From Amphiscolops sp. MND2022 (taxonomy: Eukaryota): a DNA stretch of 64,000 nucleotides. Positions 1 to 64,000 of the stretch are shown here, in pieces (the first letter of the stretch is position 1; each line of letters opens with the position of its first letter). The translations under genes and the position numbers were made by a program. The notes under the pieces are model-generated. The model saw only the letters and a program-made list of their open reading frames with translations, was not told the DNA's origin and ran no database searches. The stretch is from NCBI GenBank assembly GCA_964187785.1, contig OZ076409.1, forward strand, positions 72,480,001-72,544,000, read 5' to 3'.

Positions 1-976
1 GGGGGACATAGTTTCAGTCACCCCCCGTTACCCCTTGTGACCGGAAATGACCGTTATGTGGGTAAAATTAGGATTTTTGTACTTTTTGAAGGGCATTTAG
101 GTGCGGAAGGAGTGGTAATAGGTGCTTGGACACTATATGATGGAATGGAGGACGTGAGGCGAACATTCAGACATAACCGTTATGTTGACCCTAAAGTCCC
201 CCTGGTACCGTAAACGACCGGAAATGGTCAAATTTTGTGTCTATTGGGTACAAATGTTTGGTATTTTGTAAATAAAAGTATCTATTAGGTGTTTCGACGG
301 TCTGCAGTAGTGAACATAGTCATGAAACCTTGTCGGGGGGTAACGGTATATAGCACCGGAAGTCCAAAACGTTAGAGACGGGATAGGTTTTTTCGTTTTA
401 AAATGTCTTTCGGCGTACTTTTGTCAACTAATATGGAATATTTTTTAAAATTAAAGTTTTTCCATATAGTTTCAGAGACTCCCAAACCTCAAACAACATA
501 ACCGTTACCTTATGATAGCCTTTCAAGTTGGCCTGGTGTCAACTTGGAAGGGCTATCCTTCAAAAATCGTTGATCAAGTGTGTTTTTGGGTATGTTTGAA
601 TCATTTTAGAATCAATTAGAGCTTCAAGAAATGTTTGCCAACTACAAAAACTATGTCGTGATGATTCCGTTATTAGAGTAATGGTTAACAAAATATTGAT
701 TAAGTTGATTTTTTACATTTCAAAAGTGTCCTAAAAGCCAGAAAACCTCTTTACCAAACAAATGGTATTGATTGGATTGTATATAACATGTAATAAAAGT
801 TCAAATTGATTATTACGTTTTATTATGTAAGCTGAAACGTCATATTATAGTTTAATTAACGTCAACGCCACATACTTTACACCAACGCCCACCGTCTGTG
901 GGCATGCCGAGGCATGCCCTTCGACGACGTATACCAAATACATTTCATATCTACACCCACCCGCGGTAGCAGCTAG
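1..976 (+). mobile_element. Family B unit, 3' half (runs off window start)
   Basis: Matches the 3' half of B units (e.g. 26900-27873); GATAGCC hairpin 514-557; tail ending CTAG at 976. Confidence 0.8.
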
Positions 977-2520
977 GTGGGCGGGGGTAATTCCCCAACA
1001 AAAATTACGGCCGGCGGGTTGGGTCCTGCCGGACGTTCAAATAGCGCGAAGCATCTAGTAGAAAACAAGGAGTCCTGAAACAGCGATTTTAAAATTGAAC
1101 CGTTAGAATTTGGTTTTAGATTGCATGCGGCCCTAAAATTCCCATACGAATGGAAGTTCCTGCTGGCGTTAAGCGATTGAAATAATATATAAAAAGTTAT
1201 GGCCCATTTTTGGGTCACCGAGAAGGTCAAAATGAAGAAAATTTTAACTAAGTTGCTGATAACTCAAAATGTGTTAATTTTTGGACTTTGACTGTGAAAC
1301 AAGCTTGGAACCTTCATTTCGTGGCTGTGGCATTGCACTGAACACAAAAGATGTAAAGTTTTTACATTTTTCGAAAATTCGACATTTTTGATTTTTTTTC
1401 ACTACTATCAGTACACTATATGTCAAAAACACCTCTGAAAAAAATTATTATTTGCTTAAAATTGGAAACCTTGGTATCCATGGTTTCTGTCGGAACCTAC
1501 TCGCTGCCAAACACCCAACAGTTTGCATCCAATGTGAATTTAAAATTTTTTTCGAGGTCATAAGGGTTTCACAATGTTTTCATAACTTAGTATTAAACTA
1601 CAAACTGGTCATTTTCAACATAATATCTTTGTCGAGGCATGTCGGATATAGTCCTATTGCTCACGAACGGTCCTACTGGCAACGTAATAACCATTTATAG
1701 AAATGTAAAGTTATAAAAAAATTTTTTCACCCGGTCTTCAGTCATTTTTCAGTCATTCGGAACTTAACTTAGAAAAATTTCGACCAAAATATCCATTTTT
1801 TGTCAGGTCGAAAAATCAAATTAAGATTTTTAAGCAAAATTATTAACTCTGACGTAACCCATCGGGCCCATGATACTCAAAACAATGATTGACACTGGTA
1901 TCAATGGCTCCAATAACATATGAGTCGCGATAAGACGTTATTTTGAGCATTACGTCTCAATTGAGGTAAAGATCTCGCAAGCCAGCGATCACTGTGAAAT
2001 GTGATTTCATCAAAAATTTACTCATTTTTGTCAATCACTATGTGCACAGAATGCGTAGGGTGCGTTTCAGCACTATAATGAGGTTTTTGAAGGCATCGAG
2101 TTGCTCAAGGGGTGGTATGAGACATTTTTGTCCCATATACTACTGTATTTTCCAAAATTTTTAGCCCAATATCTGGAAATACAAACTTGACAAAATACTT
2201 TCAACTACTTTATTCAAAGGTTACAATATAGATAAACACTGTGGTTGATCAGAAACTTTCATCTCTTTCGTTTTCCGAAATATTTCCCTTCGCATGTGTT
2301 ACATTCGTAGCAGAAAAAAAAATCGAAACTGAAAAATATGCAATTTTGCTAAGATAGAATCGCAATGATTGTGCCTAAAAACTCTTTAAACACTTCTAAC
2401 GCAACCTTACGCACCCAAAATGATCGAAAATGCTATTCACAATGGTGACATGTGCTCTTTCTACGATCCTGGGTGGACAAGGTTTGCATATTTTTCAAGT
2501 ACCTGTCAGCTAAATCTTGT

Positions 2521-2564
2521 GATAGCCTTTTCAGTTGGCCTTGTGTCAACTTGGGAAGGCTATC
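2521..2564 (+). other. Conserved internal bulged inverted repeat GATAGCCTT..AGTTG-GCCT(T/G)GTGT-CAACTTGG.AAGGCTATC (representative copy)
   Basis: One copy per A and B unit and in G and the complete E, e.g. 514-557, 58427-58470, 63166-63209. Confidence 0.85.
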
Positions 2565-2856
2565 ACATCAAAAAACCATCAACAAAAATAATTTTTGTTT
2601 ATTGGATCTTACAGTCGATACTTTTTTTCGTGATTCTATACTACCGTTAGTATATTTGATCAGGTCACCTTACCATTGCATTCAGTCTTTGATAAAAACC
2701 TATGAACTCAAAGTCACATTTATATATTTTTTTGCCAAAAAAAACATCAAAAATATCTAAAATATATAAAATAGAGTCTTTAACTTTTTTACGTTTCAAG
2801 TTTCTGCCGTTATTAAGCCAATCAACTTCCTACAGCCACGCTCTCTGTCATACTGT

Positions 2857-2964
2857 ACAACGCCACATAGTGTTGCGACGTGCACGGTCTGTGGGCATGC
2901 CGAGGCATGCCCTTCGACGACGTATGCCGAATACCGCGGGCCTACGCCCGCGCTCCCCGGCTAG
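2857..2964 (+). other. Conserved 3' terminal module (representative copy): CAACGCCACA, 20-bp palindrome, GC hairpin, CTAG
   Basis: Palindrome 2893-2912; hairpin CGCGGGC-CTAC-GCCCGCG 2935-2952, 12 nt before the end; module present at all 26 CTAG junctions. Confidence 0.85.
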
Positions 2965-4955
2965 GTGGGCGGGGGTAATTCCCCAACAAAAAAATCGGCC
3001 GGCGGGTTGGGTCCTGCCGGCCGTCCAAAATCAAAATCCTCCTAGTAGAAAACGGCATGTCAAACGAGCTATTTTTTTATTTAACCATACGAATTTCACC
3101 ATTTTTTGCATGCGGCCCTGAAATGGCCATACGAGACGAAGTTCCTGCTGACGTTTTGCGATGTAAATGTTTTATAAAAAGTTATGGCGGATTTGTCATT
3201 CACCTAGAAGGGTAAAATGAGGAAAATTTTAACAAAGTCGCTGATAACTCAAAATGTGTTAATTTTTGGACTTTGACTGTGAAACAAGCTTGGAACCTTC
3301 ATTTCGTGGCTGGGGCATTGGACTGAACACAAAAGATGTAAAGTTTTTACGTTTTTTGAAAATTCGACATTTTTGAAATTTTTTTCACTACTATCAGTAC
3401 CCCATATGTCAAAAACACCTCAGAAAAAAATTTTTATTTGCTTTAAATTGGAAACCTTGGTATCCATGGTTTCTGTCGGAACCTACTCGCAGCCAAACAC
3501 TCAACAGTTTGCATCCAATGTGAAAATAAAAATTTTTTCGGGGTCATAAGCTTTTCACAAGGATTTCTCAACTTAGTATTAATTTACAAAATGGTCAATT
3601 TGAACACATTATTTTCATCGAAGCGTGTCAGATACCGCGCTAATGCTCACGAACGGGCCTACTGGCAACGTTGGAACAATTTATCGTAATAGAAAGTTTA
3701 AAAAAAATTTTTCACCCGGTCTTCAGTCATTTTTCACACATTCGGAACTTAACTTAGAAAAATTTCAACCGAAAAACCCATTTTTTGTCAGGTCGAAAAT
3801 TCAAAGTCAGCTTTTTAAGCAAAATTATCAACTCTGACGTAACTCATGGGGCCCATGATACTCAAAACAACGATTGGGGTTGGTACCAATGGCTCCAATA
3901 ACATATGAGTCGCGATAAGACGTTATTTTGAGCAATATGTCTCAATTGAGTTAAAGATCTCGCCAACCAGTGATCACTGTGAAATGTAAATTCATTAAAA
4001 ATTTACTCATTTTCGTCAATCACCATGTGCACAGAGTGCGTAGGGTGAGTTCCAGCACTATAATGAGGTTTTTGAAGGCATCGGGTTGCTCAAGGGGTGG
4101 TATGAGACATTTTTTTCCTATATACTACTGTAGTTTCCAAAAGTTTTAGCCCATTATCTGGAAAAACTAACTTGACAAAATACTTTCAATAACTTTATTC
4201 AAAGGTTACAATGTAGATGAACCCAGTGGTTGATCAAAAAATTTCATCTCTTTCGGTTTCCGAAATAATTCCCTTCGAATGTGTTACATTTGTAGCAGGA
4301 AAAAAACCGAAACTAAAAAATACGCAATTTTGCTGAGATAGAATCGCAATGGTTGCCCCTAAAATCTCTATAAATACTTCTAACGCGACCTTATGGACCC
4401 AAAATGATTGAAAATGCCATTCACAATGCTGACATGTGCTCTTTCGACGATCCTGGCTAGACAAGTTTTGCATATTTTTCAAGTACCTGTTAACTGAATT
4501 TTGTGATAGCCTTTTAAGTTGGCCTTGTGTCAACTTGGGAAGGCTATCACATCAAAAAACTTTCATCAAAAATACTTTTTGTTTATACAATAATGTAGTC
4601 GATAGTTATTTTCGTGATTTTACACTACCGTTAGTACCTTCCGCCAGGTCAGCTGACGATTGCATGCTGTCTTTGATAAAAACGTATGAACACCAAGAAA
4701 ATTTTGTTGTATTTTTGTTGAAGAAAAGTAATAATAAATAATAAAAATATAATTCTAACCTTAAACAACTATAAATTTGCTTAACCGTTATTAGTCCTAC
4801 CACCTATCATCAGCCTATGCCATGGCCCGGTGATTAGTAGTACAACGCCACATAAAGTAGCGACGCCCACAGTCTGTGGGCATGCCGAGGCATGCCCTTC
4901 GACGACGTATGGCAATTTTAGCGTAGCCCGCGGTCACTACCGCGGTAGCAGCTAG
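2965..4955 (+). mobile_element. Family A unit (1991 bp)
   Basis: Same head and tail grammar; near-identical to the next unit. Confidence 0.8.
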
Positions 4956-6947
4956 GTGGGCGGGGGTAATTCCCCAACAAAAAAATCGGCCGGCGGGTCG
5001 GGTCCTGCCGGCCGTCCAAAATCAAAATCCTCCTAGTAGAAAACGGCATGTCAAACGAGCTATTTTTTTATTTAACCATACGAATTTCACCATTTTTTGC
5101 ATGCGGCCCTGAAATGGCCATACGAGACGAAGTTCCTGCTGACGTTTTGCGATGTAAATGTTTTATATAAAGTTATGGCCGATTTGTCATTCACCTAGAA
5201 GGGTAAAATGAGGAAAATTTTAACAAAGTCGCTGATAACTCAAAATGTGTTAATTTTTGGACTTTGACTGTGAAACAAGCTTGGAACCTTCATTTCGTGG
5301 CTGTGGCATTGCATTGAACACAAAAGATGTAAGGTTTTTACATTTTTTGAAAATTCGACATTTTTGAAAATTTTTTCACTACTATCAGTACCCCATATGT
5401 CAAAAACACCTCAGAAGAAAATTTTTATTTGCTTTAAATTGAAAACCTTGGTAGCCATGGTTTCTGTCGGAACATACTCGCTGCCAAACACCCAACAGTT
5501 TGCATCCAGTGTGAATTTAAAAATTTTTTCGAGGTCTTAGGTGTTTCACAAGGATTTCTCAACTTAGTATCAAATTACAAATTGGTCATTTTAAACACAT
5601 TATTTTCATCGAAGCGTGTCAGATACCGCCCTAATGCTCACGAACGGGCCTACTGGCAACGTTGGAACAATTTATCGTAATAGAAAGTTTTAAAAAAAAT
5701 TTTTCGCCCGGTCTTCAGTCATTTTTCACACATTCGGAACTTAACTTAGAAAAATTTCAACCGAAAAACCCATTTTTTGTCAGGTCGAAAATTCAAAGTC
5801 AGCTTTTTAAGCAAAATTATCAACTCTGACGTAACCAGTGGGGCCCATGATACTCAAAACAACGATTGGGGTTGGTACCAATGGCTCCAATAACATATGA
5901 GTCGCGATAAGACGTTATTTTGAGCAATATGTCTCAATTGAGTTAAAGATCTCGCCAACCAGTGATCACTGTGAAATGTAAATTCAATAAAAATTTACTC
6001 ATTTTCGTCAATCACCATGTGCACAGAGTGCGTAGGGTGAGTTCCAGCACTATAATGAGGTTTTTGAAGGCATCGGGTTGCTCAAGGGGTGGTATGAGAC
6101 ATTTTTTTCCTATATACTACTGTATTTTCCAAAAGTTTTAGCCCATTATCTGGAAAAACTAACTTGACAAAATACTTTCAACAACTTTTTTCAAAGGTTA
6201 CAATGTAGATGAACCCAGTGGTTGATCAAAAATTTTCATCTCTTTCGGTTTCCGAAATAATTCCCTTCGAATGTGTTACATTTGTAGCAGGAAAAAAACC
6301 GAAACTAAAAAATACGCGATTTTGCTGAGATAGAATCGCAATGGTTGCCCCTAAAATCTCTATAAATACTTCTAACGCGACCTTATGGACCCAAAATGAT
6401 TGAAAATGCCATTCACAATGCTGACATGTGCTCTTTCGACGATCCTGGCTAGACAAGTTTTGCATATTTTTCAAGTACCTGTTAACTGAATTTTGTGATA
6501 GCCTTTTAAGTTGGCCTTGTGTCAACTTGGGAAGGCTATCACATCAAAAAACTTTCATCAAAAATACTTTTTGTTTATACAATAATGTAGTCGATAGTTA
6601 TTTTCGTGATTTTACACTACCGTTAGTACCTTCCGCCAGGTCAGCTGACGATTGCATGCTGTCTTTGATAAAAACGTATGAACACCAAGAAAATTTTGTT
6701 GTATTTTTGTTGAAGAAAAGTAATAATAAATAATAAAAATATAATTCTAACCTTAAACAACTATAAATTTGCTTAACCGTTATTAGTCCTACCACCTATC
6801 ATCAGCCTATGCCATGGCCCGGTGATTAGTAGTACAACGCCACATAAAGTAGCGACGCCCACAGTCTGTGGGCATGCCGAGGCATGCCCTTCGACGACGT
6901 ATGGCAATTTTAGCGTAGCCCGCGGTCACTACCGCGGTAGCAGCTAG
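4956..6947 (+). mobile_element. Family A unit (1992 bp)
   Basis: Near-identical to 2965-4955. Confidence 0.8.
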
Positions 6948-8932
6948 GTGGGCGGGGGTAATTCCCCAACAAAAATTACGGCCGGCGGGTTGGGTCCTGC
7001 CGGACGTCAAATAGCAAAGAATATCTAGTAGGAAACGGCGACACAGAATCGCGATTTTTAAATCTAACCACAATTTTTTGGACTTGGAGTGCATGCGGCC
7101 CTGAAATTCGCATACGAATCGAAGTTCCTGCTGACATTAAGCGATTGAAATAATATATAAAAAGTTATGGCCCATTTTTCACTCACAAAGAAGGGTAAAA
7201 TGAGGAAATTTTTAACAAAGTCGCTGATAACTCAAAATGTGTTAATTTTTGGACATTGACTGTGAAACAAGCTCGGAACCTTCATTTCGTGGCTGTGGCA
7301 TTGCACTGAACACAAAAGATGTAAAGTTTTTACATTTTTTGAAAATTCGAAATTTTTGAAATTTTTTTCACTACTATCAGTACCCCATATGTCAAAAACG
7401 CCTCAGAAAAAATTTTTTATTTGCTTTAAATTGGAAACCTTGGTATCCATGGTTTCTGTCGGATCCTACTCGCAGTCAAACACCCAACAGTTTGCATCCA
7501 ACGTGGAAATAAAAATTTTTTCGGGGTCATAAGCGTTTCACAAGGATTTCTCAACTTAGTTTCAATTTACAAATTGGTCACATTGAACACATTATTTTCA
7601 TCGAAGCGCGTCAGATACCGCCCTAAAGCTCACGAACGGTCCTACTGGCAACGTAGCAACCATTTATAGTAATGTAAAAGATTAAAAAAATTTTTTCACC
7701 CGGTCTTCAGTCATTTTTCAGTCATTCGGAACTTAACTTAGAAAAATTTCGACCAAAATACCCATTTTTTGTCAGGTCGAAAAATCAAATTCAGATTTTT
7801 AAGCAAAATTATTAACTCTGACGTAACTCATGGGGCCCATGATACTCAAAACAACGATTGACACTGGTATCAATGGCTCCAATAACATATGAGTCGCGAT
7901 CGGACGTTATTTTGAGCAATACGTCTCAATTGAGGTAAAGATCTCGCAAGCCAGCGATCACTGTCAAATGTGATTTCATCAAAAATTTACTCATTTTTGT
8001 CAATCATTATGTGCACAGAATGCGTAGGGTGCGTTTCAGCACTATAATGAGATTTTTCAATGCATCGAGTTGCTCAAGGGGTGGTACGAGACATTTTTGT
8101 CCCATATACTACTGTATTTTCCAAAATTTTTAGCCCAATATCTGGAAATACAAACTTGACAAAATACTTTCAACTACTTTATTCAAAAGTTACAATATAG
8201 ATGAACACTGTGGTTGATCAGAAACTTTCATCTCTTTCGTTTTCCGAAAAATTTTCCTTCGCATGTGTTATATTTGTATCAGAAAAAAAATCGAAACTGA
8301 AAAATACGCTATTTTGCTAATATAGAATCGCAATGATTGTGCCTAAAAACTCTTTAAACACTTCTAACGCGACCTTACGCACCCAAAATGATCGAAAATG
8401 CTATTCACAATGGTGACATGTGCTCTTTCAACGATCCTGGCTGGACAAGGTTTGCATATTTTTCAAGTACCTGTCAGCTGAATCTTGTGATAGCCTTTTA
8501 AGTTGGCCTTGTGTCAACTTGGGAAGGCTATCACATCAAACAACCATCAACAAAAATAATTTTTGTTTATTGGATATTACAGTTGATACCTTATTTCGTG
8601 ATTCTATACTACCGTTAGTATATTCCATGAGGTCACCTTACGATTGCATTCAGACTTTGATGAAAACCTATGAACTCAAAGTCACATTTATATTTTTTTT
8701 GCCCAAAAAAATCATCAAAAACATCTAATATATATAAAATTGAGTCTTTAACTTTTTTAGGTTTCAAGTTTCTGCCGTTATTAGGCCAATCAACTTCCTA
8801 CAGCCACGCTCTCTGTCATACTGTACAACGCCACATAGTGTTGCGACGTGCACGGTCAGTGGGCATGCCGAGGCATGCCCTTCGACGACGTATGCCGAAT
8901 ACCGCGGGCCTACGCCCGCGCTCCCCGGCTAG
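6948..8932 (+). mobile_element. Family A unit (1985 bp)
   Basis: Head variant GTCAAATAGCAAAGAATATC; CTAG end. Confidence 0.8.
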
Positions 8933-10917
8933 GTGGGCGGGGGTAATTCCCCAACAAAAATTACGGCCGGCGGGTTGGGTCCTGCCGGACGTCAAATAGC
9001 AAAGAATATCTAGTAGGAAACGGCGACACAGAATCGCGATTTTTAAATCTAACCACAATTTTTTGGACTTGGAGTGCATGCGGCCCTGAAATGCCCATAC
9101 GAATCGAAGTTCCTGCTGACGTTAAGCGATTGAAATAATATATAAAAAGTTATGGCCCATTTTTCACTCACAAAGAAGGGCAAAATGAGGAAATTTTTAA
9201 CAAAGTCGCTGATAACTCAAAATGTGTTAATTTTTGGACATTGACTGTGAAACAAGCTTGGAACCTTCATTTCGTGGCTGTGGCATTGCACTGAACACAA
9301 AAGATGTAAAGTTTTTACATTTTTTGAAAATTCGACTTTTTTGAAATTTTTTTCACTACTATCAGTACCCCATATGTCAAAAACGCCTCAGAAAAAATTT
9401 TTTATTTGCTTTAAATTGGAAACATTGGTATCCATGGTTTCTGTCGGATCCTACTCGCAGTCAAACACCCAACAGTTTGCATCCAATGTGGAAATAAAAA
9501 TTTTTTCGGGGTCATAAGGGTTTCACAAGGATTTCTCAACTTAGTTTCAATTTACAAATTGGTCACATTGAACACATTATTTTCATCGAAGCGCGTCAGA
9601 TACCGCCCTAAAGCTCACGAACGGTCCTACTGGCAACGTAGCAACCATTTATAGTAATATAAAAGATTTAAAAAAATTTTTCACCCGGTCTTCAGTCATT
9701 TTTCAGTCATTCGGAACTTAACTTAGAAAAATTTCGACCAAAATACCCATTTTTTGTCAGGTCGAAAAATCAAATTCAGATTTTTAAGCAAAATTATTAA
9801 CTCTGACGTAACTCATGGGGCCCATGATACTCAAAACAACGATTGACACTGGTATCAATGGCTCCAATAACATATGAGTCGCGATCGGACGTTATTTTGA
9901 GCAATACGTCTCAATTGAGGTAAAGATCTCGCAAGCCAGCGATCACTGTCAAATGTGATTTCATCAAAAATTTACTCATTTTTGTCAATCATTATGTGCA
10001 CAGAATGCGTAGGGTGCGTTTCAGCACTATAATGAGATTTTTGAATGCATCGAGTTGCTCAAGGGGTGGTACGAGACATTTTTGTCCCATATACTACTGT
10101 ATTTTCCAAAATTTTTAGCCCAATATCTGGAAATACAAACTTGACAAAATACTTTCAACTACTTTATTCAAAGGTTACAATATAGATGAACACTGTGGTT
10201 GATCAGAAACTTTCATCTCTTTCGTTTTCCGAAATATTTTCCTTCGCATGTGTTATATTTGTATCAGAAAAAAATCGAAACTGAAAAATACGCTATTTTG
10301 GTAATATAGAATCGAAATGATTGTGCCTAAAAACTCTTTAAACACTTCTAACGCGACCTTACGCACCCAAAATGATCGAAAATGCTAATCACAATGGTGA
10401 CATGTGCTCTTTCAACGATCCTGGCTGGACAAGGTTTGCATATTTTTCAAGTACCTGTCAGCTGAATCTTGTGATAGCCTTTTAAGTTGGCCTTGTGTCA
10501 ACTTAGGAAGGCTATCACATCAAACAACCATCAACAAAAATAATTTTTGTTTATTGGATATTACAGTTGATACCTCATTTCGTGATTCTATACTACCGTT
10601 AGTATATTCCATGAGGTCACCTTACGATTGCATTCAGACTTTGATGAAAACCTATGAACTCAAAGTCACATTTATATATTTTTTGCCCAAAAAAAATCAT
10701 CAAAAACATCAAATATATATAAAATTGAGTCTTTAACTTTTTTACGTTTCAAGTTTCTGCCGTTATTAGGCCAATCAACTTCCTACAGCCACGCTCTCTG
10801 TCATACTGTACAACGCCACATAGTGTTGCGACGTGCACAGTCTGTGGGCATGCCGAGGCATGCCCTTCGACGACGTATGCCGAATACCGCGGGCCTACGC
10901 CCGCGCTCCCCGGCTAG
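8933..10917 (+). mobile_element. Family A unit (1985 bp)
   Basis: Near-identical to 6948-8932. Confidence 0.8.
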
Positions 10918-12904
10918 GTGGGCGGGGGTAATTCCCCAACAAAAATTACGGCCGGCGGGTTGGGTCCTGCCGGACGTTCAAATAGCGCGAAGCATCTAGT
11001 AGAAAACAAGGAGTCCTGAAACAGCGATTTTAAAATTGAACCGTTAGAATTTGGTTTTAGATTGCATGCGGCCCTAAAATCCCCATACGAATGGAAGTTC
11101 CTGCTGGCGTTAAGCGATTGAAATAATATATAAAAAGTTATGGCCCATTTTTGGGTCACCGAGAAGGTCAAAATGAGGAAATTTTTAACAAAGTCGCTGA
11201 TAACTCAAAATGTGTTAATTTTTGGACATTGACTGTGAAACAAGCTTGGAACCTTCATTTCGTGGCTGTGGCATTGCACTGAACACAAAAGATGTAAAGT
11301 TTTTACATTTTTTGAAAATTCGACATTTTTGAAATTTTTTTCACTACTATCAGTACACTATATGTCAAAAACACCTCTGAAAAATTTTTTTATTTGCTTA
11401 AATTTAGAAACCTCGGTATCCATGGTTTCCGTCAGTACCTACTCGCTGCCAAACACTCAACAGTTTGCATCCAATGTGAAAATAAAAATTTTTTCGAGGT
11501 CTTAGGTGTTTCACAAGGATTTCTCAACTTAGTATCAATTTACAAATTGGTCATTTTGAACACATTATTTTCATCGAAGCGTGTCATATACCGCCCTAAT
11601 GCTCACGAACGGGCCTACTGGCAACGTTGGAACCATTTATAGTAATAAAAAGTATAAAAAAAATATTTTTCACCCCGTCTTCAGTCATTTTACACACTTT
11701 CGGAACTTAACTTAGAAAAATTTCAACCAAAAACCCATTTTTTGTCAAGTCGAAAATTCAAATTCAGCTTTTTATGCAAAATAAATAAATCTGACATAAC
11801 CAGTGGGGCCCATGAAACTCAAAACTACGATTGAGACTGGTATCAATGGCTCCAATAACCTATGAGTCGCGATAAGACGTTATTTTGAGCAAAACATCTC
11901 AATAGAGGTAAACATCTCGCAAGCCAGGGATCACTGTGAAATGTGATTTCATCAAAATTTTACTCGTTTTTGTAAATCACTATGTGCACAGAGTGCGTTG
12001 GGTTAATTACAGCACTATAATGAGGTTTTTGAAGGCATCAGGTTGCTCAAAGGGTGGTATGAGACATTTTTTTCCTATATACTACTGTATTTTCTAAAAC
12101 TTTTAGCCCATTATCTGAATAAACTAACTTGACAAAAAACTTTCAATTATTTTATTCAAAAGTTACAATATAGATGAACCCTGTCGTTGATCAGAAACTT
12201 TCATCTCTTTCGTTTTCCGAAATAATTTCCTTCATATGTGTTACATTTGTAACGGAAAAAAATCCAAAACTAAAAAGTACACTATTTTGCTAATATGGAA
12301 TCGCGATGATTGTGCCTATAAACTCTTTAAATACTTCTAACACGACCTTGCGGATACAAAATGATTGAAAATGCCATTCACAATGGTGACATGTGCTCTT
12401 TCTACGATCCTGACTGAACAAGTTTTGCATATTGTTCAAGTAACTGTCAATTGAATTTTGTGATAGCCTTTCAAGTTGGCCTTGCGTCAATTTTGGAAGG
12501 CTATCACATCAAAAAATTTTCATCAAAAATCTTTTTTTGTTTATTGGATCTTACAGTCGATACTTTTTTTCGTGATTCTATACTACCGTTAGTATATTTC
12601 ATCAGGTCACCTTACGATTGCATTCAGTCTTTGATAAAAACCTATGAACTCAAAGTCGCATTTATATACTTTTGGCCCAACAAAATTATCAAAAACATCT
12701 AAAATACCCAAAATAGAGTCTTTAACATTTTTACGTTTCAAGTTTTTTCCGTTATTAGGCCAATCAACGTCCTAGAGCCACATCCTGTCATACTGTACAA
12801 CGCCACATAGTGTTGCGACGTGCACGGTCTGTGGGCATGCCGAGGCATGCCCTTCGACGACGTATGCCGAATACCGCGGGCCTACGCCCGCGCTCCCCGG
12901 CTAG
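10918..12904 (+). mobile_element. Family A unit (1987 bp)
   Basis: Head as in the 977 unit, diverged body, CTAG end. Confidence 0.8.
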
Positions 12905-13670
12905 GTGGTTGGGGCGTTATTCCCCACGAAGTTCGCGGCCGCGGGAGAAGGGCCCCGCGGACCGCCCATCCAATGCAAAAATATACACTCTAAACAGCAC
13001 CATTATAAACACGATCTCGAAAATGAACCGTAGGATTGTCTTGAAATTTTGCATACGGATAGAAGAGAAAATTCTAAGAACTTTTTCCTGCTGGCACTTT
13101 TCCGAAAAAAATGTCCTTCATGGGTTTTTTTGGGTTTTTTTGGTTTTTTCTCATCTTTCTCATCTTTGATTAATCAATCACCGAATCAAAGGCCATTTTC
13201 AGCATGAAGGAATGCCCGTAGCAGCAAAGTGCACTTTTACAAAAATCATCAACGGTCAACGGTCTTTCGAACGGTCCAAAAAAATTTCCCCCCGGGGGCA
13301 TCCAAAGTGCCGAAAAGTGCCAAAATATTTTTTTGGTCTGAATCATTTTGATGAAATTGTTGATTTGAGCAGCAGGAACGGTCCGCACGGTCTCAAATTG
13401 TAAGGGCAAAAATTGTCAGCGTTCAATGGCAGTTCCAAAAATATAAGTCAGTCACCTGTAGGAGTTGTAACAAAAAATCGATTTTTGGGTAATATGGCAT
13501 GTTGAGTGGTTGGATGAGAAATACCCGTAACATGTTGAGTTTGATTTGATGCAGCAGTGGTTGCAGCTGCAGCAAACGTGAAAATGATAAAAGGGCTGGG
13601 ATATATCACATGCACAAACCAATGCTGCCATGGGGCTTTCCTTGTGCCGCAAAATGCCTCAATGCGATCA
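12905..13670 (+). mobile_element. Family E element, 5' part (cut by assembly gap)
   Basis: First ~490 bp nearly identical to 59456-59945; starts GTGGTTGGGGCG directly after CTAG. Confidence 0.75.
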
Positions 13671-13870
13671 NNNNNNNNNNNNNNNNNNNNNNNNNNNNNN
13701 NNNNNNNNNNNNNNNNNNNNNNNNNNNNNNNNNNNNNNNNNNNNNNNNNNNNNNNNNNNNNNNNNNNNNNNNNNNNNNNNNNNNNNNNNNNNNNNNNNNN
13801 NNNNNNNNNNNNNNNNNNNNNNNNNNNNNNNNNNNNNNNNNNNNNNNNNNNNNNNNNNNNNNNNNNNNNN
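13671..13870. other. Assembly gap (200 N)
   Basis: Run of 200 n; a round number, so the true size is unknown. Confidence 0.99.
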
Positions 13871-14025
13871 GATGGTACAATCCGCGCGCCTACATACCTA
13901 CGGCGTCTTGTCACTACAACGCCACATAGGGAAACAACGCCCATAGTCCGTAGGCATGCCGAGGCATGCCTTTCGACGACGCGCGCCAAATCTATGCGCG
14001 CCCGCACTTGTGCGGTAGCTGCTAG
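13871..14025 (+). mobile_element. Orphan 3' end of an element (tail similar to family F)
   Basis: Core tail with AGGCATGCC-GA-GGCATGCCT and CCGCA-CTTG-TGCGG hairpin, CTAG at 14022-14025; closest to the tail at 48487-48598. Confidence 0.75.
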
Positions 14026-16008
14026 GTGGGCGGGGGTAATTCCCCAACAAAAAAATCGGCCGGCGGGTTGGGTCCTGCCGGACGTCAAATAGTGTGAAAC
14101 ATCCAGTAGGAAACGGCGACATTTATCAGCGATTTTAAAATTGAACCGTTAGAATTTGGACTTGGAGTGCATGCGGGCCCAAAATGCCCATACGAATCGA
14201 AGTTCCTGCTGACGTTAAGCGATAAAAACACTTTATAAAAAGTTATGGCCCATTTTACGTTCACTTAGAGAGGTAAAATGAGGAAAATTTTAACAAAGTT
14301 GCTGATAACTCAAAATACATTAATTTTTGGACTTTGACTGTGAAACAAGCTTGGAACCTTCATTTCGTGGCTGTGGCATTGCACTGAACACAAAAGATGT
14401 AAAGTTTTCACATTTTTTGAAAATTCGACATTTTTGAATTTTTTTCACTACTATCAGTACACTATATGTCAAAAACACCTCAGAAAAAAATTTTTATTTG
14501 CTTAAATTTAGAAACCTCGGTATCCATGGTTTCCGTCAGTACCTACTCGCAGCCAAACACTCAACAAATTGCATCCAATGTGAAAATAAAATTTTTTTCG
14601 GGGTCATAAGCGTTTCACAAGGATTTCTCAACTTAGTATTAATTTACAAAATGGTCATTTTGAACACAATATTTTCATCGAGGCTTGTCGGCTATAGCCT
14701 TAATGTTCTAGAACGGTCCCACTGGCAACGTAGGAACCATTTATAGTAATAGAAAGTTTTAAAAATATTTTTTCATCCGGTCTTCAGTCATTTTTCAGTC
14801 ATTCGGAACTTAACTTAGAAAAATTTCGACCAAAATAGCCATTTTTTGTCAGGTCGAAAATTCAAATTCAGATTTTTAAGCAAAATTATTAACTCTGACG
14901 TAACCCATGGGGCCCATGATACTGAAAACAACAATTGACACTGGTATCAATGGCTCCAATAACATATGAGTCGCGATAAGACGTTATTTTGAGCAATACG
15001 TCTCAATTGAGGTAAAGATCTCGCAAGCCAGCGATCACTGTGAAAGGTGATTTCATCAAAAATTTACTCATTTTTGTCAATCACTATGTGCACAGAATGC
15101 GTAGGGTGCGTTTCAGCACTATAATGAGGTATTTGAAAGCATCGAGTTGCTCAAGGGGTGGTATGAGACCTTTTTGTCCCATATACTTCTGTATTTTCCA
15201 AAATTTTTAGCCCAATATCTGGAAATACAAACATGACAAAATACTTTCAACTACTTTATTCAAAGGTTACAATATAGATGAACACTGTGGTTGATCAGAA
15301 ACTTTCATCTCTTTCGTTTTCCGAAATATTTCCCTTCGCATGTGTTACATTTGTAGCAGAAAAAAAATCGATACAGAAAAATACGCTATTTTGCTAATAT
15401 AGAATCGCAATGATTGTGCCTAAAAACTCTTTAAACACTTCTAACGCGACCTTACGCACCCAAAAAGATCGAAAAGGCTATTCACAATGGTGACTTGTGC
15501 TCTTTCAACGATCCTGACTGAACAATTTTCGCAAATTATTCAAGTACCTGTTAACTGAATCTCGTGATAGCCTTTTAAGTTGGCCTTGTGTCAACTTGGG
15601 AAGGCTATCACATCAAAAAATTTTCAACAAAAATACTTTTTGTTTATTGAAAATGACAGTCGATATATAATTTCGTGATTCTATGCTACCGTTAGTACCT
15701 TCCATTAAGTCACCTGACGATTGCATTCAGTCTTTGATAAATACCTATGAACTCGAAGTCATATTTATAACTTTTTTGCTAAAAATAAACATCAAAATTA
15801 TCCAAATTTATTAAAATTGAGTCTTTATTGTCTTTGTTTTTCTTTTTCTACTGTTATTAGGCCCATCAACTTCCTACAGCCACGCTCTCTGTCATACTGT
15901 ACAACGCCACATAGTGTTGCGACGTGCACGGTCTGTGGGCATGCCGAGGCATGCCCTTCGACGACGTATGCCGAATACCGCGGGCCTACGCCCGCGCTCC
16001 CCGGCTAG
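14026..16008 (+). mobile_element. Family A unit (1983 bp)
   Basis: Head variant GTCAAATAGTGTGAAACATCC; CTAG end. Confidence 0.8.
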
Positions 16009-17982
16009 GTGCGGGGGGGTAACCCCTACAAAGATATTGGAGGATTCGGGTAGGGTCCTGAATCCGAGTTCAGTGCTGCCAGCTATCGTTAGGGATTTGA
16101 GAAAATTTTGCCGATCTCGTGATCTAACCGTAGGATTTTAAAGTTGGAGCGGCCCCCACCAGATTTTCCAAAGTTATTCGCCCCCCACCGGGTTCCAGCG
16201 TGATTGAAATATTTTGACGGGGTACACGGGCGACCGTTAGGGGTCATTTTGGGGGTAAAATTTATATCCGGTCGCATAACTTTTTTCCTGTTGGTTTAAA
16301 ACTTTGGGACCCTGCTAAAAGTTTCTTGACCGTGTTGCAGTGGCTCCGGAGGTCCAAACCAAATTTTTCTATCTTGAAGCTATCTCCAAGTACCCCCCCG
16401 CCCAAACCGTTATTTTTCCGGAAACGCAGGTTTTTGACCCGGAAGGAGTCGTCTGAGCGCGGGGTCGTTAGGTGATGTATTGGGGACGGCCTTGAGACGA
16501 AGCGGGGGACATGTAGTTTGCCGACCCCTGTTTACCCCCCGGACGGGAAATGACCGTTATTTGAGCGGGAAAAATGCCCCCCTCCACGTTTTACCGCTAT
16601 TTCCGGTGTGAAGGAGTGGGAGTAGCGCGTCGGGTGTTATATAACAAAAGTAGGTTTAGACAAGGACCTATCGGAAACATGTGGTTTTGGACCCCCTGGA
16701 CCAACCCGTTAGCGGGAAATGGGGCTTCCGCCTCCTTTTTTTACTGCTAAAACCGTAAAATGGGCATTGAGGGGTAAATATCTCGTGAACGCGTGGAGCT
16801 ACGGTGTCCATCACTACTACAAGGTTTCATACCCATGATATGGTGCCTTCAGGGGGGCAAACAGATTTCCGCTATCTATCGCCGTTACCGACTTGGCCCC
16901 CCAGCCTAACCGCTATGTGACCGGAAATGTCACTTTTTGAGCCCAAAGGGTCGGTCCCAGCCGGGGAACGTTAGGTAACTTATTGTAGTGCTAATTGAGA
17001 CGAGTTGGGAGATTTATTTTCAGTCACCCCCCGTTACCCCTTAGGACCGGAAATGACCGTTATGTGGGTAAATTTGCTTTTTTTGTACTTTTTGGAGGGC
17101 ATTTAGATGCGGAAGGAGTGGTAATAGGTGCTTGGACACTATATGATGATAGGGAGGACGTGAGGCGAGCTTTCGGAATTAACCGTTATGCTGACTCTAA
17201 AGTCCCCCTGGTACCGGAAGTGACCCGTAATGGTCAAATGTCGTGTTTTTAGGGTACAAATGTTTGGTGTTTTATGGATAACAGTACCTATTAGGTGTTT
17301 CGACGGTCTGCAGTCGTGAACATAGTCATGAAACCTTGTGGGGGGTAACGGTATATAGCACCGGAAGTCCAAACCGTTGGAGACTGGATAAGTTTTTTGG
17401 TTTTAAAATGTCTTTCGGCCTACTTTTGTTGACTATTATGGACTATTTTTGAAAAATAAAGTTTTTCCATATAGTTTCAGAGACTCCGAAACCTCAACCA
17501 ACATAACCGTTACCTTATGATAGCCTTTCAAGTTGGCCTGGTGTCAACTTGGAAGGGCTATCCTTCAAAAATCATTAATCAAGTGTGTTTTTGAGTTTGT
17601 TTGTATTACTTTAGAATCAATTAGAGCTTCAAGAAAAGATTGCCAACGACAAAAACTATGTCGTGATGATTCCGTTATTGGAATAATAGTTAACAAAATA
17701 TTGATAAAGTTGATTTTTTACATTTTAAATGTGTTCTAAATGCCAGAAAACCTCTTTACCAAACAAATGGAATTGATTGAATTGTATATAGAAGCTAATA
17801 AAAGTTCAAATTGAATATTACGTTTCATTATGGAAGCTGAAACGTCATATTATAGGTTCATTAGTGTCAACGCCACATACTTTACATCAACGCCCACCGT
17901 CCGTAGGCATGCCGAGGCATGCCTTTCGACGACGTATACCAAATTCCACCCACACAACACCCCCGAGCGCGGTAGCAGCTAG
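16009..17982 (+). mobile_element. Family B unit (1974 bp)
   Basis: GTGCGGGGGGG head; GC-richer body not visibly alignable to A; shares the GATAGCC hairpin and tail. Confidence 0.8.
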
Positions 17983-19967
17983 GTGGGCGGGGGTAATTCC
18001 CCTTCAAAAAATTCGGCCGGCGGGTTGGGTCCTGCCGGACGTCAAATAGTGTGAAACATCCAGTAGGAAACGGCGACATAAATCAGCGATTTTAAAATTT
18101 AACCGTTAGAATTCGGACTTGGAGTGCATGCGGCCCCAAAATGCCCATACGAATCGAAGTTCCTGCTGACGTTAAGCGATAAAAACATTTTATAAAAAGT
18201 TATGGCCCATTTTACGTTCACCTATAAGGGTAAAATGAGGAAAATTTTTACAAAGTCGCTGATAACTCAAAATACATTAATTTTTGGACTTTGACTGTGA
18301 AACAAGCTTAGAACCTTCATTTCGTGGCTGTGGCATTGCACTGAACACAAAAGATGTAAAGTTTTTACATTTTTTGAAATTTCGACATTTTTGATTTTTT
18401 TTCACTACTATCAGTACACTATATGTCAAAAACACCTCTGAAAAAAATTTTTATTTGCTTAAAATTGGAAACCTTGGTATCCATGGTTTCTGTCGGAACC
18501 TACTAGCTGCCAAACACCCAACAGTTTGCATCCAATGTGAAATTAAAATTTTTTTCGAGGTCTTAGGTGTTTCACAAGGATTTCTCAACTTAGATTCAAT
18601 TTACAAATTGGTCATATTGAACACAATATTTTCATCGAGGCTTGTCGGCTATAACCTTAATGTTCTAGAACGGTCCCACTGGCAACGTAGGAACCATTTA
18701 TAGTGATAGAAAGTTTTAAAAAAAAATTTTCATCCGGTCTTCGGTCATTTTTCAGTCATTCGGAACTTAACTTAGAAAAATTTCGATCAAAATACCCAAT
18801 TTTGTCAGGTCGAAAATTCAAATTCAGATTTTTAAGCAAAATTATTAACTCTGACGTAACCCATGGGGCCCATGATACTCAAAACAACGATTGACACTGG
18901 TATCAATGGCTCCAATAACATATGACTCGCGATAAGACGTTATTTTGAGCAATACGTCTCAATTGAGGTAAAGATCTCGCAAACCAGCGATCACTGTGAA
19001 ATGTGATTTCATCAAAAATTTACCCATTTTTGTCAATCACTATGTGCACAGAATGCGTAGGGTGCGTTTCAGCAATATAAGGAGGTTTTTGAAGGCATCG
19101 AGTTGCTCAAGGGGTGGTATGAGACATTTTCGTCCCATGTACTACTGTATATTGCAAATTTTTTAGCCCATTATCTGAAAAACTAACTTGACAAAATACT
19201 TTCAACTACTTTATTCAAAGGTTACAATGTAGATGAACCCAGTGGTTGATCAGAAACTTTCATCTCTTTCGTTTTCCGAAATAATTCCCTTCGAATGTGT
19301 TACATTTGTAGCAGGAAAAAAACCGAAACTAAAAAATACGCAATTTTGCTGAGATAGAATCGCAACGGTTGCGCCTAAAATCTCTTTAAATACTTCTAAC
19401 GCAACTTTACGGACCCAAATTGATTGAAAATGCCATTCACAATGCTGACATGTGCTCTTTCTACGATCCTGGCTGGACAAGTTTTGCATTTTTTTCAAGT
19501 ACCTGTTAACTGAACATTGTGATAGCCTTTCAAGTTGGCCTTGTGTCAACTTGGGAAGGCTGTCACATCAAAAAACTGTCAACAAAAATACCACTCGTTT
19601 ATAGGAAATTGCTGTCGATGCCTAATTTTGTGATTCGATCATGTCGTGAGTTCCTTCCATCAGGTCAGCTAACAATTGGATTCAGTGTTTGATAAGAACC
19701 TATGATTTTTTTGACAATTTTCGTTTTTTCTTGCAAAGAAAAAGTACAAATAAACAATATAAAACAAAATTGTAACCTTTAAGAAGTTTAACTTTACCTT
19801 TTTTTAACCGTTACCATCACTTTCGACCCTGTACGACCTCGTAATGTCCTTATTACAACGCCACATAGTGTAGCGACGCCCACAGTCTGTGGGCATGCCG
19901 AGGCATGCCCTTCGACGACGTATGCCAACTACTTTTTATATCTACACCCGATTGCGGTAGCGGCTAG
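17983..19967 (+). mobile_element. Family A unit (1985 bp)
   Basis: A head and body; terminal segment resembles B-type tails. Confidence 0.8.
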
Positions 19968-21954
19968 GTGGGCGGGGGTAATTCCCCAACAAAAATTACG
20001 GCCGGCGGGTTGGGTCCTGCCGGACGTCAAATAGCAAAGAATATCTAGTAGGAAACGGCGACACAGAATCGCGATTTTTAAATCTAACCACAATTTTTTG
20101 GACTTGGAGTGCATGCGGCCCTGAAATGCCCATACGAATCGAAGTTCCTGCTGACGTTAAGCGATTGAAATAATATATAAAAAGTTATGGCCCATTTTTC
20201 ACTCACAAAGAAGGGTAAAATGAGGAAATTTTTAACAAAGTCGCTGATAACTCAAAATGTGTTAATTTTTGGACTTTGACTGTGAAACAAGCTCGGAACC
20301 TTCATTTCGTGGCTGTGGCATTGCACTGAACACAAAAGATGTAAAGTTTTTACATTTTTTGAAAATTCGAAATTTTTGAAATTTTTTTCACTACTATCAG
20401 GACCCCATATGTCAAAAACGCCTCAGAAAAAATTTTTTATTTGCTTTAAATTGGAAACCTTGGTATCCATGGTTTCTGTCGGATCCTACTCGCAGTCAAA
20501 CACCCAACAGTTTGCATCCAATGTGGAAATAAAAATTTTTTCGGGGTCATAAGCGTTTCACAAGGATTTCTCAACTTAGTTTCAATTTACAAATTGGTCA
20601 CATTGAACACATTATTTTCATCGAAGCGCGTCAGATACCGCCCTAAAGCTCACGAACGGTCCTACTGGCAACGTAGCAACCATTTATAGTAATATAAAAG
20701 ATTAAAAAATTTTTTTCACCCGGTCTTCAGTCATTTTTCAGTCATTCGGAACTTAACTTAGAAAAATTTCGACCAAAATACCCATTTTTTGTCAGGTCGA
20801 AAAATCAAATTCAGATTTTTAAGCAAAATTATTAACTCTGACGTAACTCATGGGGCCCATGATACTCAAAACAACGATTGACACTGGTATCAATGGCTCC
20901 AATAACATATGAGTCGCGATCGGACGTTATTTTGAGCAATACGTCTCAATTGAGGTAAAGATCTCGCAAGCCAGCGATCACTCTCAAATGTGATTTCATC
21001 AAAAATTTACTCACTTTTGTCAATCATTATGTGCACAGAATGCGTAGGGTGCGTTTCAGCACTATAATGAGATTTTTGAATGCATCGAGTTGCTCAAGGG
21101 GTGGTACGAGACATTTTTGTCCCATATACTACTGTATTTTCCAAAATTTTTAGCCCAATATCTGGAAATACAAACTTGACAAAATACTTTCAACTACTTT
21201 ATTCAAAGGTTACAATATAGATGAACACTGTGGTTGATCAGAAACTTTCATCTCTTTCGTTTTCCGAAATATTTTCCTTCGCATGTGTTATATTTGTATC
21301 ACAAAAAAAAATCGAAACTGAAAAATACGCTATTTTGGTAATATAGAATCGCAATGATTGTGCCTAAAAACTCTTTAAACACTTCTAACGCGACCTTACG
21401 CACCCAAAATGATCGAAAATGCTATTCACAATGGTGACATGTGCTCTTTCAACAATCCTGGCTGGACAAGGTTTGCATATTTTTCAAGTACCTGTCAGCT
21501 GAATCTTGTGATAGCCTTTTCAGTTGGCCTTGTGTCAACTTGGGAAGGCTATCACATCAAAAAACCATCAACAAAAATAATTTTTGTTTATTGGATCTTA
21601 CAGTCGATACTTTTTTTCGTGATTCTATACTACCGTTAGTATATTTCATCAGGTCACCTTACGATTGCATTCAGTCTTTGATAAAAACCTATGAACTCAA
21701 AGTCACATTTATATATTTTTTTGCCAGAAAATAACATCAAAAATATCTAAAATATATAAAATAGAGTCTTTAACATTTTTACGTTTCAAGTTTTTGCCGT
21801 TATTAGGCCAATCAACGTCCTAGAGCCACATCCTGCCACATACTGTACAACGCCACATAGTGTTGCGACGTGCACAGTCTGTGGGCATGCCGAGGCATGC
21901 CCTTCGACGACGTATGCCGAATACCGCGGGCCTACGCCCGCGCTCCCCGGCTAG
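19968..21954 (+). mobile_element. Family A unit (1987 bp)
   Basis: Close to the 6948/8933 units. Confidence 0.8.
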
Positions 21955-23930
21955 GTGCGGGGGGGAAACCCCAACAAAATTTTTGGAGGATTCGGGTAGG
22001 GTCCTGAATCCGAGTTCAGTGCTGCCAGCTTTCGTTAAGAAAATTTGGATAGGATTCGGGATCTCGTGATCTAACCATAGGATTTTAAAGTTGGAGCGGC
22101 CCCCACCAGATTTTCCGAAAATTAGCGCCCCCCACCGGGTTCCAGCGTGATTGAAATATTTTGACGGGGTACACGGGCGACCGTTAGGGGGTCATTTTAG
22201 GGGTAAAATTCATATTGGGCCACATAACTTTTTTTCTGTTGATTTAAAACTTTGGGACCCTGCTAAAAGTTTCTTGACCGTGTTGCAGGGGCCCCGAAGG
22301 TCCAAACCAAATTTTTCTATCTTGAAGCTATCTCCAAGTACCCCCCCGCCCAAAACGTTATTTTTCCGGAAACGCAGGTTTTAGACCCGGAAGGAGTCGT
22401 CTGAGCGCGGGGTCGTTAGGTGATGTTTTGGGGACGGCCTTGAGACGAAGTGGGGGACATGTAGTTTGCCGACCCCAGTTTACCCCCCGGACGGGAAGTG
22501 ACCGTTATTTGAGCGGGGAAAATGCCCCCCTCCACGTTTTACCGCTATTTCCGGTGTGAAGGAGTGGGAGTAGCGCGTCGGGTGTTATATAACAAAAGTA
22601 GGTTTAGACAAGGACCTATCGGAAACATGTGGTTTGGGACCCCCTGGACCAACCCGTTAGCGGGAAATGGGGCTTCCGCCTCCTTTTTTTTACGGTTAAA
22701 AACGGAAAATGGGCATTGAGGGGTAAATATCTCGTGAACGCGTGGAGCAATCGTGTCCATCACTACTACAAGTTTTCATACCCATGATATGGTGCCTTCA
22801 GGGGGGCAAACAGATTTCCGCTATCTATCACCGTTACGGACTTGGCCCCCCAGCCCAACCGCTATGTGACCGGAAATGTCACTTTTTGAGCCCAAAGGGT
22901 CGGTCCCAGTCGGGGAACGTTAGGTAACTTATTGTAGTACTCAATGAGACGAGTTGGGGGATATAGTTTCAGTCACCCCCCGTTACCCCTTGGGACCGGA
23001 AATGACCGTTATGTGGGTAAATTTGCATTTTTTGTACTTTTTGAAGGGCATTTAGATGCGGAAGGAGTGGTAATAGGTGCTTGGACACTATATGAGGTAA
23101 GGGAGGACGTGAGGCGAGCATTCGGAAATAACCGTTATGTTGACCCTAAAGTCTCCCTGGTACCGGAAGTGACCGGAAATTGTCAAATTTTGTGTTTTTA
23201 GGGTACAAATGTTCGGTGTTTTATGGATTAAAGTACAGGTTAGGTGTTTTCACGGTCTGCAGTAGTGAACATAGTCATGAAACCTTGTGGGGGGTAACGG
23301 TATATAGCACCGGAAGTCCAAACCGTTGGAGACAGGATAAGTTTTTTGGTTTTAAAATGTCTTTCGGCCTACTTTTGTCGACTATTATGGACTATTTTTG
23401 GAAAATAAAGTTTTTCCAAATAGTTTCAGAGACTCCGAAACCTCAACCAACATAACCGTTACCTTATGATAGCCTTTCAAGTTGGCCTGGTGTCAACTTG
23501 GAAGGGCTATCCTTCAAAAATCATTAATCAAGTGTGTTTTTGAGTATGTTTGTATTACTTTAGAATCAATTAGAGCTTCAAGAAAAGATTGCCAACAACA
23601 AAAACTATGTCGTGATGATTCCGTTATTGGAATAATAGTTAACAAAATATTGATAAAGTTGAGTTTTTACATTTTAAATGTGTTCTAAATGCCAAAAAAC
23701 CTCTTTACCAAACAAATGGTATTGATTGAATTGTATATAGCAGCTAATAAAAGTTAAATTGAATATTACGTTTCATTATGCAAGCTGAAACGTCAAATTA
23801 TAGTTTAATTAACGTCAACGCCACATACTTTACATCAACGCCCACCGTCCGTAGGCATGCCGAGGCATGCCTTTCGACGACGTATACCAAATTCCACCCA
23901 CACAACACTCCCGAGCGCGTTAGCAGCTAG
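21955..23930 (+). mobile_element. Family B unit (1976 bp)
   Basis: B head, body and tail. Confidence 0.8.
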
Positions 23931-25901
23931 GTGCGGGGGGAAACCCCTTCCTTTATCTTGGAGGATTCGGGTAGGGTCCTGAATCCGATCTTAGTTCGCC
24001 CAGCTCTCAGTAGAAATCTGGGAAATTTTTTGCGATCTCGTGATCTAACCATAGGATTTTAAAGTTGGAGCGGCCCCCACCAGATTTTCCAAAGTTATTC
24101 GCCCCCCACCGGGTTCCAGCGTGATTGAAATATTTTGACGGGGTACACGGGCGACCGTTAGGGGTCATTTTGGGGGTAAAATTTATATCCGGTCGCATAA
24201 CTTTTTTCCTGTTGGATTAAAACTTTGGGACCCTGCTAAAAGTTTCTTGACCGTGTTGCGGGGGCTCCGGAGGTCCAAACCAAATTTTTCTATCTTGAAG
24301 CTATCTCCAAGTACCCCCCCGCCCAAAACGTTATTTTTCCGGAAACGCAGGTTTTTGACCCGGAAGGAGTCGTCTGAGCGCGGGGTCGTTAGGTGATGTT
24401 TTGGGGACGGCCTTGAGACGAAGCGGGGGATATATAGTTTGCCGACCCCAGTTTACCCCCCGCACGGGAAATGACCGTTATATGAGCGGGAAAAATGCCC
24501 CCCTCCACGTTTTACCGCTATTTCCGGTGTGAAGGAGTGGGAGTAGCGCGTCGGGTGTTATATAACAAAAGTAGGTTTAGACAAGGACCTATCGGAAACA
24601 TGTAGCTTGCGACCCCCTGGACCAACCCGTTAGCGGGAAATGGGGCTTCCGCCTCCTTTTTTTACTGCTAAAACCGTAAAATGGGCATTGAGGGGTAAAT
24701 ATCTCGTGAACGCGTGGAGCAATCGTGTCCATCACTACTACAAGGTTTCATACCCATGATATGGTGCCTTCAGGGGGGCAAACAGATTTCCGCTATCTAT
24801 CACCGTTACCGACTTGGCCCCCCAGCCTAACCGCTATGTGACCGGAAATGTCACTTTTTGAGCCCAAAGGGTCGGTCCCAGCCGGGGAACGTTAGGTAAC
24901 TTATTGTAATACTCAATGAGACGAGTTGGGGGATATAGTTTCAGTCACCCCCCGTTACCCCTTGGGACCGGAAATGACCGTTATGTGGGTAAAATTGCAA
25001 TTTTTATACTTTTTTAAGTGTATTTAGGTGCGGAAGGAGTGGTAATAGGTGCTTGGACACTATATGAGGCAAGGGAGGACGTGAGGCGAGCATTCGGAAA
25101 TAACCGTTATGTTGACCCTAAAGTCCCCCTGGTACCGTAAACGACCGGAAATGGTCAAATTTTGTGTCTATTGGGTACAAATGTTTAGTATTTTGTAGAT
25201 AAAAGTATCTATTAGGTGTTTCGACGGTCTGCAATAGTGAACATAGTCATGAAACCTTGTGGGGGGTAACGGGGTATATAGCACCGGAAGTCCAAACCGT
25301 TGGACACAGGATAGGTTTTTGGTTTGAAAATGTCTTTTGGCGTACTTTTGTCGACTATTATGGACTATTATTAAAAATTAAAGTTTTTCCATATAGTTTC
25401 AGAGACTCCGAAACCTCAACCAACATAACCGTTACATTTTGATAGCCATTCAAGTTGGCCTGGTGTCAACTTGGAAGCGCTATCCTTCTGAAATCGTTAA
25501 TCAAGAGTGTTTTTGGGTAGGTATATATTGCATTAGTACCAATTAGAGCTTCATCAACAGTGTATCAACGACAAAAACTATGCCGTCATGATTCCGTTAT
25601 CAGAATCATAGTGAGCAAATTGTTGAAAAAAATGGTTTTTTCCATACAAAAGGTGTCCTAAATGCCAGGAAACCTATTTACCTAACAAATGGTATTAATT
25701 GGAATGTATGTAACAGATTTATAAAAGTTCAAATTGAATATTACATTTCATTATGGAAGCTGAAACGTCATATTTTAGTTTAATTAACGTCAACGCCACA
25801 CACTTTACATCAACGCACACCGTCTGTGGGCATGCCGAGGCATGCCCTTCGACGACGTATGACAAATCCTTATCAAACGACGCCCGTACATCCCGGGCTA
25901 G
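23931..25901 (+). mobile_element. Family B unit (1971 bp)
   Basis: B head and body; tail GCCCGTACATCCCGGGCTAG. Confidence 0.8.
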
Positions 25902-27873
25902 GTGCGGGGGGGAAACCCCAACAAAATTTTTGGAGGATTCGGGTAGGGTCCTGAATCCGAGTTCAGTGCTGCCAGCTTTCGTTAAGAAAATTTGGATAGG
26001 ATTCGGGATCTCGTGATCTAACCATAGGATTTTAAAGTTGGAGCGGCCCCCACCAGATTTTCTGAAAATTAGCGCCCCCCACCGGGTTCCATACCCCGGA
26101 AAATTTTTTTCTGGCCACACGGGCGACCGTTAGGGGGTCATTTTAGGGGTAAAATTCATATTGGGCCACATAACTTTTTTTCTGTTGATTTAAAACTTTG
26201 GGACCCTGCTAAAAGTTTCTTGACCGTGTTGCAGGGGCCCCGGAGGTCCAAACCAAATTTTTCTATCTTGAAGCTATCTCCAAGTACCCCCCCGCCCAAA
26301 ACGTTATTTTTCCGGAAACGCAGGTTTTTGACCCGGAAGGAGTCGTCGGAGCGCGGGGTCGTTAGGTGATGTATTGGGGACGGCCTTGAGACGAAATGGG
26401 GGACATGCAGTTTGCCAACCCCAGTTTACCCCCCGGACGGGAAATGACCGTTATATGAGCGGGAAAAATGCCCCCCTCCACGTTTTACCGCTATTTCCGG
26501 TGTGAAGGAGTGGGAGTAGCGCGTCGGGTGCCATATATCAAAAGTAGGTTTAAACAAGGACCTATCGGAAACATGTGGTTTGGGACCCCCTGGACCAACC
26601 CGTTAGCAGGAAATGGGGCTTCCGGCCCGTTTTTTTACGGTTAAAAACGGAAAATGGGCATTGAGGGGTAAATATCTCGTGAACGCGTGGAGCTACGGTG
26701 TCCTTCACTACTACAAGGTTTCATACCCATGATATGGTGCCTTCAGGGGGGCAAACAGATTTCCGCTATCTATCACCGTTACGGACTTGGCCCCCCAGCC
26801 TAACAGTTAAGTGACCGGAAATGTCATATTTTGAGCCCAAAGGGTCGGTCTCAGCCAGGGAACGTTAGGTAACTTATTGTAGTACTCATTGAGACGAGTT
26901 GGGGGACATAGTTTCAGTCACCCCCCGTTACCCCTTAGGACCGGAAATGACCGTTATGTGAGTAAAATTGCCATTTTTGTCCTATTTGAAGGGCATTTAG
27001 ATGCGGAAGGAGTGGTAATAGGTGCTTGGACACTATATGAGGTAAGGGAGGATGTGAGGCGAGCATTCAGACATAACCGTTATGTTGACTCTAAAGTTCC
27101 TCTGGTACCGTAAACGACCGGAAATGGTCAAATTTTGTGTCTACTGGGTACAAATGTTTGATATTTTGTAAATAAAAGTATCTATTAGGTGTTTCGACGG
27201 TTTGCAGTAGTGAACATAGTCATGAAACCTTGTGGGGGGGTAACGGTATATAGCACCGGAAGTCCGAACCGTTGGAGACAGGATAGGTTTTTTGGTTTTA
27301 AAATGTCTTTCGGCGTACTTTTGTCGACTATTATGGACTATTTTTAAAAATTAAAGTTTTTCCATATAGTTTCAGAGACCCTGAAACCTCAACCAACATA
27401 ACCGTTACCTTATGATAGCCTTTCAAGTTGGCCTGGTGTCAACTTGGAGGGGCTATCCTTCAAAAATCGTTAATCAAGTGTGTTTTTGGGTATGTTTTTA
27501 TCAATTTAGAATCAATTAGAGCTCCAAGAAAAGTTAGCCAACGACAAAAACTATGTCGTGATGATTCCGTTATTAGAATGATGGTTAACAAACTGTTGAT
27601 AAAATTGATTTTTTACATTTCGAATGTGTCCTAAAAGCCAGAAAACCTCTTTAACAAACAAATGGTAATGATTGAATAGTATATAACAGGTAATAAAAGT
27701 TCAAATTGGTTATTACGTTTCATTATTGAAGCTAAAACTTCATAACAAAGTTTAATTAACGTCAACGCCACATACTTTACAACAACGCCCACCGTCTGTG
27801 GGCATGCCGAGGCATGCCCTTCGACGACGTATACCAAATACATACCTAACGACGCCCGTACATGCCGGGCTAG
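25902..27873 (+). mobile_element. Family B unit (1972 bp)
   Basis: B head and body; tail GCCCGTACATGCCGGGCTAG. Confidence 0.8.
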
Positions 27874-29866
27874 GTGCGGGGGGGAAACCCCATCCCTTAT
27901 CTTGGAGGATTCGGGTAGGGTCCTGAATCCGAGTTCAGTGCCGCCAGCTCTCAGTAGAAATCTGGGCATTTTTTTGCGATCTCGTGATCTAACCATAGGA
28001 TTTTAAAGTTGGAGCGGCCCCCACCAGATTTTCCAAAGTTATTCGCCCCCCACCGGGTTCCAGCGTGATTGAAATATTTTGACGGGGTACACGGGCGACC
28101 GTTAGGGGTCATTTTGGGGGTAAAATTTATATCCGGTCGCATAACTTTTTTCCTGTTGGATTAAAACTTTGGGACCCTGCTAAAAGTTTCTTGACCGTGT
28201 TGCGGGGGCTCCGGAGGTCCAAACCAAATTTTTCTATCTTGAAGCTATCTCCAAGTACCCCCCCGCCCAAACCGTTATTTTTCCGGAAACGCAGGTTTTT
28301 GACCCGGAAGGAGTCGTCTGAGCGCGGGGTCGTTAGGTGATGTATTGGGGACGGCCTTGAGACGAAGCGGGGGATATATAGTTTGCCGACCCCAGTTTAC
28401 CCCCCGCACGGGAAATGACCGTTATATGAGCCGGAAAAATGCCCCCCTCCACGTTTTACCGCTATTTCCGATGGGAAGGAGTGGGAGTAGCGCGTCGGGT
28501 GTCATATATCAAAAGTAGGTTTAGACAAGGACCTATCGGAAACATGTGGTTTGGGACCCCCTGGACCAACCAGTTAGCGGGAAATGGGGCTTCCGCCTCC
28601 TTTTTTTACTGCTAAAACCGTAAAATGGGCATTGAGGGGTAAATATCTCGTGAACGCGTGGAGCAATCGTGTCCATCACTACTACAAGGTTTCATACCCA
28701 TGATATGGTGCCTTCAGGGGGGCAAACAGATTTCCGCTATCTATCACCGTTACCGACTTGGCCCCCCAGCCTAACCGCTATGTGACCGGAAATGTCACTT
28801 TTTGAGCCCAAAGGGTCGGTCCCAGCCGGGGAACGTTAGGTAACTTATTGTAGTACTCAATGAGACGAGTTGGGGGATATAGTTTCAGTCAACCCCCGTT
28901 ACCCCTTGGGACCGGAAATGACCGTTATGTGGGTAAATTTGCAATTTTTATACTCTTTGAAGTGTATTTAGGTGCGGAAGGAGTGGTAATAGGTGCTTGG
29001 ACACTATATGATGTAATGGAGGTCGTGAGGAGAGCATTCGGAAATAACCGTTATGTTGACCCCAAAGTCCCCCTGGTACCGTTAACGACCGGAAATGGCC
29101 AAATTTTGTGTCTATTGGGTACAAATGTTTGGTATTTTATGGATAAAAGTACCTGGAAGGTGTTTTAAAGGCCTCCAGAAGTGAACATAGTCATGAAACC
29201 TTGTGGGGGGTAACGGTATATAGCACCGGAAGTCCAAACCGTTGGTCACAGAATAGGTTTTTTGGTTTCAAAATGTCTTTAGGCATAGTTTTGTGGGTTG
29301 AATCGTCATAATATCAACTAATACGGACTTTTTTCGGAAATAAAATTTTTTCACATTAGTTTCAGGGACCTCCAATGCTTCAGTCAACATAACCGTTACA
29401 TTTTGATAGCCTTTCAAGTTGACCTGGTGTCAACTTGGAAGGGCTATCCTTCTAAAATCGTTAATCAAGAGTGTTTTTGGGTAGGTATATGTTGCATTAG
29501 TACCAATTAGAGCTTCATCAACAGTTTGCCAACGGCAAAAACGATGTCGTGATAATTCCGTTATAAAAATATTAGTTAACAAATTGTTTTCAAAGTTGAT
29601 TTTTTCCATTAAAAATGTGTCCTAATGCCACCAAATTGAATAAAATAATAAATGGTATTGACTAAAACTAAATAACAATGAAAAAGAAGATCAACATTTT
29701 TATTAGGTCTCATTATGGAAGCTGAAACCTCACGTTTTAGTTTAATTAACGTCAACGCCACATACTTTACATCAACGCCCACCGTCTGTGGGCATGCCGA
29801 GGCATGCCCTTCGACGACGTATACCAAACAACCTCCATATCTACACCCACCCGCGGTAGCAGCTAG
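27874..29866 (+). mobile_element. Family B unit (1993 bp)
   Basis: B body with ~20 extra bp near 29290-29330; CTAG end. Confidence 0.8.
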
Positions 29867-31837
29867 GTGCGGGGGGGTAACCCCAACAAATATATTGGAG
29901 GATTCGGGTAGGGTCCTGAATCCGATTTTAACTCTAATAGCTATCGATAGGAAATCTTGCAAAAATTTCGGGATCTCGTGATCTAACCATAGGATTTTAA
30001 AGTTGGAGCGGCCCCCACCAGATTTTCCGAAAATTAGCGCCCCCCACCGGGTTCCAGCGTGATTGAAATATTTTGACGGGGTACACGGGCGACCGTTAGG
30101 GGTCATTTTGGGGGTAAAATTTATATCCGGTCGCATAACTTTTTTTCTGTTGATTTAAAACTTTGGAACCCTGCTAAAAGTTTCTTGACCGTGTTGCAGG
30201 GGCCCCGAAGGTCCAAACCAAATTTTTCTATCTTGAAGCTATCTCCAAGTACCCCCCCGCTCAAACCGTTATTTTTCCGGAAACGCAGGTTTTTGACCCG
30301 GAAGGAGTCGTCTGAGCGCGGGGTCGTTAGGTGATGTATTGGGGACGGCCTTGAGACGAAGTGGGGGACAAGTAGTTTGCCAACCTCAATTTACCCCCCG
30401 GACGGGAAATGACCGTTATATGAGCGTGAAAAATGCCCCCCTCCACGTTTTACCGCTATTTCCGGTGTGAAGGAGTGGGAGTAGCGCGTCGGGTGTTATA
30501 TAACAAAAGTAGGTTTAGACAAGGACCTATCGGAAACATGTAGTTTGGGACCCCCTGGACCAACCCGTTAGCGGGAAATGGGGCTTCCGCCTCCTTTTTT
30601 AGTGCTAAAACCGTAAAATGGGCATTGAGGGGTAAATATCTCGTGAACGCGTGGAGCAATCGTGTCCATCACTACTACAAGGTTTCATACCCATGATATG
30701 GTGCCTTCAGGGGGGCAAACAGATTTCCGCTATCTATCACCGTTACCGACTTGGCCCCCCAGCCTAACCGCTATGTGACCGGAAATGTCACTTTTTGAGC
30801 CCAAAGGGTCGGTCCCAGCTGGGGAACGTCAGGTAACTTATTGTAGTACTCAATGAGACGAGTTGGGGGATGTAGTTTCAGTCACCCCCCGTTACCCCTT
30901 GGGACCGGAAATGACCGTTATGTGGGTAAAATTGCAATTTTTATACTTTTTCAAGTGTATTTAGGTGCGGAAGGAGTGGTAATAGGTGCTTGGACACTAT
31001 ATGAGGTAAGGGAGGACGTGAGGCGAGCATTCGGAAATAACCGTTATGTTGACCCTAAAGTCCCCCTGGTACCGTAAACGACCGGAAATGGTCAAATTTT
31101 GTGTCTATTGGGTACAAATGTTTTGTATTTTGTAGATAAAAGTATCTATTAGGTGTTTCGACGGTCTACAGTAGTGAACATAGTCATGAAACCTTGTGGG
31201 GGGTAACGGTATATAGCACCGGAAGTCAAACCGTTGGAGACAGGATAGGTTTTTTGGTTTTAAAATGTCTTTCGGCGTAATTTTTTCGACTCTTGTGGAC
31301 TATTTTTAAAAATTAAAGTTTTTCCATATAGTTTCAGAGACTCCGAAACCTCAACCAACATAACCGTTACCTTATGATAGCCTTTCAAGTTGGCCTGGTG
31401 TCAACTTGGAAGCGCTATCCTTCTGAAATCGTTAATCAAGAGTGTTTTTGGGTAGGTATATATTGCATTAGTACCAATTAGAGCTTCATCAACAGTGTAT
31501 CAACGACAAAAACTATGCCGTCATGATTCCGTTATTAGAATCATAGTGAGCAAATTGTTGAAAAAAAATGGTTTTTTCCATACAAAATGTGTCCTAAATG
31601 CCAGGAAACCTATTTACCTAACAAATGGTATTAATTGGAATGTTTGTAACAGATTTATAAAAGTTCAAATTGAATATTACATTTCATTATGGAAGCTGAA
31701 ACGTCATATTTTAGTTTAATTAACGTCAACGCCACACACTTTACATCAACGCACACCGTCTGTGGGCATGCCGAGGCATGCCCTTCGACGACGTATGACA
31801 AATCCTTATCAAACGACGCCCGTACATCCCGGGCTAG
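29867..31837 (+). mobile_element. Family B unit (1971 bp)
   Basis: B head and body; last ~400 bp match the 23931 unit. Confidence 0.8.
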
Positions 31838-34040
31838 GTGGGCGGGGGTAATTCCCCAACAAAAAAATCGGCCGGCGGGTCGGGTCCTGCCGGCCGTCCA
31901 AAATCAAAATTATACTAGTAGAAAACGGCCGGTCAAACGAGCTATTTTTTTATTTAACCGTTAGAATTTGGGTTTAGATTGCATGCGGCCATGAAATGGC
32001 CATACGAATGGAAGTTCCTGCTGACGTTTTGCGATTGAAACACTTTATAAAAAGTTATGGCCAATTTGTCATTCACCTAGAAGGGCAAAATGAGGAAAAT
32101 TTTAACAAAGTCACTGATAACTCAAAATGTAATAATTTTTGGACTTTGACAGTGATACAAGCTTGGAACTGTCATTTCGTGGCTGTGGCATTGCACTGAA
32201 CACAAAAGATGTAAAGTTTTCACATTTTTTGAAAATTCGACATTTTTGAATTTTTTTTCACTACTATCAGTACACTATATGTCAAAAACGCCTCTGAAAA
32301 AAATTTTTATTTGCTTAAAATTAGAAACCTTGGTATCCATGGTTTCCGTCAGTACCTACTCGCCGCCAAACGCTCAACAGTTTGCATTCAATGTGAAAAT
32401 ATAATTTTTTTCGAGGTCATAGGTGTTTCACAAGGATTTCTCAACTTAGTATCTATTTACAAATTGGTCATTTTGAACACATTATTTTCATCGAAGCGTG
32501 TCAGATACCACCCTAATGCTCACGAATGGGCCTACTGGCAACGTTGGAACCATTTTTAGTAATAGAAAGTATTAAAAAAATATTTTCACCCGGTCTTCAG
32601 TCATTTTTCAGACATTCGGTACTTAACTTAGAAAAATTTCGCATCAAAAACCCATATTTGGTAGGGTCGAAATTTGAAATTCAGTTTTTTATGCAAAATT
32701 ATTAACTCTGACGTAACCAGTGGAGCCCATGATACTCAAAAACACGATTGGGACTGGTATCAGTGGCTCCAATAACATATGAGCCGCGATAAGACGTTAT
32801 TCAGAGCAAACGCTCTAAATCGAAGTAAACATCTCTGAAGCCTGGGATCACAGTGAAATGTGATATCACCAAAAGTTTACTCTTTTTTGTCAATCACTAT
32901 GTACACAGAGTGCGTAGGGTGAGTTTCAGGACTATAATGAGGTTTTTGAAGTAATCGCGCTGCTCAAGGGGTGGTATGAGACTATTTTTTCCCATATACT
33001 ACTACATTTCCATAAATTTGCAGTCCATTGTCCTGGAAAGATAACTTCACAAAAACAATTTTTCTACTCTATTCAGTTATTAGAATAAAGTTGAACACTG
33101 TGGTTGATCAGAAATGCTCAATTCTTTTGGTTTTTAAAAAAATTCCTTCGCATTCGTTACATTTGTGGAAGGAAGGTTATCAGTAGCTCCAAAAAAAAAA
33201 CGAAATTTAGCACGAACAGACATGCAACGATGCAAAGCAAAAACGTTTTTACAACTTCCGACGTCATTATTTTACCCAAGAAGTTCGAAAATATCATTCG
33301 CAATGCTGTCATTCGCTATATATACGATCGCGGTCTATTTACAAACATTTAGATTTCATTGTTCTGCTTGAAAACCAATTTTTGTCAGGTCGAAATTTTA
33401 AATTTTGCCTGGGGAGCAATACCCTTCACGCTGAAGTAAACAGTGGGGCCCAAGTTACTCAAAAACAAGAAAGAGACTGCTACAATATGTCCTAATAACA
33501 TATGGACCACGATAGTACGTTTTTCACACAAAAAACTCTCATCCGAAGTAAATATGTTGAAAGCTTTTAATCACCGTGAGAAGTGATTTCATCAAAAAAT
33601 AACTCTTTTTTGTCAATCACTATTTACACAGAATTTGTAAAGTTAGTTTGAGTCATGAAATGAGGCTTTACCGTAATATGGGTTGCTCAAGGTGTTATAT
33701 AAGACAAAAACTTCCTCTTTTCTACTAGCTTCTTCAAATATTTCAACCCTTTGTCACAATAAGTTAATATTCAAAATCTCTTTGAAATGTATCTTTATGT
33801 TGGGGTGAAGTCTAAGAACAATAACTATGATCGAAGAATGCTAGTACTGGTGTTTGAACCATGTCCGGATGAACAAATCACAAAATCATCAAAAAATTGT
33901 TCCCTTTTTTGGTTATTTTGGCAGTACTAAAAATGTTAGCCGATAAATAATTTTTTCGATGGCACCATTGGATTCCTCTCAAAAAGTTGGTTATATGACC
34001 TGTGTAATAACCCCGTATCTTTTCAATTTAAATATATTTA

Positions 34041-35410
34041 AAAAGCCAACTATTTTGACCAAAATCCTAAAAATCATACCATTTCCTAAAAATTTTCAAA
34101 TGCACCCCATTTGACGTATAAGATAAGCACAGAAAACTATCATATACCGATCAACTCTACTCCTATTGTAGATTATTAGAATTTTGTTAAGAATGAATTT
34201 TGATGAATATTAAAAAAATTTTGAACCCTCCAAAAATGGGCCAAAATTACACGAAAAAATTGACCTTAAAATACCAAAATGTCAAAAAATCATCAAAACC
34301 CAGGCTTCTTGGGGTTCTATCAACTCCGCGTGGTCCACAGAGTATGCTAAAACAGGTTTTACCCGTTTTTGAGCAATATGTGAAAAAGCCGACATTTTTG
34401 GGAAAGAAAAACATACCATTTCCTAAAAAAATTCAAATGCACGTCATTTGCCGTATTAGAATAGCACAGAAAACTATCACATACCAATCAACTCTACTTT
34501 TATTGCAGATGAACAGAATTTTGTTTAGAATAAATTTTACCGGATAATAAAAAAATTTGAATCCTTCAAAAATGGGCCAAAAATACACGAAAAAATGGAC
34601 CTTAAAAATTTAAAATGTCAAAAAATCATCAAAACAACAGCTTCTTGGGGTTCTATCAACTCCACGAGGTCCACAGAGTATGCTAAAACAGGTTTTACCC
34701 GTTTTTGAGCAATATGTGAAAAAGCCGACATTTTTGGGAAAGAAAAACATACCATTTCCTAAAAAAATTCAAATGCACGCCATTTGCCGTATGAAAATAG
34801 CACAGAAAACTATCACATACCAATCAACTCTACTTTCATTGCAGATGAACAGAATTTTGTTTAGAATAAACTTTACCGGATAATAAAAAAATTTGATTCC
34901 TTCTAAAATGGGCCAAAATTACACGAAAAAATGGACCTTAAAATTTTAAAATGTCAAAAAATCATCAAAACCACGGCTTCTTGGGGTTCTATCAACTCCA
35001 CGTGGTCCACAGAGTATGCTTAACCCGGTTTTACCCATCTTTGAGCAAAATGTGAAAATACCGACATTTTTGGAAAAGAAAAACATGCCATTTTCTAATA
35101 AATTTCAAATGCACGCCATTTGCTGTATGAGAATTACACAGAAAGCTGTCACATACCGATCAACTCTACTTCCATTGTAGATTATCAGAAGTTTGTTTAG
35201 AATAAATTTTGAAGGATAATAAAAAAATTTGAATCCATCAAAAATGGGCCAAAATTACACGAAAAAATTGACCTTAAAATATCAAAATGTCAAAAAATCA
35301 TCAAAACCACAATTTCTTGGCGTTCTATCAACTCCATATGATACCAAACCAGGTACTGCCAATCGTTTGAGTTATAATAAAAAAACGTCTTTTTTGGCAA
35401 GAATTCCATA
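34041..35410 (+). repeat. Internal tandem repeat, ~4 x 336-337 bp
   Basis: AT(A/G)CCATTT(C/T)CTAA recurs at 34076, 34413, 34749, 35085. Confidence 0.9.
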
Positions 35411-35626
35411 CCATAAATAATAATCATGTTCCATATAAGAAGCGAATCATTTCAGATATATACCCTGTTCATTTTTTTAATATTACCGATTATTAATTTA
35501 ATAGATGTTTTGAATGTGAGCTTCCTAAAAGGTTCAGGTGTGATGATACGTAAATAGAACCTTAGTTTCATCGAAATCTCAATTGAATATGTCCAATCTT
35601 AACCATCAGATAACAAGAAACACTTA

Positions 35627-35667
35627 AGTACATTCCATCTCCCCATCGGGGGAGATGAGAATGTACT
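35627..35667 (+). other. Bulged inverted repeat AGTACATTC-CATCTCCCC...GGGGAGATG-A-GAATGTACT
   Basis: Identical copy at 44372-44412; loop variant at 48296-48334. Confidence 0.85.
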
Positions 35668-36600
35668 TTCGAGAAGCCAAATACGTCCAACATTCAAACT
35701 TTTGTAACTTTGTATGTAACTCCTGAAACGAAGAAGGAATAAAATTGTTTCTGGTACATACATGAGTCTTTACTTCAGCTTCTATTTCTGCTGAACAAAA
35801 CCATTCGACTCTTTTGCCGGAGTTAAGATCGATTGTATTACCCAGTGAACAAAGGCATGACTGAAAACGTTTACTACTTTGTTCATAATTTTCCGGCCTT
35901 CCGAAATGATGAAACGTCCACATAACTAAGATAGCAAGTGAATGACTGCGAAATGCACCTTATTAGATGAGGTAAATAACGTGTAAAACTCTCCTTTATC
36001 CTAACATGAGGTTGAGTAATGATCATTTGAGAATAGTTTGATATGTGAATACAATAGTATAAAACAAGTACATTTTATATGAATAACGCCGTGGAAAGCG
36101 TTCAGAAAGGACATTAGGCTTGTTTGGAACATGTATGTGTGGTGTCCCTTGGTGGCGTTCGCTTAGTGTATATGTCGAGGGGTATTCGAGTTGTTATGAT
36201 AGAATTTACACACAAGTCTTTTGTTTTTTGGTTTTTTTAAAATGTCGTTAAGTACCTGCATTCTATCCCCTTCTCAGAGATGACGTGAAGTTACGTTTGC
36301 TAAATAAATGTCATCGAAAGATCACACTCCCGACGAAATTAACTATCTTAACACGTGTTTAGAATTTTAAATAAACAACCGTATAAGATTTTTATATTTC
36401 ATTGAGTTTGATGAAGTCTTTTGTTCTTCTCACTACTATTTCAACCAATACACATATCCGTTACCATATCACATGTCTCCATTAGTACAACGCCACATAG
36501 CGTTCCGACGCCCACAGTCTGTGGGCATGCCGAGGCATGCCCTTCGACGACGTATGGCAAATGGAGCCATGCCCGCCGTCTTTACGGCGGTAGCGGCTAG

Positions 36601-38587
36601 GTGGGCGGGGGTAATTCCCCAACAAAAAATTCGGCCGGCGGGTTGGGTCCTGCCGGACGTCAAATAGTGTGAAACATCCAGTAGGAAACGGCGACATAAA
36701 TCAGCGATTTTAAAATTTAACCGTTAGAATTCGGACTTGGAGTGCATGCGGCCCCAAAATGCCCATACGAATCGAAGTTCTAGCTGACGTTAAGCGATAA
36801 AAACATTTTATAAAAAGTTATGGCCCATTTTACGTTCACCTATAAGGGTAAAATGAGGAAAATTTTTACAAAGTCGCTGATAACTCAAAATACATTAATT
36901 TTTGGACTTTGACTGTGAAACAAGCTTAGAACCTTCATTTCGTGGCTGTGGCATTGCACTGAACACAAAAGATGTAAAGTTTTTACATTTTTTGGAAATT
37001 CGACATTTTTGATTTTTTTTTCACTACTATCAGTACACTATATGTCAAAAACACCTCTGAAAAAAATTATTATTTGCTTAAAATTGGAAACCTTGGTATC
37101 CATGGTTTCTGTCGGAACCTACTCGCTGCCAAACACCCAACAGTTTGCATCCAATGTGAAATTAAAATTTTTTTCGAGGTCTAAGGTGTTTCACAAGGAT
37201 TTCTCAACTTAGTTTCAATTTACAAATTGGTCATATTGAACACAATATTTTCATCGAAGCTTGTCAGATACCGCCCTAATGCTCACTAATGGGCCTACTC
37301 GCAACGTTGGAACCGTTTATAGTAATAGAAAGTTTAAAAAAAATATTTTCACCCGGTCTTCAGTCATTTTTCAGTCATTCGGAACTTAACTTAGAAAAAT
37401 TTCGACCAAAATACCCATTTTTTGTCAGGTCGAAAAATCAAATTCAGATTTTTAAGCAAAATTATTTACTCTGACGTAACTAGTGGGCCCCATGATACTC
37501 AAAAACACGATTGGGACCGGTACCAAGGGCTCCAATTTCATATGAGCCGCGATGAGACGTTATTTTGAGCAACACGTCTCAATAGAGGTAAACATCTCGC
37601 AAGCCTGGGGTCACAGTGAAAAGTAATTTCATCAAGAATTTACTCATTTTTGTCAATCACTATGTGCACAGAGTGCGTAGGGTGCGTTTCAGCACTTTAA
37701 TGAGGTTTTTGAAGGCATCGGTCTGCTCAAGGGTTGGTATGAGACATTTTTTTCCTGTATACTACTGTATTTTCCAAAACTTTTAGCCAATTATCTGGAA
37801 AAACTAACTTGACAAAAGACTTTCAATTACTTTATTCAAAGGTTACAATATAGATGAACTCTGTGGTTGATCAGAAAATCTCAACTATTTTGTTTTCCGG
37901 AAAAAATCACTTCGCATCTGTTACATTTGTAGCATGAAAAAAAGCAGAATCTAAAAAATACGCAATTTTGTTAAGATAGAATCGCGTTGATTGTGCCTAA
38001 AAAGTTAATAAACACGTCTGACGCAACCATACAGACCCAAAATGATTGAACATGTCAATCAGAATGCTGACATGTGTTCTATCTACGATCATGGTTGGAC
38101 AATTTTTGCATTATTTTCAAGTACCTGTTAACTGAATCTTGTGATAGCCTTTTAAGTTGGCCTTGTGTCAACTTTGGAAGGCTATCACATCAAAAAATTA
38201 TCAACAAAAATGCTTTTTGTTTATACAATGTTGTTTTCGATAAACATTTTTGCGATTCTAAGCTACCGTTAGTACCTTCCATGAGGTCAGCTAACGATAG
38301 CATGCAGTCTCTGATAAAAAATTATGAACTCAATTACATTTTTCTAAAATTTTTCTCAGAGAAAAGTACAAATAAATAAAAACAATATAAAATTCTAATC
38401 TCAAACAACTATAAAATGTTTGTTTTTCACCGTAATCAGTTTACGACCCATCACCCTATGTCACGGCACCGTCATTAGTACAACGCCACATAGTGTTGCG
38501 ACGTGCACAGTCTGTGGGCATGCCGAGGCATGCCCTTCGACGACGTATGCCGAATACCGCGGGCCTACGCCCGCGCTCCCCGGCTAG
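36601..38587 (+). mobile_element. Family A unit (1987 bp)
   Basis: Near-identical to 45339-47326. Confidence 0.8.
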
Positions 38588-40574
38588 GTGGGCGGGGGTA
38601 ATTCCCCAACAAAAATTACGGCCGGCGGGTTGGGTCCTGCCGGACGTTCAAATAGCGCGAAGCATCTAGTAGAAAACAAGGAGTCCTGAAACAGCGATTT
38701 TAAAATTGAACCGTTAGAATTTGGTTTTAGATTGCATGCGGCCCTAAAATCCCCATACGAATGGAAGTTCCTGCTGGCGTTAAGCGATTGAAATAATATA
38801 TAAAAAGTTATGGCCCATTTTTGGGTCACCGAGAAGGTCAAAACGAAGAAAATTTTAACTAAGTTGCTGATAACTCAAAATGTGTTAATTTTTGGACTTT
38901 GACTGTGAAACAAGCTTGGAACCTTCATTTCGTGGCTGTGGCATTGCACTGAACACAAAAGATGTAAAGTTTTCACATTTTTTGAAAATTCGACATTTTT
39001 GATTTTTTTTTCACTACTATCAGTACACTATATGTCAAAAACACCTCTGAAAAATTTTTTTATTTGCCTAAATTTAGAAACCTCGGTATCCATGGTTTCC
39101 GTCAGTGCCTACTCGCTGCCAAACACTCAACAGTTTGCATCCAATGTGAAAATAAAAATTTTTTCGAGGTCTTAGGTGTTTCACAAGGATTACTCAACTT
39201 AGTATCAATTTACAAATTGGTCATTTTGAACACATTATTTTCATCGAAGCGTGTCATATACCGCCCTAATGCTCACGAACGGGCCTACTGGCAACGTTGG
39301 AACCATTTATAGTAATAAAAAGTTTTAAAAAATTTTTTTCACCCCGTCTTCAGTCATTTTACACACTTTCGGAACTTAACTTAGAAAAATTTCAACCAAA
39401 AACCCATTTTTTGTCAAGTCGAAAATTCAAATTCAGCTTTTTAAGCAAAATAAATAAATCTGACATAACCAGTGGAGCCCATGAAACTCAAAACCACGAT
39501 TGAGACTGGTATCAATGGCTCCAATAACATATGAGTCGCGATAAGACGTTATTTTGAGCAAAACATCTCAATTGAGGTAAACATCTCGCAAGCCAGGGAT
39601 CACTGTGAAATGTGATTTCATCAAAATTTTACTCATTTTTGTAAATCACTATGTGCACAGAATGCGTAGGGTGCGTTTCAGCACTATAATGAGGTTTTTG
39701 AAGGCATCGAGTTGCTCAAAGGATGGTATGAGACATTTTTGTCCCATATACTACTGTATTTTCCAAAATTTTTAGCCCAATATCTGGAAATACAAACTTG
39801 ACAAAATACTGTCAACTACTTTATTCAAAGGTTACAATATAGATGAACACTGTGGTTGATCAGAAACTTTCATCTCTTTCGTTTTCCGAAATATTTCCCT
39901 TCGCATGTGTTACATTTGTAGCAGAAAAAAAAATCGAAACTGAAAAATACGCTATTTTGCTAAAATGGAATCGCAATGATTGTGCCTAAAAACTTTTTAA
40001 ATACTTCTAACGCAACTGTACAGACCCAAAATGATTGAAAATGCCATTCACAATGCTGACATGTGCTCTTTCTACGATCCTAACTGGACAAGTTTTGCAT
40101 ATTTTTCAAGTACCTGTTAACTGAATCTCGTGATAGCCTTTTAAGTTGGCCTTGTGTCAACTTGGGAAGGCTATCACATCAAAAAATTTTCAACAAAAAT
40201 ACCTTTTGTTTATTGGAAATGACAGTCGATATATAATTTCGTGATTCTATACTACCGTTAGTACCTTCCATTAAGTCACCTGACGATTGCATTCAGTCTT
40301 TGATAAATACCTATGAACTCGAAGTCATATTTATAATTTTTGTGCTAATAATAAACATCAAAATTATCCAATTTATTTAAAATTGAGTCTTTAGCGTTTT
40401 TGTTTTACTTTTTCTACTGTTATTAGGCCCATCAACTTCCTACAGCCACGCTCTCTGTCATACCGTACAACGCCACATAGTGTTGCGACGTGCACAGTCT
40501 GTGGGCATGCCGAGGCATGCCCTTCGACGACGTATGCCGAATACCGCGGGCCTACGCCCGCGCTCCCCGGCTAG
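38588..40574 (+). mobile_element. Family A unit (1987 bp)
   Basis: 5' half like the 10918 unit, 3' part like the 14026 unit. Confidence 0.8.
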
Positions 40575-43500
40575 GTGGGCGGGGGTAATTCCCCAACTAA
40601 AAAATCGGCCGGCGGGTAGGGTCCTGCCGGCCGTCCAAAATCAAAAATATACTAGTAGAAAACGGCCGGTCAAACGAGCTATTTTTTTATTTAACCGTTA
40701 GAATTTGGGTTTAGATTGCATGCGGCCATGAAATGGCCATACGAATCGAAGTTCCTGCTGACGTTTTGCGATTGAAACACTTTATAAAAAGTTATGGCCA
40801 ATTTGTCAGTCACCTAGAAGGGCAAAATGAGGAAAATTTTAACAAAGTCGCTGATAACTCAAAATGTGTTATTTTTTGGACTTTGACTGTGAAACAAGCT
40901 TGGAACCTTCATTTCGTGGCTGTGGCATTGCACTGAACGCAAAAGATGTAAAGTTTTTACATTTTTTGAAAATTTGACATTTTTGAAATTTTTTTCACTA
41001 CTATCAGTACCATATATGTCAAAAACACCTCAGAAAAAAAATTTTATTTGCTTTAACTTGGAAACCTTGGTATCCATGGTTTCTGTCGGAACCTACTCGC
41101 AACCAAACAACCAACAGTTTGCATCCAATGTGAAAATAAAAAATTTTTCTGGGTCATAAGCGTTTCACAAGGATTTCTCAACTTAGTATTAATTTACAAA
41201 ATGGTCATTTTGAACACAATATTTTCATCGAGGCTTGTCGGCTATAGCCTTAATGTTCTAGAACGGTCCCACTGGCAACGTAGGAACCATTTATAGTAAT
41301 AGAAAGTTTAAAAAATATATTATCACCCTGTCTTCAGTCATTTTTCTGTCATTCGGAACTTAACTTAGAAAAATTTCGACCAAAATACCCATTTTTTGAC
41401 AGATCGAAAATTCAAATTCAACTTTTTAAGCAAAATTATTAACTCTGACGTAACCAGTGGGGCTCATGATACTCAAAAACACGATTGGGACTGGTACCAA
41501 TGGCTCCAATATCATATGAGCCGCGATAAGACGTTATTTTGAGCAATACGTCTCAATTGAGGGAAACATCTCGCAAGCCTGGGATCACAGTTAAAAGTGA
41601 TTTCGTCAAAAATTTACTCTTTTTCGTCAATCACTATTAACACAGAGTGCGTAGGGTGAGTTTCAGCACTATAATGCGGTTTTTGAAGGAATCGGTCTGC
41701 TCAAGGGGTGGTATGAGACATTTTTTTTTGCATGTAGTACTATATTTCTCAAAACTTTTAGCCCATTATCTCGAAAAGCTCACTTCGCAAATTACTTTCA
41801 GTTACTCTATTCGAAGCTTAGAATATATATGAACACTGTGGTTGATCAGAAACTCTTGACTATTTTGTTTTTGGAAAAAAACTGCCTTGCATGTGTTACA
41901 TTAGTGGCAGGAAAAATACCAGTAGCTCCAAAAATCACAATTTTGGACGGACAGACCTGCAATGATGCAAAGCAAAAACGTTTCAACAACTTCTGGCGCC
42001 ACTTTTTTTACCCAAGAGGTTCGAAATTACTATTAACAATGCTGACATTCGCTATAAATAAGATCGAGGTCAATTTACTAACACTTAGGTTATACATTTA
42101 TATCTGAGAAACCATTCTTTGTCAGGTCGCAATTTTAAATTTAGTTTGAGAAGCAATACTTTTCACTCTGAAGCAAACCGTTGGGCCCAAATTACTCAAA
42201 AACTACAAAATGACTGTCACCATATGCCCTAATAGCATATGAGATTCGACCGTTCGTTTTTAACACAAAAACTCTCATCCGAAGTAAACATGTTGAAAGC
42301 CTTGAATCACCGTGAGAAATGATTTCATCAAAAAATATTCCTTTTTCGTCAATCTTTATCTACACAGAACACGTTGTGTCATTTTCAGCCGTGAAATGAG
42401 CTTCTACCGTAATATGGGTTGCTCAAGGTGTTGTATAAGACAAAAACTTCCTCTTTTCTACTATCTTCTTCAAATATTTCAACCCTTTGTCACAAGAAGT
42501 TAATATTCAAAATCTCTTTGAAATGTTTCTTTAGGTTGGGGTGAAGTGTTAGAACAATAATTATGATCGAAGAATGATAGTATTGGTGTTTGGACCATGT
42601 CCGGATGAACAAATTGCAAAATCATGAAAAATTTCTTACCATTTTTGGTCATTTTGTCAGTACTAAAAATGTTAGCTGAAAAAGAATTTTTTTGATGGCA
42701 CCATTGGATTCCTCTCAAAAAGTTAGCTATATGAACTGTGTAATAACCCCGTATCTTTTCAATTTAAATAATTTTAAAAAGCAAACTTTTTTGACTAAAA
42801 TCCTAAAAATCATACCATTTCCTAAAAAATTTCAAATGCCCCCCATTTGACGTATAAGAATAGCACAGAAAACTATCACATACCGATCGACTCTACTTCC
42901 ATTGTAGATTACCAGAATTTTGTTTAGAACAATTTTTGACGGATGCAAAAAAAATTTAAACCCTCCAAAAAAGGGCCAAAATTACACGAAAAAATTGACC
43001 TTAAAATTTTAAAATGTCGAAAAATCATCAAAACCACAGCTTCTTGGGGTTCTATCAACTCCACGTGGTCCACAGAGTATGTTAAAACAAGTTTTACCCG
43101 TATTTGAGCAATATGTGAAAAAGCCGACTTTTTTGGGAATGAAAAACATACCATTTCCTAAAAAATTTCAAACGCACCCCATTTGACGTATAAGAATAGC
43201 ACAGAAAACTATCACATACCGATCGACTCTACTTCCATTGTAGGTTACCAGAATCTTGTTTAGAACAATTGTTGACGGATGCAAAAAAAAATTAAACCCT
43301 CCAAAAATGGGCCAAAATTACACGAAAAAATTGACCTTAAATTTTTAAAATGTCAAAAAATCATCAAAACCACAGCTTCTTGGGGTTCTATCAACTCCAC
43401 GTGGTCCACAGAGTATGCTAAAACAGGTTTTACCTGTTTCTGAGCTATATGTGAAAAAACCGACATTTTGGGGAAGAAAAACATACCATTTCCTAAAAAA

Positions 43501-45338
43501 TTTCAAATGCACGCCATTTGCCGTATGAGAATAGCACAGAAAACTATCACATACCGATCAACTCTACTTCTATTGTAGATTATCAGATTTTTGTTTAGAA
43601 CAAATTTTTATGGATATAAAAAATTTTTAAACCCTCCAAATATGAGCCAAAATAACACGAAAAAATGGACCCTAAATTTTTAAAATGTCAAAAAATTATC
43701 CAAACCACAGCTTCTTGGGGTTCTATCAGCTCCACGTGGTCCACAGAGTATGCTAAAACAGGTTTTGCCCGTTTTTGAGCAGTATATGAAAAAGCCGACA
43801 TTTTTGGGGAAGAAAAACATACCATTTCCTAAATAATTTCAAATGCAGGCAATTTGCCGTATGAGAGTAGCACAGAAAACTATCACACACCGATCAACTC
43901 TACTTCTTTTGTAGATTATCAGAATTATGTTTAGAGTAAAGTTTTATGGATATGAAAAATTTTTATACCCTCCAAAAATGGGCCAAAATGACACGAAAAA
44001 ATTGACCTCAAATTTTTAAAATGTCAAAAAATTATCCAAACCACAGCGTCTTGGCGTTCTATCAACTCCAAATGACCTTCAGAGTATACCAAACCAGGTA
44101 TTGCCAATCTTTTGAGCAATATTTAAAAACACCGACTATTTGGCAAGAACACCATAATATGTTCCATATAAGAAGTGAATCATTCCACATATATACCCGG
44201 TCTAATATTTCCAAATTAGCGATAACATTTATACATGATGGTTTTTGAAAGTGAGCTTCATAAGAGGTTGAGATGTAATAATACGTAAATGGACCCTAAG
44301 TTTCATTGAAATCTCAATGGAATACGTCCAATCAACTTCAATCCTAACTATTATATAACAAAAAACACTTGAGTACATTCCATCTCCCCATCGGGGGAGA
44401 TGAGAATGTACTTTTCAAAAGCCAAAAACTTCGAATTTTAAATCTTTTGTAACATTGTATGTAACTGTTGAAACGATGAACGAATAAAAATGCTTCTAGT
44501 ACCTTCATCAATTTTTGCTTCAGCTCCTATTTCTGCAGAACAAAACCAAAAGACACACTTACAGCAGTTAAGTTCGATTGTATAACTCAGTGAATAAAGG
44601 TATGACTGAGGAAGTTCACAAGTTGTTTCAAAAGTTTCCGGCCTTCCAAAATCATGAAACGTCCACACAAGCAAGATAGCAAGTGAAAGAATGCTGAATG
44701 CACCTTATTAGATGAGATAAATAATGTGTGGAACTTGCCATTATCTCAAGATGACGTTGATTTTTGATCTTTTAAGGATAGTTCGATATGTGACCACAAT
44801 AGTGGAAAACTTATTACTATTTGAAGAACACCGTGGAAAGCGTTCAGAAAGGACAGTATATTTGTTTCGAGCATGCATGCGTGTGTTCCTTTGGTGACGT
44901 TAGCTTAGTGTACATGACGGAGGTATTCGAGAGATTATGATAGAGTTTACTCACAAGTCTTTGTTTTTTTAAACTTTCTATGCCGTTGAGTACATTCGTA
45001 AGGTACATCCATCCCCTTCTCTGGGAATGTACGTTTGCCAAATGACTGTCATCCAAAATTCGTAATCCGGACGAGTTTAACTACATAAACATGTGATGAG
45101 CGTTTTCAATTCACAACCGAATAACATTTTTTTTCTCGAAAATGATGATGGTTTTGATTTTGATGTCTTCTACTTTTATCATCATGCAAACGACCTTACC
45201 ATGTCTCTCTTCTGTCGTCATTTGTACAACGCCACATAGCGTTCCGACGCCCACCGTCTGTGGGCATGCCGAGGCATGCCCTTCGACGACGTATGCCAAA
45301 TGAGCCATACCCGCACTCTGGAGTGCGGTAGCGGCTAG
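40575..45338 (+). mobile_element. Long A' element (4764 bp)
   Basis: Colinear with 31838-36600 but visibly diverged. Confidence 0.8.
42776..44150 (+). repeat. Internal tandem repeat, ~4 x 335 bp
   Basis: CATACCATTTCCTAAA and GGGTTCTATCA(A/G)CTCCACGTGGTCCACAGAGTATG recur at ~335-bp spacing. Confidence 0.9.
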
Positions 45339-47326
45339 GTGGGCGGGGGTAATTCCCCTTCAAAAAATTCGGCCGGCGGGTTGGGTCCTGCCGGACGTTC
45401 AAATAGTGTGAAACATCCAGTAGGAAACGGCGACATAAATCAGCGATTTTAAAATTTAACCGTTAGAATTCGGACTTGGAGTGCATGCGGCCCCAAAATG
45501 CCCATACGAATCGAAGTTCCTGCTGACGTTAAGCGATAAAAACATTTTATAAAAAGTTATGGCCCATTTTACGTTCACCTATAAGGGTAAAATGAGGAAA
45601 ATTTTTACAAAGTCGCTGATAACTCAAAATACATTAATTTTTGGACTTTGACTGTGAAACAAGCTTAGAACCTTCATTTTGTGGCTGTGGCATTGCACTG
45701 AACACAAAAGATGTAAAGTTTTTACATTTTTTGGAAATTCGACATTTTCGATTTTTTTTCCACTACTATCAGTACACTATATGTCAAAAACACCTCTGAA
45801 AAAAATTATTATTTGCTTAAAATTGGAAACCTTGGTATCCATGGTTTCTGTCGGAACCTACTCGCTGCCAAACACCCAACAGTTTGCATCCAATGTGAAA
45901 AAAAAATTTTTTTCGAGGTCTTAGGTGTTTCACAAGGATTTCTCAACTTAGTTTCAATTTACAAATTGGTCATATTGAACACAATATTTTCATCGAAGCT
46001 TGTCAGATACCGCCCTAATGCTCACTAATGGGCCTACTCGCAACGTTGGAACCGTTTATAGTAATAGAAAGTTTTAAAAAAATATTTTCACCCGGTCTTC
46101 AGTCATTTTTCAGTCATTCGGAATTTAACTTAGAAAAATTTCGACCAAAATACCCATTTTTTGTCAGGTCGAAAAATCAAATTCAGATTTTTAGGCAAAA
46201 TTATTTACTCTGACGTAACTAGTGGGCCCCATGATACTCAAAAACACGATTGGGACCGGTACCAAGGGCTCCAATTTCATATGAGCCGCGATAAGACGTT
46301 ATTTTGAGCAACACGTCTCAATAGAGGTAAACATCTCGCAAGTCTGGGGTCACAGTGAAAAGTAATTTCATCAAGAATTTACTCATTTTTGTCAATCACT
46401 ATGTGCACAGAGTGCGTAGGGTGCGTTTCAGCACTTTAATGAGGTTTTTGAAGGCATCGGTCTGATCAAGGGGTGGTAAGAGACATTTTTTTCCTGTATA
46501 CTACTGTATTTTCCAAATATTTTAGCCAATTATCTGGAAAAACTAACTTGACAAAATACTTTCAATTACTTTATTCAAAGGTTACAATATAGATGAACTC
46601 TGTGGTTGATCAGAAACTCTCAACTATTTTGTTTTCCGGAAAATATCACTTCGCATCTGTTACATTTGTAGCATGAAAAAAAGCAGAATCTAAAAAATAC
46701 GCAATTTTGTTAAGATAGAATCGCGTTGATTGTGCCTATAAAGTTAATAAACACGTCTGACGCCACCATACAGACCCAAAATGATTGAACATGTCAATCA
46801 GAATGCTGACATGTGTTCTATCTACGATCATGGTTGGACAATTTTTGCATTATTTTCAAGTACCTGTTAACTGAATCTTGTGATTGCCTTTTAAGTTGGC
46901 CTTGTGTCAACTTTGGAAGGCTATCACATCAAAAAATTTTCAACAAAAATGCTTTTTGTTTATACAATGTTGTTTTCGATAAACATTTTTGCGATTCTAA
47001 GCTACCGTTAGTACCTTCCATGAGGTCAGCTAACGATAGCATGCAGTCTCTGATAAAAAATTATGAACTTAATTACATTTTTCTAAAATTTTTCTCGGAG
47101 AAAAGTACAAATAAATAAAAACAATATAAAATTCTAATCTCAAACAACTATAAATTGTTTGTTTTTCACCGTAATCAGTTTACGACCCATCACCCTATGT
47201 CACGGCACCGTCATTAGTACAACGCCACATAGTGTTGCGACGTGCACAGTCTGTGGGCATGCCGAGGCATGCCCTTCGACGACGTATGCCGAATACCGCG
47301 GGCCTACGCCCGCGCTCCCCGGCTAG
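45339..47326 (+). mobile_element. Family A unit (1988 bp)
   Basis: Near-identical to 36601-38587. Confidence 0.8.
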
Positions 47327-48598
47327 GTGGTCGTTAGCATGGGATTTTCTTTATGAGCGTAGTCCACTTTTTTTAGGCCGGGGTAGGGTCCCGGGCCGTT
47401 ACCAATTTCTTACGGAGGAAAAATGTGAAAATCTGCGAGTTTAAAAAATTGGCCCGTACGATTTGGCTGAAAATTGGCATACAGCATCGTCTTGGGAAAC
47501 AAATGACTTTGTCCTAGTGTCATTTTGCCCAGAAAATTCAAAAAGTTGGTCAAATTGAAAATTTTTTGACTGTCTAAGGCAAAAATTTGACTTTTTCGCT
47601 TTTTTTGGCCAATTTTCTCAGAATTGGTTGATTTTGGTGCAGTGAGTTATAAGAGGTTATAAGGTCTGCAAGTAGCCATCAATCGGCTTGCATAATCAGA
47701 TTTTGTCAAAAGTGTTTAGTTTTTTCAAAAATTTACACTTTTTTTTATTTCAATGTTTTTTGATACACTTTATTGAATTTTTTCTAAGTTACACTAAATT
47801 TTTTAAAAATGTTTTAAAACACTTTTTTTGATCGTTTTTGATGTTTTTCGCTCTCCCATATAGGTTTTCCTATACGGGGAAACTGAATCTGGCAACGAAA
47901 TAACTTTATTCTGCAGTTCAACTTTCGCCATTTTTAATTGTTGAAAAATCACTCATTTTCAACCTAACGAGTGAAAATATCAGAATTTAAAAACATAAAG
48001 TTGAGTTTAAGGAGACTTACAGGTGGAAACAAATGCTCAGAAACAAATAGATTTCGTGTATTAGCCAAAGAAAGCCTTTAAAATTCTTTTTACTTTCTTT
48101 AAATTAAAATTCAACTATTTTTAAGAAATTTGGCAATGAAAAAAATTTATAATTTTTAAATAAAAAACTTGTTTTGTTGGTCATTTCCGTTTGTCATTAT
48201 TAGCTGTGTAATTCACCAACACGTTTCAAGTTATTTTGACCCAATTTGAAAATTTTTGATACTGCATAATCTATCCGAGAGAACGAAACAGTTGTGTACA
48301 TTCCATCTCCCTCCTGGGGGAGATGAGAATGTACTTGCCAAAGTCCATGTACTACAGACCATATCTATTTTTATGCGACGCCGTCTATACTAGTGCACAT
48401 GAATACAAATTGTTTGTCTGAATTTTACTTCTGACTTGACGTATGCTGTACGTTTGGTACTGACAATACCCATCATATACATAAGCGTCAACGCCACATA
48501 CCCTTACCAACGCCCATAGTCCGTAGGCATGCCGAGGCATGCCTTTCGACGACGCGCGCCAAACACAAGCGCGCCCGCACTTTTGCGGTAGTGGCTAG
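47327..48598 (+). mobile_element. Family F short element (1272 bp)
   Basis: GTGGTCGTTAG head, unique very AT-rich body, GTACATTC hairpin 48296-48334, core tail, CTAG. Confidence 0.75.
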
Positions 48599-50583
48599 GT
48601 GGGCGGGGGTAATTCCCCAACAAAAATTACGGCCGGCGGGTTGGGTCCTGCCGGACGTCAAATAGCAAAGAATATCTAGTAGGAAACGGCGACACAGAAT
48701 CGCGATTTTTAAATCTAACCACAATTTTTTGGACTTGGAGTGCATGCGGCCCTGAAATGCCCATACGAATCGAAGTTCCTGCTGACATTAAGCGATTGAA
48801 ATAATATATAAAAAGTTATGGCCCATTTTTCACTCACAAAGAAGGGTAAAATGAGGAAATTTTTAACAAAGTCGCTGATAACTCAAAATGTGTTAATTTT
48901 TGGACATTGACCGTGAAACAAGCTCGGAACCTTCATTTCGTGGCTGTGGCATTGCACTGAACACAAAAGATGTAAAGTTTTTACATTTTTTGAAAATTCG
49001 AAATTTTTGAAATTTTTTTCACTACTATCAGTACCCCATATGTCAAAAACGCCTCAGAAAAAATTTTTTATTTGCTTTAAATTGGAAACCTTGGTATCCA
49101 TGGTTTCTGTCGGATCCTACTCGCAGTCAAACACCCAACAGTTTGCATCCAATGTGGAAATAAAAATTTTTTCGGGGTCATAAGCGTTTCACAAGGATTT
49201 CTCAACTTAGTTTCAATTTACAAATTGGTCACATTGAACACATTATTTTCATCGAAGCGCGTCAGATACCGCCCTAAAGCTCACGAACGGTCCTACTGGC
49301 AACGTAGCAACCATTTATAGTAATATAAAAGATTAAAGAAATTTTTTCACCCGGTCTTCAGTCATTTTTCAGTCATTCGGAACTTAACTTAGAAAAATTT
49401 CGACCAAAATACCCATTTTTTGTCAGGTCGAAAAATCAAATTCAGGTTTTTAAGCAAAATTATTAACTCTGACGTAACTCATGGGGCCCATGAAACTCAA
49501 AACAACGATTGACACTGGTATCAATGGCTCCAATAACATATGAGTCGCGATCGGACGTTATTTTGAGCAATACGTTTCAATTGAGGTAAAGATCTCGCAA
49601 GCCAGCGATCACTGTCAAATGTGATTTCATCAAAAATTTACTCATTTTTGTCAATCATTTTGTGCACAGAATGCGTAGGGTGCGTTTCAGCACTATAATG
49701 AGATTTTTGAATGCATCGAGTTGCTCAAGGGGTGTTACGAGACATTTTTGTCCCATATACTACTTTATTTTCCAAAATTTTTAGCCCAATATCTGGAAAT
49801 ACAAACTTGACAAAATACTTTCAACTACTTTATTCAAAGGTTACAATATAGATGAACACTGTGGCTGATCAGAAACTTTCATCTCTTTCGTTTTCCGAAA
49901 TATTTTCCTTCGCATGTGTTATATTTGTATCAGAAAAAAAATCGAAACTGAAAAATACGCTATTTTGGTAATATAGAATCGCAATGATTGTGCCTAAAAA
50001 CTCTTTAAACACTTCTAACTCGACCTTACGCACCCAAAATGATCGAAAATGCTATTCACAATGGTGACATGTGCTCTTTCAATGATCCTGGCTGGACAAG
50101 GTTTGCATATTTTTCAAGTACCTGTCAGCTGAATCTTGTGATAGCCTTTTAAGTTGGCCTTGTGTCAACTTGGGAAGGCTATCACATCAAACAACCATCA
50201 ACAAAAATAATTTTTGTTTATTGGATATTACAGTTGATACCTTATTTCGTGATTCTATACTACCGTTAGTATATTCCATGAGGTCACCTTACGATTGCAT
50301 TCAGACTTTGATGAAAACCTATGAACTCAAAGTCACATTTATATATTTTTTGCCCAAAAAAATCATCAAAAACATCTAATATATATAAAATTGAGTCTTT
50401 AACTTTTTTACGTTTCAAGTTTCAGCCGTTATTAGGCCAATCAACTTCCTACAGCCACGCTCTCTGTCATACTGTACAACGCCACATAGTGTTGCGACGT
50501 GCACAGTCTGTGGGCATGCCGAGGCATGCCCTTCGACGACGTATGCCGAATACCGCGGGCCTACGCCCGCGCTCCCCGGCTAG
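48599..50583 (+). mobile_element. Family A unit (1985 bp)
   Basis: Close to the 6948/8933/19968 units. Confidence 0.8.
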
Positions 50584-52572
50584 GTGGGCGGGGGTAATTC
50601 CCCAACAAAAAAATCGGCCGGCGGGTCGGGTCCTGCCGGCCGTCCAAAATCAAAATCCTCCTAGTAGAAAACGGCATGTCAAACGAGCTATTTTTTTATT
50701 TAACCATTAGAATTTCACCATTTTTTGCATGCGGCCCTGAAATGGCCATACGAGACGAAGTTCCTGCTGACGTTTTGCGATGTAAATGTTTTATAAAAAG
50801 TTATGGCCGATTTGTCATTCACCTAGAAGGGTAAAATGAGGAAAATTTTAACAAAGTCGCTGATAACTCAAAATGTGTTAATTTTTGGACTTTGACTGTG
50901 AAACAAGCTTGGAACCTTCATTTCGTGGCTGGGGCATTGGACTGAACACAAAAGATGTAAAGTTTTTACGTTTTTTGAAAATTCGACATTTTTGAAATTT
51001 TTTTCACTACTATCAGTACCCCATATGTCAAAAACACCTCAGAAAAAAATTTTTATTTGCTTTAAATTGGAAACCTTGGTATCCATGGTTTCTGTCGGAA
51101 CCTACTCGCAGCCAAACACCCAACAGTTTGCATCCAATGTGAAAATAAAAATTTTTTCGGGGACATAAGCGTTTCACAAGGTTTTCATGTTTTAGTATTA
51201 AATTACATAGTGGTCATTTTAAACATAAAATTTTGGTCCAGGTATGTCGGATATAGTCTGAATGCTCACGAACGGTCCTACTGGCAACGTAGGAACCATT
51301 TATAGTAATGAAAAGTAATAAAAAAATTTTTTAACCGGTCTTCAGTCATTTTTCAGACATTCGGAACTTAACTTAGAAAATTTTCGAACCAAATACCTAT
51401 TTTTTGTCAGGTCGAAAATTGAAATTCAGCTATTAAAGCAAAATTTTTTACTCTGACGTAACCAGTGGGGTCCATGATACTCAAAAATACGATTGGGACT
51501 GGTACCAATGGCTCCTATATCATATGAGCCGCGATAAGACGTTATTTTGAGCAATACGTCTCAATTGAGGTAAACATCTTGCAAGCCTGGGATCACAGTG
51601 AAATGTAATTTCATCAAAAAATTACTCATTTTCGTCAATCACTATGTGCAGAGAGTGGGTAGGGTGAGTTCCAACACTATAATGAGGTTTTTGAAGGCAT
51701 AGGGTTGCTCAAGGGGTGGTATGAGTCATTACTTTCCTCTATACAACTGTATTTTCAAAAACTTTTAGCCCATTATCTGGAAAAATTAACTTGACAAAAT
51801 ACTTTCAATTAATTTATTCAAAGGTTACAATATAGATGAACACTGTGGTTGATCAGAAACTTTCATCTCTTTCGTTTTCCGAAATAACTCCTTTCAAATG
51901 TGTTACATTTGTAGCAGGAAAAAAAACTGAAACTAAAAAATACGCGATTTTGCTGAGATAGAATCGCAATGGTTGCGCCTAAAATCTCTTTAAATACTTC
52001 TAACGCGACCTTACGGACCCAAAATGATTGAAAATGCCATTCACAATGCTGACATCTGCTCTTTCTACGATCCTGGCTGGACAAGTTTTGCATTTTTTTC
52101 AAGTACCTGTTAACTGAACATTGTGATAGCCTTTCAAGTTGGCCTTGTGTCAACTTGGGAAGGCTGTCACATCAAAAAACTGTCAACAAAAATACTCTTT
52201 GTTTATAGGATAATGCTGTCGATGCTTCACTTCGTGATTCGATCATGTCGTGAGTTCCTTCCATCAGGTCAGCTAACATTTGGATTCAGTGTTGGATAAG
52301 AACCTATGATTTTCATGACAATTTTAGTTCTTTTTTGTCAACAAAAAGTACAAATAAATGATATAAAACATATTTGTAACCTTTAGGAAGTTTAACTTTA
52401 CCTTTATTTACCGTTGCCATCGCCACCCACCCCCTACGACCTCGCAGTGTCCTCATTACAACGCCACATAGTGTAGCGACGCCCACAGTCTGTGGGCATG
52501 CCGAGGCATGCCCTTCGACGACGTATGCCAAATATAGCGTTAGCCCGCGGTCACTACCGCGGTAGCAGCTAG
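50584..52572 (+). mobile_element. Family A unit (1989 bp)
   Basis: Head like the 2965 unit, 3' body like the 17983 unit. Confidence 0.8.
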
Positions 52573-54556
52573 GTGGGCGGGGGTAATTCCCCTTCAAAAA
52601 ATTCGGCCGGCGGGTTGGGTCCTGCCGGACGTCAAATAGCAGAAAATACCTATTAGGAAACGGCGACACAAAACGGCGATTTTTAAATCTAACCACAATT
52701 TTTTGGACTTGGAGTGCATGCGGCCCTGAAATGCCCATACGAATCGAAGTTCCTGCTGACGTTAAGCGATTGAAATAATATATAAAAAGTTATGGCCCAT
52801 TTTTGGGTCACCGAGAAGGGCAAAATGAGGAAAATTTTAACTAAGTCGCTGATAACTCAAAATGTGTTAATTTTTGGACATTGACTGTGAAACAAGCTTG
52901 GAACCTTCATTTCGTGGCTGTGGCATTGCACTGAACACAAAAGATGTAAAGTTTTTACATTTTTTGAAAATTCGAAATTTTTGAAATTTTTTTCACTACT
53001 ATCAGTACCCCATATGTCAAAAACGCCTCAGAAAAAAATTTTTATTTGCATTAAGTTGGAAACCTTGGTATCCATGGTTTCTGTCGGAACCTACTCGCAG
53101 CGAAACACCCAACAGTTTGTATCCAATGTGGAAATAAAAATTTTTTCGGGGTCATAAGCGTTTCACAAGGATTTCTCAACTTAGTTTCAATTTACAAATT
53201 GGTCACATTGAACACATTATTTTCATCGAAGCGGGTCAGATACCGCCCTAAAGCTCACGAACGGTCCTACTGGCAACGTAGCAACCATTTATAGTAATAT
53301 AAAAGATTAAAAAAATTTTTCACCCGGTCTTCAGTCATTTTTCAGTCATTCGGAACTTAACTTAGAAAAATTTCGACCAAAATACCCATTTTTTGTCAGG
53401 TCGAAAAATCAAATTCAGATTTTAAAGCAAAATTATTAACTCTGACGTAACTCATGGGGCCCATGATACTCAAAACAACGATTGACACTGGTATCAATGG
53501 CTCCAATAACATATGAGTCGCGATCGGACGTTATTTTGAGCAATACGTCTCAATTGAGGTAAAGATCTCGCAAGCCAGCGATCACTGTCAAATGTGATTT
53601 CATCAAAAATTTACTCATTTTTGTCAATCATTATGTGCACAGAATGAGTAGGGTGCGTTTCATCACTATAATGAGATTTTTGAATGCATCGAGTTGCTCA
53701 AGGGGTGGTACGAGACATTTTTGTCCCATATACTACTGTATTTTCCAAAATTTTTAGCCCAATATCTGGAAATACAAACATGACAAAATACTTTCAACTA
53801 CTTTATTCAAAGGTTACAATATAGATGAACACTGTGGTTGATCAGAAACTTTCATCTCTTTCGTTTTCCGAAATATTTTCCTTCGCAGGTGTTATATTTG
53901 TTTCAGAAAAAAAATCGAAACTGAAAAATACGCTATTTTGCTAATATAGAATCGCAATGATTGTGCCTAAAAACTCTTTAAACACTTCTAACGCGACCTT
54001 ACGCACCCAAAATGATCGAAAATGCTATTCACAATGGTGACATGTGCTCTTTCAACGATCCTGGCTGGACAAGGTTTGCATATTTTTCAAGTACCTGTCA
54101 GCTGAATCTTGTGATAGCCTTTTAAGTTGGCCTTGTGTCAACTTGGGAAGGCTATCACATCAAACAACCATCAACAAAAATAATTTTTGTTTATTGGATA
54201 TTACAGTTGATACCTTATTTCGTGATTCTATACTACCGTTAGTATATTCCATGAGGTCACCTTACGATTGCATTCAGACTTTGATGAAAACCTATGAACT
54301 CAAAGTCACATTTATATATTTTTTGCTCAAAAAAATCATCAAAAACATCTAAAATATATAAAATAGAGTCTTTAACTTTTTTACGTTTCAAGTTTCTGCC
54401 GTTATTAAGCCAATCAACTTCCTACAGCCACGCTCTCTGTCATACTGTACAACGCCACATAGTGTTGCGACGTGCACGGTCTGTGGGCATGCCGAGGCAT
54501 GCCCTTCGACGACGTATGCCGAATACCGCGGGCCTACGCCCGCGCTCCCCGGCTAG
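52573..54556 (+). mobile_element. Family A unit (1984 bp)
   Basis: A head, body and tail; CTAG end. Confidence 0.8.
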
Positions 54557-57500
54557 GTGGTCACGGCTGTTTAGCCCGCAATATTGTGCGAGCTCGGGGA
54601 GGGACCCGTAAGCGAGCTCAGTATATAAGATATCTTTTTCAACAACCCGGGATTTGCCACTGGGAAAGCTATCTTTTAAATGAGCCGTGAGATTTCGCTG
54701 AAAATTTGCACACAACATCCTCGAACAAATCTAAGAACTTTTTCCTGCTGACACTTTTCCCGGAAAATTCATCTTCATGGTTTTTTTGACAAAAGTTCGG
54801 ATATAACGAATTTTTGTTCGGATATAACGTTTTTCTTTAATAACTTTTACACGGTGCACGCTAGCCCAATGGTGCATACTAACAAAAAGTTGTGAAATGT
54901 GGCGCGTCAATTGATAGTGCCAAAAAAGTGCCGCTCAGGGCACTCAAAGTGCCAAAAAATGCCAAAATGTGATATATCACCAGTATCACCCGGGCTTATA
55001 GGCCATTTTGAGCACGTTAAACGGTCTGAACGGTCTCGGACCATAAGGTCAAAAATTGTCAGCTCTATTTGAGGGATTCAAAAATATAATTTTTACAGCT
55101 GGGGGGATCATAATAAAAAAGTCGATTTTTTGGGGTGTATGGCATGATGAGCTGAGATGAAATTTTTTATTATGTACACTTCGTTCAAATACTCACCACG
55201 CAGCACCAGTAGCAGCGGAGGTCATATTTATGAAAATTATCAGGGGGTTGGGGTCTACCCACGGTACTATCGCAAAGTAGGCCTGGGGCAATGGTGGTGC
55301 CAAAAAATGCCTTATAGTGAGGAATGAGTTTTTGCAAATCAGCTCATTTTTACAAACATGTGAATTCCTCGCCATCAACGGTCCGCACGGTCTCCGACAA
55401 TAAATTCAAAAAATGTCAGTGAGCTATAGCGACATTGAAAATGACATTGGTGAACCTCTGGGGGGCCTCTGAAAAAAATTAATTTTTTTGAGTCACGGTC
55501 CGAGTTGATCTCATACGTTGTATGAACATTTCATGATGATGTTTCTCATGACCGAGTACAGATAGCAGCGTGGGTCATCTTTATCAAAATGAACATTGGA
55601 CAGCGGTCTAACGATTGAAAGCAAAAAACATAGCCTAGTTGCCATTGTGTGAGAAAAAAATTCCAAGAAGTGGTAATTTCAATTTTTTAAGTCGACTCGG
55701 AGTTACCAAATGGTGATTTGCTCCACAGGAACGGTCTTAACGGTCTCGAACGAAAGGATCAAAAATTGTCAGTGTAACATGGTGGCGCCCAAAAACCCAT
55801 CAGAACAACTGTAGGAAGCTTCTGAACGAATTTCGAAAATTTACGTGGGTCCGAGAGTTATGGTGTCACATCGTAACAACATTTCGGGTATGCATATCTC
55901 CTGCCAGAGCAGAGATAGCATAATGGGTCATCTTTTCGAAATTGAACGTGGGCCACTGGTCTATCGAATGGTAATAAAAAGTTTTTAATAGGTGGTGCAT
56001 GGCGTTAATAATATGCCAAGATGTGGTATTTAGCATTTTTTTGCACGACTCGGAGCTACAAAAAGCCCATTTCTGCTCCAACAACGGTCCGTACGGTCTT
56101 CGACCATAAGTTCAAAAAGTGTCAGTGTGCTATGGTGACGCCCAAAAACCCATCAGTACACTTGTAGAGTGCATCTGAAAAAATTTGGATTTTTAGGTGA
56201 GTCCGAGAGTTATAGAGAGTTATGTTGTCACATCGTAACTACTTTTCGGGTATGTATATCTCCTGACACAGTACAGATAGCAACATGGGTCATCTTTTGG
56301 AAAGTGAACGTGAGCCACTGACCCACTGAATGGTGATATAAAGTTTTCACCAGTTGCTACAGGGAGTGATAAAAGTGCTTAGATGGGTTACATATCATTT
56401 TTTCAGGCGACTCGGACTTACAAAAAGGTTATTTGCTCGCGAACAACGGTCTGTACGGTCTCCGTCCATAAGGTCGAAAATTATTCGTGAGCTATGGTGA
56501 CGCCCAAAAACGTATCACTTTACTTGTGGGTTGATTCTGTAAAAATTTAATTTTTTCGTGCTCACTATGTTACATATTACATTGGGAACCGTGTTTTTAT
56601 ATCAACGAAATCAAGATTTCGAGTGGCCAAAAACCCTTTTTAAAGCCCAGTAGCCACCTAAAATGTTCTTTTGCATAACATTGGATGTGAATAACGTAAA
56701 GAAAGTGCTCACTGTGGATTTGGAGTGTTTTCAAAAAAATCAGCTGCCATTAGACGTTACATTACAGAAAATGATACCTACATATCGTTATATGGGTTGA
56801 GTCAAAAATAGCTTCAAGTGTTTTTTCAGTCAATCTAGTGTTTGTTTTGTTCACAAGAAAGTGTACAGCTGACTTGGAACACATATTGACCTTTCACAAT
56901 GGTTATACTGTGATTTTGAGTGACAAAAACCCCGTTGATAAACAAAATTCCAAGATAAAATTTGTTTTCAAATCATTTTTTGGAGTTTAGGACCGCAAAT
57001 TTTTGCCCACAAACATCAACTATCCACTTCTCTTAGTTCATTGGCATCTGAAAAATACAACTGGGCCTTGACAAGGCACATACAGTATAATTCGAGTAGT
57101 CATGGGCAACAATATTTACTTTTCAACAATGAAATTCGTCAAAAATTGATACAACATCACATTTTTGGTGGGGTCGAATTGACAAAATGGGCTCTTTTAG
57201 CAACTATTGACTTTTACACCAACCCACTGACACTGTAATTTAGGAAAACAATGTTTACAGAAGTATAAAGGTTATTTTTCAGAGTGTGGGGGACCTAAAA
57301 GTATCATACTCTACAGATGCATGACTCCAATTTTAGCATTTTTAGTGATGTGTCACCAGTTTTTTGGTGTCGGCGGTCTCACTAAGACTGTTTTTCGTCT
57401 AACACTATACCCGAGGATCAACCAAGGTAGAAACCAGACTTGTAACAACAATCCAAAGATGTTCGACATGTCAATAGTAGTCACTAGTGGAGATATTTCC

Positions 57501-59455
57501 CAAAAAGTTCCGTTTTTTGCCACATTCCCTTGGACCTTTTTCATTCGGTGTTTGTTAGTTATGGTATTAACGCTCAACAACGAGCTCACGGGCAGCAGAA
57601 AACTTGTTTACAGTTACAAGAAGTATAATTAATACTACCACGCTTGGTCCCGACAGATTTTTTCTCCCATTCGTTCTCAAGATGAAAAAAAAATTTCCGA
57701 AAAACCCAATTTTTGTCAGGTCGAAAATTGAATTTTCGTGTTTTGAACAACACTATTGTGTCTGACGTAACCGGTGGCCTCCAAAAAGCTAAAAATTAGG
57801 TATATGACTGGTGTCAAACGCTTCAGTGACTTGGGAGCTACGATAACACGTTTTGCAAAGAAAAATTCTACTTTCAAGTGAAAATTTCGAAGACACATTT
57901 CAACAATAAAAACAGAATACAAGAAAAACTAACCTTTTTCTCGTCATTTACGATGAACATAGTATCAGTGTAGCGAATATGAGGTGTATAGAGGGGTCTA
58001 TATGAAAACCGTGGTACATAAAGCATTGTGTAACACAAAACTTACCATAGTACAAAAAATTTTTCACTAGATTTTTTGCATTTTTTATCAAAAAGTTGAC
58101 ACTGTAAACATCAATCAGCAGTTCAGTTCAGGAGGGGTATGCAACTTAGGACATGTTTCAAAGGGTACCCTCTTCCCGTTGTTCCAAACTCCTTTGTTAC
58201 TGCTGAATAGAGCCATATGTTTTACAAGCAATGTTCTTTAAAAGATAAATTAGCAAAGACTGAATCGTTTTTATAGTAGCTAAACCAAATTCCGGAAACG
58301 TCTCTCACTACTTGCACTTTGCAGACTCTATAGAGTTGACAACCTTCCCACATTGATGACGTTTGCGTATTTAAAGATTCAGATTGAACCATGTTTTTTA
58401 GGAAACAGCTGATACATGAATCTTGTGATAGCCTTTCAAGTTGGCCTTGTGTCAACTTGGCAAGGCTATCACTACAAAAAACAAAAAACAAGACTGCCTC
58501 GTCTTCCGTTGTAGCTGTAAAGAATATTGTCTAACCATCCATGGTCTCCGTAGTTGATAATATGTATTTAGCTGAGATGTTCTTTTCGTATATATTTATC
58601 ACTATACAGTTCAGAGACAACGTTTTTTCTTTGTGTCTTTCAAAAAAGATCTGAAACAATTTAGTCTAAATTTGTTAATTGTACATTGAATGTCCACTCA
58701 ATTTAACTTTTGGCTTCTTTATCAGCTTGAGGAAACCCCGTATCTCCTCCAAATGACAATTTGTTACATCTTGTGTTGAAAGCTTTCTTTCGTGGGATGA
58801 TAGCGCTAAAAAAACTGGAAAGGAGTGTCAATTAAAAATCGTTTGCAGGCAGTGAATTATCGTGGTAAACGTTTTGTACGTTTGCAAATTGTTCCACCAA
58901 AAAATTAGTTCCGTATAACACAAAAAGTTTTCAAAAATTGTTACAAGGCAAAATTTTGTTTTTTAATTTTTTTCTCCATTACAATCTAAACTCAAAAATT
59001 TAGTCAACATCTCACGTCTTCTCACATATCATCTGGATTTGAATAGAGTCTTTTGAAACAAAACTAACCTCATTTCCAACACATTCTATCCTAATATTAC
59101 AAAGCATTTCAGCAAATCCTTCAGTAATTGTGACAAATTCATTTGTAGAAAAATTTTATTGTCACTTAAGACACTATCAGCAGTGCCTCGAGTTCCGCAG
59201 CATCTATCAAGATGAACGGTGCCTGGTTGAAAGGGAATTCTCGGGATACCCTGTTTTTGTTTTAACGGCATTCAGGGTTGTCATTTCTGTATCATAGTGT
59301 TGATGAATTTTATCTTTGTTTCCATGGCAGTTTAAACCAAAACAGGTAGCAGGAAGTACAACAAAATATTTCAAACTTTACTAACAAACGTCCTTCTTCC
59401 ATTTGTTCAGGCCTCCTCCCCCCCCCTCTAGTCGTGCTCTAATTACCTCCACTGG
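54557..59455 (+). mobile_element. Family G element (4899 bp), atypical 3' end
   Basis: GTGGTCACGG head; ~355-bp repeats; block distantly homologous to the A body (TTTTGTCAGGTCGAAAATT...TCTGACGTAACC at ~57710-57775); GATAGCC hairpin 58427-58470; ends CTGG without the core tail. Confidence 0.65.
55019..56560 (+). repeat. Internal tandem repeat, ~353-362 bp period (5 unit starts)
   Basis: AACGGTC..ACGGTC..ATAAGGTCAAAAATTGTCAG-like motif at ~55019, 55377, 55730, 56083, 56445. Confidence 0.85.
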
Positions 59456-62400
59456 GTGGTTGGGGCGTTATTCCCCACGAAGTTCGCGGCCGCGGGAGAC
59501 GGGACCCGCGGACCGCCCATCCAATGCAAAAATATACACTCTAAACAGCACCATTATAAACACGATCTCGAAAATGAACCGTAGGATTGTCTTGAAATTT
59601 TGCATACGGATAGAAGCAAAAATTCTAAGAACTTTTTCCTGCTGGCACTTTTCCGAAAAAAACGTCCTTCATGGGTTTTTTTGGGTTTTTTTGGTTTTTT
59701 CTCATCTTTCTCATCTTTGATTAATCAATCACCGAATCAAATGCCATTTTCAGCATGAAGGAATGCACGTAGCGGCAAAGTGCACTTTTACAAAAATCAT
59801 CAACGGTCAACGGTCTTTCGAACGGTCTAAAAAAATTTCCCCCCGGGGGCATGCAAAGTGCCGAAAAGTGCCAAAATATTTTTTTGGTCTGAATCATTTT
59901 GATGAAATTGTTGATTTGAGCAGCAGGAACGGTCCGCACGGTCTCGGACCATAAGGTCAAAAATTGTCAGTGAGTTATGGTGACGTCCAAAATGACATTG
60001 GTTGAGCTGTAGGAGGCCTATGAAAAAATTTGAATTTTTTGAGTCTACAATCCGAGCTGAACTGTTACGTATTATGAACTTTTCAGTACTATGTTGCCAA
60101 AGACCGAGTACAGATAGGTGCATGGGTCAGCCTTATTGAAATGAACATTGGGCACTGGGCTAACGATTGAGTGCAAAAATTATAGCCTAGTTGCTGTAGT
60201 CGAAGAAAAAAATTCTCAGAAGTGTTACTTTCAATTTGTCATGTTGACTCGGAGTTACAAAAAGATGATTTTCTCGCCAACAACGGTCCGAACGGTCTTG
60301 GACCATAAGATCAAAAATTGTCAGTGTGCTATGGTGACGCCCAAAAACCCATCGGAACAAGCGTAGGATGCTTCTGAAAAAATTTCGAATTTTTACCTCG
60401 GCCCAAGAGTTATTGTGTTACATCGTAACAACATTTCGTGTATGCATATCTCCTGACAGCGTACAGATAGCATCATGGGTCACCTTTTTGAAAGTGAACG
60501 TGGGCCACTGGTGTACTGCATGGTTATAAAAAATTTAGACTAAGTGCTGCATGGCGTGAATAATATGCCAAGATGTGGTATTTACGATATTTTAGCACGA
60601 CTCGGACTGACAAAAAGCCTATTTCTGCCCCAGCAACGGTCCAAACGGTCATCAAGTATAAGGTCAAAAAATGTCAGTGTGACATTATGGCGCCTAAAAA
60701 CCTACCAGAATAATCGTAGGAAGCTTCTGAAAAAATTTTGAATTTTTACGTGGGCCCGAGAGTTATGATGTTGCATCGTAGCAACATTTCGGGTATGCAT
60801 ATCTCCCTACAGAGTACAGATAGCATCATGGGTCACCTTTTCGAAAAAGAACGTGGGCCACTGGTCTATCGATTGGTTGTAAAAAGTTTTCAATCACTGC
60901 TGCACGGCGTGAATAAAATGCCAATATGGGATATTTAGCATTTTTTTGCACGACTCGGACCTACAAAAGTCCCATTTCTGCTCCACCAACGGTCCGTACG
61001 GTCTTCAACCATAAGGTCAAAAAGTGTCAGTGTGCTATGGTGACGCCCAAAAACCCAACAGTACACTTGTAGAGTGCTTCCGAAAACTTTTGGAATTTTT
61101 AGGTGAGTCCGAGAGTTATAGAGAGTTATGTTGTCACATGGTAACTACATTTCGGGAATGTATATCTCCTGACACAGTACAGATACCAACATGGGTCATC
61201 TTTTGGAAAGTGAACGTGGGCCACTGGCCTACCGAATGGTGATAAAAAGTTTTCACCAGTTGCTACAGGGAGTGATAAAAGTGCTTACATAGTTTACATA
61301 GCATTTTTTCAGGCGACTCGGACTTACAAAAAGCTCATTTGCTAGCGAACAACGGTCTGTACGGTCTCCACTCAATGGGTCGAAAATTTTTTGTGGGCTA
61401 TGGTGACGCTCAAAAACCCATCAGTTTACTTGTGGGATGATTCTATAAAAATTTAGTGTTTTCGTGCAGACTATGTTACATATTACATTAGGAACCGTGT
61501 TTTTTCCTCACCAAAATCATGTTTTTGAGTGCCCAAAAGCAATTTTTAAAGCCCAGTAGCCACCTAAAATGTTCTTTTGCATAACATGGGATGTGAATAA
61601 CGTCAAGAAAGTGCTCACTATGGATTTGGAGTTATCTCGAAAAAATCAGCTGCCATTAGACGTTACATTACAGAAAATCGTACCTTACATATCGATTCAT
61701 GGGTTGAGTCAAAAACAGCTAAAGTTCTTTTTCAGTCAATCAATACTGTTTTTTGTTCACAACCAAGTGTACAGCTGACTTCGAAGCTATTTTGACCTTC
61801 CACAATGGTTATAATGCGATTTTGAGGGACAAAAGGCTTGTTGACAAACAAAATTCCAAGATGAAATTGCTTTCCAAATCATTTTTTGAAGTATAGGAAC
61901 GCCATTTTTTGCCGACAACCATCAAATATCCACTTCTCTTGGCCCAGGGGCTTGTGAAAAATACAACTGAGCCTTGACAAGGCACATGGACCGTAATTCG
62001 AGTAGTCATGTACCACAACATTTGCTAATCGATAGCAACTTTTGTTGAAAATTGATACAACATCACATTTTTGGTGAACTCGAAATGACAAAATGGAGCT
62101 TTACCAGAAACTATTGGCTTTTAGTACAACTCACTGGCACTGTAAGTTACGAAAATACGGTTTACAGTAGTTTCATGCTACTTTTTCAGAATCTGAGGTA
62201 CATAAAAATATCATACTGAATAGACAAATAACTTCAACATCGGAATTTTTCCGGATGTGTCACCACCTTTTTGGTATCAGCGGTCCTACCAACACTGCTT
62301 TTGGTCTAACACTAAACCCAAGGATCAACCAAGATGTATATCAGACTTGTAAAATCAATGCAAGGTCTTTCGACATGTCAAAAGTACTGATAAGATGAGA

Positions 62401-63604
62401 ATCTTCTCAAAAATTCATGTTATGTGTCATATTCCATTCCACGTTTTTTAATCGGTGCTTGTCGGTTATAGTATTAACGCTCAACAACGAGCTTACTGAC
62501 AAGAAACAACTTGTTAACAGTTATTAAAAGTATGTATAATTCCACCATGCTCGGTCTTGGCAGATTTTTCATCCCATTAGTTCTTAACGTGTAAATTTTA
62601 CTTCCCAAAAACCCTATTTTTGTCAGGTCGAAATTCGAATTTTCGTGTTTTGATCAATATTATTGTGTCTGACGTAACCCGTGGCCTCCAAAATACTCAA
62701 AAACAATAGTATGACTGCTATCAAATGCTTCAGTGACATGTGGGGCACGTTAACACGTTTTGGTAAGAAAAATTCCACTTCGAAGTGAAAATTTGGAAGA
62801 CACATTGTGTCAATAAAAACTGAATACATGAAAAACGTACCTAACTCCCGTCAATTAGTATTGACGTAGTAACTGTGTTGCGAATTAGAGGTCTATAGAG
62901 TGGTGTATGGGAAAACTGTGGCGCATAAAGCGTTGTTCATAACAAAGTTCTTCCAATAACTACAATTGTGTTTTCAAAAGTTTCACTATATTTCACATAT
63001 TCACAGAATGTGATTGATGCTACCTAGTAATGGAAAACCACTGTCGAATGTTCTTTAGTGGACTCAACAGTCCTGAAAATCACAGACATACATCACGATT
63101 CATAATTATACACTCGAGGCTACACAGTAATTTATTTCCGCTAGTTGCTGATAACTGAATTTCCTGATAGCCTTCCAAGTTGGCCTTGTGTCAACCTGGG
63201 AAGGCTATCAGTACAAAACACAAAGAACACAGCTTGTTGTTGCCTCTAATTTGCTGTTGTTTTCGTTAAGATTTTATGGTACCGTTTCTTTATAACATGT
63301 GGTTAACATAAGACAATTTCTCTCTGTATGGAACGACATCCATTGATAAGAAAGATTACAGTTTTTTAGTTGAAAAAGACCTTGAAACTACTGCGCAATC
63401 CATGCAATTTATCCAAAACGTTCATTCATTTCAATAATTTGCGTCCCATTGAGCGTCACAAACCACTATACCTCCTTTAACTGACAGTACAAAGACACAT
63501 CATCCTTTGACCGTCCACAGACCGAAGGCGTGGCGAGGCACGCCTTGCGAAGACCTTTGGCAAAACAGTACTAACGTCCGTTCGTGACGCATACGAAAAA
63601 CTAT
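59456..63604 (+). mobile_element. Family E element (~4.15 kb) with a divergent tail; right end approximate
   Basis: Head identical in type to 12905; colinear with G; GATAGCC hairpin 63166-63209; divergent core at 63487-63565. Confidence 0.65.
59928..61460 (+). repeat. Internal tandem repeat, ~353-362 bp period (5 unit starts)
   Basis: Same motif at ~59928, 60282, 60635, 60988, 61350. Confidence 0.85.
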
Positions 63605-64000
63605 TTTATTTTCAACAATCGTCATAAAGCATATTTGTTATATCGGCCTTTCGTTACATTTGTGCAATGATACCTTTATCAGTGAAATATTAAGTTATAC
63701 ATAGGTAACTGCAGTAACTTCGTGATAACCAAAGTGATATCAAAATGTTGTTACATAAATATTTCTGACACAGCGGAATTCCGAAGTGTCATTAGGCACT
63801 TTTTCAGTGCTCGTTAGGAAAGCGAGCACTTTTGCTTGGACCAAACATGCTCGTATCAGACTGGTCATGTGAAGGCAAGTAACGGAATCGAAACAATGTT
63901 CCTCATCAACTTTTTGGTAGCGTCAGAAACACAATGTTTCCTTTTTAATGTCCCCCAGTTGTTTGTTAGCTTCTGTTCATAGAGAATTGTTTCTGCGCAG

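Follow-up and report, generated by a model that had tools for sequence, protein, structure and literature searches.

The window, i.e., the whole 64-kb stretch of DNA that was analysed, consists of non-coding units arranged head-to-tail and joined at CTAG/GTG (the slash marks the joint). The string GCTAG/GT occurs at 26 junctions that delimit 25 complete units, and 13 of the 26 junctions link unlike families. Although the junctions were found by means of this string, the switches from one family to another coincide exactly with those positions. The complete units belong to family A (15 copies of 1983–1992 bp), family B (six of 1971–1993 bp), family C (two of 4763–4764 bp) and family D (one of 1272 bp). 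The 25th complete unit is interrupted by a gap of 200 N, and its 5' half is 97% identical to an element designated E. The array is closed by element G (from 54557) and element E itself (from about 59456). The main units are as follows.

973..979, + strand: CTAG/GTG, first of the 26 junctions
977..2964, + strand: complete family A unit, 1988 bp, coding capacity not found
21955..23930, + strand: complete family B unit, 1976 bp
31838..36600, + strand: family C unit, 4763 bp, with an A-like 5' part of 1.4–1.5 kb, 336-bp tandem repeats and a hairpin of the second type described below
40575..45338: second family C unit, also with a hairpin of the second type
47327..48598, + strand: family D unit, 1272 bp, with a hairpin of the second type

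The bodies of A and B (977–54556) cannot be aligned and have a GC content of 38% and 45%, respectively, at nearly equal lengths (1971–1993 bp). Internal tandem repeats of 336, 362 and 353 bp are present in C, G and E, respectively (34070–35336, 42806–44156, 55853–56511 and 60246–61424). Incompatible-sites analysis of the 15 copies indicated that family A is a mosaic. At the assembly gap (13671–13870) an E-family 5' half is joined to a D-like 3' end, and any hairpin of this unit would fall in the gap. None of 57 reading frames of at least 65 aa, sampled from the tail of the array and a single unit of each family, reached the Pfam cut-off, and the array elements, hairpin included, gave no match in Rfam. 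Low-depth contigs of two sequencing runs contained parts of A and B, one of them crossing a 3'/5' junction; the hairpin lies outside their coverage, so these contigs speak neither for nor against it.

Two types of internal bulged hairpin

A preliminary description of this DNA reported a 44-bp bulged hairpin once in every A and B unit and also in G and E. A search with the 44-bp pattern (up to three mismatches) agreed with this, giving 24 matches in the window, every one on the + strand, and none in 100 shuffles. The matches, referred to here as type 1, are distributed over 15 of 15 A units, six of six complete B units, the partial first B unit, G and E.

514..557, + strand: type-1 hairpin, family B copy; stem of 19 bp, loop of 5 nt and a 3' arm longer by one base, DNA fold z of -4.75
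2518..2567, + strand: type-1 hairpin, family A; stem lengthened to 22 bp
4505, 6497, 8489, 10473, 12462, 15566, 19521 and 21510, + strand: other A copies
38143, 40132, 46882, 50140, 52125 and 54113, + strand: remaining A copies
29405..29448, + strand: B copy with a G.T pair turned into A-T
17519, 23468, 25441, 27414 and 31376, + strand: other B copies
58427..58470, + strand: type-1 hairpin of element G, with no recognisable 3' end downstream
63166..63209, + strand: type-1 hairpin of element E; one mismatch in the stem

Folding of the variants confirmed that the 3' arm carries an extra base and that the mismatches are mainly T.G on the top strand. The copy in which G.T has become A-T also exists, but at 29405–29448, and the altered pair lies one in from a loop-closing C-G rather than closing the loop. 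Of the distances to the right end given earlier, those for A (399–407 nt from hairpin end to junction) and B (416–420 nt) stand. The value of about 395 nt for E depends on a presumed end, since CTAT instead of CTAG stands at 63601–63604.

Many young intact copies lacking the hairpin had been named in advance as evidence against it. Three intact units (two C and one D) do lack the 44-bp sequence, but a folding scan found in each of them a hairpin of different sequence and the same shape. This second type has a stem of 17–19 bp, a loop of 4–6 nt and, some 12 nt from the axis, a single additional base in the 3' arm.

35626..35668, + strand: type-2 bulged hairpin, family C; second copy at 44371..44413
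48296..48334, + strand: type-2 bulged hairpin, family D

A sequence-blind scan of the 64 kb for this shape (at least 17 pairs and no more than one bulge) returned 24 matches on the top strand, 21 of type 1 and three of type 2, all with the bulge on the 3' side, and no others. Three type-1 copies, with one mismatch apiece, fell outside the strict scan. With one copy per family the scan gave five matches, compared with one match in 40 block shuffles. All 24 gap-free units carry exactly one such hairpin, of type 1 or type 2, at a distance from the right end that ranges from 263 to 933 nt. The phenomenon is thus broader than first seen.

A scan of metagenomes with the 3' palindrome of the elements (see below) yielded one contig, OBOP01004400.1 (L001), with a body that cannot be aligned, a B-like left end and a type-2 hairpin about 277 nt before a CGAG/GTG junction. 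Over the two C copies, D and this contig, 32 paired core positions of type 2 are invariant; variation is found in the loop, in the closing pair and in the bulged base, which is A or T. Type-2 identity between C, D and L001 is 81–88%, with flanks at or near the shuffle level. The two types may also have five bases around the bulge in common (TTCCA opposite TG-x-GAA, in a register picked by eye), a region in which most type-1 copies have T.G pairs. A common descent of type 1 and type 2 is only suggested.

The possibility that conservation of the hairpin is no higher than that of its flanks had also been raised in advance, and it did not hold. Between-family identity of type 1 is 89–95% (89–91% for A against B), with flanks at or near the shuffle level. 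For A and B, the 200 nt upstream and the stretch down to the 3' palindrome show 46–51% identity compared with 46–49% in shuffles, and similarity above chance outside the hairpin is confined to the 44 nt directly downstream, an A-rich tract. The bodies had been described as otherwise dissimilar. This is true of A and B, but the A body has a distant homology to those of G and E (nhmmer E values of 1e-55 and 1e-40). Among A, E and G, identity is 50–54% across 200 nt on each side and 91–95% within the hairpin. Such a conserved hairpin in decayed homologous flanks is, as judged from these alignments, the pattern of purifying selection. The contrast in conservation within families is smaller: in A the hairpin scores 0.96 where windows average 0.87, which places it in the top 5%, and in B it scores 0.97 where they average 0.89, in the top 17%. 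Inside family B the hairpin is therefore unexceptional, 17% of windows being equally conserved, which counts against the explanation preferred below. The T directly before the type-1 stem is invariant in all 24 copies, including seven B copies where it is unpaired.

Strand preference and pairing

Complete pairing on the top strand (G.T allowed, one bulge) is seen in 11 of the 14 distinct variants of type 1, and on the bottom strand in none. Under DNA and RNA parameters alike, all 14 fold better as the top strand. This advantage is partly built in, as the variants share G.T pairs that the energy model accepts, and it amounts to only 0.4–3 kcal/mol with DNA parameters and up to 10 with RNA parameters. 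The type-1 bulge can take any position from 30 to 39. By a parsimony count made by hand, 14 of 17 type-1 stem changes keep full pairing by forming a wobble or a new Watson-Crick pair or by moving the bulge, whereas the body substitution spectrum predicts a share of 28–42% (P about 1e-5 to 2e-3). A conservative count within families gives 9 of 12 (P 0.002–0.04); the variants share ancestry and their counts are not independent. Two-sided covariation is scarce, with two pairs changed on both sides and 171 of 500 shuffles equally high, in a test whose structure included one extra, non-pairing loop pair. Type 2 is almost entirely Watson-Crick, and its two strands fold about equally. Because there is one hairpin per element, because two sequence types share one shape and because substitutions keep the top-strand pairing, it is well supported that the internal hairpin is a selected, strand-specific structure.

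These results bear on the reading that the hairpin is a captured palindrome without function that gene conversion or a recent exchange of modules within the array has spread between families. The A–B hairpin identity of 89–91% about equals the body identity within A or B (87–89%), and the mosaic nature of family A also agrees with such exchange. However, the bodies of A, E and G are homologous and have nevertheless decayed to 50–54% around a hairpin that is 91–95% identical, the stem substitutions keep pairing, and in C, D and L001 its role is taken by a different sequence of identical shape. The passenger reading is largely disfavoured already and is considered quite improbable.

The larger advantage under RNA parameters means that the strand bias suits an RNA equally well. 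A top-strand transcript could be cut to a small RNA with a regulatory role, resembling a microRNA or a short hairpin RNA, to the benefit of the element or the host. The G.U bias on one strand is in keeping with this, as are RNA folding energies of -26 to -31 kcal/mol for top-strand 54–56-mers (z of -5 to -7), sequence conservation of both arms, which in family A are 22 and 23 nt long, and the T before the type-1 stem, which is invariant among all 24 copies. A canonical Microprocessor substrate requires some 11 bp more, and canonical precursors have an extended lower stem and a larger loop. The present hairpins depart from them in a loop of just 4–6 nt, a stem of 17–22 bp and the lack of a lower stem common to the families. 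Type 2 conserves only 16–17 nt per arm with a free loop, a B-box-like motif within 150 nt and a constant downstream T-run were both absent in 11 copies, and Rfam gave no match. A small RNA, a reading absent from the preliminary description, is a rather unlikely product of the hairpin but the main rival of the explanation preferred below.

Ends of the elements and their class

Conserved sequence is also found at and near the ends of the units.

863..932, + strand: conserved subterminal block with a palindrome at 900..919; in all families, ending about 50–57 nt before the right end
977..1035, + strand: left end of a unit, which begins with GTG and has two hairpins with stems that vary by family

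At the base of the palindrome block there is an exchange between G-C and A-T, E (63510–63560) shows a compensated variant, and family A copies swap their terminal 60–100 nt at this block. At the left ends (977–1035; B, D, E, G and L001) the second hairpin consists of freely covarying stems around a GGG-rich loop. Another conserved block is present in A (1795–1860), C (33380–33450, the second copy), G (57710–57770) and E (62618–62680), twice in C and not in B. It contains the word TGACGTAA, which we take to resemble a bZIP/CRE site and perhaps to be part of a promoter. A block at 47450–47480, found about 100–130 nt into other units, resembles the conserved 5' core of insect non-autonomous Helitrons of the Lep1/DINE-1 type. 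Six motifs of the window, including the 47450–47480 stretch, were not found in the open literature searched.

The ends were compared with the criteria for HLE1 and HLE2 elements as given in excerpts of PMC11417382 and PMC4067079. For the CTRR 3' end of HLE1, all 26 junctions end in CTAG, L001 has CGAG and E has no clear CTAG. For the short 3' hairpin of HLE1, the folding energy of the terminal 42 nt is -5 to -13 kcal/mol in nine of 14 distinct ends and -0.6 to -3.1 kcal/mol in the other five. The 5' TC of HLE1 is absent, as GTG begins every one of the 26 units that follow a junction and also E and L001. As to insertion between A and T, the sole left flank outside the array is the CTGG before 59456, which does not end in A, and there is no certain right flank. 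The (sub)terminal inverted repeats of 11–18 nt that mark HLE2 were sought in 11 units (first 80 against last 150 nt), and the best were of 8–10 nt with one mismatch. The TT target or T-flanked ends of HLE2 are likewise absent, the junction and flank bases being G/G. Terminal direct repeats of the Replitron type could be compared at one flank only, with CTGG before the start and CTAG at the ends.

Because the 5'-TC, inverted-repeat and TT features are lacking, the elements are not filed as members of HLE1 or HLE2. The CTAG end, the GC-rich palindromes nearby, the precise head-to-tail joints and the internal repeats of 336–362 bp fit rolling-circle, Helitron-like elements, and the units likely work like Helitrons, by rolling-circle transposition. 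The mixed-family junctions, the CTGG flank before E (one flank only) and the CGAG/GTG junction of L001 suggest insertion directly after a sequence that resembles the element's own right end.

Several known groups resemble these elements in part. Non-autonomous canonical Helitrons, as portrayed in excerpts of PMC4778049, PMC5876387 and PMC11417382, are also non-coding and have the CTAG right end, GC-rich palindromes nearby, precise head-to-tail junctions, no terminal inverted repeats and internal tandem repeats. They differ in beginning with TC instead of GTG and in having A as the flank instead of CTGG, and the right end of L001 is CGAG. The excerpts make no mention of a conserved internal bulged hairpin such as that found here, and Helraiser moves without one. 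The Helentron, DINE-1 and HINE elements of HLE2 (PMC4067079, in part) are likewise gene-less, with central tandem repeats, a 3' stem-loop and conserved blocks across dissimilar families, but the present elements lack their subterminal inverted repeat of 11–18 nt and their T-run flanks. Replitrons are HUH-type copy-and-paste elements with non-autonomous partners and short terminal repeats (PMC10288648, in part), which the resemblance of the CTGG flank to the CTAG end recalls; the excerpt describes no internal hairpin, and the resemblance concerns one flank only. The Hydractinia subtelomeric repeat HSymSHlR (PMC11934779) also forms Helitron-like tandem arrays with varied unit lengths. This likeness is by description only, with an internal repeat of 372 bp compared with 336, 353 and 362 bp here, and the word 'hairpin' is absent from the main text of that paper. 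A Helitron with an internal hairpin was not found in the open literature searched, and Repbase, Dfam, subscription journals or supplements may already list the family under a different name.

Candidate roles of the hairpin

The preliminary description supposed that the hairpin is a third cis signal required for mobilisation and proposed three roles for it, namely second-strand priming, packaging and recombination. Sites of the attC type are imperfect, strand-asymmetric hairpins with an extra base, which the present hairpin resembles, and the weak A–B similarity begins at the hairpin. If the hairpin served as a folded substrate of site-specific recombination, crossovers would be expected there, but none was seen in the window. 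The excess of incompatibility across the hairpin is -0.01 to 0.03 in 15 A copies, whereas elsewhere it is 0.10–0.21 at most positions in columns 300–650 and 0.15 at column 1900, at the 3' palindrome, and the family switches are all at CTAG/GTG. A recombination site is accordingly a very remote prospect.

A signal for packaging into the capsid of a helper virus would agree with the length of 1.97–1.99 kb that A and B have in common although their bodies cannot be aligned. This proposal is weakened by the other carriers of the hairpin, which measure 1.27, about 4.15 and 4.76 kb beside the units of about 1.98 kb. Neither full hairpin was matched in viral contigs, and packaging is regarded as a most improbable role. 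The type-1 hairpin had no match in viral contigs, metagenomes or prokaryote genomes. A single-arm pattern of type 1 occurred in five viral contigs, none of which had the second arm, and these are chance matches. The type-2 hairpin had no match in viral contigs or prokaryote genomes, the 3' palindrome none in viral contigs or prokaryote genomes and one metagenome contig, and the left-end pattern none in viral contigs. Together with the lack of genes, the blanks in viral and prokaryote collections suggest a eukaryotic host. The stretch 2450–3100 gave no match to phages and plasmids, scans for sigma-70 promoters and terminators were at or below the shuffle level, and a hammerhead-like core word stood near just two of 11 hairpins.

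Of the three proposals, we infer that second-strand priming fits best. A priming signal would account for one hairpin per element, for its variable distance from the end and for the pairing kept on the top strand. Observed are the single hairpin per unit, the two types with one shape, the top-strand pairing and the CTAG right ends. From these features the hairpin may well fold on the displaced top strand, where a protein would recognise it, most likely for priming of the second strand; this is the reading we tentatively prefer. A putative HUH/RepHel transposase would nick at CTAG/GTG and peel the top strand away. The hairpin would then form in the peeled strand 260–930 nt before the right end, and its stem and bulge would be recognised by a protein. 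The complementary strand would thereby be started, yielding the double-stranded circle that Helraiser needs for integration. The hairpin is a conserved, oriented island common to dissimilar replicons, as a priming site should be, the top strand being taken as the displaced one by analogy with Helraiser. Against priming counts that no autonomous element, transposase or primer was seen in the window (57 reading frames against Pfam). The slight top-strand advantage under DNA parameters, the shared ancestry of the variants, the about equal folding of the two type-2 strands, the shifting position of the type-1 bulge and the scarce covariation weigh on the same side.

Excerpts of PMC5876387 report that Helraiser's plus strand alone is transposed, that its circles must be double-stranded to integrate and that transfected single-stranded circles were not converted to double-stranded ones. 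The conversion was left open there, with lagging-strand synthesis or a circovirus-like primer offered as models. Babuvirus primers begin in a second common region that dissimilar components share (PMC10653810, in part). The same source, as excerpted, describes the CR-M/CR-II of nanovirids and the short intergenic region of mastreviruses as a second non-coding island that is conserved, lies apart from the nick site, is common to otherwise dissimilar circles and serves for complementary-strand priming. The comparison is one of function only, as these circles are viral, encapsidated and about 1 kb long, with a nonanucleotide stem-loop origin. According to an excerpt of PMC4778049, Helraiser donors in which nothing but the two ends flanked a marker cassette gave circles and were able to transpose, which counts against priming, so an internal signal would be no general need of Helitrons.

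The hairpin could also be bound by the transposase as a single-strand loading, pausing or end-pairing site with no priming role. Bulged subterminal hairpins serve in this way for the HUH enzymes of IS200/IS605 and for REP-associated ones, the shape and strand evidence is the same as for priming, and both types may share five bases around the bulge (by eye). Hairpins are broadly implicated in HUH binding (PMC10288648, in part). However, the hairpin stands at anything from 263 to 933 nt before the right end, and the determinants of precise cleavage in Helraiser lie within the terminal 40 bp (PMC4778049, in part). Binding by the transposase and priming are indistinguishable by sequence; binding alone is judged improbable.

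With priming as the preferred reading, the elements would form a GTG...CTAG rolling-circle family that inserts at its own ends and has a dedicated single-strand origin in two interchangeable hairpin types. As a whole this picture is possible but doubtful. Overall, the comparisons indicate that the internal hairpin of this non-canonical Helitron-like family is real, selected and previously unremarked in the literature searched; its function is what we infer from them. An obligatory-looking internal hairpin in natural non-autonomous elements is a concrete candidate for the start of the second strand, the step left open in the excerpts of PMC5876387. If it is a single-strand origin, it would be the missing cis element of one unexplained step of Helitron transposition, and if it is a small-RNA hairpin instead, this would be a transposon family in which each branch keeps its own regulatory RNA. 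Under either reading, these elements would escape annotation tools whose search is limited to TC...CTRR ends or short inverted repeats.

Follow-up and report, generated by a model that had tools for sequence, protein, structure and literature searches.

A conserved 5' hairpin, probably a folded start signal, heads the units of a megabase array of apparently undescribed Helitron-like elements in Amphiscolops

The window, as we call the whole 64,000-nt stretch analysed here (C1:72.48-72.54 Mb of the 1.07-Gb genome of Amphiscolops sp. MND2022), was found to consist of non-coding units, 1.3-4.9 kb each, arranged head to tail; it has 27 heads of the GTG type, every one on the + strand, and no open reading frame (ORF) longer than 181 aa. 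At 973..980 (+) lies the tail-head junction CTAG↓GTGG, of consensus CTNG↓DT, where the arrow marks a putative nick between 976 and 977. It opens a complete non-autonomous unit of family A (977..2964, +; GTG...CTAG, 1,988 bp) without a long ORF. The head of this unit (977..1040, +), a candidate origin or left terminal sequence (LTS), comprises a small first hairpin, GGGG-TAATT-CCCC (984..996, +), and a main stem (1009..1034, +), the covarying outer arms of which surround a core, GGG-TTGGGT-CCT (1016..1027, +; from head position 40), that is conserved in sequence and includes a G1016.T1027 wobble. The hairpin with a GA loop and a conserved 10-mer at 900..929 (+) belongs to the tail of the preceding unit; such a tail hairpin with its 10-mer lay ≤100 nt from the unit end in 109 of 134 units, and exact copies across the genome number 4,732.

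Heads of other families, all on the + strand, were located at 16009..16072 (family B, core 16048-16059; other family B heads start at 21955, 23931, 25902, 27874 and 29867), 12905..12969 (family E with an 8-nt loop, core 12943-12956), 47327..47405 (family F with a long spacer, core 47381-47392), and 54557..54620 (family G with a 3' bulge, core 54596-54607). The family G unit ends at CTGG 59455 and is followed by a second family E head (59456..59520, +), which the initial annotation had not cited and whose unit terminates 190 nt past the window. The stems which that annotation had drawn for families A, B, E, F, and G were all found in place, and the spacing of 33-34 nt between junction and stem that it had given for A, B, E, and G was reproduced by measurement (34, 33, 34, and 33, respectively; 49 in F), as was the G.T common to A and B, at which E, F, and G carry G-C.

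Several further features were observed in the window. A 200-N gap at 13671-13870 sits between the family E head (12905) and an F-like tail, and because the gap links these two the unit from 12905 is probably an assembly join. An imperfect inverted repeat of about 60 bp (509-566, 2516-2574, 58422-58492, 63165-63209) occurs in families A, B, G, and E, which are not otherwise related, and lies several hundred bases 5' of the tail. Inside the units of 4.7-4.9 kb (31838-36600, 40575-45338, 54557-64000) there are tandem repeats with a length of about 340-350 bp. The tail hairpin of family E is a compensated variant at 63527-63548, 664 nt from the unit end vs the usual distance of about 70. Elsewhere, a family B head (L168, near 1500) is interrupted where an insertion has entered an internal CTTG.

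As judged by sampling, the window (1..64000, +) is included in an array of about 6 Mb (G000, C1 about 70.45-76.5 Mb), in which mixed families follow one another head to tail in one orientation; smaller arrays and single copies occur outside it. Unit ends were CTAG in 130 and CTGG in 4 of the 134 units, and some tails carry CTTG or CTCG. With the head still serving as an origin, the array might have grown chiefly via rolling-circle read-through or unequal crossover of blocks, a possible though unlikely course of events. Adjacent units were more often near-identical (97%; 10 vs 4.4 of 98 in within-region shuffles) or members of one family (40 vs 29.7 shuffled) in a comparison that merged a few units with long-loop heads, and this excess likeness between neighbours means that duplication or read-through contributes to the array as well. 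The same reading is favoured by the tail-head pairs (182 vs 216 shuffled), by the 24 of 134 units missing the tail hairpin core, and by precedent, since tandem and self-inserted Helitrons are known (PMC5148889, PMC13342296), the tandem ones from bat, fly, rice, and maize according to the available part of PMC5148889. Against it as the chief route, just 4 of 40 near-identical unit pairs were followed by the same next unit, one tail type with 17 copies led to 12 different heads, and the breakpoints fell exactly at CTAG↓GTG, with CTAG directly 5' of 51/51 sampled array heads. Units moved mostly singly.

A search of the genome with the Helitron Rep family returned weak matches in ORFs of 1,900-2,545 aa on the + strand within the array. 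The units bearing these ORFs, autonomous and 12-14.5 kb long, are ordinary array units in that they start with the same GTG head and finish with a CTRG tail; their ORFs are sense to GTG-CTAG. Pfam identified Rep and PIF1 in 6/6 of the array-type ORFs and a C-terminal GIY-YIG domain in 4/6. The HUH and tyrosine motifs were present, and a Rep with HUH and catalytic Tyr thus precedes a Pif1-family helicase in one protein, the arrangement that defines the Helitron-like superfamily. In unrooted Rep and helicase trees with few references, the HLE1 and DUF6570-bearing HLE2 ones being taken from this genome only, the array proteins and their database relatives were placed apart from both HLE1 and HLE2 (support 1.0 and 0.999). 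DUF6570, seen in the HLE2 references of the genome, was found in none of the clade proteins (0/6, 0/7, and 0/19). A profile of the transposase retrieved 649 protein clusters at E≤1e-30, the best 150 of them at E≤3e-123; among the sampled relatives GIY-YIG was found in 13/19, and one relative is annotated from Styela clava. No relatives were retrieved from viral and prokaryote collections with two patterns each (peptide patterns for prokaryote genomes), and no match above 0.78 came from an Atlas search with the 950 aa at the N-terminus. The autonomous elements contain a second ORF of 335-382 aa past the transposase (L064:5525-6670, L066:5687-6691) without a Pfam match, and some clade members (P0015, P0095) have an N-terminal OTU domain.

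The initial annotation had described the head as conserved in structure, not in sequence. We assessed conservation in a set of heads defined as whatever comes after the tail motif, a choice that avoids the circularity of selection by the core. CTRG↓GTG was present at 174 of the 206 tail contexts, and the heads formed 43 clusters at 80%, from which a host flank and a truncated head were dropped to leave 41 families. A GGG-loop-CCY element with the loop ending in GGG-N (core consensus GGG-(T/G)AGGG-N-CCY) occurred in 40/41 families, starting at head position 37-45 in 37 of the 40, and the alignment of these 40 rows had 5 invariant columns. A second set of 55 clusters had been picked by presence of the core and is therefore unable to show core conservation, which the 41-family set can. 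One array head family, starting with GTGGAGG (L169:202, L308:7770), lacks the core and has a stem of about 15 bp at about the same place. The outer arms, in turn, were dissimilar between families yet paired with their cognates (-7.54 vs -5.31±0.22 kcal/mol when permuted), and no arm-swap permutation out of 100,000 was as good as the cognate arms across the 41 families. The outer stem alone is thus conserved as structure only, while the inner stem and the loop retain their sequence; the earlier description stands for the former and fails for the latter. The small first hairpin, which that description had included and which is present in A, is optional across families, reaching -2 kcal/mol in 30 of the 55 clusters.

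The expected covariation was borne out in part. Besides the arm swap, a covariation score computed on the plain alignment exceeded its controls (0.289 vs 0.169 shuffled and 0.114-0.193 slid), but on two further measures the alignment was no better than its shuffles (498 and 499 of 500), and RNAalifold on the plain alignment retained only 4 pairs, probably because 3' bulges misalign; in the 55-cluster set, bulges lay predominantly on the 3' arm (59 vs 15). The stem energies by themselves were modest, with a mean z of -1.65 and only 20/41 families below -2.

As for the strand-specific fold proposed at the outset, the top strand was more stable than the bottom in 33 of 41 families and less stable in 3, but the top-bottom difference (-1.04) was not beyond that obtained when the same G-rich bases were shuffled (-0.69; p 0.17, n=55). 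A strand preference was instead evident in particular pairs. The tandem GA/GA would form sheared pairs. Under symmetric scoring of the 55 clusters, the inner stem contained 16 G.T and 0 A.C and the outer stem 33 G.T vs 8 A.C (49 vs 22 in swapped controls), and a tandem GA/GA closed the stem in 29/55 clusters vs 13.0±2.1 swapped, the 3' GA accompanying a 5' GA in 32/32 cases and occurring in 7/23 without one; since the head families are related, these counts, like the covariation, do not represent independent events. It is thus the G.T and tandem GA/GA pairs that speak for the top strand, whereas the bulk folding energy lies within what the G-rich composition gives. RNA typically contains G.U and tandem GA pairs, and RNA energies also favoured the top strand (32 vs 8 of 41), as would suit a hairpin acting in transcripts of the elements, either as a 5' leader or as a small RNA. 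Such a role is nevertheless quite improbable: the position of the hairpin is tied to the DNA junction, the hairpin is retained in non-coding units, the head structure has no match in Rfam, and the partner enzyme is by Pfam of the DNA-nicking HUH type.

The target was examined at copies outside tail-head junctions. After one tail type the next base was G 1,439 times and a different one 35 times, with 2 chance matches in the control, and in the 35 free tails the second base after the tail was T in 33. Host CTNG preceded 8 of 10 independent full-length copies, the free 5' flank of the other 2 not being CTNG. Comparison with paralogous empty sites revealed precise insertion without target-site duplication at four of them: L196 vs L194 showed CTAG↓AT with no gain or loss, L199 vs L216 and L111 showed CTTG↓AT likewise, and L211 vs L193 contained a pair of sites separated by 17 nt, CTAG↓TT and CTAG↓AT, both precise. 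The consensus CTNG↓DT is the same reading as that of the tail-head junction. In both L211 and L223, CTNG sites that neighbour each other at 16-17 nt carry insertions, which suggests an attraction to an existing element. Two insertions (L196, L194, L216) lie within a repeat that by eye resembles tRNA-derived sequence. A family of about 710 bp (L214, L215, L222) has a fully compensated CAGG/CCTG stem; one of its loci (L214/L215) comes after ACAA with an 8-nt flank duplication, and another begins with GCG. Most of the 35 free tails (L191-L224), a set selected on tails, are 5'-truncated or isolated 3' pieces.

Such tail-bearing, headless copies, together with the palindromic nature of CTAG and the terminator hairpin of canonical Helitrons, might be taken to mean that the bottom strand moves and that the head hairpin is a terminator before CAC-CTAG. 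This reversed polarity is very unlikely, because the tetranucleotide found 5' of the head depends on the host and is still there at empty sites, whereas tails retain their own CTAG, CTGG, or CTTG, the ORFs are sense to GTG-CTAG, and the G.T and GA/GA pairs form on the top strand. No more probable is a guide of the IS608 kind, in which the loop (T/G)AG would pair with the target CTN and steer site choice. TAG is complementary to CTA, and the loop stands at a fixed distance from the nick, but CTYG preceded 15/78 GA-loop and 18/116 TA-loop heads, i.e. without coupling, and the abundant family A has TT, TC, or TA at that place in the loop; such a guide was not supported for the loop, the part examined in this respect. 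The ends of IS200/IS605 elements (IS608) and integron attC sites are strand-specific folded DNAs with unpaired bases near the recombination site. The initial annotation had likened the head to both, a less fitting analogy, as the loop base is not coupled to the target base and the enzyme is a large Rep-helicase rather than a Y1 TnpA or a tyrosine integrase. Its broader proposal of a folded top-strand recognition signal gains from the HUH Rep-helicase encoded in units that share the head.

A head model built from the heads of this genome alone was run on 48 metagenome loci encoding relatives, in most of which the upstream DNA is too short, and it matched 5 of them, 4 upstream of and sense to the ORF and 1 downstream on the other strand. 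The transposases of the 4 loci are only 21-28% identical to the array proteins, and the number of strict motifs expected upstream was 0.02. One of these loci, L278, has CTGG↓GTGG plus the G.T, with a shorter spacer. No match was obtained in 29 control loci (18 HLE1/HLE2 loci and 11 flanking stretches). The motif was absent upstream at three loci with about 5 kb or more (L269, L287, and L288, of which L287/L288 are one locus). A loose loop pattern was not enriched (6 seen, 10.4 shuffled), the enrichment being limited to the strict motif and its position. Some metagenome contigs break at or beside the head or CTNG↓GTG (L253:1, L257:1, L296 end, L261:10622, L288:19752), and L288 has a long-loop variant of the hairpin downstream of the ORF. 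That the core works as a motif bound in double-stranded form, or as a G-quadruplex element, and that the stem is incidental is the least probable reading of all, for although the core is G-rich and conserved in sequence and the stem z-scores are modest, the arms covary among families and in distant hosts, and a G-quadruplex as the general form of the head was rejected with four G3 tracts in only 10/55 heads.

As far as the available parts of the cited papers describe the known systems, the array elements share features with each of several groups. Like HLE1, they encode Rep (HUH, tyrosine) and a Pif1 helicase in one ORF (PMC5876387, PMC11417382), cause no target duplication, and have non-autonomous derivatives. 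Their 3' end is CTRR-like and often comes after a hairpin, but 24 of the 134 units lack the hairpin core and some tails read CTTG or CTCG. Unlike HLE1, which starts with TC and inserts at A↓T (PMC11417382), they begin with GTG and insert at CTNG↓DT, and they have a conserved 5' hairpin, a dispensable tail hairpin, a C-terminal GIY-YIG, and a transposase that falls in a separate clade relative to HLE1 references from this genome only; the HLE1 element Helraiser matches the array transposase in the helicase alone (E 1e-5). Helraiser cannot do without its LTS and is cleaved solely at the plus-strand junction (PMC5876387), and by analogy the head is likely an origin of this kind. A 5' hairpin is present also in HLE2 (Helitron2, Helentron, FoHeli), with compensatory changes in Helitron2 (PMC3627910), whereas that of the array differs in position and form, being set back 30-40 nt from the end and having a G-rich loop that is conserved. 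Self-insertion, too, is reported for HLE2. The asymmetric terminal inverted repeats of HLE2 were absent from 134 units (longest match 5.1 vs 5.5 nt swapped). The array clade lies outside the HLE2 clade and lacks DUF6570, its insertions occur at CTNG↓DT and not at T↓T (PMC11417382) or T↓C, and its GIY-YIG is clade-wide, while in HLE2 one Sphagnum family, HelenSM92, has captured such a domain (PMC11417382).

With respect to ends and target layout, the array elements resemble IS91, in which CTTG is the target next to oriIS and terIS is cleaved at CTCG, without duplication (PMC13181058). Both leave a tetranucleotide at the origin end and have a like tetranucleotide at the terminator, with no duplication and with subterminal palindromes in the origin (PMC13181058, PMC5714925). 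Unlike the array elements, IS91 is bacterial, short, and devoid of a helicase. CTNG↓DT is an IS91-like rule, unlike the Helitron A↓T or T↓T, and IS91 oriIS or the Helitron LTS provides a better analogy for the head than IS608 or attC. The third Helitron clade of Paramecium is also outside HLE1/HLE2 and forms orientation-biased clusters, put down to sequence-specific targeting, but its description sets it apart by CCAA ends and a telomeric-repeat target, and GIY-YIG was not mentioned in the text and supplements searched (PMC13085455). The ends reported here were not found in the available parts of PMC11934779, PMC13404089, PMC6431247, PMC5714925, and bioRxiv 2026.09.17.752431, and the literature searched, with Repbase and most subscription journals lying outside it, held no account of GTG/CTNG ends, the head hairpin, or the GIY-YIG clade. 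The array elements are apparently an undescribed group within the Helitron-like elements, of which the unclassified HELIANO clusters and Repbase may include members.

Taken together, the head is quite probably the conserved 5' end of divergent Helitron-like rolling-circle transposons and, as judged from sequence, a folded top-strand DNA start signal for the Rep-helicase, which would bind at the CTNG↓GTG nick. In the reaction we envisage, Rep would nick after CTNG and attach to the G of GTG, the helicase would peel off the top strand, and the core hairpin, about 39 nt in, would fold on the displaced strand, where the enzyme would hold it; nicking once more, at the CTNG of the tail, would then close a circle, to be joined to a target carrying the same hexamer. 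Tandem tail-head junctions resemble circle junctions, and existing ones would be preferred as landing sites, GIY-YIG perhaps pre-nicking the target. Mixed arrays of a single orientation would arise because a tail-head junction presents a target match beside a bound hairpin, with some local duplication in addition to targeted insertion. We lean slightly towards a still broader reading, namely that these elements represent an undescribed major Rep-Pif1-GIY-YIG clade, widespread in eukaryotes and nicking at CTNG in an IS91-like manner, in which one ancient folded-DNA origin maintained across hosts would double as a landing pad onto which dozens of families home to form megabase domains.

What the enzyme reads at the start of a Helitron is poorly defined, the ends being known by two or four letters, and here about 40 families together with distant relatives outline a specific structure for the start, placed a constant distance from the nick. 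Annotation tools that seek TC...CTRR or inverted repeats would overlook such ends despite the 649 protein clusters, and the likeness of CTNG↓DT to the bacterial IS91 bears on the origin of Helitrons. A junction-specific single-strand integrase, if true, could serve as an insertion tool, and self-targeting, if true, would be a safe-harbour strategy behind the domain of about 6 Mb.
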